A stretch of DNA of 64,000 nucleotides from Candidatus Kapaibacterium sp. (GTDB taxonomy: Bacteria; Bacteroidota; Ignavibacteria; Kapaibacteriales; UBA2268), in NCBI GenBank assembly GCA_963664875.1, contig OY761611.1, positions 1,998,111 to 2,062,110 on the forward strand. The letters are read 5' to 3'. Shown piece by piece: positions 1-64,000 of this stretch; within the stretch, counting starts at the first letter, position 1; the number at the start of each line of letters is the position of its first letter. The position numbers were made by a program, and so were the translations under genes. The notes under the pieces are model-generated. The model had not been told where the DNA came from. It did no database searches and saw only the letters and a list, made by a program, of their open reading frames with translations.

Positions 1-33
1 ATAATGTTACTTACAAAAATAGATAAATTGTAT

Positions 34-67
34 AAAAAAAGGCAACATTTCTGAAAAATGTTGCCTC
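34..67 (-). terminator. Rho-independent terminator closing the four-gene T9SS-cargo operon
   Basis: Inverted repeat ggcaacattt/aaatgttgcc at 41..67, followed on the minus strand by a T-tract (A-run at 34..40 on +). It lies immediately 3' of the stop codon at 85. Confidence 0.5.
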
Positions 68-84
68 TTTTTATTTGTTAGATC

Positions 85-3000
85 TTACTTAACAACAACA
101 ACTTTCAATACAGAATTGAAACCGTTTGCAGTAAGTTTGCAGATATAGCTACCTGAAGTCAATGCAGAAGCATTGAATTCGATAGTGTTAATACCTGCAT
201 TAGCAGTCTGATTGTTTACTAAAGTCATTACTTCATTACCTAATTCATCGAATAATGCGATAGTTACATTTTCTTGAGCAGGCATGTTGTAAGAAATAGT
301 AGCCATAGAAGTTACAGGGTTAGGACCTACTGTAAATTCAAATGTATTAACATCAGCTTCTACTTTAATAACTTTTACAGCGTCAGCAGCTGTTTCAGTA
401 ATTTCGATGTTTCCGTTTTCGCCTTTATTGATAAAGCCTAAAACGTCGTTAGTAGCAGCGTCAACAAATTGATAATCTGCATCAGCATAAGACATAGAAA
501 TTGAAACAGGATAAGTTACACCTTGCAAATTGATAACGCTTTCGTTTTTGTTAGATACATAAGTACCTTCTTCGAAACGTACGTCAAACAATTCAACCAT
601 AGGCATAGGAGGCATTTGGAAAGTAGCAGTGCTAACATTGTTAGAAGCTAAGTACAATGAAGTATTGTGCTGAGCATTATCAACGATGTTTAACTGAGTG
701 CTAGATGCCAAAACTGCTTCGTTATTGTTATAAGTAGCTTTACCAGTATAATTACCACCTTTAAGGTTCAAGAAACCGTTTTTGTCAGTTTTGATCCAGT
801 AACCTCTGCCAGGTTCCATCATGTTTACAGCTACGTAACCATTTTCTAATGTGTATTTGTAAACATTGTGTTTCAAAGTAAATTCAGAAGTTGGTACTTC
901 GCCATTGAATTCATCAAATTTGATATTAGAGATAGAAGTGTTCATTGTAGGACAGCCGATAGCGTTCCATCCACCTTTATCATCAGTATCGCCAGGATAA
1001 ACTCTTACTTCGTAACCTTTGTCTCTAGAAATTTCATTAACAAACGCACCCGCAAATTTTGTATCTACAAGGTTGTTGTATTTTACAAAGTAACCATAAC
1101 CAGGTTTAACGATGTCAGCTGGTTCCCACATATTGTAAGCCCAGTGCATTGGTTTAGTTACAGCATTTGGATATACGTTTTTGTATTCGTTGTTGATTGG
1201 GCTAACAGGTACAGATACCAAGTTCCAACCTTTAACGATAACAGGAGTACCATCAGCATTTACATAGTCAATAACTGAAGGAAGAGTATATTCAATTAAG
1301 AACTCATTGATTTCAGGATCATTGATGTAGTATGTGCCTTTAGCAACTCTCATGTTAGTAGCTTCTTGTGGTACACCGTGCAATACTGAACGGATGAATA
1401 ACTGAGCACCAACCGGGAAGTCAGCAGCGTCCCAAGAAACAACTACAGGGTAGTTTTGTACGCCGTCAGCGTTAAATTTAACATTGTAGATAATAGAGTT
1501 TACAGTGTCTTTAGAAGATCTGATATCTCTTGAAGCATACAAAGGAGCTTCCAAGTTTGGATTGATACATTCGAAACCGTAAGGGATCAATGTTTCTAAA
1601 ACAGGATCAACAGGGTAGAAACGAGCACCAAAACCAGACAATGGGTAATTGAAAGCTCTTTCGCCGAATAACAAGTCAACATTGTCAGTAGCTCTTGGAG
1701 CAGTACCGAATACTAATGAAGTCATGTCACCTGCAGAACCTCTTGAGTTACGTACATTTAATCTGATACCTGTGCCATTAGCAGCCAAAGTTGGTTCGTA
1801 AGGGCTACGGAAATAGATGAAAGTAACTTTAACTCTTACTGGAGAGATTTCAGCATTTTCTGATCTGATAGTTACATAACCGGTATAGATACCTTCTGAT
1901 TCTTCAGCAGCACCTTTTACTTTGTTTTGATCGCAAACGATGTTGAAATATACTTTTTTATCAACAGGACCACTGATGTTCATAGGATCAGCCTGACCCA
2001 TGATACCATTATCGATAAAGATACCATCTCTGAAAGTTTTAGAATCACCTTTTTTAGCTGATTCAACTTCTAACCATTCTTGGTCTGTTTCGATTCTGAT
2101 ATCTCTTAAACGAGTACCTGTAACTATATTTTGTAATTCTAAAACTAATTCACCTTTTGCATCTGATTCATCAGAAGCAGTAATTGGTTTAGTGATTACA
2201 TAGAAAGCACCATTTTGTTCACCTTTGATTGGATCATCTTTTTCGTTGAAACCAATTTTAGGCAATTTATCCATAACACGGATATAAATACTACCTTCTA
2301 CTGTAGGCTCTGTCAACCAAAGCGGAGTCAAGCTGTTATTGATACCAGCCAAACCTGTTTTTTCAGTTGGATCCGGATAGTAGTTGATAATTTGAGGATC
2401 TACAGCTCTGAATTCTTTGAAAGGAGCTTCTTTTCTAATGTTTAAACCATTGTAATTGATTTCCTGTCTGCCAATGTAGATAGGAGCAATTTTTGTCAGC
2501 GGGTTAGTAGCATTAGGAATAACTCTAAAACGGATAAACATCAAAGGACGGAACTCAGGAGTTCTTGGGTCTTCGTTTACCGGTAATGAGTCAAAAGTAT
2601 GTCCAACGATAGTAATTTTGTGACCATGTTTTTTGTTTTCAATACTTGCATTTGGCATGATGTCTTCCAAATAAGATTTATCAGGAACATCATTAAAGTC
2701 AATTGAAAAACCATCTGCAGTACCGATTACTGGTTTACCTTCTTCAGTAGCATAATCAGCCAATTCAGGGATTGATGCAACTGTTTCGTAACCTACGGCT
2801 CTAACCATAGTAGAGTCATAAAAGATATGGAATTTAAAATCTTTTATTGGTTCAGGATTTACCAAGTGGTGTCTATCTGCGAAAGGATGCCACTGATTGC
2901 TGATAAATATAGGCATCAAGAATTCTCTTGGCCCATTATCAGAAGGAGCAACCCAGATACGTCCATCAGGATATAATTCTGTATTATACGACCCATCCGC

Positions 3001-3150
3001 ACCGGTCAAAGAAAGAACCGGAATGGAAGGATTGTCAGCTTGAGCTTTTTCAAATGTTGCAAATGAAAAGCCCATGACTAGCATCAAGCCAAGAATCAAC
3101 TTACTAGTCAACCCCTTTGCTTTAAAAGCTATTGTCATTCTAACCTCCAT
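85..3150 (-). CDS. Secreted 1021-aa protein with a T9SS (Por) C-terminal sorting domain; function unknown
   Basis: Long uninterrupted ORF with an N-terminal signal peptide (KLILGLMLVMGFSFATFEKAQA). The C-terminal ~80 aa (VGPNPVTSMATISYNM...NVTIALFDELGNEV...GSYICKL...VLKVVVVK) match the T9SS CTD pattern (YPNP, D..G..V, GvY, K-rich end). It is the last gene of the minus-strand operon. Confidence 0.7.
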   Translation of the reverse strand: MEVRMTIAFKAKGLTSKLILGLMLVMGFSFATFEKAQADNPSIPVLSLTGADGSYNTELYPDGRIWVAPSDNGPREFLMPIFISNQWHPFADRHHLVNPEPIKDFKFHIFYDSTMVRAVGYETVASIPELADYATEEGKPVIGTADGFSIDFNDVPDKSYLEDIMPNASIENKKHGHKITIVGHTFDSLPVNEDPRTPEFRPLMFIRFRVIPNATNPLTKIAPIYIGRQEINYNGLNIRKEAPFKEFRAVDPQIINYYPDPTEKTGLAGINNSLTPLWLTEPTVEGSIYIRVMDKLPKIGFNEKDDPIKGEQNGAFYVITKPITASDESDAKGELVLELQNIVTGTRLRDIRIETDQEWLEVESAKKGDSKTFRDGIFIDNGIMGQADPMNISGPVDKKVYFNIVCDQNKVKGAAEESEGIYTGYVTIRSENAEISPVRVKVTFIYFRSPYEPTLAANGTGIRLNVRNSRGSAGDMTSLVFGTAPRATDNVDLLFGERAFNYPLSGFGARFYPVDPVLETLIPYGFECINPNLEAPLYASRDIRSSKDTVNSIIYNVKFNADGVQNYPVVVSWDAADFPVGAQLFIRSVLHGVPQEATNMRVAKGTYYINDPEINEFLIEYTLPSVIDYVNADGTPVIVKGWNLVSVPVSPINNEYKNVYPNAVTKPMHWAYNMWEPADIVKPGYGYFVKYNNLVDTKFAGAFVNEISRDKGYEVRVYPGDTDDKGGWNAIGCPTMNTSISNIKFDEFNGEVPTSEFTLKHNVYKYTLENGYVAVNMMEPGRGYWIKTDKNGFLNLKGGNYTGKATYNNNEAVLASSTQLNIVDNAQHNTSLYLASNNVSTATFQMPPMPMVELFDVRFEEGTYVSNKNESVINLQGVTYPVSISMSYADADYQFVDAATNDVLGFINKGENGNIEITETAADAVKVIKVEADVNTFEFTVGPNPVTSMATISYNMPAQENVTIALFDELGNEVMTLVNNQTANAGINTIEFNASALTSGSYICKLTANGFNSVLKVVVVK

Positions 3151-3154
3151 TGAG

Positions 3155-4306
3155 TTATTTAATATTTAAATATCTTACTTTTGCAATTTTATTTTGGGCT
3201 TTTATGACGACTAAATACAATCCAGCACTTTTATCGTCAAAGCTTATTATCTGTCTATCTTGATATTTTGTACAGTTTCCATTCAAATCATATATCTCTA
3301 TAATGTTATCTTGGTCTTTTACGATTATGCTGTTGTCGGCAATTTCGTAAACTGACTGTACATCTACATCTGTGACACTTGTAGTTCTGTTTGCAAAGAC
3401 ACACGTATCTTTTTCAAGAGTTTTGGCACAGTTACAGTCGTTTAAGTCTGCAATCTCTACCTCAATAGACTCATCATAGTTTTCGTTTATCACTCTGTCT
3501 ATTTCAAAATCTAAAAAGTACTCTTGAGTGTTTTCTTTTATATTTAGAACAATATCGTAACTGCTATCTGACTCTATTACATTTGCTATTTCGATGTCGC
3601 TGTTTTTTGCAGCAAAGTTTGAAAATAAGAATTTATCTGATTTTTGAAGTTTCAAAAGAAAATTGCTTACTTTTGCCTCTTCCGGAATATCTAAAATCAT
3701 AGTAGAATTTAGTTTTCCTGTTTCATCAAATTCTTTTTCTTCAGCATCAAAGCTAACTTTTGCATATCTGTTTTCACCTGATTTAACTTCTGATTCAATA
3801 TAGAATGTTTTATTGGCAAAAGCAGGTATTTTACATTCGGATGTAAATGATAATTCTTCTACAACAAGGCTCGCAGAATCCGGACAATCTCCGATATAAG
3901 TAAACTGCAAAGCTATTAACGGCAAGTCTCCATAACTAGGAACATTTATATGTCCACTTAAGATGCCTGCATTTAACAATATATGATTATCATCTATCAC
4001 TTTTATACTAACTTTATCAAACCTCTCAGAAAGAGTATTTAAAGTGGCATAAGTATTACCAAAGTATAGTTTGGTATTATCATATTCCATGTATAAAGTA
4101 ATACCGAACAGTGAGTCAGATGGCTCTATAGTGCCTAAATCTAAATGTATAAGAACGTCTCTTTTGCTGTTTTGAAATACTATTCCGCAAGCATCAGCTT
4201 TTGACTTAGGAATTATTTCTAAGTTATAATCTTTTGCATTGCTCGGGATACTGCTCCAAAAGAGCAGTATTCCGATGCAAAATATATAATAGCTGAGTTT
4301 ACGCAT
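3155..4306 (-). CDS. Secreted 383-aa protein with a T9SS C-terminal sorting domain; function unknown
   Basis: Signal peptide (YYIFCIGILLFWSSIPSNA). C-terminus IIEIYDLNGN...AGLYLVVIKAQNKIAKVRYLNIK is CTD-like. There is a 4-nt gap to the downstream gene and a 1-nt gap to the upstream gene. Confidence 0.6.
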   Translation of the reverse strand: MRKLSYYIFCIGILLFWSSIPSNAKDYNLEIIPKSKADACGIVFQNSKRDVLIHLDLGTIEPSDSLFGITLYMEYDNTKLYFGNTYATLNTLSERFDKVSIKVIDDNHILLNAGILSGHINVPSYGDLPLIALQFTYIGDCPDSASLVVEELSFTSECKIPAFANKTFYIESEVKSGENRYAKVSFDAEEKEFDETGKLNSTMILDIPEEAKVSNFLLKLQKSDKFLFSNFAAKNSDIEIANVIESDSSYDIVLNIKENTQEYFLDFEIDRVINENYDESIEVEIADLNDCNCAKTLEKDTCVFANRTTSVTDVDVQSVYEIADNSIIVKDQDNIIEIYDLNGNCTKYQDRQIISFDDKSAGLYLVVIKAQNKIAKVRYLNIK

Positions 4307-4307
4307 A

Positions 4308-6209
4308 TTATTTGCTTAGAACTACTTTTTCTGTTACAGAAGTATCATTACCTGATAGTCTGATAATATATACACCATTTGCAACAGCATTACCGTTGTC
4401 ATCTTTACCGTCCCAAACGTATTCGCTACCGCTAATTGCAAATGATTTTACTTTGTTACCTAACATATCGTAGATAGCCAAGTTCATATCATTTGTCAAA
4501 TTAGCATTTAAGCTGAATATAGCATTTGAAGAGAATGGATTTTTAGACAACATTTTAATGCCTAATGTATAGTTTGAAGTTTCAACTTGACTTACAGTTG
4601 AAGTCAAATCTGCTACTTCATTATCGTTCAATCTGATACCGCTTAATTTTACTTCTTTTTCATTTAAGCTAATTTCGATATCGCAAACTTTAGAATCTTT
4701 AGCTAAGTCTTGATTAGCACCAGCAATAACTACTCTGTTTTGAGTAAAGCTTACCATCAAATCTTTGTTAGCAAGTTTCACATCAGCTACGTTAGCATTG
4801 ATGTCAAATTTAGTACTAAAAGCACCTTTTACATCGCCATTAACATATACAGGAATAGTATAGTTACCGTTTTCAAGTTTAGTCATTGTACCAAGAACTA
4901 AGTTAGTAGCTTGAACATCAACATCTACAGCTGATTTGCCTTTATAATCAATCGGATGTTTCCAAGGCAACTGAGAAATCTGACCACCTAAGTATTCTAA
5001 TACATAAGCAGCATCATGTTCGTTACATTGGAATCTAATTTGTTTGATAGAAGCAATTGCTTCAGGTAAATCATCAGAGTATTTGTCAGATTTTGCTTCA
5101 ATTCTAACTTTGTTACCATCAACGTCGAAGTAGAAACGACCATCGTGAGTAACGTCGCCATGGTATGCTTGTCTTCTTCTTGCATCATCCAATGGTTGGT
5201 TAGTAGCTACAGATTTCATAATGATGCGAGCATCATTTATAGAAACGAATCTGTTTTGTGGCTGACCTTCGTGAATATTACCTACAGCTTTAGAGAAATC
5301 AACATCGCCATCGCCCCACCATTCTTCGATTTTGTTAGTAGCTTTAGCAATAAATTTGATTCTTGCATCAGATCTTTGACCTGAAGGCTGCCAGATATTA
5401 GTCAAGTCAGTTGTAGTTTTTTGAAGGTTGATGTCTTGATCGTACAACAAACCGTTCATATAGTCATCAGCTTCACCTTTGATACCAACTGAAGCGTCTT
5501 TGTAAACAACTACAGTATTTGGTGAGTTAGGGTTACCACCGATACCGCCGTAGCAAAATTCGATATCGCCTTGAGCAGAGTACAAAGAAGTTGATTTATA
5601 GATAATCAACTGGAAGTTTGCAACGCTTGAAGGTTGATTTTTATCGTTGATATTCAAATTTTTCCACTGAACGATAAATTTATCAGTTTCTTTCAAATAA
5701 GAAATTTCAGAAGCTAAGTAAGAATTTTTTTCATCCAAAACATTTCTGTAGTAGTGGTCACCCCAGAAAGGAGCCAATACGTTTACAGGATATGAAGAAG
5801 ATTCGATAAACAAAGCTTCTGCATCTACAGCAGGAACCATTGGAGGATCGATTCTAACGATCTGATTGTATTGGTTCTTTTCATATTTGCTGAATGTTAC
5901 AAAGCCATTGACGTTGATAAATATTGAGTTATAGACTTCTCCATTATATTCGAAATCAAAACCCAAATCAACCTGATAGTAACCGTCGTCGTAGTCAACT
6001 TCATTTGCCGGAGGCAAAATGAACTCTTCGCGAGGTATAACGGTTTTCTCGTTATCATTTAGCTCTGCATATGGAACTCCGGTTATCAATGTAGCAGGCT
6101 GAAACTCTGTCCATATTTGAGCTTGGAGATTTGGTGATACAGCTGTTAAACTTGCGATAGCGGCAAGTCCAACTGCAACCTTTTTAAATCTCTTCATTGT
6201 TTTCTCCAA
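4308..6209 (-). CDS. Secreted 633-aa protein with a T9SS C-terminal sorting domain; function unknown
   Basis: Signal peptide (VAVGLAAIASLTAVSPNLQAQ). C-terminus LAIYDMLGNKVKSF...DGKDDNGNAVANGVYIIRL...KVVLSK is a typical CTD. Confidence 0.7.
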   Translation of the reverse strand: MEKTMKRFKKVAVGLAAIASLTAVSPNLQAQIWTEFQPATLITGVPYAELNDNEKTVIPREEFILPPANEVDYDDGYYQVDLGFDFEYNGEVYNSIFINVNGFVTFSKYEKNQYNQIVRIDPPMVPAVDAEALFIESSSYPVNVLAPFWGDHYYRNVLDEKNSYLASEISYLKETDKFIVQWKNLNINDKNQPSSVANFQLIIYKSTSLYSAQGDIEFCYGGIGGNPNSPNTVVVYKDASVGIKGEADDYMNGLLYDQDINLQKTTTDLTNIWQPSGQRSDARIKFIAKATNKIEEWWGDGDVDFSKAVGNIHEGQPQNRFVSINDARIIMKSVATNQPLDDARRRQAYHGDVTHDGRFYFDVDGNKVRIEAKSDKYSDDLPEAIASIKQIRFQCNEHDAAYVLEYLGGQISQLPWKHPIDYKGKSAVDVDVQATNLVLGTMTKLENGNYTIPVYVNGDVKGAFSTKFDINANVADVKLANKDLMVSFTQNRVVIAGANQDLAKDSKVCDIEISLNEKEVKLSGIRLNDNEVADLTSTVSQVETSNYTLGIKMLSKNPFSSNAIFSLNANLTNDMNLAIYDMLGNKVKSFAISGSEYVWDGKDDNGNAVANGVYIIRLSGNDTSVTEKVVLSK

Positions 6210-6286
6210 TTTATTTATTAATCTCTTTTTCTATTTTTTAAGTAGGCAGGTCTTCAGTCTAAAGAAGACCTGCTATATTCTAAGTG

Positions 6287-9200
6287 TTATTTTACTAAAA
6301 CAACCGGCATAGAAGAAGAAACGTTACCTGCTTTCATTCTGATAGTGTAAGTTCCACTTACGATGCCTGAATTAGCTACTTTCCAGTCGATTGTATGAGT
6401 ACCGGCTTGGTAATTACCACTGTTAATTACTTCAACTACGTTACCTAATACATCGATCAATTCGAATGATACTGATTCACTTCTTGTCAAAGTAAATTCA
6501 ATGTTAGCACTTGTTGTAACAGGGTTTGGACTTACTGAGTTCAAGCTTGTTACGAACATTTCGTTATCATCGATGCTCATAGCAGGATCATAAACGATTA
6601 CAAATTCTGTAAGAGCTAAGTCATTGATTGTAATAGTACATTCAGAACCGTTTTTCTCGAATTGAACTGTAGATACATGGTTGCCTTCACCATCTTTCAT
6701 GTTGAAAGAGTAGTAGTTACCATCTGTAGTCAATCTGTCTTTGATAAAGAACTGACCATCAGTTGGGATTTGGTCTGTATTCCATGCGATAGTTACAGGA
6801 ACTAATGGACCTGTAGCACCGTTTTCACCACCTGGTTGGAACTGACCATTGTATCTAAACAAACCATCTACGTTTGAAGGATAGATATTTCTAGCAACAC
6901 CGTTAGTTGCAGGGATATCCCATCTTGCATCAAATGCGTCTAATGGCGGAATTGGAGCCAATTCAAATTCGCAATGTGTTTCATCGATAATACCTACTTC
7001 TTTACCATCATCGCCATAACCTGTAGTTGCGTTTGCAGGAGCAGTACCGAAAGAAAGTACTTTTGCAGCGCCGATGCTATTTGTAATAGTCAAATCAGCA
7101 ACGAAATCTGTAGGATCAGCAAGTCTGATAATGTAAGGGATAACCAATTCTTCACCATATTTATCAGTGATAACAATCAACAATCTTGCAGAAGATTTAT
7201 CAATTGGATCTCTGTCTAGATCTAAGTTAGAAGCTGTGATTTCGATATCTTGTTCTTCGTTGATAGGACCAACTAAAGAAGAAGGGCTAAATGTAAATTT
7301 GCTAGTAATTTTTTGACCTTTAGTCCAATCTGCCTGAGCATAATAGATATCGATAGTCAATTCTTCTTCGTGTCCATCTATGTTACGTAACAAGTCTCTG
7401 TCGCTGATAGTGATTTCATCTCTGAAGTTACCACCAAGATCAGCACAAATTACTTCTTGTTGAGCTACATAGTTTGGAGCGTGGTTAAGTGAGTCAACTT
7501 GTAACTGCAATACTTTAATTGTTGGAAGACCTTCTTCGTCTCTTACTACTACAAATACAGGGTCTGTTTTTGGAGCATCAAGTACGCCAGGTGTACCGAA
7601 CAACAAGCCTGATTTAGGATTGATTTTCAACCAAGCAGGAGTTGCATAAGTCAAGTCAGCAACATTGAAGCCTGCAGCTGTCAATTCATCTTTAACATTC
7701 CAAGCACCTGCTTCAGGGAAACAAGGATCTTTTGGTATGTCTGCAGCATTGATGTCATAAACTAATTCGAATTCGTGTGTTTGATCGAAGTTAGCATCTT
7801 TTACATGAATCATTCTATTAGAGTCAAGTAGGTCGATGTTGTAATCTTCGTCTTCTTTAGCATTGTCTAATGCTTCAGTGATGATTTCAGGAGCGATATT
7901 GATAAGTACTTTGTACTGTTGCAATGCCATAGCACCATGACCATCATTAACAACGATATTTACGATTGTGTCTAAGTTTAATGCACCATTAACTGATTTA
8001 GAATCAGCTTTAGCTGTAAGCAATTCGATAGCTTCTGCTCTGTCGATGCGGATGTTCAATTGACCTTTGCTAGTGAATAGCAAGCCATTAACATCAGGAA
8101 TAGTAGCATCGTCGAAAGTCATCATATATTCCGGAGCCAACCATTTAGGAGCGATTCTATTGATCATAGAAATGCCACTTGGGTCGTAACCGTCACTATC
8201 AAAATCAACTGCTAATGTATCAAGGTCAATTACGTTACCGTCGTTATCATAAGCTACGTGTTGGAAGCCGTAAGCTGTTTTACCATAAGGGAACGTCCAA
8301 GGAGTTCTACCTGCAGCTACGTCATGAGCAAGAGCCCATTGGTCTTCGTTTTCATCGTTAGTGTTAACGTCGATTTGGAAACGCAATTTATCTGTTAAGT
8401 TAGCTTTCAACTGACCGTCATCAGTAATATCGCAAGCTGACAATGAAGGAGTGTATTCAACCCAAGTTTTAGTTGTACCTTGAGCATCTGTTCTGATTTC
8501 AACTACTTCTTTAGCTGCATCTACTGCTGCCTGATCTCTCATATCTACGAAATCTGCAAATTGAGGAACAGAGTCAACAACGATAAGTTTGAAAGTGTAA
8601 GAACGTTTGTAGTTAGTACCAAAGTTGATAGTATCTTGTTGCAAGAATCTTGCATTATCAGTATCGTATTTTTCTGCATGGAAATATTCAGGATAAGTTT
8701 CGATATACTTATCTATTTCGTTTAAGTCAAAGTTAGGATCATGTGCTAACAATGAATCAAGTACTCTGTAGTGAGGAGGGAAGTTAGAAACTGTAACAGT
8801 TACATCTTCACCGCCAGGTACTACAAATGGGTTCAACGGACGACCACGGAAGATCATGTAACCATTTGCAGAATCAGCAACAGAAGGAACATTGATATTT
8901 GCAATGTCAGTAGTAGTTCTGTAAACTTTATCAAACATCAACCAACGAGAAACTGCTGTGTTAGGATCAACATTCCAATCGTAGAACAATTCAGAATATT
9001 GGTCACCAGCGATTTCAGATCTTGGATCGATAAATTTGTTTAAGTCTTTTGCAGTAATTTTTACGATTACGTTATTGTTGTTGTTACCTAATTCATAAAG
9101 ATGATCTTCAAGAACAAATTTAGTGTTCAAGAATTCTTCAACTTGAATTGTGTCTGGTCTGTTAGGAATATCAGAACCTGCAAGGTATTCAGGAACTTCA

Positions 9201-12200
9201 GTTTGCAATTTAACAACATCACCTGTAAACACTGGAGGATTTGTAGATTCAGAGATACCGAATTTCAAACCATCTTCCATAGCTTTTACAACACCTTCTC
9301 TCCACAATACTGTACGAGAAACGATTCTGATTGTATCGCCAACGTTTACCGGAAGTGCTTTATATCTTTCACCAGCGAAGTACGCTTGGTTACCATCGTT
9401 AGAAGCAGGCATATCAGGTCTGTTGCTATAGATTTTAGCAAAGTCACCTAAGTTATAGTTATTGATTGCTTCTAATACAGAGTATTTACGACCTTGAAGA
9501 GCAGCGCCATCTTCATTATAAGGATTGCGAGCTAATTTTTCAAGTAAAGGCTGACCAGAACCTAAGTTCATCAAACCTTCTTCGTTACGACGGAACAAGA
9601 ATTTGTTATTTCTGTTTGTAGAGTCAGGAACCAATTCAACTCTTGCACGGAATACTTCTTTGTTAGCACCGGCTTCAGCAACCTGTTTCATGTTAACGCG
9701 GATGTAGTCAGTAGTAGTTTCATTGATTACAAAGAATACTGTTTCGTTTACAACGTTTGTGTCGTGGTTAGATCTTTCAATCATACCATCGTAATCAACC
9801 ATAGATTCTAAGAACATTGGGTATCCGATTGGATGAGAATCTTCTTTGAAGTCTGTGATTAATTTAGAAACGATTGCATCATCTTCCATATAAGGATCGC
9901 GAGTCATACGACGAACATATTTACCGTCGAATACTTCACCTGCAGCAGCATATCTATCTACAACAGGAGCGATACCAACTGCGAAGTCTTCAATTGGAGA
10001 CATTCTGCGGTTAGAATAGTCAGCAGTTTTGATGTCAGTACCTTTGTCATATACGTCATAAACGCGACCTGACATAAGTAATGTTTCTTTGATTGAATTA
10101 GTACCAGGTAAAGTAACGTCATTAACGTCATTTACTAATGGTATTGGAGTATAGTTATATTTGTTGTAAGATTCAAATGGACCTTGTTCTCTTGGATCAG
10201 CCAAAGTAGTTGGATCAGCAGCATACATAGTTTTCATATGAGTTTCGCCGTCACCTTCGATGTAGAATGTTTCGAAACGTGCGTTAGCGATACCGCCACC
10301 AGCATTTGGCAATTCAAAGATAATGTTTGCTTGAGTTTCACCCCAGTAGTTACCGCGCAATGTGTCAGTACCACCGGAACCGATACCTGTAATACCAGCC
10401 AATAAGCCTTTAGTATTAGGAGCATCCGGTAATCTTACAAAGAAGCGAGCGCTGTTATCATAAACAGAGTTAGCTGCTTCAGAGTAAATGTAAGAAGGTA
10501 GTGGACCTTGAACTTCACCATAAATAGTAGTAGAAGCCAAATCGCTTGAAGCTAAGTTTTTAGGGTTAGAGTTAGGATTGAAAGGACCATCGATTGTGTT
10601 TTGTTCCCAACCGTATTGGTTTCTTGCATCTACATCATTACCTGCAATAAGAGATCTATTGAAGATAAGTTTCAAATCGTAGTTGTCAGAGTAAACAGCT
10701 GAACCAGTAAATGATTTGTTACCAACCATTCTTACGCGGTTAAAGTTTACAGAGTCAATTCTACCAATTCTGTTTTGAGTTACTGAGTCAAGGATGTACA
10801 ATGCACCGCCAAGACCAACGCCATTTTCAGGAAGCATCACTTCTTGGTGATAACGAGTAACATCAGTGAAGCCTTCGTCAGCTGGTTTAACAGAAGTCCA
10901 TTCAGTAGCGCCGTTTGTAAGTACAAGACCGGCATCACCTACTACAAAACCTTTGTTAGGAGCTGAGAAGAAGATATCAGCAAAAGAATATTTAGCATAT
11001 TTGTTTTCAACTTTTTCTTCAGTCCAAGTCAAACCACCGTCAACTGATTTGAAGAAAGTACCAAACTGACCAACCATATAGCCTGTAGTCTGAGCAACAA
11101 AGTAAACTTTATTGATAGTGTGAGTAGCAGGGCTATTAGGATTGATTACCCAGTTATCGCCTTTGTTAGCAGTAGTCATCATGATACCGCCTTCACCTAC
11201 AGCGTAACCGTCGTTAGGATTTTTGAAGAATACAGATTTCAAGTTTTGAGTAACGCCGGCAACTGTTCTTAAGATCCAGTCTTGGCCACCGTTAGTAGTT
11301 TTCAACATAGTACCACGATCACCAACAATGAAACCATTGTTAAGACCATCGTTGAAATCTACAGCATTCAAATGAGCAGTAACAGGTTGAGTTGAAGTCC
11401 AAGTCTGACCTGCATCAGTTGTTTTCAAGATATAACCATTATCGCAAGCAGCAACAGCTACGTTAGTACCAATAAATTTAACATCATTGATTTTAGCTGA
11501 AACAGGAGTAGTCATTTTTACCCAAGTTTTACCTGCGTTTGTAGTTTTCAATACAGTACCGCGGTCACCAACTACATAACCTGTTTGGTAGTCAGTAAAG
11601 TGAACGTCAGTAAGTCTGTAGTTAGTACCTGAAGTCAAGTATTCCCAGTTTGCACCACCGTTAGTAAATTTAACGATAAGACCACCCATACCAACGCCAT
11701 AACCAATGTTGTTATCCAACCAGTTAGTAGCGATAATATTGTTAGTAGTTACTTGAGTACCTTGATTAACTTGAGTAGCACCTGAGCCAGTTTGAGAAGC
11801 AAGAATATTATCATCAACGATAATTTCGTTGTTGTAGAATCTTGTCAACATTCTAACATCAGGAGGGAAGTTTTCAGAGTCATAAGTAAATACATCATTG
11901 TATGAGTTGTAAGAAACAGGCATACCGTACATGTCATACTGAACATCATCAACGTCAGTGATAAAGAAACGTTTAGAAGAAGTTTCAGGATTAACCATAC
12001 AGATTGCACCACCGTTACCGTTATAAACAGTATTGTGAGCAAACTCAACACCTTTAACTAAAGTAAGGTCAGCGTTAAGAGCATAAATAGCACCGCCACC
12101 TCTGATTTCAGGTTTGTTAGCATCAACAGTAATGTCTTTACCAACAGTGTTGCCTAAGAAAGAAGCTCTTACAAATGAGCAAGCTCTTTCGTGAGCAGGA

Positions 12201-14287
12201 AGAACAGGATATGCATTAGGTATTCTCAAATCGATAGCACCACCAGCATAACCGGCTTTGTTATTTTCAAAGATTACAGGGTAATTACCGCCATAACCGA
12301 TAATTTCTTTAGAAGCTACACCACCGGCGCCATTTACAGACATTGCTCTTTTAGAGAATACTGCACCACCGAAAGTTTGAGCTACGTTATCTTTAAATTT
12401 GATATTGAAACCATAATCTCTTGTAAGCAATGAAGCATCAGAACCACCGATTACAGGTGATTTCATGTGGTCAACATTACCATCAACAAAAATCGCACCG
12501 CCAGCACCAGCTTCGTTACCTTGGAATAAAGTAGCGTTATTGATTGCATCGCGAGCAGGACCACCAACTACTTGCAAACGACCGATTGTATTTGCATGGA
12601 ACACAGCACCACCCATAGAGAAGTAACCGCTGTTAGAACCTGCAACATCGTCTTGCAAGAATTTAGTGTAAGTTTTGTTGAATTTGAATTCACCGGCTAA
12701 GATCATAGAAGTGTAATCACCAACGTACAAAGCACCACCACGTGCACCGTAAGTAGAGCCTGAGCTTTGGAAGTTACGAGCTTCGTTACCTTCAGCAACA
12801 AATTCGTCAGCATCAGCAAAAGTAATCAAATTACCATGAGCATCTTTTATAGTATTGTTTATACCAAAACCAACTTCAATCTGGCGAGGATTAGCACCGT
12901 AGAAACCGGCAACATAAATCGCACCACCGAAAGCGTGGTTACCATATTTTTGTGGGTAATTAGCAGGGTTGTCAGTATCGTCAACAACTACGTCAACGCC
13001 ACCGATTTTTTTAACAACAACATTAGCTAATTGAGCTTTGTTACCTGAGAAAGTAAGATTACGCATACGACCTAAGTAAAGAGCAACGCGAGCGTCGTCC
13101 CATGCTTGACGATCGAAATCTGTAGCAAATGGTTCCTGAACATCACTATCTATATTATCAATAGCAGGAACAGGATTATTTCTGATGATTTCAGAAATTT
13201 CGCCTTGAGCATTTACAATCTGAGGGTTTTTGTCAGAAGCATAAGTAGGCAATGAAGTAACATTTTTAGGGTAACCTTCTGGAGCTTGCAAAATCTGCAA
13301 TGCACCACCGCGGTTACGAGACATGTTATTTACAAATTCGCAATTCAACAACCAAGTTCTTGAAGACAAAGTAGTGATAACACCACCGCCACCATTAGTT
13401 AGAGTGCGAATTTTTTCATTCATTTCAGCAGTTTTAGCGCCGAATTCATTACCATTATAAATAGGGTCTCTATCTACAGTAGTGTCTTTTTTGAAACCTT
13501 CGAAACGTACGTTTCTAAAGAATGCAGCTCTTGCACCTGGAAGAACCACGATGTGACCCCATTCTCTTGAAGCGTTATTTACAGGTTGACCGATGAAGTT
13601 GATTTGTTCAGCTTCAACAGCAACATCTGCACCACTAACTCTTTTCCAAGGTTGAGTGTTTAGAAGGATGTCGATTTTAGGATCAAACTGCAAACGAGCG
13701 TTTTTGAACATTAACGCTTGTTCGAAAGGAACGATGAATTTGTGAGGACCAACCACGTCATTTGCTCTGTGGTTTGCATCAATCATCTGGAAGTCTTCGA
13801 TTTTTCTGTTTAGAGTATCGACAACAACATTGAAAACAGTGTTGTATTTAGATGTATGAACAGACAAATCGCGAGTAGTATTTACATCAACTGTTTTAGT
13901 GTCAGATGTATATCCTAAACCACGAGTGAAATAAGCCATATCAGCATAGCCGGTATAGCCGGAACCGGGAGCGATAGGGTTAACACCATCCGGTGCTTTA
14001 ATGTAATTAGCAACAGCTTCGCCATCGGCGATGATTCTACCACCAACTGAGTCAATTAGTCTTGAGTTAGGGTAGAAGTAAACTGTTGTACCCGGCTCGA
14101 TAATCAAAGACCCGCCAACTACGTAATTCTTATCGATTACGTAAACGGTATCTTTTTGGAACAACCTTACATCCCCGGGTGCTATTCGACCGGAAACGTA
14201 AGCTTGCGGTTTTTGAGCCATAGCCTGTCCAAACGAGAGGACACAGAGTAATACAGCTAAAAAGCTCAAACGAATCAATCGTTGCAT
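6287..14287 (-). CDS. Giant 2666-aa secreted multi-domain protein with a T9SS C-terminal sorting domain
   Basis: Signal peptide (LSFLAVLLCVLSFGQAMA). About 15 GGA[ILV]-type repeats (GGALQIL, GGAIYV, GGALYV, GGAVFH, GGAIFV, GGAIDL, GGAIYAL, GGAICMV) match the polymorphic-membrane-protein / parallel beta-helix motif. A block of ~7 Ycf48/BNR-like propeller repeats follows (GTVLKTTNAGKTW, GYILKTTDAGQTW, GTMLKTTNGGQDW, FKSVDGGLTW). C-terminus PNPVTTSANIEF...ELIDVLGNVV...GTYTIRMKAGNVSSSMPVVLVK is a CTD. Confidence 0.75.
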   Translation of the reverse strand: MQRLIRLSFLAVLLCVLSFGQAMAQKPQAYVSGRIAPGDVRLFQKDTVYVIDKNYVVGGSLIIEPGTTVYFYPNSRLIDSVGGRIIADGEAVANYIKAPDGVNPIAPGSGYTGYADMAYFTRGLGYTSDTKTVDVNTTRDLSVHTSKYNTVFNVVVDTLNRKIEDFQMIDANHRANDVVGPHKFIVPFEQALMFKNARLQFDPKIDILLNTQPWKRVSGADVAVEAEQINFIGQPVNNASREWGHIVVLPGARAAFFRNVRFEGFKKDTTVDRDPIYNGNEFGAKTAEMNEKIRTLTNGGGGVITTLSSRTWLLNCEFVNNMSRNRGGALQILQAPEGYPKNVTSLPTYASDKNPQIVNAQGEISEIIRNNPVPAIDNIDSDVQEPFATDFDRQAWDDARVALYLGRMRNLTFSGNKAQLANVVVKKIGGVDVVVDDTDNPANYPQKYGNHAFGGAIYVAGFYGANPRQIEVGFGINNTIKDAHGNLITFADADEFVAEGNEARNFQSSGSTYGARGGALYVGDYTSMILAGEFKFNKTYTKFLQDDVAGSNSGYFSMGGAVFHANTIGRLQVVGGPARDAINNATLFQGNEAGAGGAIFVDGNVDHMKSPVIGGSDASLLTRDYGFNIKFKDNVAQTFGGAVFSKRAMSVNGAGGVASKEIIGYGGNYPVIFENNKAGYAGGAIDLRIPNAYPVLPAHERACSFVRASFLGNTVGKDITVDANKPEIRGGGAIYALNADLTLVKGVEFAHNTVYNGNGGAICMVNPETSSKRFFITDVDDVQYDMYGMPVSYNSYNDVFTYDSENFPPDVRMLTRFYNNEIIVDDNILASQTGSGATQVNQGTQVTTNNIIATNWLDNNIGYGVGMGGLIVKFTNGGANWEYLTSGTNYRLTDVHFTDYQTGYVVGDRGTVLKTTNAGKTWVKMTTPVSAKINDVKFIGTNVAVAACDNGYILKTTDAGQTWTSTQPVTAHLNAVDFNDGLNNGFIVGDRGTMLKTTNGGQDWILRTVAGVTQNLKSVFFKNPNDGYAVGEGGIMMTTANKGDNWVINPNSPATHTINKVYFVAQTTGYMVGQFGTFFKSVDGGLTWTEEKVENKYAKYSFADIFFSAPNKGFVVGDAGLVLTNGATEWTSVKPADEGFTDVTRYHQEVMLPENGVGLGGALYILDSVTQNRIGRIDSVNFNRVRMVGNKSFTGSAVYSDNYDLKLIFNRSLIAGNDVDARNQYGWEQNTIDGPFNPNSNPKNLASSDLASTTIYGEVQGPLPSYIYSEAANSVYDNSARFFVRLPDAPNTKGLLAGITGIGSGGTDTLRGNYWGETQANIIFELPNAGGGIANARFETFYIEGDGETHMKTMYAADPTTLADPREQGPFESYNKYNYTPIPLVNDVNDVTLPGTNSIKETLLMSGRVYDVYDKGTDIKTADYSNRRMSPIEDFAVGIAPVVDRYAAAGEVFDGKYVRRMTRDPYMEDDAIVSKLITDFKEDSHPIGYPMFLESMVDYDGMIERSNHDTNVVNETVFFVINETTTDYIRVNMKQVAEAGANKEVFRARVELVPDSTNRNNKFLFRRNEEGLMNLGSGQPLLEKLARNPYNEDGAALQGRKYSVLEAINNYNLGDFAKIYSNRPDMPASNDGNQAYFAGERYKALPVNVGDTIRIVSRTVLWREGVVKAMEDGLKFGISESTNPPVFTGDVVKLQTEVPEYLAGSDIPNRPDTIQVEEFLNTKFVLEDHLYELGNNNNNVIVKITAKDLNKFIDPRSEIAGDQYSELFYDWNVDPNTAVSRWLMFDKVYRTTTDIANINVPSVADSANGYMIFRGRPLNPFVVPGGEDVTVTVSNFPPHYRVLDSLLAHDPNFDLNEIDKYIETYPEYFHAEKYDTDNARFLQQDTINFGTNYKRSYTFKLIVVDSVPQFADFVDMRDQAAVDAAKEVVEIRTDAQGTTKTWVEYTPSLSACDITDDGQLKANLTDKLRFQIDVNTNDENEDQWALAHDVAAGRTPWTFPYGKTAYGFQHVAYDNDGNVIDLDTLAVDFDSDGYDPSGISMINRIAPKWLAPEYMMTFDDATIPDVNGLLFTSKGQLNIRIDRAEAIELLTAKADSKSVNGALNLDTIVNIVVNDGHGAMALQQYKVLINIAPEIITEALDNAKEDEDYNIDLLDSNRMIHVKDANFDQTHEFELVYDINAADIPKDPCFPEAGAWNVKDELTAAGFNVADLTYATPAWLKINPKSGLLFGTPGVLDAPKTDPVFVVVRDEEGLPTIKVLQLQVDSLNHAPNYVAQQEVICADLGGNFRDEITISDRDLLRNIDGHEEELTIDIYYAQADWTKGQKITSKFTFSPSSLVGPINEEQDIEITASNLDLDRDPIDKSSARLLIVITDKYGEELVIPYIIRLADPTDFVADLTITNSIGAAKVLSFGTAPANATTGYGDDGKEVGIIDETHCEFELAPIPPLDAFDARWDIPATNGVARNIYPSNVDGLFRYNGQFQPGGENGATGPLVPVTIAWNTDQIPTDGQFFIKDRLTTDGNYYSFNMKDGEGNHVSTVQFEKNGSECTITINDLALTEFVIVYDPAMSIDDNEMFVTSLNSVSPNPVTTSANIEFTLTRSESVSFELIDVLGNVVEVINSGNYQAGTHTIDWKVANSGIVSGTYTIRMKAGNVSSSMPVVLVK

Positions 14288-14382
14288 GTTACCTCCAAAA
14301 AATAAATACTTAAATGAAAAAATTTATTTCTACTATTTAAATTGTTTCACACTTTTACGGCATAAAATGATGTAAGATGTAA

Positions 14383-15111
14383 TTACTCAATTTTCATGCC
14401 AAGACGTGCCAAGCCTGATTTAGCAAGCGTTGTAAACTCGTTCTGATATGTATCGGCAACTATCTGATTATAAAGCTCTTCAGCTTTTTTTGTATCTTTT
14501 GCCACTTCAAATAATTTACCTGCATAATATTTATATCTGAATTCTGTATTTTTTTGCACTGCTAATTGGCTTGCCTGAAGGTATAAATCCGCTGCTTCAA
14601 GAGCTTTTCCTTCTTTTTCCCTGCATGCTCCCATACCGGCTAAAGCACCCATTTTCAACACGTTAGACTCACTTTCGCCAGCCATATCAAAAAATTTTGC
14701 AGCTTCTGCCAATTTGTTTTGTACCAAATAAGCGTTTGCTGCATACAATGCTGCCTGCATACCCTGATCAGTACCTGAGTACTGCTCAGCCACTTCCGGA
14801 AGACTCATGATAGGCATTCCGTCGATTTTTATAGACTTATCGCCATTGAGTGCTTTGTCGTATTCGCCGTTAAAATAATAAGCCTGAATACGGGATAGAG
14901 CCACAGATGCTTCGTTAATCTCTTCTTCTTTCTGGGAGTTAACGAAATATCCGACTAATAAAACTACTAATAGACCGGCAGCTCCTGCCAAGATATAACG
15001 ACCATATTTCTTTACTTTTTCCATTATGTCTTCATGGTCGTCTATCAAAATCTCGTTCTCAACCTGAATCATAGGTTCTTGATTGAGCTCTTCTTGGTTT
15101 TTCATTATCAA
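14383..15111 (-). CDS. Membrane-anchored TPR-like protein (YfgM-like)
   Basis: A single transmembrane helix after an acidic N-terminus (YILAGAAGLLVVLLVGYFV), followed by Ala/Leu/Tyr-rich helical-repeat sequence typical of TPR-like folds. Confidence 0.5.
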   Translation of the reverse strand: MIMKNQEELNQEPMIQVENEILIDDHEDIMEKVKKYGRYILAGAAGLLVVLLVGYFVNSQKEEEINEASVALSRIQAYYFNGEYDKALNGDKSIKIDGMPIMSLPEVAEQYSGTDQGMQAALYAANAYLVQNKLAEAAKFFDMAGESESNVLKMGALAGMGACREKEGKALEAADLYLQASQLAVQKNTEFRYKYYAGKLFEVAKDTKKAEELYNQIVADTYQNEFTTLAKSGLARLGMKIE

Positions 15112-15140
15112 CCTTTCTTCTATATTTTTAAAATACTTAG

Positions 15141-15214
15141 CACGCCCGAAGGGATTCGAACCCCCAACCTCTGGAACCGGAATCCAACACTCTATCCAGT
15201 TGAGCTACGGGCGT
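15141..15214 (-). tRNA. tRNA-Arg (anticodon CCG)
   Basis: The reverse complement reads ACGCCCGTAGCTCAACTGGATAGAGTGTTGGATTCCGGTTCCAGAGGTTGGGGGTTCGAATCCCTTCGGGCGTG. This gives a 7-bp acceptor stem (ACGCCCG/CGGGCGT), D-arm GCTC..GAGT, anticodon stem TTGGA/TCCAG with loop TTCCGGT (anticodon CCG), T-loop GGTTCGAATCC, and discriminator G. CCA is not encoded. Confidence 0.85.
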
Positions 15215-15375
15215 AAATATACTATACGCTCCTTAGCCTACAAATATAAAACACATACCTTACATTTCCAATCTAAATTGTGAATGAATTCAAGGTATGT
15301 GTCTTTTATCTGTTTTTTCTTGTCAATGCTATTCCACAGTGTCAGGTTTTTTACACATTACACAAAATGTGTCAA

Positions 15376-17505
15376 CTAATACCTGACAGTTTCCAAAGCA
15401 GCCAATTTTACATCTTCAATATTTAGCAATATACTCTTTTCGTACTCTTTCGCAAAACCTACCGGAGTATTTTTTGAGCCTATTCTTTTTACAGGTGCGT
15501 CTAAGTATTTGAACATTTTATCTGTTATTTCCGCAGCTATTTCGCCACCAAATCCACCGATAACTCTGTCCTCATGAGCAATTAGTACTTTGCCTGTTTT
15601 TTCAACAGAGGCGAATACGGTTTCCTTATCCCAAGGGGCAAGAGTTCTTAAGTCTATTACTTCTGCTTCGATACCTTCTTTTGCCAACTCTTCAGCAGCG
15701 AATAATGAAAGATGGACAGCAGTACCATAACTAACGATGGTCAAATCTTTGCCTTCTCTTCTGATTTTCGCCTTGCCAAAAGGTACGATGAAATCATCTC
15801 CGGGTTTAGGAGCAGCTGCAGGTTTAAAATTATATAAAAATTTTGGTTCGAGGAACATAGTCGGACCTTCGGAACGAATTGAATTACGCATTAGCCCCAC
15901 AGCATCATCAGCAAATGCAGGAATTACTACTCTAATCCCAGGCTGTGTTGTGAATATTGCTTCAAGATTTTGTGAGTGATAAAGTCCGCCTTGAATATAG
16001 CCACCACTTGCCAGCCTAAGAGTAACGTTAGGTGAAAATTGTCCTTTTGTTCTCCAGTATTCGTGAGTCAGTTCAATAAACTGTTCCATAGCCGGCCAGA
16101 AGTAATCTGCAAATTCAGCACCTTCAATCACAACTCGTATATCTTTGTCGTATCTACTGAATCCGTTAGCAGAGCCAACTATTAAATCTTCAGCTATAGG
16201 GGCATTAAAGATTCTGTCTTTTCCAAATTCTTCAGGCATTCCTTTTACTATATTAAAAACGCCACCTTTACCTATGTCCTGCCCCCACATAAACGTTTTT
16301 GGGTTTCTTCTGAATTCACCTTTTAATGCTAAATTCAGACCTTCCAGATAAGTAATGGGTTCAGCATTTGGGTCAATATCTTTTTCTTTATCATCCCATA
16401 TATTAATGTATGCAGGAGGCATTAAAAATTCCATATAGGAATCCCCGTTTGCGTTTGGTGCTGCTTCGGCTTTGTCCGCAGCTGCAAACATTTCGATTTT
16501 ATTATCCTCTTCAATTTTCAGAACTTCTTCTTCTGTAAGTATGCCTCTGTTAATTACATGCCATCTAAACTGCATCAGTGGATCACGCCTTTTCACAGCA
16601 GCGAGCTCTTCTTCTGATCTGTAAGATTCATGCCTGTCTGAGTTAGAGTGAGAAGTTACACGGTCGCAATCAGCATGAACCATCGCCGGTCCATTACCTT
16701 CGAGAGAATAATTCCTTGCTTCTTCTAAGGCTCTAAAAGAATCAAATGGGTCTCTACCGTCGCAGTTGATAATTTTTAGGTTTTTCATACCGCTATAGTT
16801 GTCAGAAACAACATGATTAGCTGTCTGATCTATAATTGGTACTGAAATGCCGTATTTGTTGTTTTGAATAACATAAATTACCGGCAATTTTTCTAATGTC
16901 GCTGCATTTAATGATTCCCAGAAGTATCCTTCGGAAATTGCAGATTCGCCACTTGAATAATATGCCACAATATCATCGTTAAATTTTTTTGCAGCTCTTG
17001 CAAGTCCAACTGCGTGAAGTGAATGATTGCCTGTGCAAGAAGAAACATTTTGAATATTTATCGAAGGTTTAGCGAAGTGGTTACTCATGTGTCTTCCACC
17101 TCCTGCGACGTCAGTTTCTTTACTCAAGCCGTTAAGAATTATTTCTTCAGGAGTAATTCCTGCGGCAAGACTAGTCATCATATCACGATAATAAGGGAAC
17201 AAGTAATCTTTCTTTTGTCTGAAAATGCGTCCGAGAGCCAATTGGATTCCGTCATGACCTGCAAAAGGAGCATGATAAGACCATCCTTTAGCCATTTTTA
17301 AATAAAGAGCAGCTTTTTCATCCATTTTTCTGCCGAGATGCATTAGCTTATACCACTCTATAATCTTTTCTTTATCAAAACCTTCGAAATCAAATTTGCT
17401 CGAAAGTTCTATTTCTACCTCTTTGCCATTGTAAATCATTTTCTCTACAGAAGGCACCACTTTGTCACCGGCCTTTTTCGAGTTAGTCGCTTTCTTTGCT
17501 GCCAT
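15376..17505 (-). CDS. 2-oxoacid dehydrogenase E1 component with fused alpha and beta subunits (TPP-dependent)
   Basis: The N-terminal half has E1-alpha TPP-binding features (SSGESAISEGYFWESLNAA, VIYVIQNNKYGISVP). The C-terminal half is E1-beta / transketolase C-like (FMWGQDIG..GGVF, RIFNAPIAE, GIRVVIPAFADDAVGLMR, EPKFLY). Confidence 0.85.
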   Translation of the reverse strand: MAAKKATNSKKAGDKVVPSVEKMIYNGKEVEIELSSKFDFEGFDKEKIIEWYKLMHLGRKMDEKAALYLKMAKGWSYHAPFAGHDGIQLALGRIFRQKKDYLFPYYRDMMTSLAAGITPEEIILNGLSKETDVAGGGRHMSNHFAKPSINIQNVSSCTGNHSLHAVGLARAAKKFNDDIVAYYSSGESAISEGYFWESLNAATLEKLPVIYVIQNNKYGISVPIIDQTANHVVSDNYSGMKNLKIINCDGRDPFDSFRALEEARNYSLEGNGPAMVHADCDRVTSHSNSDRHESYRSEEELAAVKRRDPLMQFRWHVINRGILTEEEVLKIEEDNKIEMFAAADKAEAAPNANGDSYMEFLMPPAYINIWDDKEKDIDPNAEPITYLEGLNLALKGEFRRNPKTFMWGQDIGKGGVFNIVKGMPEEFGKDRIFNAPIAEDLIVGSANGFSRYDKDIRVVIEGAEFADYFWPAMEQFIELTHEYWRTKGQFSPNVTLRLASGGYIQGGLYHSQNLEAIFTTQPGIRVVIPAFADDAVGLMRNSIRSEGPTMFLEPKFLYNFKPAAAPKPGDDFIVPFGKAKIRREGKDLTIVSYGTAVHLSLFAAEELAKEGIEAEVIDLRTLAPWDKETVFASVEKTGKVLIAHEDRVIGGFGGEIAAEITDKMFKYLDAPVKRIGSKNTPVGFAKEYEKSILLNIEDVKLAALETVRY

Positions 17506-17605
17506 CGTTCTATTCCATATTTTTTATTAATACTAATTATTTTCTTTGTCGTAACTAAATCGGCTTGCACCAATATGGATAGAACGAATATTGCCAATAG
17601 AGATT

Positions 17606-18976
17606 TTATATTAAATCATTTTTTAGGTATTCCGAAATATATTTAGGATTTATATCAGGGTAAGTTAATGTTATGATTTTTATTAGTTTACCAACGTTTT
17701 TAATAGGATCTGTCGCAATTTTGAGCTGGCTCATAGTTTCTGTATCAAGTACTTTGTTTATACTTTGAGCGATATACTCTCTATCATTATTATATATCAT
17801 TTTGTTCTTTTTCGCAAATTCTATGTAATCGAAATTACAATCAACTATCGAGAGTTTAAGAAGCTCTACACAACTTTCTTTGCTAATCTGTTCGTCTGCT
17901 AAAAGTTTTAAAATATCTACAAAGCAATGTTGGTACTCAATTTTCTTAGCATCTACAAACACTGCAGCGGATAATACATTAAACAAAAGATTTGGCTTTA
18001 GATTGCTAATCTCTTTGCGAATCATATCAAAAAGATTGGAATGTTCAAAGTTATCTCTTAAGTACTCAACTGAATTTTTTTCTAACCCTATAGAACTATA
18101 TAATAATAATTTATCGGATGGAGGTACAAATTTTGTAGGAACACTTCCCGGCATTTTAAGCAGAGGCAAGTCAGGCTCTTTCATGTAACGATAGCTTAGT
18201 TTACTATCTCCATTCCGCAAAGGAATTGTACTGCCCTCGTCTTCATTTACAGTGCGTGTCTCTGAAACAGGAAGCCCCCCATTGTCAATTATTTCAATTT
18301 GTCTTTGCCATTCAAATTCCAAAGCTTTTTCCAATACTTTAAAGCTATTTACATTCTTAATTTCTACTTTGTATGCGGGCAATTCTTGATCAGTACTTAT
18401 AGAAATATTTGCATCACATCGAAGATCACCATCCTGCATCTCCCCATTTGATATGCCAAGATATATTGCTGTAAGTCTGACATTTCTAAAACACTCAACC
18501 GCATCAGCAGCTGAGCGTATTGTTGGCTTAGTAACTACTTCCAATAGTGGAGCTGAAGAACGATTAAAATCAACAAGCGTGGCATCTCTGTTATGCTTCA
18601 TTTTGGCGGCATCTTCTTCTATGTGCATTTTTTCTAACTCGACTATGCCGGAAGATGTTTTTATTGTGCCTCCAAAGGCGAGCGGAAAAAAGAACTGAGT
18701 AATTTGATATCCTTTCGGCAAGTCGGGATAAAAGTAATTCTTCCTGTCGAAAGCAAGTACATCATTTGCTTTTGCACCAACTGCATCGGCAAATTGGAGT
18801 GCATATTTAACAGCTTTAATGTTCAAAACAGGTAAAGTACCGGGATAACCAAGACAGTATGGACATATATTTGTGTTCGGCTCAGAAATTTTGTTATAAC
18901 ATCTACAAAACAGCTTAGTTTCAGTATTTAGTCTTATGTGAATTTCCAGCCCGATATTGCAATAGTATTTCTGCAT
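17606..18976 (-). CDS. gatB: Asp/Glu-tRNA amidotransferase subunit B
   Basis: N-terminal GatB signature (IGLEIHIRLNTETKLFC), PET112-type catalytic region, and C-terminal GatB/YqeY helical domain. Length 456 aa. Confidence 0.85.
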   Translation of the reverse strand: MQKYYCNIGLEIHIRLNTETKLFCRCYNKISEPNTNICPYCLGYPGTLPVLNIKAVKYALQFADAVGAKANDVLAFDRKNYFYPDLPKGYQITQFFFPLAFGGTIKTSSGIVELEKMHIEEDAAKMKHNRDATLVDFNRSSAPLLEVVTKPTIRSAADAVECFRNVRLTAIYLGISNGEMQDGDLRCDANISISTDQELPAYKVEIKNVNSFKVLEKALEFEWQRQIEIIDNGGLPVSETRTVNEDEGSTIPLRNGDSKLSYRYMKEPDLPLLKMPGSVPTKFVPPSDKLLLYSSIGLEKNSVEYLRDNFEHSNLFDMIRKEISNLKPNLLFNVLSAAVFVDAKKIEYQHCFVDILKLLADEQISKESCVELLKLSIVDCNFDYIEFAKKNKMIYNNDREYIAQSINKVLDTETMSQLKIATDPIKNVGKLIKIITLTYPDINPKYISEYLKNDLI

Positions 18977-19051
18977 AACCGTTTGTGCCTTTACCTTATA
19001 TTGCTTACTTAAACAACAGTATTATTACTTACGTATATTTTTACTATCTAT

Positions 19052-19732
19052 ATGCCTACTAATAAAAATACATATATTATTGGAGATATCCATGGGTGTA
19101 TTCATACTTTACGATATCTACTTTATTTGCAGCTAAAAGTTGAAAAGAAAGACAGACTATACTTCATGGGCGACTATATTGACCGAGGTCCAAATTCTAA
19201 AGCTGTATTAGATGAATTTATTATGCTAAGAAACAACGGCTTTGAGATACATCTGCTAAGAGGCAATCATGAGCAGATGATGTTGGATTCCCTCCTATCA
19301 GAAAAGCAACACACACATTGGGTTAAAAATGGCGGAATATTCACTCTTCAGAGCTTTAAAGTTGCACACGGTAAAGATATTCCTGAAAAGTACTACAGAA
19401 TGCTCGAAACGATGGATTATTTTTATGAATTAGAAGAGTTTTTTCTTGTACATGGTGGCATGAATTTCCTAGAAGAAGACCCATTCTGCCATAAAGAAGA
19501 CATGCTATGGATAAGAAATGATAAGATTGATAAGAGTAAGACAAAAGGAAAAAGAATAATAGTTGGCCACACCCCTGTGAGTCCCGCAGAATCATACGAA
19601 TCTTTAAAATCTGACATCATAATGATAGATACAGGCTGTATTTACAAGAAAATAGATACTTCTCTTGGCTATCTGACTGCCTTCAATCCTGATACAAAAC
19701 GTTTTTACCGTGCAGAAAATATGGATACATAG
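19052..19732 (+). CDS. PPP-family serine/threonine phosphatase / metallophosphoesterase (PrpA/ApaH-like)
   Basis: Metallophosphatase motifs GDIHG, GDYIDRGP, GNHE, and HGG in the canonical order. Confidence 0.75.
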   Translation: MPTNKNTYIIGDIHGCIHTLRYLLYLQLKVEKKDRLYFMGDYIDRGPNSKAVLDEFIMLRNNGFEIHLLRGNHEQMMLDSLLSEKQHTHWVKNGGIFTLQSFKVAHGKDIPEKYYRMLETMDYFYELEEFFLVHGGMNFLEEDPFCHKEDMLWIRNDKIDKSKTKGKRIIVGHTPVSPAESYESLKSDIIMIDTGCIYKKIDTSLGYLTAFNPDTKRFYRAENMDT

Positions 19733-19759
19733 CCTCACTTTGTGAAATAATTTGATTTC

Positions 19760-20785
19760 TCAGCGCCCGGCATTCTTCCGAAATATTCTTATATTTTCCG
19801 TATGCCCATTAATATCTTCTGAGAAATTGTGCTTACCACTGCCGTCACCGACTGCTACCATGTAAAACCACTTGTGATGTTCGTAGTCAAGCACGGCCTC
19901 CAAAGAGGCCTTACTCGGGTTATTGATTGGTCCCGGAGGCAGTCCTGCATATTTATAAGTATTGTAAGCATTATCGATTTCTAAATCTTTATAGAGCACC
20001 CTGCGTTTTTCTCCTATTGCAAACTGCACAGTAGGATCTGCCTGCAAGAGCCAGCCGTTTTTTAGTCTGTTCATATATAGACCTGCAACAGTTTTTCTTT
20101 CAGTAACGGAGGGTGTTTCTGCTTCAACTATTGAGGCTAAAGTAGTAATTTGGTGGACTGTCATATTCATAGCTTTGGCTTTTGCTATGTTTTCATCAGT
20201 CCAAAAGTCAGAAAATTCGCTTAACAATTTATCTAAGATTTGTGGTTCTTTGTCATCCATAAAGAAAGTATAGGTATTTGGCAAAAGATACCCAAGTGCA
20301 TTGTCTTGATAGATTCCATATTTTGCAAGGATGTCTTTATCAGAACACAACCTAAAAAACTTTGCAGAATCAAGATTCATTTCTTGCCGAATGATTGAAG
20401 CATATCTTTTTACATCCAAACCTTCGGGAAAGGTAAGTGTAGCTGTATATAAATTATCTCCTGTAAATATTGATTCTATCAAATCAATATTGCTGATACC
20501 CTGTTCAAATTTATAATAACCTGCCTGTAGAGAATTTTTTTTCTTGCCGGCAATGTATCTTATGTATGCATCAAAAAACCAATCAGGATGCAACGCACCT
20601 TTTTCCTGAAGCATATCTATAGTTTTATAAACAGAAGTGCCGTAAGGAATCCTCAACACGATTGCACTGTCTGCTGCCGGTCTGTGGAGCATATCTTTGT
20701 ACCACAAATAGGAACCTGCAGCAGAAACAATAAACAAGACAAGTATAGAAATGAAAACATATTTTAGAAACTTCATTTCTACCAC
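19760..20785 (-). CDS. mltG: Endolytic murein transglycosylase MltG (YceG family)
   Basis: N-terminal transmembrane anchor, then a YceG-like domain (LQAGYYKF, PEGL, YNTY..GLPPGPI). Length ~340 aa. Confidence 0.8.
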   Translation of the reverse strand: MVEMKFLKYVFISILVLFIVSAAGSYLWYKDMLHRPAADSAIVLRIPYGTSVYKTIDMLQEKGALHPDWFFDAYIRYIAGKKKNSLQAGYYKFEQGISNIDLIESIFTGDNLYTATLTFPEGLDVKRYASIIRQEMNLDSAKFFRLCSDKDILAKYGIYQDNALGYLLPNTYTFFMDDKEPQILDKLLSEFSDFWTDENIAKAKAMNMTVHQITTLASIVEAETPSVTERKTVAGLYMNRLKNGWLLQADPTVQFAIGEKRRVLYKDLEIDNAYNTYKYAGLPPGPINNPSKASLEAVLDYEHHKWFYMVAVGDGSGKHNFSEDINGHTENIRIFRKNAGR

Positions 20786-21318
20786 TTATCCCAGTGTATT
20801 TTTTCTTTTACAAATTTATCTTTAGGCAATTCGTTACCAATAGGCACACCAACCGGAATGACACTTAGAGGCAAGATGCCTTTAGGCAGTTCCAATATAT
20901 CTTTTACGGTATTTATTCTATCACTGGCAGGATAAACAGCTGTCCATACAGCACCATAGCCTAATGCTTCAGCGGCAAGTAAAATATTGAGCGTAGCAGC
21001 AGAGCAATCCTGCACCCATAGGCTTCCTTCGGGCTCGCTAAAAGCTTCGCCGGGTTTACCGCAAACAACTATACCTGCAGCAGCATCTTTTAACATTTTA
21101 GCATAAGGTAACCTTTCTGCTAAAAATCCTTTGATGTATTTGTCAGTTACAACAATAAATTCCCAAGGTTGATGATTGTTTGCTGACGGCGCCGCCATAG
21201 CTGCTCTAACCATTTCCTCTAAGTGCTCTTTAGGAATTGATTCTTGTTTGAATTCTCTAACGCTTTTTCGTGTATGTATTGTGTGTAGTGCAGTATTCTT
21301 TTCGTACTTTTTAAGCAT
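20779..21318 (-). CDS. Nitroreductase-family protein
   Basis: Nitroreductase fold signature (RKSVREF, AAPSANNHQPWEFIVV, GAVW). It overlaps mltG by 7 nt. Confidence 0.75.
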   Translation of the reverse strand: MLKKYEKNTALHTIHTRKSVREFKQESIPKEHLEEMVRAAMAAPSANNHQPWEFIVVTDKYIKGFLAERLPYAKMLKDAAAGIVVCGKPGEAFSEPEGSLWVQDCSAATLNILLAAEALGYGAVWTAVYPASDRINTVKDILELPKGILPLSVIPVGVPIGNELPKDKFVKEKIHWDKW

Positions 21319-21387
21319 TTTTGAAATTCCTCAATGTACAATTAGCATTTTAACAAATATACGTCCAAAATTTTTTTTATTTCAATA

Positions 21388-21432
21388 CAATATTCGTATA
21401 TTGAAAACTTCTATATTGCTAAAGAGCAATAT
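21388..21432. promoter_or_regulatory. Two AT-rich palindromes (CAATATTCGTATATTG and ATATTGCTAAAGAGCAATAT) in the divergent nitroreductase/OsmC promoter region; candidate operator
   Basis: Perfect 6+4+6 and 8+4+8 inverted repeats lie 40-80 bp upstream of the OsmC start at 21470. Confidence 0.3.
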
Positions 21433-21469
21433 TCTTTTATAAATTATATATTTTGGGAGACTCAGAGTT

Positions 21470-21880
21470 ATGAGCATGAAGATAACATTCCCGGGCAATA
21501 AGAAGGTAAATGCGGAATTTAACGGTTGGGTTGTGGCAACTGATCAGCCTATTAATGGTGGTGGCGACGGCACTGCTCCTGCTCCTTTTGAATTATTTTT
21601 GGCATCATTAGGCACTTGTGCCGGCATCTATGTAGCAGGTTTCTGCCAATCGCGCGGAATCAGCATGGAAGGCATTGAAATAGAACAAGATTTAAAATGG
21701 GATCCTATCAAACAAAAAATAGGTAAAATTACTTTGGACATCAAAGTTCCAAAAGATTTCCCTGAAAAATACTATGACGCTCTTATTAAATCTGCATCTA
21801 TGTGTGCAGTAAAGAAAACTATTCAGGATCCGCCTGAATTTGTAATTCAGACAGTAGTAAACGAAGCGATTTCTGCTTAA
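21470..21880 (+). CDS. OsmC/Ohr-family peroxiredoxin-like protein
   Basis: OsmC fold motifs (GGGDGTAPAPFELFLASLGTCAGIYV and the second Cys in ASMCAVKKT). Confidence 0.8.
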   Translation: MSMKITFPGNKKVNAEFNGWVVATDQPINGGGDGTAPAPFELFLASLGTCAGIYVAGFCQSRGISMEGIEIEQDLKWDPIKQKIGKITLDIKVPKDFPEKYYDALIKSASMCAVKKTIQDPPEFVIQTVVNEAISA

Positions 21881-21920
21881 AATAAATTTTCACTATGACA
21901 CAGCACACGTCAGAATAAGA

Positions 21921-21959
21921 AAAGGAGCCGATATTCTCAAAATAGAGGCTCCTTTTTTA
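21921..21959. terminator. Bidirectional Rho-independent terminator between OsmC (+) and flagellin (-)
   Basis: aaaggagcc-N17-ggctccttt hairpin flanked by T-runs on both strands. Confidence 0.55.
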
Positions 21960-22012
21960 CTTTTCTGAGCGGTAATCTTTAGATATCAAACCACTCTCCA
22001 ACATGCATTTTT

Positions 22013-22960
22013 TTAGAACAACAATAGATAAGAACGAGGGTTTTGATTTGCCTGAGCAAGAGACAAAATTGATGTCTGCTGCAAAAATTGATTTTTTACA
22101 ACATTTAGCTGTTCATTAGCCACATCAGCGTCTTCAAGTCGAGAAATTGCAGAATCATAATTAACAATCTGAGAGCGAATCGCTTCTTCCTGAGAGTTGA
22201 TTCTGCCCTGAACACCACCTAAATAAGAAGCCACATTTCTAACGTTTTTCATCGCTAACGAAAGACTATATAAAGTACTTCCAATTTCGTCACTAGCAAA
22301 TATGTTCAAATCAGATGCAGTAACATCATTGAGTTTGGACAGATCTAAGCCTGTCACACCTGCGAAGTTCGAAACGTCTAAGCCTGAGCCTTCATCAACT
22401 GCATTCAGATTAAAATTTAGGCTATCAACATTGAGATCTTCGTTATCTGACTGCAAATCAATCCCTAAGGTAATCATATTATTTACGTGGTCGTAACCGA
22501 TTACCCAATCAGCTTTGTAATCACCGCTAAAAAGTTGGTAGCCTCCAAAAACAGAAGATTCAACCACCGATTGGATTTGTTGAGATAATCTGTAAGAGCT
22601 TTTTGCCAATGCTACTTTTTCGTCTTTACCTATCGAATCAGCAGATGCCAAAGTAGTAGCTTCTTTTATTTTAGCGAGTAAGCCATTAATATTATCTAAA
22701 GTGTCCTGCGAAATGGAAGCAACGTTGCCTGCTTCGCCACTTAGTCTCAAAGCCGCTTTTAATGAGCCATTTCTTGCTTCTAAGGACTTGGAAGTAATAT
22801 AAGCAGAGACATCGTCCGCAGCTACATTTATCCTTTTGCCTGTAGAAATCCTGAGCTGGCTGCTCGCAATCTCCTGCGATGATCTAACATTGCTGTTATA
22901 AGCCTGCTCAGCAGAAATATTGGCACGTATTCTTGCTTCACCCGAAATTGTTGCCGGCAT
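22013..22960 (-). CDS. Flagellin (FliC/FlaA-type, short 315-aa form); FlgL not fully excluded
   Basis: Conserved flagellin N-domain (LRISTGKRINVAADDVSAYITSKSLEARNGSLKAALRLSGEAGN..ISQDTLDNINGLLAKIKE) and C-domain (LSRLEDADVANEQLNVVKNQFLQQTSILSLAQANQNPRSYLLL). A consensus sigma-28 promoter lies directly upstream. Confidence 0.7.
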   Translation of the reverse strand: MPATISGEARIRANISAEQAYNSNVRSSQEIASSQLRISTGKRINVAADDVSAYITSKSLEARNGSLKAALRLSGEAGNVASISQDTLDNINGLLAKIKEATTLASADSIGKDEKVALAKSSYRLSQQIQSVVESSVFGGYQLFSGDYKADWVIGYDHVNNMITLGIDLQSDNEDLNVDSLNFNLNAVDEGSGLDVSNFAGVTGLDLSKLNDVTASDLNIFASDEIGSTLYSLSLAMKNVRNVASYLGGVQGRINSQEEAIRSQIVNYDSAISRLEDADVANEQLNVVKNQFLQQTSILSLAQANQNPRSYLLLF

Positions 22961-23026
22961 AATCTATGCTCACATTAAAGAATTACATTTCGGGCATCCT
23001 ACCTGTTTACTATTCCTCTTAGTTTC

Positions 23027-23053
23027 TTATCGGCACATTGGAAAACAACTTTA
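23027..23053 (-). promoter_or_regulatory. Sigma-28 (FliA) class promoter for the flagellin gene
   Basis: On the coding strand: TAAAGTTG - 11 nt - GCCGATAA. This matches the TAAAGTTT-N11-GCCGATAA consensus and lies ~65 nt upstream of the flagellin start. Confidence 0.6.
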
Positions 23054-23298
23054 GCTTTTTTTATTGATTTTATATAAAATTTTTGAAATAGTAGAATCTA
23101 CTTATTTATTTCATTCATGCTATAAGTGATGATACCGATATAAAGAAAGTGTGTGTTTCGGCTATAATCGTATTTTGATAGTTTTATCTCTTTTGAATTG
23201 ATATCCTAATTCGATACCGGGGTAGATGATATCATAATATTTTTTAAATTAGAATTAGTTAGTTACATTGATACAAGAAACAACATAAAGAAACAAAG

Positions 23299-25089
23299 AT
23301 GAGAAATATAAATGCAATTTTTTTATTCCTTGTCCTAATGCTAAGTATAATTGGGAAAAGCAAGGCAAATAATGATACGTTTTTTGACGATTATATGAAA
23401 CGTAATGGTGAGCTTTATCCTTGGGAAAGAGATGCTACATTTTTGAACAAAGATAGTTTATGGATAGAATTTTACTTAACAAAAGCTGAGGCATTTATCA
23501 CTAACGACAATGATTCAGCACTACATTTTTTAAAGATTGCAGAAAAGAAAATACAAAATAAAAACTACACTCGACTTATTCCTGAACTATATTCCAAATA
23601 TGGCAATTATTACTTCTTTATAGATAAACAGGACACAGCGATTTATTATTTCAAGGCAGCAGCTAAAATGGCAGAAAAAGAAAAAGATACACTAACTGCC
23701 GGAATATCTTTCAGTAATTTAGCTCTAATTTACTCTTACCAATCGCAATATGACAAATTTCTTACATCAGCTCAAAATGCTATCATCTATAACAATTTGC
23801 TCAATAGGCATATTGCAAATATGAAAATATGGACAGCTCTTTCCGATTACTATTCTCATGAAAAAGATACTTTAAAAGCAGAGCATGCTTCTTATATGGC
23901 TCTAAGAGCTGCAGATTTGAGCAAGAATTTTGTATGGCAGCCCTGGGCGAAGAATCAGTATGCCTTATTGCTATTAGATTTTGGGAAAATAGAAAAAGCA
24001 GATAGTCTTATCTCGGAGCTCTTGCCTATAGCTGACACCATTTACTACAAGAAATTATCGAAAAATATTTATAAAACAAAAGCAGTCATACTAAATCTAC
24101 AAAAAGATGGCAACCGTGCTATACAATTTCTCAATAAAGCAAAAGATGCAGCACCATTTTCATCAACTTTTGATTCTCTCGATTATGAGATGTCTTTTGC
24201 TGATGCGTACGCAATTATGAATAAGCATCAATTTGCTATAGATATTTATAGAGGAATATTGAGCGTAAAATCAGATGTTTTAGATTTGGAACTGAAATTA
24301 AAGACTTATGACAAGCTAATCGCCTCGCTACAAGCAACTAACCAATATAAGGAGCTTTCTTATGTATGGGCACGTCGAACAGAAATCGCTAATGAGTTGC
24401 TAAATTCACGAAATATAGAATTGACTAAAAAATACGAAGTTGAACTCAATCTTCAGGATAAAGAACTTCAAACGAAAAAAGCAGAGTTGCAAGCACAGGA
24501 AGCAGAAGAAAAGACGACTTATTTGGCTTTTAGCTCTGTAATCCTTGCCTTTATCGTACTGTCTATAATATTAAGGATGCGTATTGCAAAAAAACAATCT
24601 GCACTGCAATTTCGAAATAATGAGTTGCAAAAAACAATCGAACTCAACGAGCAAAAAAACCTTTTAAAACAAAAGGAAAATGAGCTTTTTGAGCAAACAA
24701 AAGCTCTTGCAGAAAAACAGGAAATTGTAAATCGTCTCGAAGAAGAAATTACAAAAAGCAAATCTCTTAATATGCCAACTTACAGCATTGAGCAAATTTT
24801 AAGTGAAATACAGCAAAATAATATGACTATAGAATCTTTTGATTTGAAATTCAACGAGATCTATCCCGATTTTTATACTCGTTTATATCAAACATGCTCT
24901 GACCTTTCTCAGTCAGAAATAAGGGTTTGTGCTTTGATAAAGATGAATATGAACACTAAAGAAATAGCAAATCTGCTAAATGTATCACCCTCAACTATCG
25001 ACAACCACAGATTCCGAGTCCGCAAAAAATTAGAATTGGAAAAAGGCACTAACTTATTTGATGCAATTCAAAATTTAGACAACTCGTAA
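23299..25089 (+). CDS. Membrane-anchored TPR-repeat transcriptional regulator with a C-terminal LuxR/GerE-type HTH
   Basis: Signal/anchor sequence, TPR-like repeats (YYFKAAAKMAEKEKD..), an internal transmembrane helix (YLAFSSVILAFIVLSIIL), a coiled coil, and a C-terminal LuxR HTH (SQSEIRVCALIKMNMNTKEIANLLNVSPSTIDNHRFRVRKKL). Confidence 0.65.
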   Translation: MRNINAIFLFLVLMLSIIGKSKANNDTFFDDYMKRNGELYPWERDATFLNKDSLWIEFYLTKAEAFITNDNDSALHFLKIAEKKIQNKNYTRLIPELYSKYGNYYFFIDKQDTAIYYFKAAAKMAEKEKDTLTAGISFSNLALIYSYQSQYDKFLTSAQNAIIYNNLLNRHIANMKIWTALSDYYSHEKDTLKAEHASYMALRAADLSKNFVWQPWAKNQYALLLLDFGKIEKADSLISELLPIADTIYYKKLSKNIYKTKAVILNLQKDGNRAIQFLNKAKDAAPFSSTFDSLDYEMSFADAYAIMNKHQFAIDIYRGILSVKSDVLDLELKLKTYDKLIASLQATNQYKELSYVWARRTEIANELLNSRNIELTKKYEVELNLQDKELQTKKAELQAQEAEEKTTYLAFSSVILAFIVLSIILRMRIAKKQSALQFRNNELQKTIELNEQKNLLKQKENELFEQTKALAEKQEIVNRLEEEITKSKSLNMPTYSIEQILSEIQQNNMTIESFDLKFNEIYPDFYTRLYQTCSDLSQSEIRVCALIKMNMNTKEIANLLNVSPSTIDNHRFRVRKKLELEKGTNLFDAIQNLDNS

Positions 25090-25112
25090 ATATCTTTAAA
25101 TAAGACACTTAG

Positions 25113-25138
25113 CCTCATAGGTGAAATATGTGAGATAA
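25113..25138 (+). promoter_or_regulatory. Conserved upstream motif, copy 1 (CCTCATAGGTGAAATATGTGAGATAA), ~60 nt before the IPTL-CTERM paralog A start
   Basis: Near-identical 26-bp element found at the same offset upstream of all three paralogs (25113, 26945, 29029). Confidence 0.45.
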
Positions 25139-25198
25139 TAAAGTACTTCATAAATACTACTTTACAACTATCAATAACATCAACTATGAGGTAGTAAT

Positions 25199-26842
25199 AT
25201 GATTTTTAAAACTCCTTTTTTTATAGCGGCTATGGTTTTTCTAATGATAGCTTCTACGATTACAAGAGCTGTATCTTGGTACCCAAATCGAAATATAAAT
25301 TCATCAAACTGGGCTTATGCGAACAGCCAAGAAGCAGATTTTGATGGAGATGGAGATGTTGATATTTTGGTTAATGGAAGGAAGGGATCGACCGGCACAC
25401 CTTTTTCAACTGTTCTATACGTGAATGATGGAACCGGAAACTTTACAGAAACTTCAATCCCATCTTTTTCTATATACCAATTTAAAGAGATCCACATTTT
25501 AGATATTGATTCAGATGGTGATATCGATCTTCTGCTCCCATTTTACAATACTACGCTTTCTCGTATTCAGTTTGGCTTGTTCTTAAACAACGGAAATGGT
25601 CTATCATATACTCAAACACAAGCTATCGACTATATTAATAGGATTGAAGTCGGTGATATTGATGGAGATGGCGATATTGATATTGTAGGTATCAATAGCG
25701 ATACAAAACAAATTGTCAAATTGGTAAATAATGGTGCAAATGCCTTTAGTTCTACTGATATTGAACTTTTAGGTGATGATGTGAATCCGGTAACAAATCC
25801 CGCCCTAATATCAGCTACTTACTACGACATAGAGCTTTTTGATATTAACAATGACGGTGATCTTGACATAGTCTCTGCATATACAAATGCAGTTGGGCTT
25901 CCATCTCAAGCTGGTGTATTACAAGTGTTTGAGAATAATGGCTCAGGTTCATTTACTGAACTATCTAAGATCATAGACACAGAAGCCGCATCGGCTAATT
26001 TCAAACCAGGGACAGGAATAATGATAGTACCTGCTCATATCAATGGAGATAATTTTAAGGATTTCTTGATATCCGCCCAAGGTGCTCTTTATAGTTTTAC
26101 CAATAATCAAGCTTCAGGTTTTACATCCTCAGGTAGTTCTATTGCCTCGAGTGAGTCTAATAGTTACAATCCTAATTCATACAGAATCGCTGATTTAGAC
26201 GATGATGGAGATGATGACATAATAATTTGGGGTGCAGGTACTACCGGCACTGTTATCTTAGGAAGAAACGGAGGCAATTTTAGTTATTCATTTGCAACAT
26301 TCAACAGCGGTAATAAAATTAATGGGCAACCTACAAGTACTTTCCAGGTATGGGCAAGTGGCTCAATTAATGTTGCTGATTTTGACGGAGATGGCGAAAT
26401 AGATATGCATGTGTTTAGTTTATATGATAACAGTGGACCGGGGCTTTATGGTTCAGCATGTCCAACAAACGTTTCCATCTCCGCAGTATCCAAAATATCA
26501 GATACTGAATACGAGATAAGTGCCACTCCCGATGACGGTGCTTGTTCTACGATTTTAGCGAAGGGTATAGTATGGGGAACATCAACAAATCCAACTCTCG
26601 CATCAAATTCGGGTTCAGTTGCTGCAGGTTCCGGTTCAGCATCATATAGTGCGAACGCTATAAATGTTACAGTAGGTCCGGGCTATTACGTGAGAGCTTA
26701 TGTTACTACTTCTATTGGGACATATTATTCTGAGCAGGTTCACTTTGGTGTAGTTCCTACATTGCCTGAATGGGGTCTGATAATCCTCGCAGGCGGATTT
26801 TTAGTAACAGGCGGATGGTTTATGTTTAGAAAGTTTATGTAG
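25199..26842 (+). CDS. Secreted FG-GAP/VCBS-repeat protein with an IPTL-CTERM-type C-terminal sorting tail (paralog A)
   Basis: Signal peptide. Repeated Ca-binding FG-GAP-like loops (DFDGDGDVDIL, DIDSDGDIDLL, DIDGDGDIDIV, DINNDGDLDIV, DLDDDGDDDII, DFDGDGEIDMHV). C-terminus VPTLPEWGLIILAGGFLVTGGWFMFRKFM matches the [IV]PTL[SP]EWG motif followed by a transmembrane helix and a basic cluster. Confidence 0.8.
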   Translation: MIFKTPFFIAAMVFLMIASTITRAVSWYPNRNINSSNWAYANSQEADFDGDGDVDILVNGRKGSTGTPFSTVLYVNDGTGNFTETSIPSFSIYQFKEIHILDIDSDGDIDLLLPFYNTTLSRIQFGLFLNNGNGLSYTQTQAIDYINRIEVGDIDGDGDIDIVGINSDTKQIVKLVNNGANAFSSTDIELLGDDVNPVTNPALISATYYDIELFDINNDGDLDIVSAYTNAVGLPSQAGVLQVFENNGSGSFTELSKIIDTEAASANFKPGTGIMIVPAHINGDNFKDFLISAQGALYSFTNNQASGFTSSGSSIASSESNSYNPNSYRIADLDDDGDDDIIIWGAGTTGTVILGRNGGNFSYSFATFNSGNKINGQPTSTFQVWASGSINVADFDGDGEIDMHVFSLYDNSGPGLYGSACPTNVSISAVSKISDTEYEISATPDDGACSTILAKGIVWGTSTNPTLASNSGSVAAGSGSASYSANAINVTVGPGYYVRAYVTTSIGTYYSEQVHFGVVPTLPEWGLIILAGGFLVTGGWFMFRKFM

Positions 26843-26873
26843 ATTTTAAAAGTTTGAGAATTATTGATTATTG

Positions 26874-26910
26874 AGATACCGCAGGCATTTTTGCTTGCGG
26901 TATTTTTTTT
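26874..26910 (+). terminator. Rho-independent terminator after paralog A
   Basis: ataccgcaggca-tttt-tgcttgcggtat hairpin followed by T8. The same sequence is duplicated after paralog B. Confidence 0.55.
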
Positions 26911-26944
26911 ATTGCTTCTAAATAGTTGTAATATAACTATTTAC

Positions 26945-26970
26945 CCTCATAGGTGAAATATGTGAGATAA
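26945..26970 (+). promoter_or_regulatory. Conserved upstream motif, copy 2, ~62 nt before the paralog B start
   Basis: CCTCATAGGTGAAATATGTGAGATAA, identical to copy 1. Confidence 0.45.
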
Positions 26971-27032
26971 GATTTTTCTGGTATATCGTTAGATTTAGCA
27001 TGGGTTAATCTATACATATACAAGGTTGAGTT

Positions 27033-28928
27033 ATGAAAAAGTATATCATGTTGACTTTAATCATCTTATTCATCAACAGTTCTTTGTTGTTTTCTCAAGG
27101 ATTTTCAGTTACTCCAGTATTCTTTGCCTGGGATTCTATTCACGATGAAGCTCCTATAAGCATTGTGTCGGGAGATGATGGAAACGCCGATTTAGCTCCT
27201 CCATTTACATTTCAATATTTTGGAGAAAATGTTACAAATATTAATGTAACAACAAATGGCTATATCACTTTAACGACAGCCTCGGGAACAAGGGACCTAA
27301 ATATTTGTCGTGCAGATTTAGAAGCTTTCGATTTTGCTGTAAGATATGTAGTTAGAGGTGTTAGCCCAAATAGAGTTTTAGTGATAGAGCACACAGATTT
27401 AGACTATTTTAATAATATCAGCACTACAATGGATTTACAATGGATTTTTTACGAAAACAGTACAATCTTTACATTTGTATATAACCAAGTTGATTTTGTC
27501 AACAATAGTAATCTATCTATACAAAACGGAGTAGGTTCCACCTATTATCTAACTCCTACTTCGGGATGGGGACAACCGACTATTACAGATTTCAATATTT
27601 TTGGACTAAATTCAACAACTGAATCTTATTTTTATGATGGTTGTGCATATACTTTTACACCAAGCTTAACCGTATCTGCAACAACGGTAGCTTCTGCAAT
27701 AACCACCAATAGTGCTTCTTCAGGCGGCAATATATCTAATGGTGGGCTAACCCCTGTAACTGCTCGTGGTGTATGTTGGAACACTAGCGGAACTCCAACT
27801 ACCGCTGACAGTAAAACTTTAGATGGCACTGGTACGGGGGTCTTTACAAGTATTCTATCTGGTCTTTCTTCAAATACCCAATATTTTGTCAGAGCTTATG
27901 GTACAAATACGGAAAGTACTGAGTATGGCCCTCAAATATCTTTTTATTCTTTAGCTAATGTTCCTACTGCCCCCACTGTAGATAATGCAACTTCTACAAC
28001 AGTAGATGTTGATGTAAATACTAATTCCAATCCTGCTATAACCACTTATGCTATCCAAGAGACATCCACAGGCAATTATCTGCAATCAAATGGAACTCTC
28101 TCAGGCGTGGCAGTATGGCAAACAGATGCAATATGGGCTACCAAAACTGTTACCGGACTTTCGCAAGGGACTACATACACATTCCAGGTTAAAGCAAGAA
28201 ACGGTAATAATACAGAAACTGTATTTGGAGCTACGAGTTCTATTATGACTTTGGGCGAGCCAATTCTTGACGCCACAACGGCAGCAAGTTCTATCTCAGA
28301 AGGCTCAGCAGTAAGTGGCGGTAATATAAGCAATGACTACGGATTAGGAGTAACTTCCCGAGGCGTCTGCTGGAATACAGGAGGTAATCCTACCACTGCT
28401 GATTCTAAAACTACAGATGGTACCGGAACAGGTGTTTTTATAAGTAATATTACAGGACTACAACCTAACACTACTTACTATGTTAGGGCTTATGCTACAA
28501 GTTCAGGCGGAACCGGGTACGGTGCGCAAATAAGCTTTACTACATTAGCCCTTTCTGTATCAATTACTAATGTGCTTAAAGTTAGTGATACACAATATAC
28601 TTTTACGAGCGACCTAACTAATCCAAATACGATAACAATTTTAGACAAAGGAATCGTTTGGAGTACCTCTCAAAATCCGACAACTACCTCAAATAGCGGT
28701 TCGGTATCTTCGGGAGCAGGGAGTGTACAGTTTACTGACGACGCGACCGGTTTATTGGTCGGACCTGGTTACTATGTTCGTGCTTACATCACAACAGCAA
28801 ACGGAACATTCTATTCTGAGCAGGTTCACTTTGGTGTAGTTCCTACATTGCCTGAATGGGGTTTGATAATCCTTGCCGGCGGATTTTTGGTAACAGGTGG
28901 ATGGTTTATGTTTAGAAAGTTTATGTAG
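27033..28928 (+). CDS. Secreted repeat protein (FN3/Ig-like tandem domains) with an IPTL-CTERM-type sorting tail (paralog B)
   Basis: Signal peptide. Three ~90-aa internal repeats (GVCWNT.G.PTTADSKT.DGTGTGVF...NT.Y.VRAY.T...G..YG.QISF). The C-terminal ~125 aa are near-identical to paralog C, ending VPTLPEWGLIILAGGFLVTGGWFMFRKFM. Confidence 0.8.
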   Translation: MKKYIMLTLIILFINSSLLFSQGFSVTPVFFAWDSIHDEAPISIVSGDDGNADLAPPFTFQYFGENVTNINVTTNGYITLTTASGTRDLNICRADLEAFDFAVRYVVRGVSPNRVLVIEHTDLDYFNNISTTMDLQWIFYENSTIFTFVYNQVDFVNNSNLSIQNGVGSTYYLTPTSGWGQPTITDFNIFGLNSTTESYFYDGCAYTFTPSLTVSATTVASAITTNSASSGGNISNGGLTPVTARGVCWNTSGTPTTADSKTLDGTGTGVFTSILSGLSSNTQYFVRAYGTNTESTEYGPQISFYSLANVPTAPTVDNATSTTVDVDVNTNSNPAITTYAIQETSTGNYLQSNGTLSGVAVWQTDAIWATKTVTGLSQGTTYTFQVKARNGNNTETVFGATSSIMTLGEPILDATTAASSISEGSAVSGGNISNDYGLGVTSRGVCWNTGGNPTTADSKTTDGTGTGVFISNITGLQPNTTYYVRAYATSSGGTGYGAQISFTTLALSVSITNVLKVSDTQYTFTSDLTNPNTITILDKGIVWSTSQNPTTTSNSGSVSSGAGSVQFTDDATGLLVGPGYYVRAYITTANGTFYSEQVHFGVVPTLPEWGLIILAGGFLVTGGWFMFRKFM

Positions 28929-28960
28929 ATTTTAAAAGTTTGAGAATTATTGATTATTGA

Positions 28961-28996
28961 GATACCGCCGGCATTTTTGCTTGCGGTATTTTTTGT
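28961..28996 (+). terminator. Rho-independent terminator after paralog B
   Basis: Hairpin ataccgccggca/tgcttgcggtat followed by a T-tract. It is a duplicate of the terminator after paralog A, and the ~90 nt after the stop codon are also duplicated. Confidence 0.5.
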
Positions 28997-29028
28997 TGCT
29001 TCTAAATAGTTGTAATATAATAGCTTAC

Positions 29029-29054
29029 CAATATAGGTGAAATATGTGAGATAA
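29029..29054 (+). promoter_or_regulatory. Conserved upstream motif, copy 3, ~67 nt before the paralog C start
   Basis: CAATATAGGTGAAATATGTGAGATAA; the core TAGGTGAAATATGTGAGATAA is identical to copies 1 and 2. Confidence 0.45.
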
Positions 29055-29121
29055 GATTTTCCCAAAAAATTCGTTGATTAAGAAAGTGTTCAACTAAACA
29101 GCACAATTAAGGTGTATCAAA

Positions 29122-31116
29122 ATGAAACTTTATTTTCTACTTTTTACTCTATTTTTTCTAAGTTTGACTTCGACTCTTCAGTCACAATCTTGGGATCAAC
29201 TAATCAAAATTTGTGCCTCAGACAGAGCTGCAAATGCAAGTTTTGGGACTTCGGTTTCAATCGACGGAGATTATGCTATCGTGGGTGTTCAAGGAGAGGA
29301 TAGTGGAGGAAATGATGCAGGAGCTGCATACATTTTTAAGAAAAATGCAGGCACATGGACACAAATAAAAAAAATTGTAGCCTCTGATCCAACTGCTGCA
29401 GACAATTTTGGTCGTTCAGTATCTATTTCCGGTGATTATGCAATAGTGGGAGCTCCCTCCAATCAGTTTGATCCAGGAGGCAACAATCCACTTAGTAATG
29501 CAGGTAGTGCATATATATTTTATAAAGATCAAGGCGGAGTAGATAATTGGGGACAAATTCAAAAAATTGTGGCACTTGACAGAGCACAAGGCGACAGTTT
29601 TGGTTCATCTGTGTCAATTTCAGGAAATTATTTAATTGTGGGTGCATACGCAGAAAGTCATGACGAAGCAGGTAGTAATTTCTTACATGCTGCCGGCAGT
29701 GCATATATTTTCTATAAAACCGGTGTAACCACCTGGGACTCGGGCATTAAAATTGTTGCTTCGGATAGAGTAGCCGATGCGTATTTTGGGAATTCAGTAT
29801 CAATATACGGAGATTATGCCATTGTAGGAGCACCTTATGAAGACAAAGACGCAGCCGGCTTAAACAGCGTAAGTCGAGCTGGTGGGGCTTACATTTTTTA
29901 CAGAACCGGTACCAATTCGTGGACATCTCGATATAAAATTGTTGCAACGGACAGAGAGAGTGATGATAATTTTGGTATATCTGTTTCTATTTCCGGAAAT
30001 TATGCTATTGTTGGTGCTCCCGGGGAAGATCCAAGTGCAATCCAAAATGCAGGTAGTGCATACATATTTTATAGAACAGCTACTAATACATGGGATTCCG
30101 GCACCAAGATTGTAGCACCTGATGCAGGAGGCAGCGATTTGTTTGGCCAAGCAGTAGCAATTTCGGGAAATTTTGCTGCTATCGGAGTCAGTTATGAAGA
30201 CGAAAATCTTTTAGGTGGAAATACTTTAAACAATGCCGGAAGCGCATATATTTTCAAAAGGACAGGGACAACAACCTGGGATTCCGGTACAAAAGCAATT
30301 ACTACCGACAGAGCTTCCAATGATTGGTTTGGATACTCAGTGTCGATTTCCGGAAGCAATGTTATTTTAACTGCCCCTTATGATTCTGAAGATGCTTTAG
30401 GTGCCAATACTTTGTCAAGTTCAGGAAGTGCCTACATTTTTGGAGGATCTCCTTTAGTCTCTACTGTTTCAATAAGTAACATTACAAGCTCAACTGCAAG
30501 TTCTGGTGGAAATGTATCCGACGAAGGTTCTGCTGCTGTAATTGCTCGTGGCGTCTGCTTGAATACAGGAGGCAATCCTACTACCGCCGATAGTAAAACT
30601 ACAGATGGAATCGGTACAGGAGTGTTTTCCAGCAACATTACAGGACTTCAGCCCAACACTACTTACTATGTTAGAGCTTATGCCACAAATAGTGTAGGGA
30701 CATCTTACGGCGATCAAATAAGCTTTACTACTTTAGCTCTTTCAGTTTCAATTACTAATGTACTTAAAGTTAGTGATACACAATATACTTTTACGAGTGA
30801 TATAAATAATCCCGGTGCAGTAGCAGTCCTCGACAAAGGTATCGTTTGGAGTACCTCTCAAAATCCGACAACTACCTCAAATAGCGGTTCGCTATCTTCG
30901 GGAGCAGGGAGTGTGCAGTTTACTGAAGACGCAACAGGGTTAATCATCGGGCCTGGTTACTATGTTCGTGCTTACATCACCACTCCAAACGGAACATTCT
31001 ATTCTGAGCAGGTTCACTTTGGTGTAGTTCCTACATTGCCTGAATGGGGGCTTATAATCCTTGCCGGCGGATTTTTAGTTACAGGAGGCTGGTTAATGTT
31101 TAGAAAGTTTATGTAG
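29122..31116 (+). CDS. Secreted FG-GAP beta-propeller protein with an FN3/Ig-like domain and an IPTL-CTERM-type sorting tail (paralog C)
   Basis: Signal peptide. Eight ~55-aa repeats of the form ASD.A.D.FG.SVSISGDYAIVGAP..D...AGSAYIF (FG-GAP propeller blades), then the same repeat unit as paralog B. C-terminus VPTLPEWGLIILAGGFLVTGGWLMFRKFM. Confidence 0.8.
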   Translation: MKLYFLLFTLFFLSLTSTLQSQSWDQLIKICASDRAANASFGTSVSIDGDYAIVGVQGEDSGGNDAGAAYIFKKNAGTWTQIKKIVASDPTAADNFGRSVSISGDYAIVGAPSNQFDPGGNNPLSNAGSAYIFYKDQGGVDNWGQIQKIVALDRAQGDSFGSSVSISGNYLIVGAYAESHDEAGSNFLHAAGSAYIFYKTGVTTWDSGIKIVASDRVADAYFGNSVSIYGDYAIVGAPYEDKDAAGLNSVSRAGGAYIFYRTGTNSWTSRYKIVATDRESDDNFGISVSISGNYAIVGAPGEDPSAIQNAGSAYIFYRTATNTWDSGTKIVAPDAGGSDLFGQAVAISGNFAAIGVSYEDENLLGGNTLNNAGSAYIFKRTGTTTWDSGTKAITTDRASNDWFGYSVSISGSNVILTAPYDSEDALGANTLSSSGSAYIFGGSPLVSTVSISNITSSTASSGGNVSDEGSAAVIARGVCLNTGGNPTTADSKTTDGIGTGVFSSNITGLQPNTTYYVRAYATNSVGTSYGDQISFTTLALSVSITNVLKVSDTQYTFTSDINNPGAVAVLDKGIVWSTSQNPTTTSNSGSLSSGAGSVQFTEDATGLIIGPGYYVRAYITTPNGTFYSEQVHFGVVPTLPEWGLIILAGGFLVTGGWLMFRKFM

Positions 31117-31145
31117 TTAGAGCCAATTGCATTCACTAAATAATA

Positions 31146-31190
31146 CAAATCCGCAATATACTTTTTATTAGTAACATTGCGGATTTTTTA
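31146..31190. terminator. Convergent terminator between paralog C (+) and the flotillin gene (-)
   Basis: aatccgcaat...attgcggatt inverted repeat with a T-run. Confidence 0.45.
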
Positions 31191-31216
31191 TATAGAAAAG
31201 AAATCGCTTACTCTTC

Positions 31217-32785
31217 CTATTCTTTACTGCCTTTGTCTTTTTTGAAATGGCTGAGAATGTCAACTCCGGTTGCATTTTCAAGCATTTCTGAAAGAGATAC
31301 TACTGAGCCGGGCAACTGATTGACAAGTTTTTGAATTTGATTGCCGCTGCTGTCGCCGCCGTTGTCAACCATTGTGATTTTGTCAATAGTAATACCCTGA
31401 ATAGTTGAAGTAAGTTTTTCAATGATTTCAGGCAACATTTTAAGCATGAGGATTTTATCCCCGCTACCGTCTGCTGTCTGATATGTTTCAATCATACGTT
31501 TTAAGACTTCAATTTCAGCATTTCCGCTTTCGATGATTGAAGCAGCCTGACCTTTAGCATCAAGTTCTGCAGCTTCTTTACGAGCTTTTGCAGGTTCGAT
31601 AACGTCAGCCATCAATCTTCTTTGTTGCAATTCGATTCTTTCTTTTTCGAGCTCTTGTTCGAATTTGGCTTTCGCCCTTTCGCCGGCAACTCTTGCTTCC
31701 TGCTCGCGAACTATTGCTTCTTTTTCGAGTTCAGCTTTTTTCAATCTTAAATTGTTATTTTCAATTTCTACATTTTGATCTGCGAGTGCTCGATTTACTT
31801 TGATAATCTTATCCGCTTCGATCTGAGCAGATTCGATATTGCGTTTAGCTTCTGCCTGAGCCTGCTCGTAGCGAGCTTTTGCCTGAGCTTCGGCTTCGCG
31901 TGCTTCAGCTTCTTTCAATGCTTTGGAAATAAGCACATTCTGCTCAGCTTCCACTTTTGCCTTTTCGGCTCTTTCTTTTGCTCTTGCCTCTGCCTCCTGA
32001 GTGGCAGCTGCTTTGTTGGCTTCAGAGATAGCAATTTGCTGGTCAGTTTCGATTCTCGCCTGTTCTATATTTTGGCGGGCAAGTGCTTTTGCTTTTTCAG
32101 CTCTTTCGAGAGCGGTAGCTTCTGCTTCCTGAGCTTCAGCATTTTTTTCAGCTTCAGCCTTTTTAGCTCTTGCAATAACTTCAGCAGTCTTGCCACGGCC
32201 AATAGAATTTAGATAGCCGGATTCGTCGCTAATATTAGTAATTTTTAGAGTATCGAGCTGAAGACCGAGTTTTTGCAAATCTATATCTGCTTCTTCCATC
32301 AGCGTATCAGCAAATTTCAATCTGTCTTCGTTTACCTCTTCAGGTGTAAGAGCTGCCAATACACCACGCAAGTTACCTTCAAGAGTTTCTTTTGCTATAG
32401 CGTGGATATCTGATTCGCTCATTGTCAAAAATCTTTCAACTGCATTGCCAAATTCAGGCTCTTTAGAGCAGATTTTAGTATTGGCAATAGCATCAATTAT
32501 TAGAGGGATACCGCCTTTTGAATATGCATTGCTGACAGAAAGCTCGATTGGAATAGTTTCCAAGGACATACGAGATGCTTTTTCCAAAAACGGAATACGT
32601 AAAGCTCTGCCACCTTTGATAATTCGGTATCCAACTAAGCTGCCGTCCGGCAAAGTCCTTTTCCTACCGGACAAGATTATCACCTCGTTGGGCTGAGAAA
32701 TTAAGAGCAACCTACTGATCGCAAAAAATACAACTACAAGTGCAAATGCACCTAGTGCAACTATGGTAAGAACAAACTCACCCAT
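31217..32785 (-). CDS. Flotillin-like SPFH (band-7) domain protein (YqiK family)
   Basis: N-terminal membrane anchor, an SPFH domain, then a long E/A/K-rich coiled coil (EAEARAKERAEKAKVEAEQ...) and a flotillin-like C-terminus. Confidence 0.8.
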   Translation of the reverse strand: MGEFVLTIVALGAFALVVVFFAISRLLLISQPNEVIILSGRKRTLPDGSLVGYRIIKGGRALRIPFLEKASRMSLETIPIELSVSNAYSKGGIPLIIDAIANTKICSKEPEFGNAVERFLTMSESDIHAIAKETLEGNLRGVLAALTPEEVNEDRLKFADTLMEEADIDLQKLGLQLDTLKITNISDESGYLNSIGRGKTAEVIARAKKAEAEKNAEAQEAEATALERAEKAKALARQNIEQARIETDQQIAISEANKAAATQEAEARAKERAEKAKVEAEQNVLISKALKEAEAREAEAQAKARYEQAQAEAKRNIESAQIEADKIIKVNRALADQNVEIENNNLRLKKAELEKEAIVREQEARVAGERAKAKFEQELEKERIELQQRRLMADVIEPAKARKEAAELDAKGQAASIIESGNAEIEVLKRMIETYQTADGSGDKILMLKMLPEIIEKLTSTIQGITIDKITMVDNGGDSSGNQIQKLVNQLPGSVVSLSEMLENATGVDILSHFKKDKGSKE

Positions 32786-32796
32786 TGATAAATCTC

Positions 32797-33438
32797 CTAA
32801 ATTTGTTGTTGACTGACTATGAAATAAATACCGTTGCTATAATCGATTATAAAAACTTCCTCTCCCCTGTCATATGAGTCTGATTCGGAAGTATCAGATA
32901 CTTTTACCATGAGTTCATGGATTTCGTTATTTGATTTGACAATAATTTTCCCAATTTTGTCTTTCTTTGCAGGTATGGTTACTTTGCCGCTTCTGCCGAT
33001 AAAATTGCTGCTATTCAGGGCTTCGCCACTCTCAGAATCTTTGAGATAGCTCATCAGCTTGTGCCCCGCAGCCCAGGACAAAGTTCCAATCCCTAAGGCA
33101 GATGCTAATGTTACTATGAAAGGCATAGCCATCAAAGTCAAAATAGTACCTGTAAGTCCATAAAAAGTTGAGAAGTAAATCACATTCCTGAAACTAAGAA
33201 ATTTCACGGCATCAGTCGGATGAATTATATCTTTCGATATTTCTGAATGGGACATATCAATATGATCCACAGAAGCATCTGCAGTCAAATCAAAATCCGA
33301 GTGTGTGTCTAAAGAATGTAAGTCTGCGTGGCCGCTGTCCAAAGCGTCCGTTCCGTCGATATCTCCGCCTCCGGAAAGCAAAGATACTCCCAGCAAAATG
33401 CCCCCAAAAAGAAGACAAGCCAGATAAAAGATAAGCAT
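32797..33438 (-). CDS. NfeD-family membrane protein (YqiJ-like), partner of flotillin
   Basis: Membrane N-terminal region and a C-terminal OB-fold segment (GRSGKVTIPAKKDKIGKIIVKSNNEIHELMV..GEEVFII). It sits immediately upstream of the flotillin gene, as in yqiJK operons. Confidence 0.65.
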   Translation of the reverse strand: MLIFYLACLLFGGILLGVSLLSGGGDIDGTDALDSGHADLHSLDTHSDFDLTADASVDHIDMSHSEISKDIIHPTDAVKFLSFRNVIYFSTFYGLTGTILTLMAMPFIVTLASALGIGTLSWAAGHKLMSYLKDSESGEALNSSNFIGRSGKVTIPAKKDKIGKIIVKSNNEIHELMVKVSDTSESDSYDRGEEVFIIDYSNGIYFIVSQQQI

Positions 33439-33697
33439 AATTACTCCTGTTCAGTTGGAGTCAATAGTAAAGTGTAGTTTTTTTGATATGCCTCAAGATA
33501 ATATAAATCGTTTTAATAATTGATAGTTTTTTCAGAAATATATCTACTTGAATAATAATACGCCACCCGAAATAAAAGGTTGCGAAAAATCGACGCCAAA
33601 ATATTTTTATCCCGTGTAGAATCTTACATCATATTAAAATTTATTTTTCTATATTTGTATATTGTATATTTAAACACCAAAATATAAGAGGTAAATA

Positions 33698-34366
33698 ATG
33701 TTTAATAACTTCGCAAAATTGAAATCTTTGCTTTTAATTGCATGCCTAAGTGTAATTTTTGTAGCTTGTGGAGACGATGATACTGCAACAAGTCCATCTA
33801 CTCCTAAAATCACTTTAGATTTACCAACAGACTTGGAAGGCTCTACTTTTTCTGGGGCTGTGCCTATACTTTATAATGAAAAGTATAAGGATCTTGATTT
33901 AAGCTCAGTTAGTGCTTATCTTGGAAATTTCCATCAGGATAACTACATCGCTCCTGCTAATTTAATCCAAAACGCTTCGGGTAGCTGTTTAAGCTTTACT
34001 TTGCCTGCAAGAATTAGCACTACTAAACGCTTCGTTGCCTATAAAAATCTAAATTATAACAATCTTGATTGCAACCCTGAAAATCTTGGAAGAACTACAT
34101 CTAAAGTAAGATTCTTCTCTACTACTAATGGTAAAAAACAATACGAACTTATGATTGGTACTCCTTCAATTACTAATCCTGAAGTTCTTACTAAAGAATA
34201 TCATTTGTACTTCTGGAGCGATTACGGCACAGCTACTGGTACAGAAACTCCGTACAAAGTTAGCTATGCTGTAGATAAAGGATGGAATATTACTGAAAAG
34301 GACGGTAATAATTTAACTACTGTCGCAGGCTTCCAAGGCGAAGTAATGTTTACTATAATTCCATAA
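33698..34366 (+). CDS. Hypothetical lipoprotein
   Basis: Signal peptide with lipobox (LSVIFVAC-GDDD). No recognisable domain. Confidence 0.5.
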   Translation: MFNNFAKLKSLLLIACLSVIFVACGDDDTATSPSTPKITLDLPTDLEGSTFSGAVPILYNEKYKDLDLSSVSAYLGNFHQDNYIAPANLIQNASGSCLSFTLPARISTTKRFVAYKNLNYNNLDCNPENLGRTTSKVRFFSTTNGKKQYELMIGTPSITNPEVLTKEYHLYFWSDYGTATGTETPYKVSYAVDKGWNITEKDGNNLTTVAGFQGEVMFTIIP

Positions 34367-34390
34367 GCACAATAAAATTTACATTTTCGG

Positions 34391-34421
34391 GCTAATATCT
34401 TCAAGGGTATTAGCTTTTTTT
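34391..34421 (+). terminator. Rho-independent terminator after the lipoprotein gene
   Basis: gctaata-N10-tattagc hairpin followed by T7. Confidence 0.5.
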
Positions 34422-34691
34422 ATGTGCATTCTTGAGCCTGCACTGCGATACTTTGACAGGCTCAGTACATTGCTCGCTGCTCTCGCTGTTGTCGAGCGAA
34501 TAAGGAAGTCGAGATGCAGTGACCTTGTTTTAAATCAGTAGGAGGCTGTCTTATAAGTCTTTTCTTCGATTTTACAATCTAAATTCAAGTAATAAATGCA
34601 ACACTTATTTGAGACGTTATAGAAGAAAAGCATAAATTTTTCAATACAGGAAAGCAGAAAAAATCTGCCTCCCGTGTTTTGATTGCCCCCT

Positions 34692-34740
34692 CTCAAAAAA
34701 CAAGGCTCCTCATTACTGAGAAGCCTTGCTTTTTATTATA
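34692..34740. terminator. Hairpin with flanking A/T runs 3' of the YfhO-like gene (terminator, possibly bidirectional)
   Basis: caaggctcc..N..gaagccttg with aaaaaa upstream and ttttt downstream. Confidence 0.4.
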
Positions 34741-34765
34741 TCATATAATCGATGTCGAAGTTAAT

Positions 34766-37228
34766 CTATTCTTTATCTTCTTTTTTTCTGCCTCTGAAAT
34801 GGAGGAAGATGCCACCAAGAAGTGCAAGTATGGTCAGACCATTTGTTGCCATACTTATAGTTTTGCCGGTTTCGTACGAGTCGGAGTGGTATTTGAATTC
34901 CACTTTGTGCTGACCCGCAGGTACTACAATAGATCGGAAAGCAAAGTTAGTTTTATAGATTTCTGTTTCTTTGCCATCTATATATGCTTTCCACGCAACG
35001 GGATAGTAAATTTCAGATAAAAGCAGAAGGTTGTTACCTGTTGCATTTACATTTAGTTCAATGAGTTCGTTTTCGTATTTAGTAACTTCAGCTTTTGCTG
35101 ATTCGCCCGCAGGGTCGATATTTAGACCTTTGTCTTCTTCCATGTATGCAACCTGCTTCGGATCGAAAGATCCTGTTTTTAGTTTTTCTAAGATTGCTTT
35201 AGCGTCTGCTATTTCTACAGAATTGACAAACTCAGCACGTTTCAGCATATTCGGATTTTGGAATACATAAGCACCTGATTGTTGCGACTGCATCACAGGA
35301 GGCAAGCCTACGTTCTGACCTGCAATAATATATTTCACATTAAGAAGATTCCAAAGGAATGGATTTGTTACATAAGAAGTTGAAGCTCTGTCTGCATTGT
35401 CGAGCATATCCTGATATACTCTTAGTTTTGCTGAGTGGTAGCCACCAACATTTTGTAGCCCGAAATAAGCAGGAATATTAGCCTGACGAGTAAAATCAGT
35501 AATACGGAATAAATCTTTGTCTTGTTTTAAAAATGCTTCGATATCACTTTCCTTGAAGTATTCCTTGCTCATGTCATATTTAGATACTTCCATTGGACGG
35601 TAAGCAATTCGCCACATATCAAAAACTGAAAGCACGACAAGCACTACCACGAGTCCTGCATATTTAAGTTTATTAGCACGGAAAGCCCAGAAAAGCCCCC
35701 CGGCAACAGCAAGAATAGCTACATTGATAAACCAGTCGCTTATCATTATACTCCATAATTCTTTTTGCAGAGGCATGTGCTGTAGCTTTTCGCCAACTGA
35801 GGCGATGTAGTCATCTTTAAATGCTGCAGCCCAGATAGCTCCAAGCAAAGCAAACCCACCAACTCCATAGAAGAAAAATTTAAGATATTTGCTAACTTTT
35901 TCTTCGTTGCTGATAAGTGAATTGATGCCGTAACCTGCAAGTATCGGGAAAGTAAAGTGCATCATAGCCAAAGACATTGAAGGAGCACGAAACTTATTGA
36001 ACATTGGCACATAGTAGTAAAAGAAGTCAAAAAGAATCGGCAAATTATCGCCGAATGATAACAGCAATCCTATCATTGCAATAGTCATCATTGCCTGGAC
36101 AAAAATATCTTTTCTGTTATATATGAACCCTACAATAGCCAGAGCAAAAACAATAATACCCATATAAGGAGGGGAATCTTCTATTTCTTTTTGTCCCCAA
36201 TAAGTAACAATTTTATCCGGGATACCCTGCTGAGTCGGCAAGCGAAGAGTGTTGTCAGTTTTGCCGAAACCGTAGTAACTTGGCACTGCAAAAGTCAAAC
36301 ATTCAGAAGGTGTGTATGAAAACATTGTTGCATATTCATAGTCATGCCCACCGTTTTCAGTTACATGTGCATCTTGTTTGACAAGAGGAGCAGACCCGCG
36401 AGTGGAATAAGGCATATATTCCTGTGTGCTGAAAAATCTATCTGAAGACATCAGATAGGACAAACCACCTGCCAATGCCAAAAGTCCAGCCACATAAACT
36501 ACATTCAGTGCTTTATCTTTTCTGATAAGACGAGAAACGAACTCAAATATCAGATATATACCAAAAGACAAGATACCGTAAAAAATCATCTGATAGTGAG
36601 CACCTTCGAGCATGATATGTACCACTACTATCAGCAGAGCAGCATGCAGCAGTGTGATTTTCTCACGGAGCCGTTCCATCAGCATAAATATATAAGGGAA
36701 CATAGCTATCACCATTGGTTTGGTGTTGTGCCCTATCATTATCCAAGTAATAACATAAGTAGAAAACACTGCTGCAAATGCAGTAATAAATGAAGCAAGT
36801 CTATCCTGCTTTTTACTCCTCATAAGCAGATACATACCAACAGCATACACTGCATAGAAAGAAGCTACGCGAGCGGCATCGCTGGAGAATATATTACCCA
36901 CAAACTCAGTAAGAGCGAAGAAAAGATGCGGTATAAGGTCATAAGCCCTTGAGCCGGTAGTAAGCAAAGAAGCAAAACTTGGCATGCCACTAAAAATATA
37001 TGGAATCCATTGCGGGAATTCCCCTTTAGAATTTGCTTTTTCGAGAAAGGGTTTGAAACTTTCGGATGCAACGTTGTCAGAAGCGTTGAAACCACCGGAC
37101 ATTATTGCATTGCCGAAAAAGATATAAATCAGCAGCACCAGTAGCCCTGCAAAAAAGACATCCTGGTACTTTTCAGGAATGAAGAACTTCCTGTCATTCG
37201 GGTTAAAATTGCTCATAGCTATTCCCAA
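34766..37228 (-). CDS. YfhO-family polytopic membrane protein (putative GT-C-type glycosyltransferase)
   Basis: 820 aa with more than 12 predicted transmembrane helices and an N-terminal region typical of YfhO-like proteins. Confidence 0.6.
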   Translation of the reverse strand: MGIAMSNFNPNDRKFFIPEKYQDVFFAGLLVLLIYIFFGNAIMSGGFNASDNVASESFKPFLEKANSKGEFPQWIPYIFSGMPSFASLLTTGSRAYDLIPHLFFALTEFVGNIFSSDAARVASFYAVYAVGMYLLMRSKKQDRLASFITAFAAVFSTYVITWIMIGHNTKPMVIAMFPYIFMLMERLREKITLLHAALLIVVVHIMLEGAHYQMIFYGILSFGIYLIFEFVSRLIRKDKALNVVYVAGLLALAGGLSYLMSSDRFFSTQEYMPYSTRGSAPLVKQDAHVTENGGHDYEYATMFSYTPSECLTFAVPSYYGFGKTDNTLRLPTQQGIPDKIVTYWGQKEIEDSPPYMGIIVFALAIVGFIYNRKDIFVQAMMTIAMIGLLLSFGDNLPILFDFFYYYVPMFNKFRAPSMSLAMMHFTFPILAGYGINSLISNEEKVSKYLKFFFYGVGGFALLGAIWAAAFKDDYIASVGEKLQHMPLQKELWSIMISDWFINVAILAVAGGLFWAFRANKLKYAGLVVVLVVLSVFDMWRIAYRPMEVSKYDMSKEYFKESDIEAFLKQDKDLFRITDFTRQANIPAYFGLQNVGGYHSAKLRVYQDMLDNADRASTSYVTNPFLWNLLNVKYIIAGQNVGLPPVMQSQQSGAYVFQNPNMLKRAEFVNSVEIADAKAILEKLKTGSFDPKQVAYMEEDKGLNIDPAGESAKAEVTKYENELIELNVNATGNNLLLLSEIYYPVAWKAYIDGKETEIYKTNFAFRSIVVPAGQHKVEFKYHSDSYETGKTISMATNGLTILALLGGIFLHFRGRKKEDKE

Positions 37229-37326
37229 TATTACTATTTAGAAACTATTATTTTTCCAATTTTTCAAGTTAACAATAAAAAAGCAAAAATCTAACTCTAA
37301 ATGTGCTATTGCAGGTGCAAATAGAT

Positions 37327-37944
37327 TTATTCCCAAACATACACAGTAGCTACAATAGCATCTCCCGAGCTATAGAGAGTAATTTCATCTGATGCAAGGT
37401 CTGTGCAGGCAAGGAAGTCTCCTTCATCGAGTTCGACAAGTGTGGAATTGATGCGAATGGAAACAGCACCACTATATGAATAAAAGAATGTCTTATTTAT
37501 TTCTGCTCTTGGAATAAATTTGACTGAATTGTCTCTGCTTATCAGCCAATACGACATTTCTGCTTCTGTAGTACCTATGGTCATTAGATTGAAATCAATA
37601 CACTTACCAATAGATTTTGTATTCACTCCGCCGGAAAACCTATGAATCTGTAGTGGGGCTAAATCGATAGGATTTTTACCATCATGTATCAATTTGATAT
37701 TTCCGACTAAAGTCATAATCTGCCTATCTACACCCTCGAGTGGAGTAAAATCTGACTCTTCAAGTTCTACAGTTGCTGTGCTTATCCTAAATTCAAAAGT
37801 TTTTTCTTTATAATCAGCATTTTCCGGGAATATGTATAACTGAGTTGTCGTGCCGCCAGCCCAAGTGCTTTTTTTCAATTCATTTTTTTTAAACAAGCGA
37901 TATTGCATTTGATTTTTTTCCTTATTACAAAACGGATTGTGCAA
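37327..37944 (-). CDS. HutD/Ves-family protein
   Basis: Conserved STWAGGTTTQL motif and the size and beta-rich composition of the HutD family. Confidence 0.5.
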   Translation of the reverse strand: MHNPFCNKEKNQMQYRLFKKNELKKSTWAGGTTTQLYIFPENADYKEKTFEFRISTATVELEESDFTPLEGVDRQIMTLVGNIKLIHDGKNPIDLAPLQIHRFSGGVNTKSIGKCIDFNLMTIGTTEAEMSYWLISRDNSVKFIPRAEINKTFFYSYSGAVSIRINSTLVELDEGDFLACTDLASDEITLYSSGDAIVATVYVWE

Positions 37945-38117
37945 AATAGCAACAAATCAACAAATGTTTGCCAAATAATACCCGCTAATTTTGCAAAATA
38001 CAAGGTATTAACAAACTCGATAAAGACGCAGGGTTTGAGTAAAATTACTTTGAAACATAATATTTTTGATTTCGTTTATGTAAATATTACAGATTCACAG
38101 TTTAGGCGAGGCTATTT

Positions 38118-38828
38118 ATGCAAGTGTTATATAAAGCAGAGGAAAGAGGACATGCAAATCATGGCTGGTTAGACTCCTATCACTCATTTAGTTTTGCAGG
38201 CTATTATGACCCCAAAAAAATGAATTTCGGATCTTTGCGGGTATTGAATGATGATACTATCTCTCCGGGTAGTGGCTTCGATGCGCATCCCCACGACAAT
38301 ATGGAAATTATATCCATACCTCTTGAAGGGAAATTAGCTCATAAAGACAGTATGGGGAACGGCTCTGTCATTGAGGAGGGCGACATACAGATTATGAGTG
38401 CAGGGACAGGTATCCTGCATAGTGAATTCAACGGTAGTGATACAGAAATTGGCAAATTCCTGCAGATTTGGATTTTCCCTAAAGAGAGAAACATCAAACC
38501 AAGATATGACCAGATTTCAATCAGAGATTTGCGAATGGAAAATAAATTGTATCAAATTGTTTCTCCTTACGTCAATGAGCAGGGAGTGCAAATCATGCAG
38601 GATGCTTGGTTTCACATGGGGGAATTTGACGAGGGTGTAACCGAAACTTATAAAATTCGTAAAGAAGGAAACGGTGTTTACATCTTTGTAATTGAAGGAA
38701 ATATAGAAATCAACGGAACGGTATTAAAGGATAGAGATGCTCTGGGAATAAGTGATGCGGAGCTATTAGAAGTAAAATCGAACACAAAATCAAAATTTTT
38801 AATAATGGACATACCAATGTCGCGATAG
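38118..38828 (+). CDS. Pirin-family cupin protein
   Basis: Pirin N-terminal signature (HANHGWLDSYHSFSFAGYYDP, HPHDNMEIISIPLEG..HKDSMGN) and a bicupin layout. Confidence 0.8.
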   Translation: MQVLYKAEERGHANHGWLDSYHSFSFAGYYDPKKMNFGSLRVLNDDTISPGSGFDAHPHDNMEIISIPLEGKLAHKDSMGNGSVIEEGDIQIMSAGTGILHSEFNGSDTEIGKFLQIWIFPKERNIKPRYDQISIRDLRMENKLYQIVSPYVNEQGVQIMQDAWFHMGEFDEGVTETYKIRKEGNGVYIFVIEGNIEINGTVLKDRDALGISDAELLEVKSNTKSKFLIMDIPMSR

Positions 38829-38839
38829 GAGATAAAAAA

Positions 38840-39469
38840 ATGCAACTTTTAGAAAGCCTAAATTGGCGTTATGCTACTAAAAAATTTGACTCTACAAAAA
38901 AAGTCAATGCTGAAGACTTAGATAAACTTTTAGAAGCAATCAGGCTATCAGCTTCTTCTTATGGATTGCAGCTATTTAAGGTATTCGTGGTTGAAGATAA
39001 AGAAACACGAGAAAAATTAAAAGCGGCAGCATGGAATCAGTCTCAAATTACCGATGCCTCTCAGGTACTCGTATTTTGTAGCCACAGTGATGTAACAGCA
39101 GAGGATATTGACAATTACATAATCAGAACCACAGAAACAAGAAATTTGGATGTAAATGCTTTGGCTCAATACGGCGAATTCATGAAAGGTACAATTTTAG
39201 GGCTGGACACCAATGTAAAACAGGCATGGACAGCTCGCCAAACATATATTGCTTTAGGTACTTTACTTGCGGCATGTGCAGAATTGAGAATAGATTCATG
39301 CCCTATGGAAGGATTTGACAATGCTCAGTTTGATGAAATACTCGGTTTGGAAGCGAAAGGTTTAAAATCTGCAGTTGTAGCAACTATCGGCTATCGCTCT
39401 GAAGAAGACCAATTACAATACGCAGCAAAAGTAAGAAAAAGCAAAGAAGATTTATTCGAAACTATATAA
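38840..39469 (+). CDS. NAD(P)H nitroreductase
   Basis: Nitroreductase signature (NWRYATKKFD, AASSYGLQ, SCPMEGFD). Confidence 0.8.
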   Translation: MQLLESLNWRYATKKFDSTKKVNAEDLDKLLEAIRLSASSYGLQLFKVFVVEDKETREKLKAAAWNQSQITDASQVLVFCSHSDVTAEDIDNYIIRTTETRNLDVNALAQYGEFMKGTILGLDTNVKQAWTARQTYIALGTLLAACAELRIDSCPMEGFDNAQFDEILGLEAKGLKSAVVATIGYRSEEDQLQYAAKVRKSKEDLFETI

Positions 39470-39556
39470 ATCCGAATATTTTGCTTATATTTTAACTCCA
39501 ATCTTTATGATTTCACAGAGATTGGAGTTTTTTTATATTATTAAGAGAAGGGAAAA

Positions 39557-39958
39557 ATGGAATATTTGGGCTCATGTCTTTGTAGAAAAGTCAAGTATAA
39601 AGTAACCGGTAATATTGATAATTTCTTTCTTTGCCACTGTGGTTATTGCCAAAAAGGGAGTGGCTCCGCACACTCAGCGAATGCCTTTTTAGGTGATGCC
39701 AAATTGGATTGGCTAAGCGGTGCAGAGCTTATTCAATCTTACAAAGTTCCTAATTCACCTCATCAGAGGAGTTTTTGCACAAATTGTGGCTCTCCCCTGC
39801 CTTATATACTTACAGAATGGAATCAGGTAGTTGTACCCGCCGGAAGTGTCGATACAAATATTGATAAAGAACCTAAGGGGCACATATTCATTTCCAAAAA
39901 AGCAAATTGGGATAGTAATTTGCATAATCTCGACCAATTCGACTCTTTACCGGAATAG
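39557..39958 (+). CDS. GFA-family (glutathione-dependent formaldehyde-activating / CENP-V-like) zinc protein
   Basis: Cysteine pattern CLC..C...CHCGYCQKGSGSAHS and a later C.NCG motif, both characteristic of the GFA domain. Confidence 0.7.
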   Translation: MEYLGSCLCRKVKYKVTGNIDNFFLCHCGYCQKGSGSAHSANAFLGDAKLDWLSGAELIQSYKVPNSPHQRSFCTNCGSPLPYILTEWNQVVVPAGSVDTNIDKEPKGHIFISKKANWDSNLHNLDQFDSLPE

Positions 39959-40004
39959 GAACGTGTTTAAGTACTTTTGTTTCAATTCAATTTGGGTTAG
40001 TCCT

Positions 40005-40517
40005 TTAGTTTGGTCGTACAGTGAATACTATGAAGAGAATCATTATGATCAATATGGCTGAAGTCATTATGCTATTTACTTTTGCATTAATTGCCATAGT
40101 GTTTCTAAGTGTTTCGCCTCTTCTTTTACCGAGTCTGTAATAGAAATAGTAATCATAAACAACAGAAAAGAAAAAGTAGAAGAAGGTAGTAAACACCCAA
40201 ATTATAATTTTGTCTAACACACTATCTTCTATAAACTCACTCCTAACCAATAGAAAGCTACTTAATACTCCGGCAGAGACAAAACTTAGTATGAAGGAAA
40301 ATGATTTGTACAAAGTAAATGACCAATACTCCTTATTTGATAAATCTTTCCAAAATATAGCAATAACTACCGAATTTATCATTGATAGAAAAATACCAAC
40401 GAAAAACAATATTAGTAACCAGAAAGTGAAGAAAGCAGGACCAAAAGAGTGAGCCCACATCACCTGGGGTAGAAGCAGTGCAAAGATTACAAGTAATATC
40501 TTAGATTTTAAGTTCAA
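40005..40517 (-). CDS. Hypothetical integral membrane protein with a TTG start
   Basis: 170 aa with 4-5 transmembrane helices. It is flanked by 24-bp direct repeats. Confidence 0.4.
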   Translation of the reverse strand: MNLKSKILLVIFALLLPQVMWAHSFGPAFFTFWLLILFFVGIFLSMINSVVIAIFWKDLSNKEYWSFTLYKSFSFILSFVSAGVLSSFLLVRSEFIEDSVLDKIIIWVFTTFFYFFFSVVYDYYFYYRLGKRRGETLRNTMAINAKVNSIMTSAILIIMILFIVFTVRPN

Positions 40518-40523
40518 TTCGGG

Positions 40524-40814
40524 TTAGTCCTTTAGTGCTTTTTTATTTCCGTACTTCTGATCTAAGTGCATAAAGAAATATCCTACTGCATTGCCGAGGG
40601 CAAATTTTAGAAGTAGAAAGAGCATATCTATGCCAAGGTAGGGTTTTACTTCATCTGTACCCAAGATTGCCCACATAAAAATCAGGTAGGCAGTTGCTAT
40701 CAGAGTTGTCTCTAAAATAAAAAACACCGCCTTTGGGAGCGGTGTCTTATCAGATTTTCTAAGAATCACGCCGTAGCTCCCTTCCGTATAAAAATGCCGT
40801 CGAATGTTTCCCAA
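40524..40814 (-). CDS. Hypothetical small membrane protein, possibly a frameshifted continuation of the upstream ORF
   Basis: 96 aa. It overlaps ORF 40766..41383 by 49 nt in a different frame. Confidence 0.3.
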   Translation of the reverse strand: MGNIRRHFYTEGSYGVILRKSDKTPLPKAVFFILETTLIATAYLIFMWAILGTDEVKPYLGIDMLFLLLKFALGNAVGYFFMHLDQKYGNKKALKD

Positions 40815-41383
40815 ATTTTTTCAAATACACCATACATAAACACCCAGCCAATCAGCGAGCATATTGTGTATCCGAAATATCCTTTAAAATATACAATTTT
40901 AGGGATTAGTCCCACAGGTGAAAACTGCAAAAGATAAATGTTCCAATCCGTGCCTAAGCTGATAAGGACAAACAGCAAAAATGCTGAGTAAAAACTGTAC
41001 TTATCGAACTTGGTAAGATTGAGGTTTTCCGCTTCTTCTCTGTATTCAAAGTTGGTAACTGCCCAATTTGAGATGCGCCTCATGCGGTAATAAAGTGCAT
41101 AAAGACAAAAAGACATAAACGCAACTGTTCCGGAGGTTGATGACACACCCGCAGAATTGCCCATTATCACACCTGAAGAAACATAGCCGGCACCAATGGC
41201 AAGCACAAAATACTGCATATTTCGCAGTATAAATCTGAGCTTTGCCTGATTCATGGCATTTTTCAACATGAACCACGCCGGAATATATACCGTCAGATAG
41301 TAGAAGGCAAGCAGAAAAAGAAATGTAAAGCCCAAAAAGCCTACATAATAGAAAACACTTTTAATGAGTAACAAAATGTCCAT
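40766..41383 (-). CDS. Hypothetical integral membrane protein
   Basis: 205 aa with multiple transmembrane helices. Confidence 0.4.
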   Translation of the reverse strand: MDILLLIKSVFYYVGFLGFTFLFLLAFYYLTVYIPAWFMLKNAMNQAKLRFILRNMQYFVLAIGAGYVSSGVIMGNSAGVSSTSGTVAFMSFCLYALYYRMRRISNWAVTNFEYREEAENLNLTKFDKYSFYSAFLLFVLISLGTDWNIYLLQFSPVGLIPKIVYFKGYFGYTICSLIGWVFMYGVFEKIWETFDGIFIRKGATA

Positions 41384-41462
41384 AAGTACCTGTCTTTATG
41401 AATATTAACCTAATTGGACAATTTAGAAATTTTATTCAAATTAAGGAAGTGTTTTTTTCTAT

Positions 41463-41831
41463 CTACTTCTTAAATATAAAATAAACTGCCAAAATCAAAA
41501 ATACAAACCCTACAAAATGATTCCATCGGAAGGTTTCATTCTTGAACAGAAGAAGAGAAAACACTGTAAAAACTGATAATGTGATCACTTCCTGCAAAAC
41601 TTTTAGTTCTATCAGGCTAAAACTACCACCATTTTCGATATAACCGAATTTATTTGCCGGCACTTGAAAGCAATATTCAAAAAATGCCACGCCCCAACTT
41701 ATCAGAATTACCATATATAGATTAAGATTTTCAAATCCCTTCCATTCTGCAAATTTCAAATGCCCATACCAGGCAAATGTCATAAATGTATTAGAAGCAA
41801 TAAGCAGTAAAATTGTCCAAATCGCGTTCAT
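41463..41831 (-). CDS. Small 4-TM DMT-superfamily membrane protein (DUF486-like)
   Basis: 122 aa, four hydrophobic helices, and similarity in size and composition to small EamA/SMR-like proteins. Confidence 0.4.
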   Translation of the reverse strand: MNAIWTILLLIASNTFMTFAWYGHLKFAEWKGFENLNLYMVILISWGVAFFEYCFQVPANKFGYIENGGSFSLIELKVLQEVITLSVFTVFSLLLFKNETFRWNHFVGFVFLILAVYFIFKK

Positions 41832-41867
41832 AGTTGCGTCCCTTTCCGGATTTAATAAAACTGTTTC

Positions 41868-42725
41868 TTACCCTTTCTGCGTTATAATCACACCGCTTAT
41901 AATCAGCAAACCACCGATCATGAAGATAAAAGATGGGGAATAAGCAAAAAATATCATTGTCAGAATTGTTGTAAATATTGGCTGGATATTGTTAAATACA
42001 GATACTTTTGAAGCATCTATTTTTGTTAGAGCGAGATACCAAAGTGCATAGCCAACTGCGGAGGTAACAGCACCAAGATAGAATATCTGAAGCCACTGAG
42101 TCCCGTTAATTTCTGTAAAAACAAACTCAGCAGGGTGTATCAAATATACAGGGATATAGCTCAAAAGCCCCATAATCATCGCCATACCTGTCATATAAAA
42201 TGCCCCGTACTTTCGAGATAAGGTTTTACCAAGTATTGTATAAATTGCCCAAGAGAAGCTGGCAGTTAGAGCCATAATATCTCCAAGAAAGGAGTCAGAG
42301 CTAAAGTCGAATCCCTTTTCTGCGAGAATCAAAACAGTGCCGGCGATTGCAACTCCAATCCCAAGTGTTCGCTTCCAGTTGATTGCTTCCCGAAGGAAAA
42401 CTGTTGCAATAATCAGAACAAAAGCAGGAGTTAGTGCGTATGCAAGAGCTACATTTGGTGGAGAGCTCAGCTTCACTCCTGTAAGGAATAGGAACTGGTT
42501 GATTGGAATATTGATAATTCCAAGAATTAGGAATTTCCACCAATCCTCTTTTTCAAGTGGTTTAAGTTTTTTCTTTTGAATTAGTATATATCCACCGTAA
42601 ATTCCGGCAGCGAGCATTGCTCTATATAGTAAAACGGTTGCCGGCGGCAACTCCATAGTAACAGACTTAGCAAGGACGTGAGTGCCCGAAGCTATAAGCT
42701 GTTGCAAAACAAGCAATAGATACAT
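41868..42725 (-). CDS. EamA-family (DMT) 10-TM transporter
   Basis: Tandem EamA domains (LLYRAMLAAGI..., ALAYALTPAFVLIIATVFLRE, GVAIAGTVLIL). The start is taken at the internal ATG (MYLLLVLQQ...). That ATG overlaps the upstream GT1 stop as TAATG, so the ORF-track start at 42794 is probably an over-extension. Confidence 0.7.
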   Translation of the reverse strand: MYLLLVLQQLIASGTHVLAKSVTMELPPATVLLYRAMLAAGIYGGYILIQKKKLKPLEKEDWWKFLILGIINIPINQFLFLTGVKLSSPPNVALAYALTPAFVLIIATVFLREAINWKRTLGIGVAIAGTVLILAEKGFDFSSDSFLGDIMALTASFSWAIYTILGKTLSRKYGAFYMTGMAMIMGLLSYIPVYLIHPAEFVFTEINGTQWLQIFYLGAVTSAVGYALWYLALTKIDASKVSVFNNIQPIFTTILTMIFFAYSPSFIFMIGGLLIISGVIITQKG

Positions 42726-43957
42726 TATTTGAAAATCTCCGAAATCGTGGTGTGCTGTGCTGCATAGTTGTATTTTAATGCAGCTTTTTTGCATTCGCTT
42801 TTATATTTAGCGGAATTATTCAGAAGCAGGCGACACTTTTCTGCGAACTGTTCATTGCTTGCGTTGATTGGAAGAAGCTCGCCAATAGAAAATTCTAATA
42901 ATATCCGGCGCATAGCAGGCAAATCAGATACGAGAGACGGCAGCTCAGCCATGGCATATTCAAAAAGTTTATTTGGAAGGGCAAGTTCGTAAGAAAAACT
43001 GATTGGCTCTATATAAACTATCCCAATATCAGCTGAGCAAGTCCATTTGTGTAAATCCTGATAATCAATTTTTCCGATAAAGACTACTCTGTCCTGAAGG
43101 TTTTTGGATTTAATTATCTGCTCGAATTCAGCTTTATAAGAGCCCTCACCTGCAATAGCAAGGTAAGTATTCTCCAAATAATCTAAAGAGTTTAGAGCAG
43201 GAAACAAACCTCTGCCTTTGAGAATCATCCCTTGGTAAAGAATAATTTTAGACTCTGCCGGAAGATTGAAGTTCTCCCGGATTATGTTAGTGTCTAACTT
43301 TTCTTTGGAATAGGGCAGGTTCATTACAAGTGAAAATGGTTTATCTGTGCGAAAATGTTTGATTAGATACTTTGCATCTAAATCACCTGAAACAACGAGA
43401 TGGTCAACAAATCGAACATAATACTTTTCGAGGAAAGTAATTACCATTTGTTTAAGTGGTTGTCCTGCAAGAGGGCCGAGAGCAGAATATATCTCTCGGG
43501 AATCATAGATAAGCTTAGCTTTAGATTTCTTCGCTACTAAAGAGGCAGCAGGAAGTACATATAAATCGGAAGCCCAGATATATTTCCCTTTAATATCTAA
43601 ACCGGAAATCTTCTTTTTAAACTCAGCAATTTGCTTATATACCCTTTGCGATTGCATTGCAACCGGCAGGAACTCAACTCCCTTAGGTAAGTCGGGCTGC
43701 GAGCTTGCGACAGCAACATACAATATGCTTTTTCCGATACTGCTAAGGTAATTGATTAGATTCAATGTCCTTGCATCAGTAACAGGATCAGTCATTGAGA
43801 TAAAAATTATATCGTAAGTTTTGCTTGCCATAAGTTCTTGATGTACAATGTTGTTAATCCTAACTCTACTGAAATAAACCCAAATCCCTACTACAAACTT
43901 GCGTTTGTGGCAAAAAGGAGCTAACTGTTTGTCTATTTTTTTCTTTATAAATATCAT
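42725..43957 (-). CDS. Glycosyltransferase family 1 (GT4-type, GT-B fold)
   Basis: C-terminal GT1 signature (ILYQGMILKGRGL, YLAIAGEGSYKAEFE, VVFIGKIDYQDLHKWTCSADIGIVY, NKLFEYAMAELP). The true start may be the internal Met (MASKTYDIIF) at ~43831. Confidence 0.75.
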   Translation of the reverse strand: MIFIKKKIDKQLAPFCHKRKFVVGIWVYFSRVRINNIVHQELMASKTYDIIFISMTDPVTDARTLNLINYLSSIGKSILYVAVASSQPDLPKGVEFLPVAMQSQRVYKQIAEFKKKISGLDIKGKYIWASDLYVLPAASLVAKKSKAKLIYDSREIYSALGPLAGQPLKQMVITFLEKYYVRFVDHLVVSGDLDAKYLIKHFRTDKPFSLVMNLPYSKEKLDTNIIRENFNLPAESKIILYQGMILKGRGLFPALNSLDYLENTYLAIAGEGSYKAEFEQIIKSKNLQDRVVFIGKIDYQDLHKWTCSADIGIVYIEPISFSYELALPNKLFEYAMAELPSLVSDLPAMRRILLEFSIGELLPINASNEQFAEKCRLLLNNSAKYKSECKKAALKYNYAAQHTTISEIFK

Positions 43958-44674
43958 TTAGTCGAAATAATATATATAATATCATAGTAAATAGTCCTTG
44001 CGTTGCCTATATATATTGCATCAGCACTCCATAATATAGAAATTTGTTTTCAGTAATTTCTTAATTGAATGTGCATCTTACGCTTAAACACTAGATGAGG
44101 AGAGGAAACAAAGCGTTCTTTTTTCTTTTTCTTTGGTTTCCGTTTCTTTTTCTTTTTTATCGCAAAAAAAAGAAAAAGAAATGGAAAAAGTAACACTAAT
44201 CTCTTATTTATATCACCTGTAAAGGAAAGTCTTGCCGCCCTTACAGGGCTCTGTTTACTCAATAGTTGCAACCGTCCCATGGCGCTGCCATGGGCTATTA
44301 TCTATCAGCCTTTCAGGCTGAAAATATATTCTTATTAACCTACATTATTCGACTACAACGTTTAACTAATAAACTCAATATGATTTAAAATAATAAAAAT
44401 TTTCTTCATATCGTTGTCTTTCATTGTAACAACTACTTTCTTGCAATTAGTTAGATGGAAAATGTAATTTGAAAACCCAATTGAGTTATTATCTTATTTC
44501 TTGGCAAGGGGTTATACTTTGCCTCGAATTTGCTCGGTTTATAATCTCAGCTCAGTTGCCTTTCCCCTTGTTCAATAATGCAACACGTCAGATTTGCTTA
44601 CAGAACAAATGGTATCCTTCTCAGACAATAAGTAAAGTAACGAGTAAGTTAGACTTCTAATGACAAATCCGGCT

Positions 44675-46147
44675 TTAAACTGCTTTATATATATAAGCTG
44701 ATTTGTTTTTATTATGTTTAGGATTCAATTTGTAAAAAACCCAATCCAACAAACTAGGGCTTATTTCGGTTTCTGTAGCTAATTGTATCCCAAAATCTAA
44801 TTCTACTTGTTTCACACGCTCTTCCAACTTATCGGCACCGTAAAAGATGTAATAATTTGGTTTTTCGTAAGCATTTGTAACTATGTCTGCTTTGATTTTA
44901 TCTGCTTTATTACCTTCAAAAAGTTCGAATACCGGCACTTGTTTGTTTAAGTAGAAAGTAGGTTGTTTTATGCCACCCATGTCACCTGTTTCGACAACAA
45001 CTCCTGCAACATCTGACTTCTGCGAAAGATAGTAAAGCGATTCTACTCTGGTCTTTTTACTATAAGTGAAAGTAAATGCTACAAGTATAATAGTGTTTGC
45101 AATCCAGAACCAGCCCCACATAGCAGACAAAGTTTTTCGTTTATTCGCCCAAAATGTTGATTTCGCAACAAATGCCTCCCAGCCAGTGATTCCAAGAATT
45201 ATAATAAACGGGATGGCAGGCAAAATAAATCTCTCCTGTTTGTTCGGAAAGTAAGAATGGAAGGCAAAAAACAAAAGTACAGGCAAATAAATAATGATAT
45301 TTTCTTTGTAGTTTTTCAGCCATCCGAAGATTAGAAATCCGCTAATTGGTGGTATCAGCAAGCCAAAAAGCAATAACAGATATTGATACCAAGGTCCGGA
45401 AGTATAGTCAGTTCCATGCCCTGCGTTGTACAAAAAGTACTCCAAAGGTGCAGCAAAAGGATAGCCCCAAGCAAGGTAATCTACAATGCCCTGAGTGAGC
45501 GAAACTGAGACAACAAAACCGGATGTAATTAGTAAGGCATTGCTAAATTGTTTCCTGAAAAGGAATACAAGCCCGACTCCACCCAACATTAGCATTGTGT
45601 GGTATCTGAAAATAAATGACAATCCAAACAGGACACCAGCCCAAAAAATATTTTTCCCTTTGTCGTGCTTTACTACAAGATACATAGCCCAAATCAATGG
45701 AGGGATAGTTACCATCTCTATTAGGTTTCTGACACTCATAAACGGGAATATCCCAAAAAGAGCCAAAACCAGCCCCACTTTCTTCGCTGTTTCTTTATTG
45801 CTGATGTGTAGAGCAATCAGATAACCAAAATACACTATCAGCAAGGAATAAAATGCATGAGCAATTCTGACTATATACATTTTTGTTTGAGGATCATCTA
45901 TACCAACAGAATTCAGCCCCAAAAAGAGATAATAATGCAAGGAAGGATAAATAATACTGTGCCCATGCGGCTCAGTCCTACTTTCCCAATATGAATAATC
46001 AGCAATAATATCATAGGGTTGCTGGATAGGCCCAAAATGATCATCGTGCATACCGTAACCCTTAGCAAAAAATGCTGCTAAAAGTCTTACAAGTAATGCA
46101 ATTATTAAGATTGTACGCAAAGGCTGAGTTTCAAAATATTTTTTCAT
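44675..46147 (-). CDS. Polytopic GT-C-fold membrane glycosyltransferase (GT22/Alg9-like or ArnT/PMT-like)
   Basis: 490 aa with ~11 transmembrane helices. The N-terminal loop motif GMHDDHFGPIQQ resembles the HxDE(H/Y)(F/W)Q motif of GT22 mannosyltransferases. Confidence 0.5.
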   Translation of the reverse strand: MKKYFETQPLRTILIIALLVRLLAAFFAKGYGMHDDHFGPIQQPYDIIADYSYWESRTEPHGHSIIYPSLHYYLFLGLNSVGIDDPQTKMYIVRIAHAFYSLLIVYFGYLIALHISNKETAKKVGLVLALFGIFPFMSVRNLIEMVTIPPLIWAMYLVVKHDKGKNIFWAGVLFGLSFIFRYHTMLMLGGVGLVFLFRKQFSNALLITSGFVVSVSLTQGIVDYLAWGYPFAAPLEYFLYNAGHGTDYTSGPWYQYLLLLFGLLIPPISGFLIFGWLKNYKENIIIYLPVLLFFAFHSYFPNKQERFILPAIPFIIILGITGWEAFVAKSTFWANKRKTLSAMWGWFWIANTIILVAFTFTYSKKTRVESLYYLSQKSDVAGVVVETGDMGGIKQPTFYLNKQVPVFELFEGNKADKIKADIVTNAYEKPNYYIFYGADKLEERVKQVELDFGIQLATETEISPSLLDWVFYKLNPKHNKNKSAYIYKAV

Positions 46148-46170
46148 TGTTTTTCTTTAAAATGGGAATC

Positions 46171-47253
46171 TTATCGTATTGTTTTGTTGACTCTGAAGTC
46201 TATAGCTTTTTCAAATTCAGGAACTTCAAAAACTGTTTCACCGGATTTGTTGATATAAGCTTTTAAGTTGTTTTCTTTAGCGGACACATAAGCTATCCCA
46301 TTGGCAAAATCAAGGGCATAATTATATACTGATGCAATTGCTACTTGGCCTTCATAATTGAGGTATCCGAGTTTTCCATCTTTCATAACCAAAGCCATAG
46401 AATCATTGTAGTCTGAAGCCCAATCATAGACGACTTCACATAAGCGCTCACCGGATTTATTGATATATGCATACTTAAATTTGTAATTGTGATCAGCAAA
46501 TCCGACTACAGCTCTGCCTTCTTTAAAAGGCTTTGCCAGATCAAATTGTTTTTCAATTACATAATTACCGGTAGTGTCAATAAATCCAACTTTATCATAG
46601 ACTAAAGCATGAGCGAGGCCTTCTGAAAACTCACCCGGTTCGTCAAATTTCATATCAATTACAATCTCACCGGCAGTGTTCATATACCCGCACTTCAGAG
46701 CTTTTGTAGTAATGCAGGCAAGTCCTTCGGAATAAGGATAGCCGACAAGAGAATCTAAGGTAAGTACTTTGTTACCACTTCTATCTAAATAAAATTTATT
46801 TTTTTCAAAATCCATGCAGTATGCTCTTCCCTCTTTGAAATCGGAAGCATAAATTAGATTTACAGGCACTACCACTTTGCCCGTGGTATCGATGAAACCA
46901 AACTGTTTCGATTTTTTATATTCGCCTACTATCTTAAGAATAACAGCTCTGCCTTCTTTAAAATCTTTTACAAGGTCAGCCTCCGGCACTATTGTAACTT
47001 TGCCGTCTCTATTAGCATAAGCCCATTGATTAGGGTATTTAGGATGTGTTTCATCAAATTTTAAGGTATAAAAACCCTCACTATAGGATGTAATTTTTTC
47101 GACATGAGGCAGTTCAAACAGCTTTTCACCATCATGATTTATCACATACCAAAGATTATCTTTTTTATATCCCATAAGAGGTTCATTTGCAAAATCCTCA
47201 GAAAAGAGGCTTACGGTAAGCAAGATAAACAATGCGGCTACAAAATATTTCAT
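46171..47253 (-). CDS. Secreted WG-repeat (KWG) protein
   Basis: Signal peptide and ~10 tandem ~30-aa repeats with the pattern G(F/Y)ID.tG..VI...Fd....F.EGRA.V. Confidence 0.6.
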   Translation of the reverse strand: MKYFVAALFILLTVSLFSEDFANEPLMGYKKDNLWYVINHDGEKLFELPHVEKITSYSEGFYTLKFDETHPKYPNQWAYANRDGKVTIVPEADLVKDFKEGRAVILKIVGEYKKSKQFGFIDTTGKVVVPVNLIYASDFKEGRAYCMDFEKNKFYLDRSGNKVLTLDSLVGYPYSEGLACITTKALKCGYMNTAGEIVIDMKFDEPGEFSEGLAHALVYDKVGFIDTTGNYVIEKQFDLAKPFKEGRAVVGFADHNYKFKYAYINKSGERLCEVVYDWASDYNDSMALVMKDGKLGYLNYEGQVAIASVYNYALDFANGIAYVSAKENNLKAYINKSGETVFEVPEFEKAIDFRVNKTIR

Positions 47254-47553
47254 AGGATTCCCAAAATATACACTTTACATAATAACTAATTTACTCAAAA
47301 ATCTACAGTATAGAAAATCTATCTGATAGACAAAGTTAATAGAGAAAAGTCTCAAGAATCGATAAAATATTAATTTGACAAGAGAAATGCTTAAATGAGG
47401 TAGTGTGCGATGCTATATCTCTCGAATCGCCAAACATCACTGGATTATTGAACCCATAGGAATATGAGCTAAAACTTGGAAATAATCAAAAGAGCTTATT
47501 ATAAAATGCTGCCATAATATTTAATATAATAGCAGCATTTATGGTCCTATATT

Positions 47554-47877
47554 TTACTCTTCTTCCGGGAGTTGATCTATAAAGTCATATATATTTTCGA
47601 AAAATATATCCCATGCTTTAGATTTGTCATTGTCTGCAGGTCCACAAAGAATACAATATGACCACCACATGGTATAATATTTTAATTGATACTTTTTGTT
47701 TATAAATTGTTGAAATAACAAATTGTAATTGTGGCTATTAGCAATAGACAATCCTCGAAACAACCCGTTTGTAAATACCTCCAAATAAGAATAATCTTTT
47801 TCCATTGGAAAAAATTGTGGCTGCACTTCTAGAATTTTAAGCATTTTAACTACATTGATTTTATCTGTATTTTTCAT
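47554..47877 (-). CDS. Hypothetical protein (107 aa)
   Basis: Intact ORF followed by a hairpin terminator (aaatgctgc...gcagcattt at ~47500..47540). No recognisable domain. Confidence 0.35.
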   Translation of the reverse strand: MKNTDKINVVKMLKILEVQPQFFPMEKDYSYLEVFTNGLFRGLSIANSHNYNLLFQQFINKKYQLKYYTMWWSYCILCGPADNDKSKAWDIFFENIYDFIDQLPEEE

Positions 47878-48291
47878 TATTATCTACTCGAATTTTAACC
47901 AATAAGAATTGTTAAATATTGTTTTGTGTTTTTCTAAACCCATGTCCATCAGATTTTGTTATTCTATCATACTTCTTTGCAGCTTTGTAATTGGGTTTGC
48001 CAAACATAACAGGCTTTTTGAAAGTTGAAAGAGTATGAGTTATATCCGGTAAACATTTCAAAGAGCTGGTCCGTTTTCTATAAAACCGTCCCATATTCGG
48101 AGCGTAATATCTTGCTCCAGCTGATAAAAATCAGATTTAGTAGCAAAACCTACATCTTTTGCTCAAATCGAATGAGCTACAATTTGTTTGCCAAAAAACA
48201 TCTTAAACGAATCTTTACATCTTCACAAAAATGTATGAAATCTCTTTACATTAATTTCATTTTAATATCTGCAGGAAATTCCGTATATTGA

Positions 48292-49788
<1,497 letters not shown>

Positions 49789-49807
49789 ATAATAGCAGCA
49801 AAAAACT

Positions 49808-50923
49808 ATGAGCACCGGAAATAACAACTACCCCCAACTAATCGATATTCGATTGAGCCAGCTGCGCTTTACTATGGAAGACCATAAAGTAGAGGCGTTA
49901 GTGCTTACCCATTTGCCAAATATAAGATATATGACAAATTTCTCCGGCTCCAATGCTGTTCTTTTTATCACAGAAACTGAGTTACATTTACTCACAGATG
50001 ACAGATACGAAGAGCAAATTAAAGAAGAGCTGTATGGCTTGCCTAATCTGAAAACTCACATCACCCGTGACCCTTGGACTTATGCTATTGAAAATAAGAT
50101 TCTCAAAAAAACTGTTTCTTTAGGATTTGAAGCAGACCACTTAGAGTACTCTGCTGCTATTAACATCAGAAACCAGATTAGACCGATTAAATTCAAACCG
50201 GCTTCTAATCTTGTTGAGCCTTTCACCCAACCCAAGGCTGATGAAGAATTGGAGTACTTAAAAAAAGCTGCTGAAATAGCGGAAACTGTTTACAAAGAAA
50301 TGTTAGATTTCATTGAGCCGGGCAAGACTGAAAAAGAAATTGCTGCAGAAATTTCTTATAGAGGAAGAAAACTCGGAGCAGAGGACGAATCGTTCGATAT
50401 AATTGTTGCAAGCGGCGAGCGTGCTGCATTTGTACATGGGAAGCCTACAGATAAGAAAATTAAAAAAGGTGACATTGTCATCATGGATTTTGGCTTCAAG
50501 GTCAATGGATTCTGTTCTGATATAACAAGAACAATTGCAGTAGGGAAAGCCACTAAAGAGCAAAAAGATGTTTATGCATTGCTACGCAACGCTCAACAGA
50601 AAGCTATCGAAAGTGTTCGCCCTGCCATGAACGGAAAACATTTGGATAGCATAGCCAGAGATCTTATCGCAGAAGCCGGCTATGGCAACTACTTCCAGCA
50701 TAGTCTCGGACACGGCATCGGACTCGAAGCACACGAAATTCCAACTATTACTTTCAGAATGGAAGATCAGATGATTCCCGAAAATGCCGTTTTGGCTATT
50801 GAGCCGGGCGTTTATATTCCGGGAAAATTTGGAATGAGAATAGAAGATATGATTCAAGTAACAAGAAGTGGTGGTGTGAAAATTACCAACGCTCCCGACG
50901 AACTTGTAATTATAGACAAATAA
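49808..50923 (+). CDS. M24-family Xaa-Pro aminopeptidase/dipeptidase
   Basis: Creatinase-like N-terminal domain plus an M24 pita-bread domain (DFGFKVNGFCSDITRT, HSLGHGIGLEAHE, EPGVY). Confidence 0.85.
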   Translation: MSTGNNNYPQLIDIRLSQLRFTMEDHKVEALVLTHLPNIRYMTNFSGSNAVLFITETELHLLTDDRYEEQIKEELYGLPNLKTHITRDPWTYAIENKILKKTVSLGFEADHLEYSAAINIRNQIRPIKFKPASNLVEPFTQPKADEELEYLKKAAEIAETVYKEMLDFIEPGKTEKEIAAEISYRGRKLGAEDESFDIIVASGERAAFVHGKPTDKKIKKGDIVIMDFGFKVNGFCSDITRTIAVGKATKEQKDVYALLRNAQQKAIESVRPAMNGKHLDSIARDLIAEAGYGNYFQHSLGHGIGLEAHEIPTITFRMEDQMIPENAVLAIEPGVYIPGKFGMRIEDMIQVTRSGGVKITNAPDELVIIDK

Positions 50924-50946
50924 AATATCTTGCACAAGATTTAAGC

Positions 50947-50986
50947 TCAGCCTGTTGGATAGTATTCGACAGGCTGTTTTTTTTTT
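50947..50986 (+). terminator. Rho-independent terminator after the M24 peptidase gene
   Basis: tcagcctgt-N12-acaggctg hairpin followed by T10. Confidence 0.6.
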
Positions 50987-51310
50987 GATTTGACTATAAT
51001 AAAATCAACTTTAATTTCCATTAGAAAGTATGAGATAATCATCCTATAATACTTTGAATTATAATTTAATCCCCCATTTGGTCTTAATCATAGTGAATAA
51101 TCCATAAAGGATTAGGAATCCCTATTGTTTTGATTTTGTTTTATTAAAAACAGCATATTCTTATATAAATTATATACATTCATTATTTAACCCCTTTCAC
51201 ATGCGAACTCTCTGAAGCTGAATGAAATGACCTTATAGAAATACAACAATATATACTGACTATATGCATCTATTTATTATAAAGTCAAATTTTGGGGAAT
51301 TGGAGGCATT

Positions 51311-53311
51311 ATGAAACTGGTTGGATACTCTTTCTTATTATTAGCATTGGCTATAAGCTCACTATCTGCACAAGATTCAGAGGACTTGTTAGAAATGTCC
51401 CTGGAAGATTTGATGAATATTGAAGTCACTGTGGCTTCGAAATCTAAGGAATCGCTTAGCGATGCTCCTTCCTCTGTCACTGTATTTACTGGTACAGAAA
51501 TCAGAAATATGGGTTTGCATACTTTAGAAGATTTACTAAACTATGTTCCCGGTTTCCAAACAACAAGAGACGTTGAACAAGGAACTGCAACACGAATTTC
51601 TTCTCGTGGACGTGGCTCAGCTCTTTCTGAATCAGTATTATTCTTATTAAACGGACAAAGACTAAACGACCTTTATACAGGTGGTGTTTCTATTTTAAAT
51701 AGACTTATCGCTGTTGATAATATCAAACAGGTAGAAATTATTAGAGGTCCGGGGTCAGCATTATATGGATCTAATGCTTTTTTGGGTGTAGTCAATATTG
51801 TTACAAATGATGATGAAAATGATATACATCTTGGTTATGGTACTCATAACTATAAATCTGCTTCTATTAATGCCTCTAAAGATTTAGCCAATGACATCAA
51901 GGCTTCTGCTTATGTAGGTATCTTCTCAGAAGACGGACATGAATATGAAAATTTGTCAGATATTTATGGGAACACTCAAAAAACTCACGACCCAAGCAGA
52001 GGTTTTGATGCCTTAGGTACTATCAGCTATAAAGCTCTAACGTTCTCAGCTCGCTTTATGGAAAGAAATGTAGCAGACTTCCTTACCTTCGGTACTCTTG
52101 CTAATCACCTTAACGACGAAAACACAAGCCAATCAAGCTTTAGTTTAGATTACGACTTTGATGTAAATGAAGACTTTAATGTATCTTTGAGAGCTGCATA
52201 CTCTTATGACCACTGGGATGCGAAATCTATCTTAATTCCTAAGGATCTTGAAATTGCTCCGGACTTTGCTCTTTCTGAAAACTTTGCAGGTGGCCCATTC
52301 TTAGAGTCTCACAATATGGGATTGTTTGCTGATATGGGCTATCAACTAATGGAAGATAACAATTTGATTTTTGGCTTCTCTTATGAGCAATCAGGGATTG
52401 ACGAAGTCATGAATGTTATGACTCATAATCCAATTACTCTTGAATATCAGGGCAATTATCAGGATTATGATGGGAATTTGAGTTTTAATGAATTAAATGA
52501 CAGAACTATACTTGGCGTATATGCTCAGGATAAACATAACTTTGGCAAGTCTTTAGCTATTACTGCCGGTTTTAGATATGACAATTATAACGATTTCGGT
52601 TCTTCGTTCAATCCAAGAGCAGCAGTTGTATATAACACTCCATTCAAATCAACTCTAAAGGTAATGTATGGTAACGCATTTAGGGCACCTAATTTTTTGG
52701 AGCTTTACGACAAAAACAATCCAGTTGACTTTGGTAATCCTGATTTGAAAGCTGAAAAGGTAAGTACCATTGAGTTTGCTTATATCCAAAAATTTGAAGG
52801 ATTCCAGGCAACGGTAACTTATTTCCAAAATAACATTAAAGATTTGATTACACTTGATTTTGCTAACCCTGCTCCTGAAGATGAAAATAATCCACTTGGA
52901 GCTCCGGGCTTTATCAATGCAGGTGAAGTAGATACAAAAGGTATTGAGTTTGAAGTAAAAACATCTCCTGTTAAAAATCTATTGATTTACGGTAGTTTTA
53001 CAAACTTGTTTGATGCAGAAACTCTTCCTGTATCTGCTATGTTTGGCTCTTTATTTATAAATTATTCAGTGGCTGGCTTTAATCTTAATGTAAATGGTAT
53101 TTACAGAGATAAAATGGAATTGTTACCAACTCAAGATGGTTACTTTGTCTTAAACACAGCAATTTCTTACAAACTTACAAACAATCTGAAAATCAAACTT
53201 AGTGCTCTTAACTTGACAGATGAAGAGTATTATACTATCACTAATATGCTTCCTACCGGTGTTGTAAACAGAGGTATGAGTCTTGTAGGTGGTGTACAGG
53301 TTAGTTTGTAA
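51311..53311 (+). CDS. TonB-dependent outer-membrane receptor
   Basis: Signal peptide, a TonB-box-like segment (DLLEMSLEDLMNIEVTVAS), a plug domain (RISSRGRGS..., GPGSALYGSNAFLGVVNIVT), and a C-terminal beta-barrel. Confidence 0.8.
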   Translation: MKLVGYSFLLLALAISSLSAQDSEDLLEMSLEDLMNIEVTVASKSKESLSDAPSSVTVFTGTEIRNMGLHTLEDLLNYVPGFQTTRDVEQGTATRISSRGRGSALSESVLFLLNGQRLNDLYTGGVSILNRLIAVDNIKQVEIIRGPGSALYGSNAFLGVVNIVTNDDENDIHLGYGTHNYKSASINASKDLANDIKASAYVGIFSEDGHEYENLSDIYGNTQKTHDPSRGFDALGTISYKALTFSARFMERNVADFLTFGTLANHLNDENTSQSSFSLDYDFDVNEDFNVSLRAAYSYDHWDAKSILIPKDLEIAPDFALSENFAGGPFLESHNMGLFADMGYQLMEDNNLIFGFSYEQSGIDEVMNVMTHNPITLEYQGNYQDYDGNLSFNELNDRTILGVYAQDKHNFGKSLAITAGFRYDNYNDFGSSFNPRAAVVYNTPFKSTLKVMYGNAFRAPNFLELYDKNNPVDFGNPDLKAEKVSTIEFAYIQKFEGFQATVTYFQNNIKDLITLDFANPAPEDENNPLGAPGFINAGEVDTKGIEFEVKTSPVKNLLIYGSFTNLFDAETLPVSAMFGSLFINYSVAGFNLNVNGIYRDKMELLPTQDGYFVLNTAISYKLTNNLKIKLSALNLTDEEYYTITNMLPTGVVNRGMSLVGGVQVSL

Positions 53312-53343
53312 ATATTATTTAGAATTATACTTTTTAGTAAAAA

Positions 53344-53379
53344 AACAGCTGTAAGGTTAAGACTTACAGCTGTTTTTTT
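53344..53379 (+). terminator. Rho-independent terminator after the TonB-dependent receptor gene
   Basis: acagctgtaag-gttaaga-cttacagctgt hairpin followed by T8. Confidence 0.65.
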
Positions 53380-53411
53380 TGTATCTTTGATAAAATCATA
53401 CTCATATAGAA
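53372..53411 (+). promoter_or_regulatory. Duplicated promoter-like element, copy 1 (TTTTTTGTATCTTTGATAAAATCATACTCATATAGAATA), directly upstream of ORF 53425
   Basis: 38/39-nt identity with a second copy at 54413..54451. It contains a TTGATA (-35-like) and a TATAGAAT (-10-like) box. Confidence 0.4.
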
Positions 53412-53424
53412 TAACAGATTTATC

Positions 53425-54105
53425 GTGAAAACAATTTACTCCAAGTCAATTTATATACCCCTTCTCGTAATGCTAATTGCCTTATTGTCCTGTAGTAGGG
53501 AGAAATTTGTTGATTTAGATTATTACGAAGCAAAAATTTGCACATCTTTTGATACTATTGATATGAAGGATTCCCTCAATATTATCATTACTATCAAAAA
53601 TGTGGATACTATTCCAATTATTTATCCGGGAGTGAATGGATTCTTTGCAGCATACGGATTCAATATTATTGAGTATGCAACAACATCATTTTATTCAGGT
53701 TTCATTCTGAAAAACTATAAGGCTGGGTGGTTGCTTGGTAGTTCAGGATTGGACAACGTTCTACCTTTTTTTTATAGAATTTTACCTAACAAGTCTTTGA
53801 GGCTATCTTTATATGTGCCTTATTATGTGGAATATGATTCTTTGGCAAAACATTATAAAACTTTTGTTTCTCTTGATAGTTACGATTCCCTACCTAAAAG
53901 AATATGTGGTGAATTGTATTCTGGTCAGGATAGCTTGACTTATGATTTTATCACATTCCCGGAAAAGATTACTGATGTATATTTAGATAATTACATTACA
54001 CTAAATATTGATACTCTATTCTACTCAACTACAATAATGGGAGGAGCTGCGACAAAACATACAGTCCCATACAGTCCCATACAGTCCATATTATTATGGT
54101 CATAG
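53425..54105 (+). CDS. Hypothetical lipoprotein (GTG start)
   Basis: Signal peptide with lipobox (MLIALLSC-SREK), Tyr/Asn-rich composition, and three tandem acagtcccat repeats at the 3' end. Confidence 0.45.
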   Translation: MKTIYSKSIYIPLLVMLIALLSCSREKFVDLDYYEAKICTSFDTIDMKDSLNIIITIKNVDTIPIIYPGVNGFFAAYGFNIIEYATTSFYSGFILKNYKAGWLLGSSGLDNVLPFFYRILPNKSLRLSLYVPYYVEYDSLAKHYKTFVSLDSYDSLPKRICGELYSGQDSLTYDFITFPEKITDVYLDNYITLNIDTLFYSTTIMGGAATKHTVPYSPIQSILLWS

Positions 54106-54412
54106 TAAAAAAGTAGAGAAATTTTTTGATCTCTTAAATATACACAGGCAAGAAATCGTTTTAGATTTTAAAACACCAGGGTTGAAGCGAAAACATTGGC
54201 GTTGATTGCTATATTGTAGTTAGTATTTTCATTTGTCATATCACAAAATTTTATATATTGTATTCAACATGCTTGCCCCGCTTCCCATTAGAACAGCGCG
54301 CTAAGGGTAAGCTTTTTTTGCCTGCCATTAAATGAACTTTAGATATAATATACAAAATCTTTTGTTTATTGTTTTGAATATTTCCTCTCCTCTTAAGCTT
54401 ATAATATCTCCT

Positions 54413-54451
54413 TTTTTTGTATCTTTGATAAAATCATACTTATATAGAATA
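54413..54451 (+). promoter_or_regulatory. Duplicated promoter-like element, copy 2, ending 6 nt before the sigma-54 activator start codon
   Basis: TTTTTTTGTATCTTTGATAAAATCATACTTATATAGAATA, identical to copy 1 except for one substitution. Confidence 0.4.
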
Positions 54452-54456
54452 CTATT

Positions 54457-55827
54457 ATGGCTGATATAAAACTTCTTATTGTTGATGACGAGCAGTCGCA
54501 GGCAGATGCTCTTGCCGGCTTTTTCAAAAAGCGGGGATTTGCCGTTTTTACTGCTTATAATTTGAATGATGTAAAAAATGTGCTCGAATCTGAGGCAGTT
54601 GACATTTGCTTATCGGATTTGAAGCTGAAAGATACAACCGGAGCGGAAGTGCTATCGCTTGTCAAGCAGAAGAATCCTCACACTCCCGTTGTGATTATGA
54701 CGGCTTACGGTTCGGTAGATGATGCTGTCGGTCTAATGAAAGAAGGTGCTTTTGACTTTATCCAAAAGCCAATCGATCTTAAAGAGCTGACTGCTATAAT
54801 CTCCAAGGCTGAAGACAACTGCTATCTTGTTTCAGAAAATACTAAGCTGAAAGAAGAGCTTGCCTGCTCCACTTCCTTTGATAATATCATTTCTCACAGC
54901 AAGGCTATGGAGCAGGTTCTTAATACTGCTGCAAGAGTCGCTCCGTCAAAGGCGGGTGTGCTTATTCGCGGGGAAAGCGGAACAGGTAAGGAACTAATTG
55001 CTAAGGCAATTCATCTTAACTCCCCTCGCAAGGATAAACCATTTATTGTTGTGAACTGTGCGGCAATGCCTGATACGCTTTTTGAAAGTGAACTATTCGG
55101 ACATGAAAAGGGTTCGTTTACAGGTGCGGTGAAACAGCGCATAGGCAAGTTTGAGGAAGCTAACGGTGGAACACTATTTATAGACGAAGCTGGCGACATC
55201 CCTCCCCAGATACAGGTCAAACTCCTTCGAGCTATTCAGTTTGGCGAGATACAGCGCCTTGGCAGCAATGAAGTCATAAAACCCGACGTTAGAATCATTG
55301 CTGCAACAAACAGAGATTTAGAGAAAATGATTTCCGAAGGTGATTTCCGGGAGGATTTATACTACCGTTTTAATATAGTAACTATCAAACTCCCTGCACT
55401 CAGAGAGCGTAAAGAAGATGTGCCTTATCTGATTGACCATTTTATAAAGTCGTTTAGCGAAATAAACGGCAAAAGTGTTAGCTCTATCAGCAAAGAGGCA
55501 CTGGCAGAACTGATTAACTACAGCTTCCCCGGCAATATCCGTGAGCTCGAAAATATAATACAAAGGGCTGTTGTTCTTTCTCGCGACAATATGGTTAAAC
55601 TGCAGGATTTGCCTGAAGAAATCAAAGGACACTCCCGAACAGAATCAGTTGACTGCGACCATCTATCTCTGGGCAATCTCAACCAAAAAGTAGAGAATTT
55701 AGAAAAAGCACTTATAAACAAAGCCCTTTCGGAATCAGGCGGCAATCAGGTAAAAGCCGCAGAACTCTTAGAAATATCGGAACGCACTCTGCGATATAAG
55801 ATATCTAAGTATAAGATAAAGGGGTAA
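54457..55827 (+). CDS. Sigma-54-dependent response regulator (NtrC/Fis family)
   Basis: REC domain (LLIVDDEQ with phospho-acceptor Asp in CLSDLKLKD), an AAA+ sigma-54 activator domain (GESGTGKE, GAFTGA variant GSFTGA, the ESELFGHEKG block), and a C-terminal Fis-type HTH (GNQVKAAELLEISERTLRYKI). Confidence 0.9.
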   Translation: MADIKLLIVDDEQSQADALAGFFKKRGFAVFTAYNLNDVKNVLESEAVDICLSDLKLKDTTGAEVLSLVKQKNPHTPVVIMTAYGSVDDAVGLMKEGAFDFIQKPIDLKELTAIISKAEDNCYLVSENTKLKEELACSTSFDNIISHSKAMEQVLNTAARVAPSKAGVLIRGESGTGKELIAKAIHLNSPRKDKPFIVVNCAAMPDTLFESELFGHEKGSFTGAVKQRIGKFEEANGGTLFIDEAGDIPPQIQVKLLRAIQFGEIQRLGSNEVIKPDVRIIAATNRDLEKMISEGDFREDLYYRFNIVTIKLPALRERKEDVPYLIDHFIKSFSEINGKSVSSISKEALAELINYSFPGNIRELENIIQRAVVLSRDNMVKLQDLPEEIKGHSRTESVDCDHLSLGNLNQKVENLEKALINKALSESGGNQVKAAELLEISERTLRYKISKYKIKG

Positions 55828-55964
55828 AGTTGGTAAACTAATTGAGGCTAAAGAAATTAACAACAATTGATTATATAATTATATATTTAAATGCGTTATA
55901 GTAAATTATATTACATTATATTTGCATTTATATAATCTATTTATACCTTTTTGGAATTTATCTA

Positions 55965-57044
55965 ATGAAAACTTTAATATTGCTAATTTCTATTGCTCTG
56001 ACATCCTCTGTATATGCTGACATAATAGAACTTAATGTAATAGACTACAGAACCGGCGAAAAATTAGTTCCTGAGCAGCTGGTAGTTACAGATTTAGCTA
56101 CTAATGCAGATTACATATTTGAAAATACTTCCTCTTTTGATACAGACGCATTGACGAGTGTAACTCAAAATGCTTCTATATCCCAAGGACTCAAAATCTA
56201 TCCTAATCCTGTCGCAGACAGATGTTATATCGAAATATTTTCTAACGGAAACAAATCAGATAATCTGCTTATCTCAAACTCATTGGGACAGTCTCAAACA
56301 ATTCCTATTTCCTTGGTGCAAGGCGATAATGTATTTGAATTGAGTCAGCATAATTTGACAGTTGGCACCTATTATGTAACAACTTCTGAATACAGTTCAA
56401 TTCTCAATCTGACAAATACGGGGAAAAGCAATTCAACTACACTGGAACGAGTTTCAACATCCGAAGCAATGTCGAGTATGATTCTGACTCCTGTTGGCGG
56501 TATATATAGCGTTTTTATTAGAAAAGCAGGGTATAGCAATTATAAATTCTCAAATACCGACTTAACTACAATAATGGATACAGTAAAATTAGTCAACCTT
56601 GACGATTTCATTTACGAATCTACAAAATTTTCATTTAGAAAAATGTCTGCAGTAATTACCGAAATAATTCAGGATCAGTACGGGAATGTTCAAGAAACAC
56701 ATACTCCCTATGAGCCACACTTTGAAGGAGAAATAACAGATAGTAAAATCTTTTTTGATGAAGATTACGATAGTGATTATATGCATGTCACCATAGAATC
56801 AAGCACGAATATTAAAGGCATAGAATTTACTTTAGATGGCTGGTGGCGCTTCCCTTTTGATTCCATAGTCGTTGACGAAAATAGAAAATTTAGTCTAAAA
56901 TTTAACTACGAATACCTTCAAAAATATCATAATCCTGTTTATATCACAAGTCCAACCATTGAATATCGAAGATGGCTGGAAACATTCTACGAAGATTACA
57001 CAAATTCTGACTTCATTGAAGTGTTTGGAAGTGTAGCAAAGTAA
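55965..57044 (+). CDS. Secreted hypothetical protein containing an internal T9SS-CTD-like beta-sandwich segment
   Basis: Signal peptide. Residues ~75-150 (LKIYPNPVADRCYIEIFSNGNKSDNLLISNSLGQ...QGDNVFELSQHNLTVGTYYVTT) match the Por secretion-tail pattern but are followed by another ~210 aa. The region is AT-rich. Confidence 0.5.
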   Translation: MKTLILLISIALTSSVYADIIELNVIDYRTGEKLVPEQLVVTDLATNADYIFENTSSFDTDALTSVTQNASISQGLKIYPNPVADRCYIEIFSNGNKSDNLLISNSLGQSQTIPISLVQGDNVFELSQHNLTVGTYYVTTSEYSSILNLTNTGKSNSTTLERVSTSEAMSSMILTPVGGIYSVFIRKAGYSNYKFSNTDLTTIMDTVKLVNLDDFIYESTKFSFRKMSAVITEIIQDQYGNVQETHTPYEPHFEGEITDSKIFFDEDYDSDYMHVTIESSTNIKGIEFTLDGWWRFPFDSIVVDENRKFSLKFNYEYLQKYHNPVYITSPTIEYRRWLETFYEDYTNSDFIEVFGSVAK

Positions 57045-57148
57045 GATAGTTCAATTATATCTAAACATAGTATATCTAAGTACAAGATGCAGGGGGTGGC
57101 TATTGGTATTTAGTTTTGTTGGACGAGGTCAAACTATAGATTAATAAG

Positions 57149-57538
57149 TTGATTTTTGGAATATTGTTTATTGCTATGCAACATATATCTGAACCAATAT
57201 TTAAAAGATATAATTTGGATAAGATTGTTCTACAAAATTCAAATAACAGTGGAAAATCGAATTTATTTGCTGATTCAGTAATAGATGTTAGTTTTAATCT
57301 CTACATGAAAGACACATTTTTGACGGTTGTTTCTGAAGTTTACAATTCAAAAATTAGCTATCCTGTTCATATCGTTGGGGATACTCTTCGGGTTTATGAC
57401 TTAATGCGTTTTATTGATTTTATTCCAAATGGTGATTCTATTATAACCGGATTAGGTAAATTTCCTTCAACAAAAGTGATTACAAAAGATCGGGATGTTG
57501 TATTTAATGAAAGACCAAATTGGTTTTTATTGAATTAA
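57149..57538 (+). CDS. Hypothetical protein (129 aa)
   Basis: Intact ORF in the AT-rich island. No recognisable domain. Confidence 0.35.
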   Translation: MIFGILFIAMQHISEPIFKRYNLDKIVLQNSNNSGKSNLFADSVIDVSFNLYMKDTFLTVVSEVYNSKISYPVHIVGDTLRVYDLMRFIDFIPNGDSIITGLGKFPSTKVITKDRDVVFNERPNWFLLN

Positions 57539-58188
57539 TGTGGCTAAAGAGGCTAAAAATGAAATTTTTGTATAATATAATCCTGATAACACTGATGTTT
57601 ACTTGTAATACTGGATTCAGTATAAAACTTGATACTGATACAAGTATAAAATATATTACTTTAGATGTGAGTATTACTAATTCTCGAAATCAATTTGACA
57701 GTTTGAATGTATTTCAATATGATTTTGATATGATATATCAAACTTCTATAAAGAAGAGAGAAGATTTGCAAAAAGAAAGCCAGACATACATTTTTAGTTA
57801 TATTTATTCTTGTAGTCGGGCTCGAATTATATATATTCCTTACAAGTATAACCAAACTTTTATGATAAGTTTAAATGATACTTTGTTTAATGGAGATTAT
57901 ATTGAGTCAATTGTTAAGTCATATGGAGGATTAAGGGTTTATTCATCAGAAATATTGTTAAAAGAACCAGATTATTATAAAGAATGGATTGTTATAAGAA
58001 TCCATACAGAAGAAAAGCTTGATACTTCGAGTAAATATAAAAGTTACACTTATATTACTAAAGAAGATGTAGAAGAAAAAGATAAAGATAAAAATAAGCA
58101 ATATATAAAGAAAACTACCATTAGTGGAGATACTTTGTATATCAATCTTTTTATCGATTTAGACAAAACTTCTGTAATAAGATATTAA
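57520..58188 (+). CDS. Hypothetical protein (222 aa) with an N-terminal hydrophobic segment
   Basis: Intact ORF that overlaps the previous ORF by 19 nt. It is very AT-rich, K/Y/I-rich, and has no recognisable domain. Confidence 0.4.
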   Translation: MVFIELMWLKRLKMKFLYNIILITLMFTCNTGFSIKLDTDTSIKYITLDVSITNSRNQFDSLNVFQYDFDMIYQTSIKKREDLQKESQTYIFSYIYSCSRARIIYIPYKYNQTFMISLNDTLFNGDYIESIVKSYGGLRVYSSEILLKEPDYYKEWIVIRIHTEEKLDTSSKYKSYTYITKEDVEEKDKDKNKQYIKKTTISGDTLYINLFIDLDKTSVIRY

Positions 58189-58248
58189 AGAATATGTTAT
58201 TGATTAGGTTGACAAAAATGGCAAATTCCTATACTTAAAAACATTTAA

Positions 58249-58407
58249 ACAATACGAGCTAACAGACCACCTTGGCAATGTACAGCTTACTTTTTCTCAT
58301 TATAAATATAGAGAAAGCTATAGTCTGCCACGTTTGAAAGTTCTTTCAAAAAGTGATTACTATCCCTTTGGGATGTTAGTGCCGGATAACTACTATCAGG
58401 ATGGCAG
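58249..58407 (+). pseudogene. Orphan RHS/YD-repeat core fragment, copy 1
   Basis: Translates to KQYELTDHLGNVQLTF..SLPRLKVLSKSDYYPFGMLVPDNYYQDG. This carries the YD-repeat motif (Y.LTDHLGN.RL) and the RHS repeat-associated-core motif DYYPFGM. It has no start codon or upstream gene body and ends at a GC-rich hairpin. Confidence 0.5.
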
Positions 58408-58621
58408 AAAAAAAATTCCCCTCGTTGAGGGGTGGCACGCAGTGCCGGGGTGGAATCTCTCGATGCACAACTGTTTCAATGTAGGAAAATGTAATTTATA
58501 TAGATAAATTTTGCGATATTTTTTTCGGGGGAAGTGATTTATATTAGGTTTTATCCACCCCGCCCTCGCTTCGCTCACGCACCCCTCAAGAGGGGAATGG
58601 AGCAGGTTTTGAGATGTTTTT

Positions 58622-58828
58622 CGCCAAATCGGTCACAAACAATACGAACTAACTGACCATTTAGGCAACGTGCGACTAACTTTTGAAGATTATAAATATT
58701 TTACTGATACTCTGCCAAGACCACGCTTAAAAGTTCTTTCAAGAAATGATTATTATCCCTTTGGGATGTTAGTGCCGGATAACTATTATCAGGATGGCAG
58801 CACATTAGCTCGCTTCAAAGGTCTCTGA
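58622..58828 (+). pseudogene. Orphan RHS/YD-repeat core fragment, copy 2
   Basis: Translates to RQIGHKQYELTDHLGNVRLTFEDYKYFTDTLPRPRLKVLSRNDYYPFGMLVPDNYYQDGSTLARFKGL*. Its 5' junction (cgccaaatcggtcacaaacaatacga) is the same as copy 3. Confidence 0.5.
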
Positions 58829-59016
58829 GCGATTCTATCCATACACTCAAGATAAAAAAGATGTAGATTGTATTACGGCATATTTTTCTTATGTATTCAA
58901 ACCTATTGAAGGGATAACAAGAGCTTCGGATGATGATAGATTAGGACCTTTGGATTCTCATTATATCGAAAATTATAAGTGAGTTTTCAATATTAAACCA
59001 AATAAACCTGGATATA

Positions 59017-59652
59017 TTGAACCTAATCAAAATAAAACTATTGACTCAGAAGCAGGAGAATCAGATGAACCATAAAATTAAAATTTTATTGATGTTTTTG
59101 TTCGTAATTATTATAGGTTTTATAATGTTTGGGAAAATCTTAAAGACCAAATATTATTTATATAATTATAAAAAAAGTAGTGATGCGATATTTTATCAAA
59201 ATGTACAAGATGTAGTTAGTGATTCAATTAGATCTTGGATAGAAAAAAACTATAGAGGTTTTGAAAAAGATGATAAAGTTATATATAAATCTTCAAAATA
59301 TTTATATTTTAACTCAAGTAAAGATAAATGTATTACATTTATATATGAATTTAACGCAAAGCCGGGGAATAGTAATATAATTAGGACAGTATGTTTGTTT
59401 AAAAAAAACGAATACTGGAATGTTTTCACATACTCACTTCCTACATGGTATTATTTTGATGATGTGATACGTGGCTCTAATGTTACCTATCAAATACAAC
59501 AATATTACGACAAATATGAAGAAGAGTTTTTGGATAGAATGGTTCCAAAGTATTATAAATACTTCTTTTGTATAAACGATGGTATGTTTAACTACGAAGA
59601 AAAACAGCTTCTTAAAAAACATAATAAACTCAAATATAGACATTTAAAATAA
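59017..59652 (+). CDS. Hypothetical membrane-anchored protein (candidate immunity or orphan-tip protein)
   Basis: 211-aa ORF with an N-terminal transmembrane helix (KIKILLMFLFVIIIGFIMFGKIL). It lies downstream of RHS fragment 2, is AT-rich and K/Y-rich, and has no recognisable domain. Confidence 0.4.
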   Translation: MNLIKIKLLTQKQENQMNHKIKILLMFLFVIIIGFIMFGKILKTKYYLYNYKKSSDAIFYQNVQDVVSDSIRSWIEKNYRGFEKDDKVIYKSSKYLYFNSSKDKCITFIYEFNAKPGNSNIIRTVCLFKKNEYWNVFTYSLPTWYYFDDVIRGSNVTYQIQQYYDKYEEEFLDRMVPKYYKYFFCINDGMFNYEEKQLLKKHNKLKYRHLK

Positions 59653-59726
59653 GTAACATTCTGATTATTTTTTGAAATTCATTCTTTCAAGTAGCCAAAG
59701 CAAAAGGCATAATGCGGCAAGCATTA

Positions 59727-59800
59727 CGCCAAATCGGTCACAAACAATACGAGCTTACTGACCACCTTGGCAATGTGCGTTTAACTTTTGCAGATTATAG
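59727..59800 (+). pseudogene. Orphan RHS/YD-repeat core fragment, copy 3, out of frame with the downstream kinase gene
   Basis: Translates to RQIGHKQYELTDHLGNVRLTFADYRHG and then diverges. The zeta-like kinase ORF starts in another frame ~80 nt downstream. Confidence 0.45.
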
Positions 59801-59880
59801 ACATGGCTTTTTCCCCAAGACATTTGATACTGCGACAACATCATTTACCTCAATTCCATATTATTTTGTATGTTTGTTGT

Positions 59881-60468
59881 ATGGAACATCCTTCGCTATA
59901 TATTATATCAGGTTGCAACGGTGCTGGCAAAACTACTGCTTCTATTACGGTGTTGCCGGAGGTACTACAATGCAATGAATTTGTCAATGCTGACGAGATT
60001 GCCAAAATTATCTCACCTATGGATCCTCATGAGGCTCGCATTGAAGCCGGGCGGATAATGATTGACAAAATCAGCCAAAATCTTAAAGCTATGACTACTT
60101 TTGCTTTTGAGACGACTCTTGCAACCAAGTGCTTTTCTAATGTTATAAGAGAGGCGCACTCACTTGGCTACCTTGTATCTTTGCTATATTTCTGGTTAGA
60201 CTCACCGGAGCTGGCTATTGCAAGAGTAAAACAGCGAGTTGCCTCTGGCGGACATGACATACCGAACGATGTTATAAAAAGAAGATATTATGCAGGTATC
60301 AAAAATTTGTTTAAATTATATATGCCTATTTGTGATTATTGGATGGTGTTTGATAATTCTTCTTCACATTCTGAGCAGATATGTGAAGGGCATTTAGCAA
60401 ACAGACCGTCGATATTTAACGAGAATTTATTTGTCAAACTACGCAGGCTTTGCGAGAATGAAATGTGA
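59881..60468 (+). CDS. Zeta-toxin-like P-loop kinase (COG4185/AAA_33 family)
   Basis: Walker A YIISGCNGAGKTT, the downstream NADEIA segment, and the C-terminal GGHDIPNDVIKRRYYAGIKNL block typical of zeta-toxin-family kinases. The start is taken at the internal Met (MEHPSLYII); the ORF-track ORF begins at 59788. Confidence 0.65.
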   Translation: MEHPSLYIISGCNGAGKTTASITVLPEVLQCNEFVNADEIAKIISPMDPHEARIEAGRIMIDKISQNLKAMTTFAFETTLATKCFSNVIREAHSLGYLVSLLYFWLDSPELAIARVKQRVASGGHDIPNDVIKRRYYAGIKNLFKLYMPICDYWMVFDNSSSHSEQICEGHLANRPSIFNENLFVKLRRLCENEM

Positions 60469-60628
60469 TTGTTGTGATTTTCAGGAATTGAAACGCAAAA
60501 TACTAAACGGCTTGAAACTATCTCACAAAAAGTTAGTTGAAGAAAAAATTACAACTAATGATAAAATTATAGTTTCCGAAGAAGGCAAAGTAGTTCACAA
60601 AGACCCAAAAACAATCAAAACCTCATAA
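60431..60628 (+). CDS. Small ORF (65 aa) overlapping the 3' end of the kinase gene; candidate cognate immunity/antitoxin, very tentative
   Basis: Intact ORF overlapping the kinase by 38 nt. No recognisable domain. Confidence 0.25.
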   Translation: MSNYAGFARMKCDCCDFQELKRKILNGLKLSHKKLVEEKITTNDKIIVSEEGKVVHKDPKTIKTS

Positions 60629-60685
60629 CGAGCTTTCTGTCGGCTCAGTTGTTATTTCGACCTGTGTATATCCAAGTTAAGTCAA

Positions 60686-61510
60686 TTAAAAAAGATCTTC
60701 TACTTTGATTTCGAACATAGTATTCCAATATTTGCCTGTGATGTAGAAGGTTTTTGTGGTTTCGTCAAAAGCCACTCCGTTAAATGCCTCTGCGTCAGGG
60801 TTGTCTTTAAGAGTTTTTCTTAGTTCGCTGCAATCTATAATACCCTTCATTTCGTGCGAATTCAAATCAATAACAGCGATTACGTCCGAAGTATAGATAT
60901 TAGCAAAGAGCAAATCACCTACTCTCTCTATTTCATTTAGTGCATTAACCGGCGAACCAAGGTAGTAAACAGCAGAAGTGTTTTTTACAGAAAAATCAGC
61001 AGGATTAACATAGCGCAGGTAATTAGAGCCGTCAGTCATAATAAGCGAATTGTCTTTAGCAAGGGTCAATCCCCAGCCTTCTCCGGGATAGGAATATTCT
61101 CTTTTCAGATTAAAACTATGCAAATCGAACACAAAACACTTTCCTTCTGTCCAAGTCAGCATAAAGATTTCGTTATTGAGTAAAGATATACCTTCGCCAA
61201 AGTATTTGGCGTCTAATTCTTTTTTTTGCAGAACTTTGCCTGTTTCTTTGTCAACCTTTCTTAGCGAAGATTCCCCACGCTGACCTGTGGATTCATATAA
61301 AAAACCATCATGCACAAAAAGCCCTTGAGTGTAAGCCATAGGGTCATGATGGAAAGAGCGAATAATCTCAAACTCGTATCTTTTAAGTTCCTGAGTTACT
61401 TCTTTTTTAGAATTATTTTGTGCGGAGCTGCTGTTTGTCATTTTGGACTCTGTTTTATTGGCACAAGCTGCAAAACAAGCACATAAACATAGAATAAGAA
61501 TATATTTCAT
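60686..61510 (-). CDS. Glutaminyl-peptide cyclotransferase (plant/bacterial beta-propeller type), lipoprotein
   Basis: Lipoprotein signal (ILCLCACFAAC). Glu_cyclase_2-like motifs (HDPMAYTQGLFVHDGFLYESTGQRGESSL, GEGISL, WTEG, GEGWGLT). Confidence 0.7.
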   Translation of the reverse strand: MKYILILCLCACFAACANKTESKMTNSSSAQNNSKKEVTQELKRYEFEIIRSFHHDPMAYTQGLFVHDGFLYESTGQRGESSLRKVDKETGKVLQKKELDAKYFGEGISLLNNEIFMLTWTEGKCFVFDLHSFNLKREYSYPGEGWGLTLAKDNSLIMTDGSNYLRYVNPADFSVKNTSAVYYLGSPVNALNEIERVGDLLFANIYTSDVIAVIDLNSHEMKGIIDCSELRKTLKDNPDAEAFNGVAFDETTKTFYITGKYWNTMFEIKVEDLF

Positions 61511-61812
61511 GATAGCCGGAAGCCATTATTAAATAAAACAAATTTATATCAAATATTCCACAGATAAAAGATATTTTACAAGTATAGGCTGTAAAAGAAT
61601 ATCGAGTTTGCAAATTCACTTCAGATTATAGAAAGTAGTCAAACTTTTCAGATATTTGTTTAGTCAATTTCGGAAGTCAGAAATAATTTCTCCAAAAAAT
61701 GAAATTTGCTAAATATTATTGTGATTATGCCGTTTCTTAAAATAGTTGCTTGATATTACTATAATTTTTACTATATTTATTACGATTTTTTAAAATATAT
61801 GATATAAAGACT

Positions 61813-62847
61813 ATGGCTGTTATGTACAAGATACTTGTGGTAGAGGATGAGCTTACCAATGCGATACTTCTAAAAAGAATATTGTCAAAAGCCAATTATT
61901 CTGTGGTAGTAGCAAATAACGGACAAGAGGCGATAGATCATCTCGGTAGAGAAAAATTTGACGCAGTATTGACCGACTGGATGATGCCGAAAATGGACGG
62001 CATTGAGTTAATTCGCCAAATGCGCGAAAAGATGGAGCAACTGCCTTACATTATTATGATTACTGCTCTGGTGTCCGAAGGTGCCCGCACCTATGCTTTA
62101 GAATCAGGAGCAGATGATTACATCGCTAAACCAATTGATGTGCAGGAATTACTAACAAGACTGGAAGATGGACTTGCAAAGAATATGCAGGCTGCTCCTA
62201 AGCAAGCAGATACAACTGTTACACTTGACACAGACACACTGCCTCCTTTTGTCGGGGTTGTGATTGGAACATCTACGGGTGGGCCTCCTACTTTGATAGA
62301 GCTATTCAAACACGTAGAAGCTAATACTAATGCTGCCTTTTTTATAGTGCAGCATGGTCCTGCGTGGATGCTAGAAACATTTTCGCAAAGACTGCAAAAA
62401 GAGACTTCATTGCAGGTAAGGCTTGCCACTCACAATCAGGAAGCAGAAAAAGGGCATATCTACATTGCACCCGGTGATAAGCACATGAGAATTGAAGCAA
62501 ATACATTTAGAATCAAACTTGATGACGGCCCTAAAGAAAACTTCGTTCGCCCTGCTGCTGATGCTTTATTTAGAAGTGCAGCAAGTGCTTTCGGAAAATA
62601 CACTGTTGCCGTAGTACTAACAGGTCTTGGTAGGGACGCCGCACAGGGAGCATCTCAAATTTCTTCGGTCAAAGGCACCATAATAGTACAAGATCCAACT
62701 ACAGCAGTGGCACCTTCGATGCCGAATACTGTTATCGAATCCGGTGTGCCTCACCGCTTAGTAACTTTGAACGAATTAGGTAAAGCAGTTTCTGAAGCAG
62801 TATTCCCAATATCTGCTTCACTAAAAAAAGCAAAAGCAGGAAAATAA
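61813..62847 (+). CDS. cheB: Chemotaxis response-regulator protein-glutamate methylesterase
   Basis: N-terminal REC domain (ILVVEDE..., LTDWMMPKMDG). C-terminal CheB methylesterase domain (VIGTSTGGP, FFIVQHGPAWM, YIAPGDKHM, TGLGRDAAQG). Confidence 0.8.
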   Translation: MAVMYKILVVEDELTNAILLKRILSKANYSVVVANNGQEAIDHLGREKFDAVLTDWMMPKMDGIELIRQMREKMEQLPYIIMITALVSEGARTYALESGADDYIAKPIDVQELLTRLEDGLAKNMQAAPKQADTTVTLDTDTLPPFVGVVIGTSTGGPPTLIELFKHVEANTNAAFFIVQHGPAWMLETFSQRLQKETSLQVRLATHNQEAEKGHIYIAPGDKHMRIEANTFRIKLDDGPKENFVRPAADALFRSAASAFGKYTVAVVLTGLGRDAAQGASQISSVKGTIIVQDPTTAVAPSMPNTVIESGVPHRLVTLNELGKAVSEAVFPISASLKKAKAGK

Positions 62848-62877
62848 AGTTTTATTTACTTTGATTATTATTTATAA

Positions 62878-62918
62878 AACCGAGCAGAACAGATTGTAAT
62901 TATGCTCGGTTTTTTTTT
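62878..62918 (+). terminator. Rho-independent terminator after cheB
   Basis: aaccgagca-N16-tgctcggtt hairpin followed by T9. Confidence 0.6.
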
Positions 62919-63040
62919 CGTAATTCAGAACATTTAGCTTACAGTACAACAGCTTTTCTCAATCTCCATTCTTTTGGAAATGCCGAATAAATAGTTATAT
63001 TGCATATAATATTTAGATGTGACTAAATCAAGTGATTGAT

Positions 63041-64000
63041 ATGACTACTTTATTTTTAGAGATATGGAGACTTTTTCTTGAAATGTCTCCTTATATGCTT
63101 TTTGGATTGTTTTTTGTGGGCATACTGCACCTTTACTTTACTAAAGATTTTGTGCTTAAGCATGTTGGTGATAGCAGTATAAAGTCAGTTTTCAAAGCAG
63201 CACTCTTTGGCATACCACTGCCTCTATGTTCTTGTGGGGTAATTCCTACTGCTGTTTACATGAAAAAAAACGGTGCTTCGAGTGCTTCTACAAGTTCCTT
63301 TTTGATTTCTACTCCTCAGACAGGTATAGACTCCATAGTAGCAACCTATGGAATGATGGGAGGAATTTTTGCAATTTTCAGACCTTTTGCAGCTCTGATT
63401 ATGGGTATAGTTGGTGGCGGTATTGTCTCTTTGTTTGACAAACCTGTAATAAAAACAGAGCAAACACCCCGGCAGAACAAAAATATGTTTACTATTATCG
63501 GACAGACAGCGACTACTCAAACCAATTCACAAGATACCTGCGAAGACGGCACATGTGACTGTAGTAGCGAAAGCGACAGTGTTCCGACTTCAAAATTTGC
63601 TAAATTTGGCAAGTACGCTTTTATAGATTTTTTAGATGATATTTCTGTCCAATTTATTATTGGGGTGATCATCTCGGGTCTCATCTCTTATTTTATACCG
63701 GATAATTTTTTTGACAGCGAAACTCTCAACAGCGGCATTGTAGGAATGTTGCTAATGATACTTGTTGGCATTCCTATGTATATATGTGCTACAGCATCTA
63801 TACCAATTGCAGTCGCTTTAATGATGAAAGGTTTTTCTCCGGGTGTAGCTTTTGTTTTCCTTGCAGTCGGACCTGCAACTAATGCTGCAAGTTTGACTAT
63901 ATTACTGAATACACTCGGTAAAAAAATAGTCTCAGTATATCTTGCCACTCTTATTATTATGTCCATAATTATGGGATATTTGCTTGATTTTATATTTAGC
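63041..64000 (+). CDS. DUF318/ArsP-type permease (YraQ-like), 3'-truncated by the window edge
   Basis: ATG at 63041 opens a frame that runs to the window end (MTTLFLEIWRLFLEMSPYMLFGLFFVGILH...). It has multiple transmembrane helices and the characteristic CSCGVIP motif. The ORF track shows only antisense shadow ORFs here. Confidence 0.7.
   Translation, partial: MTTLFLEIWRLFLEMSPYMLFGLFFVGILHLYFTKDFVLKHVGDSSIKSVFKAALFGIPLPLCSCGVIPTAVYMKKNGASSASTSSFLISTPQTGIDSIVATYGMMGGIFAIFRPFAALIMGIVGGGIVSLFDKPVIKTEQTPRQNKNMFTIIGQTATTQTNSQDTCEDGTCDCSSESDSVPTSKFAKFGKYAFIDFLDDISVQFIIGVIISGLISYFIPDNFFDSETLNSGIVGMLLMILVGIPMYICATASIPIAVALMMKGFSPGVAFVFLAVGPATNAASLTILLNTLGKKIVSVYLATLIIMSIIMGYLLDFIFS

Follow-up and report, generated by a model that had tools for sequence, protein, structure and literature searches.

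A SusR-like regulator gene adjoins three surface-protein genes with IPTL-CTERM-type tails in a Kapabacteria-like relative of the Bacteroidota

Introduction

IPTL-CTERM proteins are signal-peptide proteins with varied passengers, several of them encoded per genome, that share a short tripartite C-terminal domain in which an [IV]PTLxxWG motif directly abuts a transmembrane (TM) helix followed by basic residues. The family has been described as mainly beta- and gamma-proteobacterial, and its cognate exosortase, going by TIGRFAMs naming, is presumably XrtH; NCBIfam includes an "exosortase H" model. A motif that abuts its helix without a spacer has been described for substrates of membrane-embedded sorting enzymes (Haft, bioRxiv 10.1101/2023.06.07.544157), and a Methylomirabilis S-layer protein is the only IPTL-CTERM protein to have been located experimentally (PMC8671808). 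In exosortase/PEP-CTERM systems, proteins exported by Sec are retained by a C-terminal helix and recognised by a polytopic enzyme with Cys/Arg/His motifs, all of which would be expected for IPTL-CTERM proteins as well. T9SS cargo, by contrast, is recognised at the outer membrane through a folded Ig-like C-terminal domain (CTD) of ~70-100 aa.

SusR-like regulators of Bacteroidetes possess a periplasmic sensor, a single TM helix and a cytoplasmic C-terminal helix-turn-helix (HTH), and are encoded beside their targets (PMC3878776), which form a susC/susD polysaccharide-utilisation locus. The SusR operator consists of two boxes 67-77 bp apart. Here we describe a locus in which a regulator of this kind stands ahead of three genes with IPTL-CTERM-type tails; the tail family itself is already known, and what is new is the host lineage, a Kapabacteria-like relative of the Bacteroidota.

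Results

Within a 64-kb stretch of DNA, hereafter the window, an ORF check recovered four consecutive plus-strand genes, a regulator and cargo genes A, B and C, exactly where the initial annotation had placed them (23299..25089, 25199..26842, 27033..28928 and 29122..31116). Each cargo protein begins with an N-terminal hydrophobic segment in a hydropathy scan and a sequence typical of signal peptidase I substrates. Cargo A (25199..26842, 547 aa) consists of this signal peptide, a VCBS-type beta-propeller with six Pfam FG-GAP_3 matches, one Ig/fn3-like domain and the tail; cargo B (27033..28928, 631 aa) of a signal peptide, an unassigned N-terminal domain of ~210 aa, fn3 and fn3-like repeats and the tail; and cargo C (29122..31116, 664 aa) of a signal peptide, a seven-bladed propeller (seven FG-GAP_2 matches), two fn3-like domains and the tail. 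The description of all three as FG-GAP/VCBS blades with FN3/Ig repeats fails for B as to the blades, there being no FG-GAP match in B. Similarly, paralogy among the three is confined to the C-terminal Ig-like module and the tail; their passengers are mutually unrelated, save for the fn3-like repeats common to B and C. FG-GAP propellers and fn3 stacks are typical of surface rather than periplasmic proteins.

The gene immediately 5' of the array (23299..25089, 596 aa) encodes a SusR-like one-component membrane regulator in which Pfam finds TPR_12 and a GerE/LuxR HTH, the latter at residues 536-584. A hydropathy scan marks residues 1-19 and 407-425 as hydrophobic, the second segment being followed by RMRIAKK, and the predicted layout runs from a signal/anchor segment through a periplasmic TPR region, a TM helix at 407-425 and a cytoplasmic coiled-coil linker to a C-terminal LuxR/GerE HTH, which is the topology of the SusR family. 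Membership of that family is suggested by weak, partial matches. The NF053779 model (BT3442_fam) matches the region from TM helix to HTH at 24 bits against a cutoff of 940, NF058541 (SusR_regulator) matches part of a homologue (R2) from the related metagenome-assembled genome (MAG) L001 at 25.8 bits against a cutoff of 480, and PF19904 (SusR_C) appears in the precomputed Pfam annotation but is absent from our own hmmscan at E <= 0.1. The protein differs from described SusR-like regulators in that its HTH scores as GerE/LuxR, with both NCBIfam models far below cutoff. Its putative targets are also different, namely genes for tail-anchored surface proteins in place of a susC/susD locus: its neighbours encode IPTL-CTERM-type cargo, no SusC/D pair lies near it, and the sole TonB-dependent receptor gene in the 64-kb window (51311..53311) is 20 kb away. 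Two homologues in L001, with 57% and 47% identity, each lie directly 5' of tail-bearing cargo. Because this arrangement is conserved in a Kapaibacterium MAG, the link between regulator and array, initially drawn from adjacency, is strengthened.

As had been noted initially, the same motif stands ahead of every cargo gene: exactly three exact copies of the 22-nt ATAGGTGAAATATGTGAGATAA occur in the window (25117, 26949 and 29033), against a chance expectation of 0 even with 3 mismatches allowed. Its 19-nt core, TAGGTGA-W4-TGTGAGAT, lies on the plus strand at 25118..25136 (as TAGGTGAAATATGTGAGAT), 26950..26968 and 29034..29052, which is 62, 64 and 69 nt 5' of the start codons of A, B and C, respectively. 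This core is direct-repeat-like, with GTGA repeated 11 bp apart, a feature shared with SusR-like regulators (PMC3878776), but at 19 nt it is compact where the SusR operator is split into two distant boxes. It is kept after both regulator paralogues of L001 and in a further MAG, L008, while other intergenic DNA has diverged. Among related MAGs the motif occurs solely where a homologous SusR-like TPR-TM-LuxR regulator adjoins (L001 and L008), and it is absent at both cargo genes of L013, which have no such regulator. Because it is present only beside the regulator, the motif is probably that regulator's operator, a judgement that draws on the pairing of the two in no more than two or three independent genomes.

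The three cargo proteins all end in VHFGVVPTLPEWGLIILAGGFLVTGGW[F/L]MFRKFM, laid out as VPTLPEWG-LIILAGGFLVTGGWFMF-RK-FM, that is, a motif, a TM helix and basic residues at the extreme C-terminus, in agreement with the [IV]PTL[SP]EWG motif, hydrophobic helix and basic cluster of the initial annotation. Motif and helix are joined without a spacer, every tail contains a stretch that is hydrophobic by hydropathy scan, and the basic cluster consists of only two residues (RK). The initial assignment to the IPTL-CTERM class came with a proposal to search TIGR04174 (IPTL-CTERM, NCBIfam), which all three pass, if at the borderline: the scores are 20.9 (A), 20.5 (B) and 22.5 bits (C) against a curated cutoff of 20.5 bits, so that B lies exactly on it. 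Five of six related Kapabacteria-type tails also reach this cutoff, which brings the count to 8 of 9 with those of the array, the exception being the Kapaibacterium cargo protein K2 (17.8 bits). Scores for related tails, K2 among them, are 20.8, 17.8, 23.2, 22.9 and 23.7 bits. Because the Pfam model PF18203 is not reached (~14 bits for A, B and C against a cutoff of 20.8), our IPTL-CTERM call draws on the borderline pass of one HMM together with motif architecture. Besides host and scores, these tails differ from those described in a Gly-rich helix (AGGF..TGGW) and in a basic cluster of just RK, followed by 2 residues. They are modular: three different passengers carry them in the window, as do three in L001 and two in L013, and a VPTLPEWG motif with TM helix and basic residues also ends unrelated passengers from high-GC organisms (ice-binding-like, subtilisin+DUF11 and cyclase-like).

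The tails are encoded at 26738..26839 (A; 34 codons, comprising VHFGVVPTLPEWG, the TM helix and RKFM), 28824..28925 (B) and 31012..31113 (C), all on the plus strand. A and B differ here by 5 synonymous and 0 non-synonymous codons, and differences among all three amount to 5-7 synonymous against 0-1 non-synonymous, whereas 39 of 86 codons of the adjacent Ig-like domain differ non-synonymously between A and B. Against the Kapaibacterium cargo K1 and K3, the array tails show 10-17 synonymous and 2-5 non-synonymous differences; against the more diverged K2, the counts are 11-13 and 10-11. Across genomes, 12-17 of the 18 residues of the tail TM segment are identical, compared with 28-36% identity for the TM helix of the regulator, and in 9 of 9 Kapabacteria-type tails the distance from the Pro of PTL to the C-terminus is exactly 28 residues. 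Because nearly every difference is synonymous, whether among A, B and C or in comparison with most related tails, the tail is under purifying selection and so a constrained signal, not just a recent copy. The motif is conserved outside the three paralogs, in Kapabacteria-type MAGs and in unrelated phyla, and recency does not account for the likeness of their tails.

The junctions between the genes, tail coding sequence included, nonetheless look recently homogenised. The last 102-120 nt of A, B and C are 90-95% identical, B and C retain ~63-95% identity across their last ~600 nt, and the first 40 nt past the stop codons of A and B are 100% identical. A junction cassette comprising 3' tail coding sequence, terminator and operator region occurs at 26672..27016 and again at 28758..29100 on the plus strand (repeat families D1, D6 and D8), with 89-100% identity between the A-B and B-C junctions. 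Every cargo gene is closed by its own hairpin and U-run: the terminator after A (26873..26906, -22.9 kcal/mol, z = -7.5) is copied after B with one stem mismatch (28959..28992, -18.9 kcal/mol, z = -5.1), and that after C (31150..31183, -12.5 kcal/mol, z = -4.9; all plus strand) is unlike either in sequence. Of the near-identical 3' end and terminator reported at first, the 3' ends stand, but the terminator is common to A and B only. A "recently amplified adhesin family" likewise describes the cassette, which looks recently homogenised, but not the unrelated passengers.

Exosortase-family genes adjoin VPTLPEWG cargo in all three long metagenome contigs with usable flanks (L003, L004 and L006). 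These exosortases are short, carry Cys/Arg/His motifs and pass the TIGR04178 signature model; they are nearest to XrtM and XrtH but reach no subfamily cutoff (XrtM, 77-81 of the required 125 bits; XrtH, 47-69 of 86). In L004 and L006 the short exosortase is accompanied by a small membrane partner. The initial statement that no cognate sorting enzyme is established therefore appears overstated: because an "exosortase H" model exists and an exosortase lies beside VPTLPEWG cargo in 3 of 3 contigs, XrtH/XrtM-like exosortases are a clear candidate enzyme class for the IPTL-CTERM family. The 64-kb window itself holds no homologue of exosortases, rhombosortases, CPBP proteins or sortases (Pfam and NCBIfam, every ORF >= 110 aa), and no exosortase was found in ~130 kb of non-redundant Kapabacteria-type sequence with an HMM of the three metagenomic enzymes or with NCBIfam on unannotated multi-TM ORFs. 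In the sequence examined, there is likewise no XrtH-like gene near any Kapabacteria cargo, no XrtF-like gene, and no EPS locus near the array or elsewhere.

Discussion

Taken together, we consider it somewhat better than an even proposition that the regulator and its three neighbours form a self-contained regulator-plus-cargo module with exosortase-type tail processing. In such a module, the regulator, with its TPR region in the periplasm, a single TM helix across the inner membrane and its LuxR/GerE HTH in the cytoplasm, would sense a periplasmic cue and bind the 19-nt TAGGTGA-W4-TGTGAGAT ~60-70 nt 5' of each start codon, and binding would activate the three separately terminated cargo genes. 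The cargo proteins, which differ in passenger (VCBS-type propeller, fn3 stack and FG-GAP_2 propeller) and have in common a C-terminal Ig-like domain and a 34-residue tail, would be exported by Sec via their signal peptides and held in the inner membrane by the TM helix of the tail. An intramembrane cysteine peptidase or transpeptidase of the exosortase family (XrtH/XrtM-like), whose gene presumably lies in another part of the 3.83-Mb genome, would then recognise VPTLPEWG and the helix and cut the latter off, so that the protein is either released or anchored anew and displayed on the cell envelope.

Alternatively, the tail could be a permanent anchor that keeps the proteins in the inner membrane, propellers and Ig domains facing the periplasm, with no sorting enzyme acting in this organism. 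The lack of an exosortase-like gene in the ~130 kb of Kapabacteria-type sequence would fit this, as would a hydrophobic stretch followed by just RK. A generic anchor, however, needs neither an invariant VPTLPEWG nor a near-invariant helix, and the TM anchor of the regulator retains only 28-36% identity across the genomes compared. Moreover, the identical motif adjoins exosortase genes in three other lineages, the TIGR04174 cutoff is reached and the passenger types are those typical of surface proteins, so that we regard permanent anchoring as unlikely. We rate slightly lower the chance that the tail is processed by an enzyme other than an XrtH/XrtM-like one, be it a Bacteroidota XrtF-type exosortase or an undescribed enzyme class. 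Most Bacteroidota with XrtF have not been reported to have IPTL-CTERM proteins, and no XrtF-like gene occurs in the sequence examined, any more than an XrtH-like gene near Kapabacteria cargo, the latter being a point in this alternative's favour. The identity of VPTLPEWG between Kapabacteria tails and exosortase-linked high-GC tails argues for the same recognition system in both. On the other side, F. johnsoniae depends on XrtF and its adjacent partner to colonise surfaces, the substrates of the two being unidentified (PMC10936215), and L004 and L006, where the XrtF model matches below threshold (at 38.4 and 27.5 bits), have the same layout of exosortase and partner.

That shared tails and motifs merely reflect tandem duplication or gene conversion in the very recent past, and are under no constraint of their own, is very improbable and largely refuted. 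It would explain the near-identity of the junction cassettes and the greater nucleotide identity of tails within a genome (92-95%) than between genomes (71-84%), yet not why within-tail differences are almost all synonymous, nor why both tail and motif are retained in MAGs with only 47-57% identity in the regulator and, over the full length of the passengers, 44% at most (the passengers of C and K2 share 44% over 535 aa), nor why the same tail motif recurs in unrelated phyla.

Several other sorting signals were considered for A, B and C. PEP-CTERM (TIGR02595)/XrtA-type substrates were rejected, since PTLPEWG lacks a PEP motif and the PEP-CTERM models give no match at E <= 1; together with the lack of a nearby exosortase or EPS locus, this sets the array apart from exosortase/PEP-CTERM systems. 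LPXTG/sortase substrates were rejected because no LPXTG model matches, the only hit being to Microco_LAVTG at 13.5-14.2 bits against a cutoff of 27, and because no spacer separates motif from helix. T9SS cargo was rejected in the absence of a Por_Secre_tail match (PF18962/TIGR04183). Both T9SS CTDs and the tails described here are C-terminal sorting elements on large secreted surface proteins that are beta-propellers or rich in Ig domains, but the latter, 28-34 aa of motif and TM helix, would act at the inner membrane. The 64-kb window contains both: as claimed initially for neighbouring genes in 85..14287, ORFs 85..3150 and 6287..14287 pass the Por_Secre_tail threshold (at 40.5 and 31.2 bits, respectively), and ORFs 4308..6209 and 3155..4306 match below it.

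Three otherwise dissimilar cargo proteins carry a borderline IPTL-CTERM tail

The three cargo genes and the regulator gene ahead of them occupy exactly the coordinates given for these four ORFs in the initial annotation. All three cargo genes lie on the plus strand: gene A (25199..26842) encodes six FG-GAP_3 repeats, gene B (27033..28928) encodes fn3 and fn3-like repeats behind an N-terminal domain without an assigned family, and gene C (29122..31116) encodes seven FG-GAP_2 blades. Each protein begins with a signal-like segment and terminates in VHFGVVPTLPEWGLIILAGGFLVTGGW[F/L]MFRKFM. The earlier description of the three as paralogs holds for their C-terminal Ig-like module and for the tail, by which we mean the last 34 residues, but not for the passengers, which are non-homologous apart from the fn3-like repeats of B and C.

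Against the NCBIfam IPTL-CTERM model TIGR04174 (curated cutoff 20.5 bits), the tails of A, B and C score 20.9, 20.5 and 22.5 bits, respectively. No PEP-CTERM model matches any of them at E ≤ 1, the sole other match being a sub-threshold one to the LAVTG model. The Pfam IPTL-CTERM model gives about 14 bits and misses its cutoff of 20.8, and a Pfam scan of the three proteins returned no T9SS-CTD match. Taken with the full match to the tripartite architecture, these scores point to the proposed IPTL-CTERM class by a borderline HMM pass. According to Haft (bioRxiv 10.1101/2023.06.07.544157), substrates of membrane-embedded sorting enzymes typically have a motif that abuts its helix directly, with no spacer. 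IPTL-CTERM is a curated sorting signal that experiments have left almost untouched, and the Methylomirabilis S-layer protein (PMC8671808) is the only member whose location we found reported. The tail family itself is already known, NCBI's annotation pipeline would name A, B and C automatically from the same HMM, and current understanding is not overturned; what is new is the host lineage, a flagellated, T9SS-bearing Kapabacteria relative within Bacteroidota to which the signal is here extended, together with a dedicated, putatively SusR-like regulator, its candidate operator and the evidence for selection on the tail.

The tail not only matches the model but also recurs outside the three paralogs. 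A scan of GTDB species representatives returned one related locus, in a Candidatus Kapaibacterium MAG (L001, Bacteroidota) with three further tail-bearing genes, and a sister MAG contig (L013) contributes two further tails; the TIGR04174 cutoff is reached by eight of nine such Kapabacteria-type tails. Scanning metagenomes for VPTLPEWG added four more genuine tails from high-GC organisms (18.0-29.1 bits on TIGR04174), with passengers that are ice-binding-like, subtilisin plus DUF11, and cyclase-like. A word-indexed protein database queried with a 55-aa tail and a 7-sequence tail alignment yielded nothing even though it includes the window proteins, and this null is a limit for short queries, not a sign that the tail is rare. 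When the 120-aa C-terminal module was searched against representatives, the matches were dominated by 15,184 proteins bearing the fn3-like repeat, and the tail itself was covered only in P0143, P0148 and P0150.

This repeat, marked by the motifs G[VI]CW[SN]T..NPT and TTYYVRAY, lies at 28350-28925 and 30538-31113, with further copies in B and C. It exceeds 30 copies in some of the matched proteins and is often paired with Fibrobacter-type "YGKLYNW" domains. Pfam gives only below-cutoff matches (fn3, Pur_ac_phosph_N), the NCBIfam match is to the BT0360 arabinanase model, in its N-terminal part, and the repeat may be without a dedicated domain model of its own. A sister assembly of the source (L012, a 1.03-Mb contig) is 99.97% identical over 11 kb and differs in the array only inside gene B, at window positions 27969 (C5 to C7) and 28356 (C3 to C4), a net gain of 3 nt; there the gene is called as fragments of 316, 93 and 118 aa. 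These frameshifts could be real and disrupt B in that population, or could stem from homopolymer errors in long reads.

The tail evolves under constraint

The 34-codon tails in the window differ from one another at 5-8 nucleotides, corresponding to 5-7 synonymous versus 0-1 non-synonymous codon changes. Compared with the Kapaibacterium tails K1 and K3, 16-21 nucleotides differ, with 10-17 synonymous versus 2-5 non-synonymous changes, and the most diverged tail, K2, carries 10-11 non-synonymous changes relative to those of the window. Between A and B, the Ig-like domain just upstream of the tail has non-synonymous changes in 39 of 86 codons. Across genomes, the tail TM segment retains 12-17 of 18 identical residues, whereas the TM helix of the regulator, taken as an internal reference for a generic anchor, shows only 28-36% identity in the same set of genomes. 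The proline of PTL is 28 residues from the C-terminus without exception. These comparisons provide clean evolutionary evidence that the entire tail, helix included, is under sequence-specific constraint, as opposed to being alike through recency. Local homogenisation occurs besides this constraint: the tail codons, terminator and operator region form a cassette found at both the A/B and the B/C junction, and its copies are 100% identical over the first 40 nt beyond the stop codons. Of the recent amplification proposed earlier, a recent homogenisation is apparent only for this junction cassette, and changes within the tail are mostly synonymous.

A membrane-anchored regulator and its candidate operator

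The regulator (23299..25089, plus strand) contains TPR_12 and a C-terminal GerE/LuxR HTH by Pfam, bearing out its description as a LuxR-type protein 5' of the array. A hydropathy scan identified two hydrophobic segments (residues 1-19 and 407-425), and because RMRIAKK directly follows the latter, the TPR region is predicted to be periplasmic and the HTH cytoplasmic. Only four real homologues were found among 5.8 billion sequences. Its nearest named relatives may be the SusR-like membrane-anchored regulators of Bacteroidetes, as suggested by weak partial NCBIfam matches and by PF19904 (SusR_C), which is present in the precomputed annotation and absent from our own Pfam scan. SusR-like proteins are Bacteroidetes-specific and membrane-anchored, use direct-repeat operators and are usually tied to susC/D loci (PMC3878776); the putative targets here are instead IPTL-CTERM cargo, a link between cargo, regulator and operator that would make the SusR-like repertoire wider than polysaccharide-utilisation loci.

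As initially noted, all three cargo genes share an upstream motif: the window contains exactly three copies of a 22-nt sequence, one ahead of every cargo gene, where chance would produce none. Its 19-nt core and candidate operator, TAGGTGA-W4-TGTGAGAT, recurs with zero mismatches after both regulator paralogues of L001 and after the regulator of L008, a near-identical MAG, within intergenic DNA that has diverged around it. It was not found at the two cargo genes of L013, both of which are without an adjacent regulator, nor in the remainder of the 257 kb of sequence scanned. The motif therefore tracks the regulator and not the tail, an association seen in two or three independent genomes. Every cargo gene is followed by a hairpin and U-run terminator of its own, and no terminator of this kind lies between the regulator and gene A. 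A sigma-70 consensus scan around the array was uninformative (34 promoter-like sites versus 28.3 ± 5.9 in shuffles). L001 has an additional regulator and two further cargo genes (L001:10492-16518) that are missing from the same site in L008, where HSP20 genes come directly after cargo 1, and for this reason we regard the regulator-cargo unit as modular, acting as an insertion/deletion module.

In the spacer between the regulator and gene A (25087-25198), CCUCAUAGG overlaps the operator at its left edge and is able to pair with CUAUGAGG, a segment spanning the Shine-Dalgarno sequence of gene A (MFE -21.5 kcal/mol, z = -3.0). Such pairing might cause gene A to be poorly translated from regulator read-through transcripts; no pairing of this type is present ahead of B or C.

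Exosortases adjoin VPTLPEWG cargo in other lineages

The earlier statement that this class has no established cognate enzyme needs revision, as NCBIfam holds an "exosortase H" model (TIGR04177) and an exosortase-family gene lies beside VPTLPEWG cargo in 3/3 high-GC metagenome contigs with usable flanks (L003, L004 and L006). In TIGRFAMs, TIGR04177 was originally named "IPTLxxWG-CTERM-specific", and the pairing of XrtH with IPTL tails is putative; a literature search returned nothing usable on IPTLxxWG tails, XrtH or exosortases in Kapabacteria. In L004 (2414-3507), a 182-aa exosortase and a 186-aa membrane partner precede the cargo. In L006, homologues of both (1643-2883) lie ahead of one tail-bearing ORF, and a second cargo with a properly C-terminal tail is 9 kb off on the same contig. 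In L003 (6587-8110), the two are fused in a 508-aa ORF divergent from the cargo; the second half of this ORF weakly resembles ArtE. The conserved unit consists of a short exosortase of about 165-185 aa and, after it, a homologous multi-TM partner of about 190 aa without a family match. Its layout parallels that of XrtF and its "system-associated protein", and these neighbourhoods are direct evidence from gene context for a pairing of VPTLPEWG tails with such a unit. All three exosortases contain the Cys, Arg and His motifs and pass the TIGR04178 signature model. The subfamilies closest to them are XrtM (53-81 bits) and XrtH (47-69 bits) and, because they fall under every NCBIfam subfamily cutoff, they may constitute an unmodelled subfamily.

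Adjoining the exosortase-partner pair of L006 is a 1582-aa ORF (3041-7789) in which VPTLPEWGMIILGALLLGIGYRKQ is internal, at about residue 1117, with YD/RHS-type repeats and another hydrophobic stretch beyond it. A mid-protein IPTL-type signal in what may be a polymorphic toxin is odd, and the ORF could instead reflect a gene fusion or a stop codon that was missed.

Pfam and NCBIfam scans of every ORF of at least 110 aa in the window revealed no exosortase, rhombosortase, CPBP or sortase, and a local HMM of the three exosortases matched nothing there, in the 8.8-kb right and 6.8-kb left extensions, or in L001, L008 or L013. The remaining unannotated multi-TM ORFs gave no relevant match. In the source genome these searches covered about 80 kb of a 3.83-Mb contig, so that the result is absence of evidence only. 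We also considered two minus-strand ORFs, 40005..40517 (170 aa, five predicted TM segments, no Cys) and 40766..41383 (205 aa, about three hydrophobic segments); neither product matches Pfam or NCBIfam at E ≤ 1 or has the exosortase Cys/Arg/His layout, and both were rejected.

In the most likely sequence of events, a periplasmic cue would act through the SusR-like regulator and its operator to induce transcription of three independent genes. The cargo would be exported by Sec and retained through the tail helix until an exosortase-family enzyme, encoded elsewhere, recognised and cleaved the tail, leaving the protein displayed on the envelope. A tail that is simply a permanent inner-membrane anchor would accommodate the lack of an enzyme in the sequence searched, but the conservation of its helix relative to that of the regulator makes this unlikely. 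Exceedingly improbable is the reading of the tails as a mere remnant of duplication, to which the repeated junction cassette might lend itself; mostly synonymous tail changes, persistence of the motif with the regulator and diverged passengers largely refute it.

The tail might instead be processed by a different enzyme, for example XrtF, for which substrates are unidentified (PMC10936215). This reading is consistent with the parallel in gene layout, yet we consider it quite unlikely. We are still more doubtful that Kapabacteria-type genomes bear IPTL-CTERM tails without any XrtH/XrtM-type exosortase and process them by an orphan XrtF of Bacteroidota or an undescribed enzyme class. If true, XrtF would gain its first substrate class, and one cell would possess a second, inner-membrane C-terminal sorting route alongside T9SS, under a dedicated SusR-like sensor.

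Neighbouring genes

The claim that two C-terminal sorting signals exist side by side is supported by T9SS CTDs in the ORFs at 85..3150 and 6287..14287, within the same 64 kb as the array; their coexistence is not in itself surprising. The window also encodes a glutaminyl cyclase (60686..61510), CheB (61813..62847) and, immediately upstream of the regulator, a minus-strand flagellin with Flagellin_N and Flagellin_C (22013-22960). Flagella together with T9SS are unusual in Bacteroidota at large and fit Kapabacteria/Ignavibacteria-like lineages.

Immediately downstream of the array, the minus-strand region 31217-33438 encodes a flotillin-like SPFH/Band-7 protein, which has a long coiled-coil region rich in Ala, Glu and Lys, and, adjoining it, a two-TM protein that is NfeD-like by position; this pair is not conserved beside the Kapaibacterium arrays. 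A 359-aa plus-strand ORF at 55965-57044 matches Por_Secre_tail below threshold (23.9 bits versus 27); the matching residues, 78-142, lie close to the N-terminus of the product and not at its C-terminus.

Follow-up and report, generated by a model that had tools for sequence, protein, structure and literature searches.

A probable decayed island of orphan Rhs/YD toxin cassettes beside a zeta-like kinase gene pair in Candidatus Kapaibacterium sp.

In the 64-kb stretch of DNA analysed here (the window), three short coding repeats resembling a piece of Rhs/YD polymorphic-toxin proteins lie just upstream of a zeta-like kinase gene, and the locus raises the question whether fragments and kinase are parts of one displaced toxin system or have separate origins. 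Our data favour the second answer: with a probability of about 80%, the region from 57.1 to 59.8 kb represents an island of decayed orphan Rhs/YD cassettes beside an independent kinase pair. The region is an ordinary relic toxin-cassette island, and there is little new in it.

The three stubs and their origin in the Rhs/YD core

All three coding repeats listed by the first-pass annotation are present at their sites on the + strand. Stub 1 (58208/58247..58407) comprises the last YD repeat and the start of the Rhs-associated core, reads VDKNGKFLYLKTFKQYELTDHLGNVQLTF...DYYPFGMLVPDNYYQDG and breaks right after GGATGGCAG; in a reference of 129 residues it covers core residues 7-63. Stub 2 (58622..58816, with the ORF continuing to 58828) covers core residues 1-66 and reads RQIGHKQYELTDHLGNVRLTF...DYYPFGMLVPDNYYQDGSTLARF, followed by a premature stop. 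Stub 3 (59727..59804; core residues 1-27) reads RQIGHKQYELTDHLGNVRLTFADY, breaks after LTFADY with unrelated sequence beyond, and is also found in a sibling strain; a 10-bp perfect hairpin (59706..59730, no strand) overlaps its 5′ junction. The copies detect each other by tblastn within the window with E = 1e-24 and 1e-13, and the search revealed no further copy in the 64 kb. In-frame stops lie immediately 5′ of stubs 1, 2 and 3, hence none of them has a gene body upstream, as had been claimed. The shared 5′ junction that had been ascribed to all three holds for stubs 2 and 3 only, which are identical over 22 nt at the cgccaaatcggtcacaaac junction and differ at 10 codons in the following 63 nt, whereas stub 1 differs from both upstream of aaacaatacgag. 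Similarly, DYYPFGMLVPD is limited to stubs 1 and 2 and is missing from stub 3, and stub 1 reads ...GNVQLTF, not GNVRLTF. A promoter and terminator scan gave nothing usefully above shuffled sequences.

The first-pass annotation had named the lack of a significant match to RHS core models as a refutation of its reading, and the curated models RHS_repeat and TIGR03696 indeed gave no match at E ≤ 1 in Pfam and NCBIfam scans of the three stubs. The stubs span about a quarter of TIGR03696, and their homology is detectable by profile search only, not by direct HMM scan. A profile built from the stubs retrieved 10,330 proteins (E ≤ 1e-10 for 2136), including giant proteins of 2.5-5.4 kaa in which the matching segment lies ∼350-450 aa from the C-terminus and overlaps the start of TIGR03696. 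In two of these the segment is located downstream of YD repeats and overlaps the core model directly (P0144, segment 2311-2373 and TIGR03696 2353-2436; P0136, segment 2867-2928 and TIGR03696 2907-2990), and in P0008 (E = 6.6e-09 against TIGR03696) and P0130 it runs on into the canonical core end. As judged from these alignments, the stubs are homologous to the final YD repeat and the first ∼20 residues of TIGR03696 in giant FCB-group YD proteins, and the proposed derivation of the fragments from an RHS/YD core is upheld.

None of the three stubs reaches the NGMEREDE...DPxG end of the core, and no toxin domain or tip is left at any stub in the window. The window contains no Rhs gene, in agreement with the first-pass annotation, and its 2665-aa ORF is a BNR/PMP T9SS protein. 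The description of the fragments as displaced C-terminal tip/immunity cassettes thus stands for the core arms without a gene body, but not for the tips, since all arms end before DPxG and carry no toxin domain. We suppose that each stub is the 5′ homology arm of one cassette whose toxin parts would have been lost, in a different way in each case as described below.

Repeat elements, small ORFs and strain-variable content

Stub 1 is probably cut by the GC-rich, MITE-like inverted-repeat element that follows it (58408..58605, no strand). This element is ∼200 bp long, with inverted arms of ∼40 nt flanking an AT-rich centre (arms at 58418-58457 and 58554-58597), and is separated from stub 2 by a 21-nt linker. 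It had been taken for a GC-rich hairpin remnant; the arms do pair (MFE −69.5 kcal/mol), but the whole is an inverted-repeat element that is also found between stubs, 80-85% conserved, in sibling contigs L217, L218 and L221-L224. Its arms are the sole stretches of >68% GC in the window, which holds no second copy. We rejected an invertible promoter, the centre being the same way round in 4/4 aligned copies.

The unit of stub plus inverted-repeat element recurs with other flanks in sibling contigs, an observation that runs against decay. The repetition may therefore partly reflect the spread of a composite repeat instead of decay in situ. It is considerably less probable, and in our estimation unlikely, that the stubs were never local cassettes and are mere passengers of a composite non-coding repeat of ∼390 nt, spread by unequal crossing-over or transposition. 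Such a repeat would account for the 390-nt spacing of stubs 1 and 2 and for the stub-element-stub order, which the sibling contigs named above share at 80-85% identity but between other flanks; however, the same 5′ boundary occurs without the element at stub 3, at the first L221 stub and at the stubs of L001 and L089, and no tandem array was called by TRF. Moreover, the differences between stub copies are chiefly synonymous (7 synonymous versus 3 non-synonymous, and 4 versus 2), therefore the copies diverged as coding sequence, and immunity-like ORFs are interspersed, one of them with a positional homologue in L089.

The last-mentioned ORF encodes a predicted lipoprotein of 209 aa (57559..58188, + strand), with an N-terminal hydrophobic segment that, read from the sequence, ends in Cys. 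It is 54% identical to L089 14188-14787, which is likewise placed directly 5′ of a core stub, and it is most likely immunity-like, closing a preceding cassette that is now lost. Between stubs 2 and 3, the ORF described as a 211-aa membrane protein (59017..59652) is present and has a hydrophobic N-terminal helix, but its likely start, as in the public assembly, is at 59065 (AGGAG 7 nt before the ATG), which gives 195 aa (59065..59652, + strand). Its sole database match is itself, on ERZ21862665, and an immunity role for it is purely positional because it has no homologues at all. Both secreted or membrane ORFs are most likely stranded immunity genes. Further upstream, an ORF of 120 aa (57176..57538, + strand; called at this length in the public assembly, 129 aa with the TTG at 57149 as start) has no Pfam, NCBIfam or PADLOC match and is possibly leftover cassette content. 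PADLOC gave no match for any of five ORFs of the region.

The homology of stub 2 to related cassettes stops at the truncated left half of a mini-element (GGTCTCTGAGCGA, 58820..58832, + strand), and stub 2 was probably broken within it. In relatives, the full element takes the place of GGATTT (G-F of RFGFNG), and it is fixed between RF and GF in many cassettes of the lineage. Its core is a 23-nt palindrome, GGTCACTGAGCG-N-AGTCGAAGTG, with derivatives of 26-34 nt. The palindrome is abundant in very diverse metagenomes, occupies the apical loop of longer hairpins in 16% of copies versus 1% in the control, is nested within the GC-rich inverted-repeat element of the lineage, and occurs at one fixed, frame-breaking site (RF/GF) of many Rhs cassette arms. 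Only tentatively, and with the odds clearly against it, the palindrome and its derivatives could be a hitherto undescribed hairpin element of ultra-small size, mobile or templated, that might act within orphan toxin cassettes as a built-in silencer or breakpoint. A literature search with the mini-element found no paper that contains the sequence; for neither the mini-element nor the inverted-repeat element is there an Rfam family, and no associated transposase was identified. Three other readings were discarded. Programmed frameshifting or bypass over the 34-nt insert is at odds with a UGA in the +1 frame of the L002/L003 variant, with the 26-nt variant, which requires another shift and contains two stops, and with the 23-mer being common in unrelated non-coding contexts. 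A hammerhead-like ribozyme was dismissed as CUGAGCGA, read by eye, misfits the CUGANGA core and has no Rfam match, and an integron attC-like site as the R′/R″ core motifs are absent on inspection.

Complete cassettes occur in related genomes, which carry arrays of a stub, an Ntox44 or M91-like ORF and small immunity-like ORFs. Intact cassettes of the lineage run from the arm through ...RFGFNGMEREDE...YDSRxARWxxxDP into a variable toxin and then an immunity gene; the DPxG-type motif and the Ntox44 toxins are found in relatives only, not at the window stubs. Against the cassette reading, a giant Rhs gene is absent from the 10 kb that precede the arrays in L001 and L089. The sole Rfam match in the region and L001-L003 is a group II intron in L001.

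Sibling contigs L004-L006, 95% identical to the window, align to it only from 59730 rightwards, so that synteny ends on the left at stub 3. Beyond that point, the sibling strain carries an Ank-repeat lipoprotein gene instead of the window content, and a distant homologue of this lipoprotein lies ∼1.2 kb downstream of the Rhs core in L062. Because the break of homology coincides exactly with the 5′ edge of stub 3, we regard the stubs as recombination breakpoints; at the level of sequence comparison, the recombination role of the arms is demonstrated for stub 3. Repeated arms would thus serve as substrates by which cassette content is added, deleted or swapped between strains, and stub 3 itself would have been truncated by a deletion that fused it with the leader of the following gene.

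It is much more doubtful that the stubs are still in use as recombination sites, in a system that actively switches cassettes for a distant Rhs gene, which we consider very improbable. In keeping with live switching, the 5′ boundary CGCCAAATMGG is fixed across many contexts and genomes, stubs 2 and 3 combine 22 identical nt with a diverged continuation, and a stub bounds strain-specific content. However, none of the window stubs carries a toxin-coding sequence that could be switched in, and a recombinase gene is absent from the region. The 5′ boundaries moreover fall into two classes, which is consistent with inheritance from ancestral cassettes.

A stand-alone kinase and its small partner

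The kinase gene (59881..60468, + strand) encodes a stand-alone zeta-toxin-family P-loop kinase of 195 aa, and the family assignment of the first-pass annotation is borne out by its score of 32.1 bits against PF06414 (gathering cutoff 22.3). The Walker A motif, GCNGAGKT, occupies residues 11-18. Neither the kinase nor its profile found anything significant in PDB sequence searches. The AF2 model (pLDDT 85) is closest in predicted fold to PezT, AvrRxo1 and zeta toxin, with 2p5t, 4z8q and 1gvn as top Foldseek matches (E from 2e-07 to 1e-06). The ORF list also confirms that the full-length kinase, which has its own ATG, is out of frame with stub 3.

The overlapping 65-aa ORF reported previously (60431..60628) is present, but its likely start is at 60458, yielding a conserved 56-aa ORF (60458..60628, + strand) that overlaps the kinase gene by 11 nt up to the kinase stop. 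This partner is found downstream of and overlapping the kinase in L004-L009 and L211-L215, and its alignment has 9 invariant columns. The pair recurs in five unrelated gene neighbourhoods with no Rhs stub close by, for instance next to CheB or following a ComEA-like gene, MscL or methylmalonyl-CoA mutase. No upstream epsilon/PezA-type antitoxin was found, and the 5′ neighbours of the kinase vary in every context. An ordinary epsilon/zeta pair with a canonical upstream antitoxin, which the first-pass annotation had weighed against its own reading, is therefore not what we see, because the conserved partner sits downstream.

As first proposed, the kinase would be an Rhs C-terminal toxin tip that has been displaced and is followed by its immunity gene; its position 80 nt downstream of stub 3, the small overlapping ORF that comes next and the fold it shares with toxin kinases speak for this. 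The proposal is highly implausible given the kinase's own start, its different frame, a Walker A motif close to the N-terminus, at least 8000 homologues of which the best 120 are all stand-alone (186-224 aa), the recurrence of the same pair in stub-free contexts, and the end of stub 3 at core residue 27, far short of the DPxG tip-attachment junction. Judging by these features of sequence and context, the kinase is unrelated to the stub island and not a former toxin tip. Kinase and partner would instead form a self-contained, translationally coupled pair, in which the 56-aa ORF is a putative antitoxin or regulator. From the fold and the gene order, we infer that the pair is most likely toxin-first and toxin-antitoxin-like, with the small protein neutralizing the kinase.

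Relation to known systems and significance

In Enterobacteria (E. coli, Salmonella, Dickeya), rhs genes can be followed by arrays of orphan rhs-CT/rhsI cassettes. The window island resembles these arrays in its core-derived 5′ arms without a gene body, all in one orientation, in the interspersed small immunity-type ORFs and frequent IS or repeat insertions, and in strain-variable content with breakpoints within repeats. Unlike these arrays, it has stubs that end before DPxG without a toxin, arms that begin at the last YD repeat and not inside the enterobacterial core, and no main rhs gene in the 58 kb that precede it or the 4 kb that follow; its host is an AT-rich FCB-group bacterium of Chlorobiota/Bacteroidota-like type. 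The stubs align to the last YD repeat and TIGR03696 ∼1-20 of the giant YD proteins of Bacteroidota (TIGR03696, TIGR01643, DUF6443), but as fragments of 27-66 residues they are each below every curated model alone. Both window elements share with REP/REPIN sequences, MITEs and Rickettsia RPEs, all of them small palindromic repeat elements, that they are GC-rich, hairpin-forming repeats in coding-derived sequence and nested.

The kinase is like epsilon/zeta and PezAT systems (PF06414) in its score above the gathering threshold, its Walker A P-loop and its structural matches to PezT and zeta; unlike them, it has ∼195 aa versus ∼250-290 aa, and its partner is a 56-aa downstream ORF with no epsilon/PezA-type gene upstream. 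AvrRxo1 of Xanthomonas is a zeta-like kinase acting on NAD, with its antidote (ORF2/Arc1) encoded downstream. AvrRxo1-ORF1/ORF2 gave the best TM-score with the window kinase (0.72, query-normalized) and shares the order of kinase gene before small partner, whereas AvrRxo1, a type III effector, is the larger protein and only 18% identical.

The locus thus matters mostly as annotation: it is a dead orphan-Rhs island rather than a concealed toxin, and polymorphic-toxin cargo would be the wrong label for the kinase next to it. Two modest leads follow from it, namely a very widespread, uncharacterized pair in FCB-group bacteria, in which a zeta/AvrRxo1-like kinase is followed by a 56-aa ORF, and the tiny palindrome found repeatedly at a single position of Rhs cassette arms and, in other places, in the loops of hairpins.

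Rhs origin of the stubs

Three short repeats (stubs 1, 2 and 3) lie in the window at 58208/58247..58407, 58622..58816 (with the ORF stop at 58828) and 59727..59804. Their translations read ...KQYELTDHLGNVQLTF...DYYPFGMLVPDNYYQDG, RQIGHKQYELTDHLGNVRLTF...DYYPFGMLVPDNYYQDGSTLARFKGL followed by the stop, and RQIGHKQYELTDHLGNVRLTFADYRH..., the last being divergent beyond that point. By tblastn within the window, stub-to-stub matches reached E = 1e-24 and 1e-13, and no fourth copy was found anywhere in the 64 kb. Most codon changes that separate the copies are silent (7 synonymous versus 3 non-synonymous, and 4 versus 2); the stubs therefore diverged while they belonged to coding genes and did not arise by recent local duplication. 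In-frame stops stand directly 5′ of all three, as expected from the earlier claim that none has a gene body upstream. The 5′ junction described by the first-pass annotation as identical throughout is shared by stubs 2 and 3 (cgccaaatcggtcacaaac), but stub 1 diverges upstream of aaacaatacgag; likewise, DYYPFGM, attributed to each fragment, is present in stubs 1 and 2 but not in stub 3. A perfect 10-bp hairpin, GGCATAATGC(GGCAA)GCATTACGCC (59706-59730), covers the first 4 nt of the stub 3 junction and is terminator-like on the minus strand only.

In direct scans with a limit of E ≤ 1, none of the stubs matched any model, RHS_repeat and TIGR03696 (the Rhs-associated core model) included, an outcome which, taken literally, the first-pass annotation had counted against an RHS origin; the scans are empty because the stubs are too short for these models. 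A word-indexed search returned only eight relatives, all short, one of which (P0008) extends into ...YRYDYQGQYAEKDGETGLHSFELRQWDARIGRWNSTDPYG and matches TIGR03696 at 6.6e-09. A profile built from the stubs together with the eight relatives, searched against 1.84 billion representative proteins, matched 10,330 of them at E ≤ 1e-3, of which 2136 passed E ≤ 1e-10. The matches include large proteins of 2.5-5.4 kaa, in which ∼350-450 residues separate the segment from the C-terminus, and small proteins of 350-500 aa, with the segment near the N-terminus. In the giant proteins P0144 and P0136, the stub segment (2311-2373 and 2867-2928, respectively) overlaps the start of TIGR03696 (2353-2436 and 2907-2990) and follows YD repeats, with DUF6443 also upstream of it in P0136. 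Thus, the stubs encode the last YD repeat and then about a quarter of the Rhs-associated core, counted from its start. Support for the proposed Rhs-derived origin of the repeats comes only from remote homology, by the profile search, and from comparative context.

Orphan cassettes in relatives and the flanks of the stubs

In the assemblies of the closest relatives (GCA_041596515.1, a ‘Chlorobiota bacterium’ MAG; ERZ21831251 ctg13067l; and GCA_942490685.1), the same arm heads cassettes reading ...RFGFNGMEREDEIAG...YDSRxARWxxxDP..., followed by a variable C-terminus (Ntox44 in locus L002, a weak Peptidase_M91 match in L003) and then small ORFs. These cassettes form same-strand arrays, with transposases and a group II intron interspersed. 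The intron, complete with RT and with D1-D4 and D5/6 Rfam matches, lies at L001 2684-4500 on the minus strand and borders the orphan cassette array of ERZ21831251 on its upstream side; this array contains several Transposase_mut copies. No giant Rhs gene was found within 10 kb upstream of the L001 and L089 arrays. The window likewise has no full-length RHS gene, in agreement with the earlier reading, its 2665-aa ORF being a BNR/PMP T9SS protein. On a 129-residue reference core, stubs 1, 2 and 3 cover residues 7-63, 1-66 and 1-27, respectively; all three stop short of the core end, with no toxin domain left, so that their description as C-terminal ‘tip’ cassettes was wrong.

Recombination at the stubs is indicated by a sibling strain (contigs L004-L006). 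Its contigs match the window with 95% identity from 59730 to the right, across the kinase, glutaminyl cyclase and CheB genes, and share nothing with it to the left, where they carry an ORF of 38 aa and another of 274 aa, an Ank-repeat lipoprotein. In a Puia MAG, a distant homologue of this lipoprotein is encoded ∼1.2 kb downstream of an Rhs core, where an immunity gene would be expected. In the window, stub 1 is preceded by a lipoprotein ORF of 209 aa with 54% identity to an L089 ORF in the same position beside a stub. The ORF between stubs 2 and 3, annotated as 211 aa, does exist, but its probable start is 59065, giving 195 aa; its only database match is itself, so any role is suggested only by where it lies. 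When arms from different genomes are compared, two classes of 5′ boundary are seen, one being CGCCAAATMGG... and the other lying just before TACGAR, which fits descent from a small number of ancestral orphan cassettes. At the left edge of the decayed region, a 359-aa ORF (55965-57044) with a signal-peptide-like N-terminus has a sub-threshold match to a T9SS C-terminal sorting domain in mid-protein (residues 78-142; 23.9 bits versus a cutoff of 27), and may be a fused or rearranged gene.

Stub ends and inserted repeats

Each stub ends differently. Stub 1 is followed at 58408 by a ∼200-bp inverted-repeat element (58408-58605), whose ∼40-nt GC-rich arms (58418-58457 and 58554-58597) are inverted around an AT-rich centre and are the only stretches above 68% GC in the window (37% GC). 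The element recurs between two stubs, with 80-85% identity, in sibling metagenome contigs (L217, L218, L221-L224; copies at L217 531-775 and 954-1165, and L221 1005-1213). All copies seen lie between two Rhs stubs with the centre in the same orientation, thus stub and element form a ∼390-nt unit. Stub 3 diverges after LTFADY, and the sequence beyond is continuous with the 80-nt leader that precedes the kinase gene. In one cassette arm of L001 (∼8200-8250), a 14-nt GC-rich insertion, ATGAGGCGAGCCTC, splits the codons between YFP and FGM, which suggests that cassette arms of this lineage accumulate small GC-rich insertions.

Stub 2 ends ...CGCTTCAAAGGTCTCTGAGCGA; beyond this there is no homology to any cassette. 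At exactly this point in relatives, GGATTT (G-F of RFGFNG) is replaced by AAGGTCACTGAGCG[variable]AGTCGAAGTGT, an insert of 34 nt (26 nt in one copy) which breaks the reading frame. It occurs in seven cassettes (L001 6495-6530, 8289-8324, 10286-10321 and 17063-17098; L002 2221-2256; L003 307-334 and 1999-2034), and other cassettes of the same arrays are without it; the window retains only its left half (58820-58832). The insert was not found in 79 Bacteroidota Rhs loci. Its core is a 23-nt palindrome, GGTCACTGAGCG-N-AGTCGAAGTG, which is very common in diverse metagenomes (at least 134 copies in at least 120 contigs, L090-L209) and sometimes tandem; examples are L163 1778-2346, L106 ∼3000-3100 and L108 10304-10326. 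The most economical view is that a small, putatively mobile repeat element inserted a single time into the arm of an ancestral cassette, and that later copies were made together with the arm. For 16% of the listed palindrome copies, the flanks pair as a perfect stem of at least 6 bp with the copy in its loop, compared with 1% in a re-pairing control. In L217, the GC-rich inverted-repeat element carries the same core, of 25 nt (CTGAGCGAGCAAAGCGAGTCGAAGT), nested within its left arm. The mini-element has no Rfam family, and a literature search returned no match to its sequence. That it is a new, tiny hairpin-targeting element seems to us quite unlikely. Readings of the insert as a frameshift, bypass or ribozyme element were rejected.

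The kinase and its small partner

The kinase ORF (59881..60468) matches the zeta toxin family PF06414 with 32.1 bits (cutoff 22.3) and carries GCNGAGKT at residues 11-18. It has no PDB match at the sequence level and no PADLOC match; the best fold matches of its AF2 model (pLDDT 85) are PezT, AvrRxo1-ORF1 (TM 0.72) and zeta toxin. The kinase stop codon is overlapped, in all contexts that were examined, by an ORF of 56-59 aa, and these small proteins are mutually homologous. The overlapping ORF annotated as 65 aa is real, but probably starts at 60458, giving 56 aa. Besides the window and L004-L006, the pair is found beside CheB and an enoyl-CoA hydratase gene (L007 10001-10751), after a ComEA-like gene (L008 10001-10751, L009), after MscL in a Prolixibacteraceae MAG (L211 3001-3751, L212) and after methylmalonyl-CoA mutase (L213 3001-3734, L214, L215).

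A canonical epsilon/zeta pair was rejected: there is no conserved gene upstream of the kinase in these contexts, and the module is toxin-first, with the partner 3′ and overlapping the stop codon. The proposal that the kinase is a former Rhs toxin tip was also mistaken, since the best 120 of at least 8000 homologues are all stand-alone, at 186-224 aa, and the pair recurs in other contexts. Stand-alone homologues, the constant overlapping partner and the fold therefore identify an independent, toxin-first two-gene module, predicted to be zeta/AvrRxo1-like, for which we infer a toxin-antitoxin mechanism. As a 188-195-aa zeta/AvrRxo1-like kinase with a 56-59-aa downstream ORF (59881-60628 here), this uncharacterised module is very widespread in FCB-group bacteria and is embedded in housekeeping neighbourhoods.

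The first-pass annotation was thus largely right, except for its ‘tip’ and its kinase as former toxin. The region is a relic orphan-Rhs cassette island, of a known kind, in an uncultured FCB-group bacterium, and it adjoins an ordinary, though uncharacterised, kinase/partner module.
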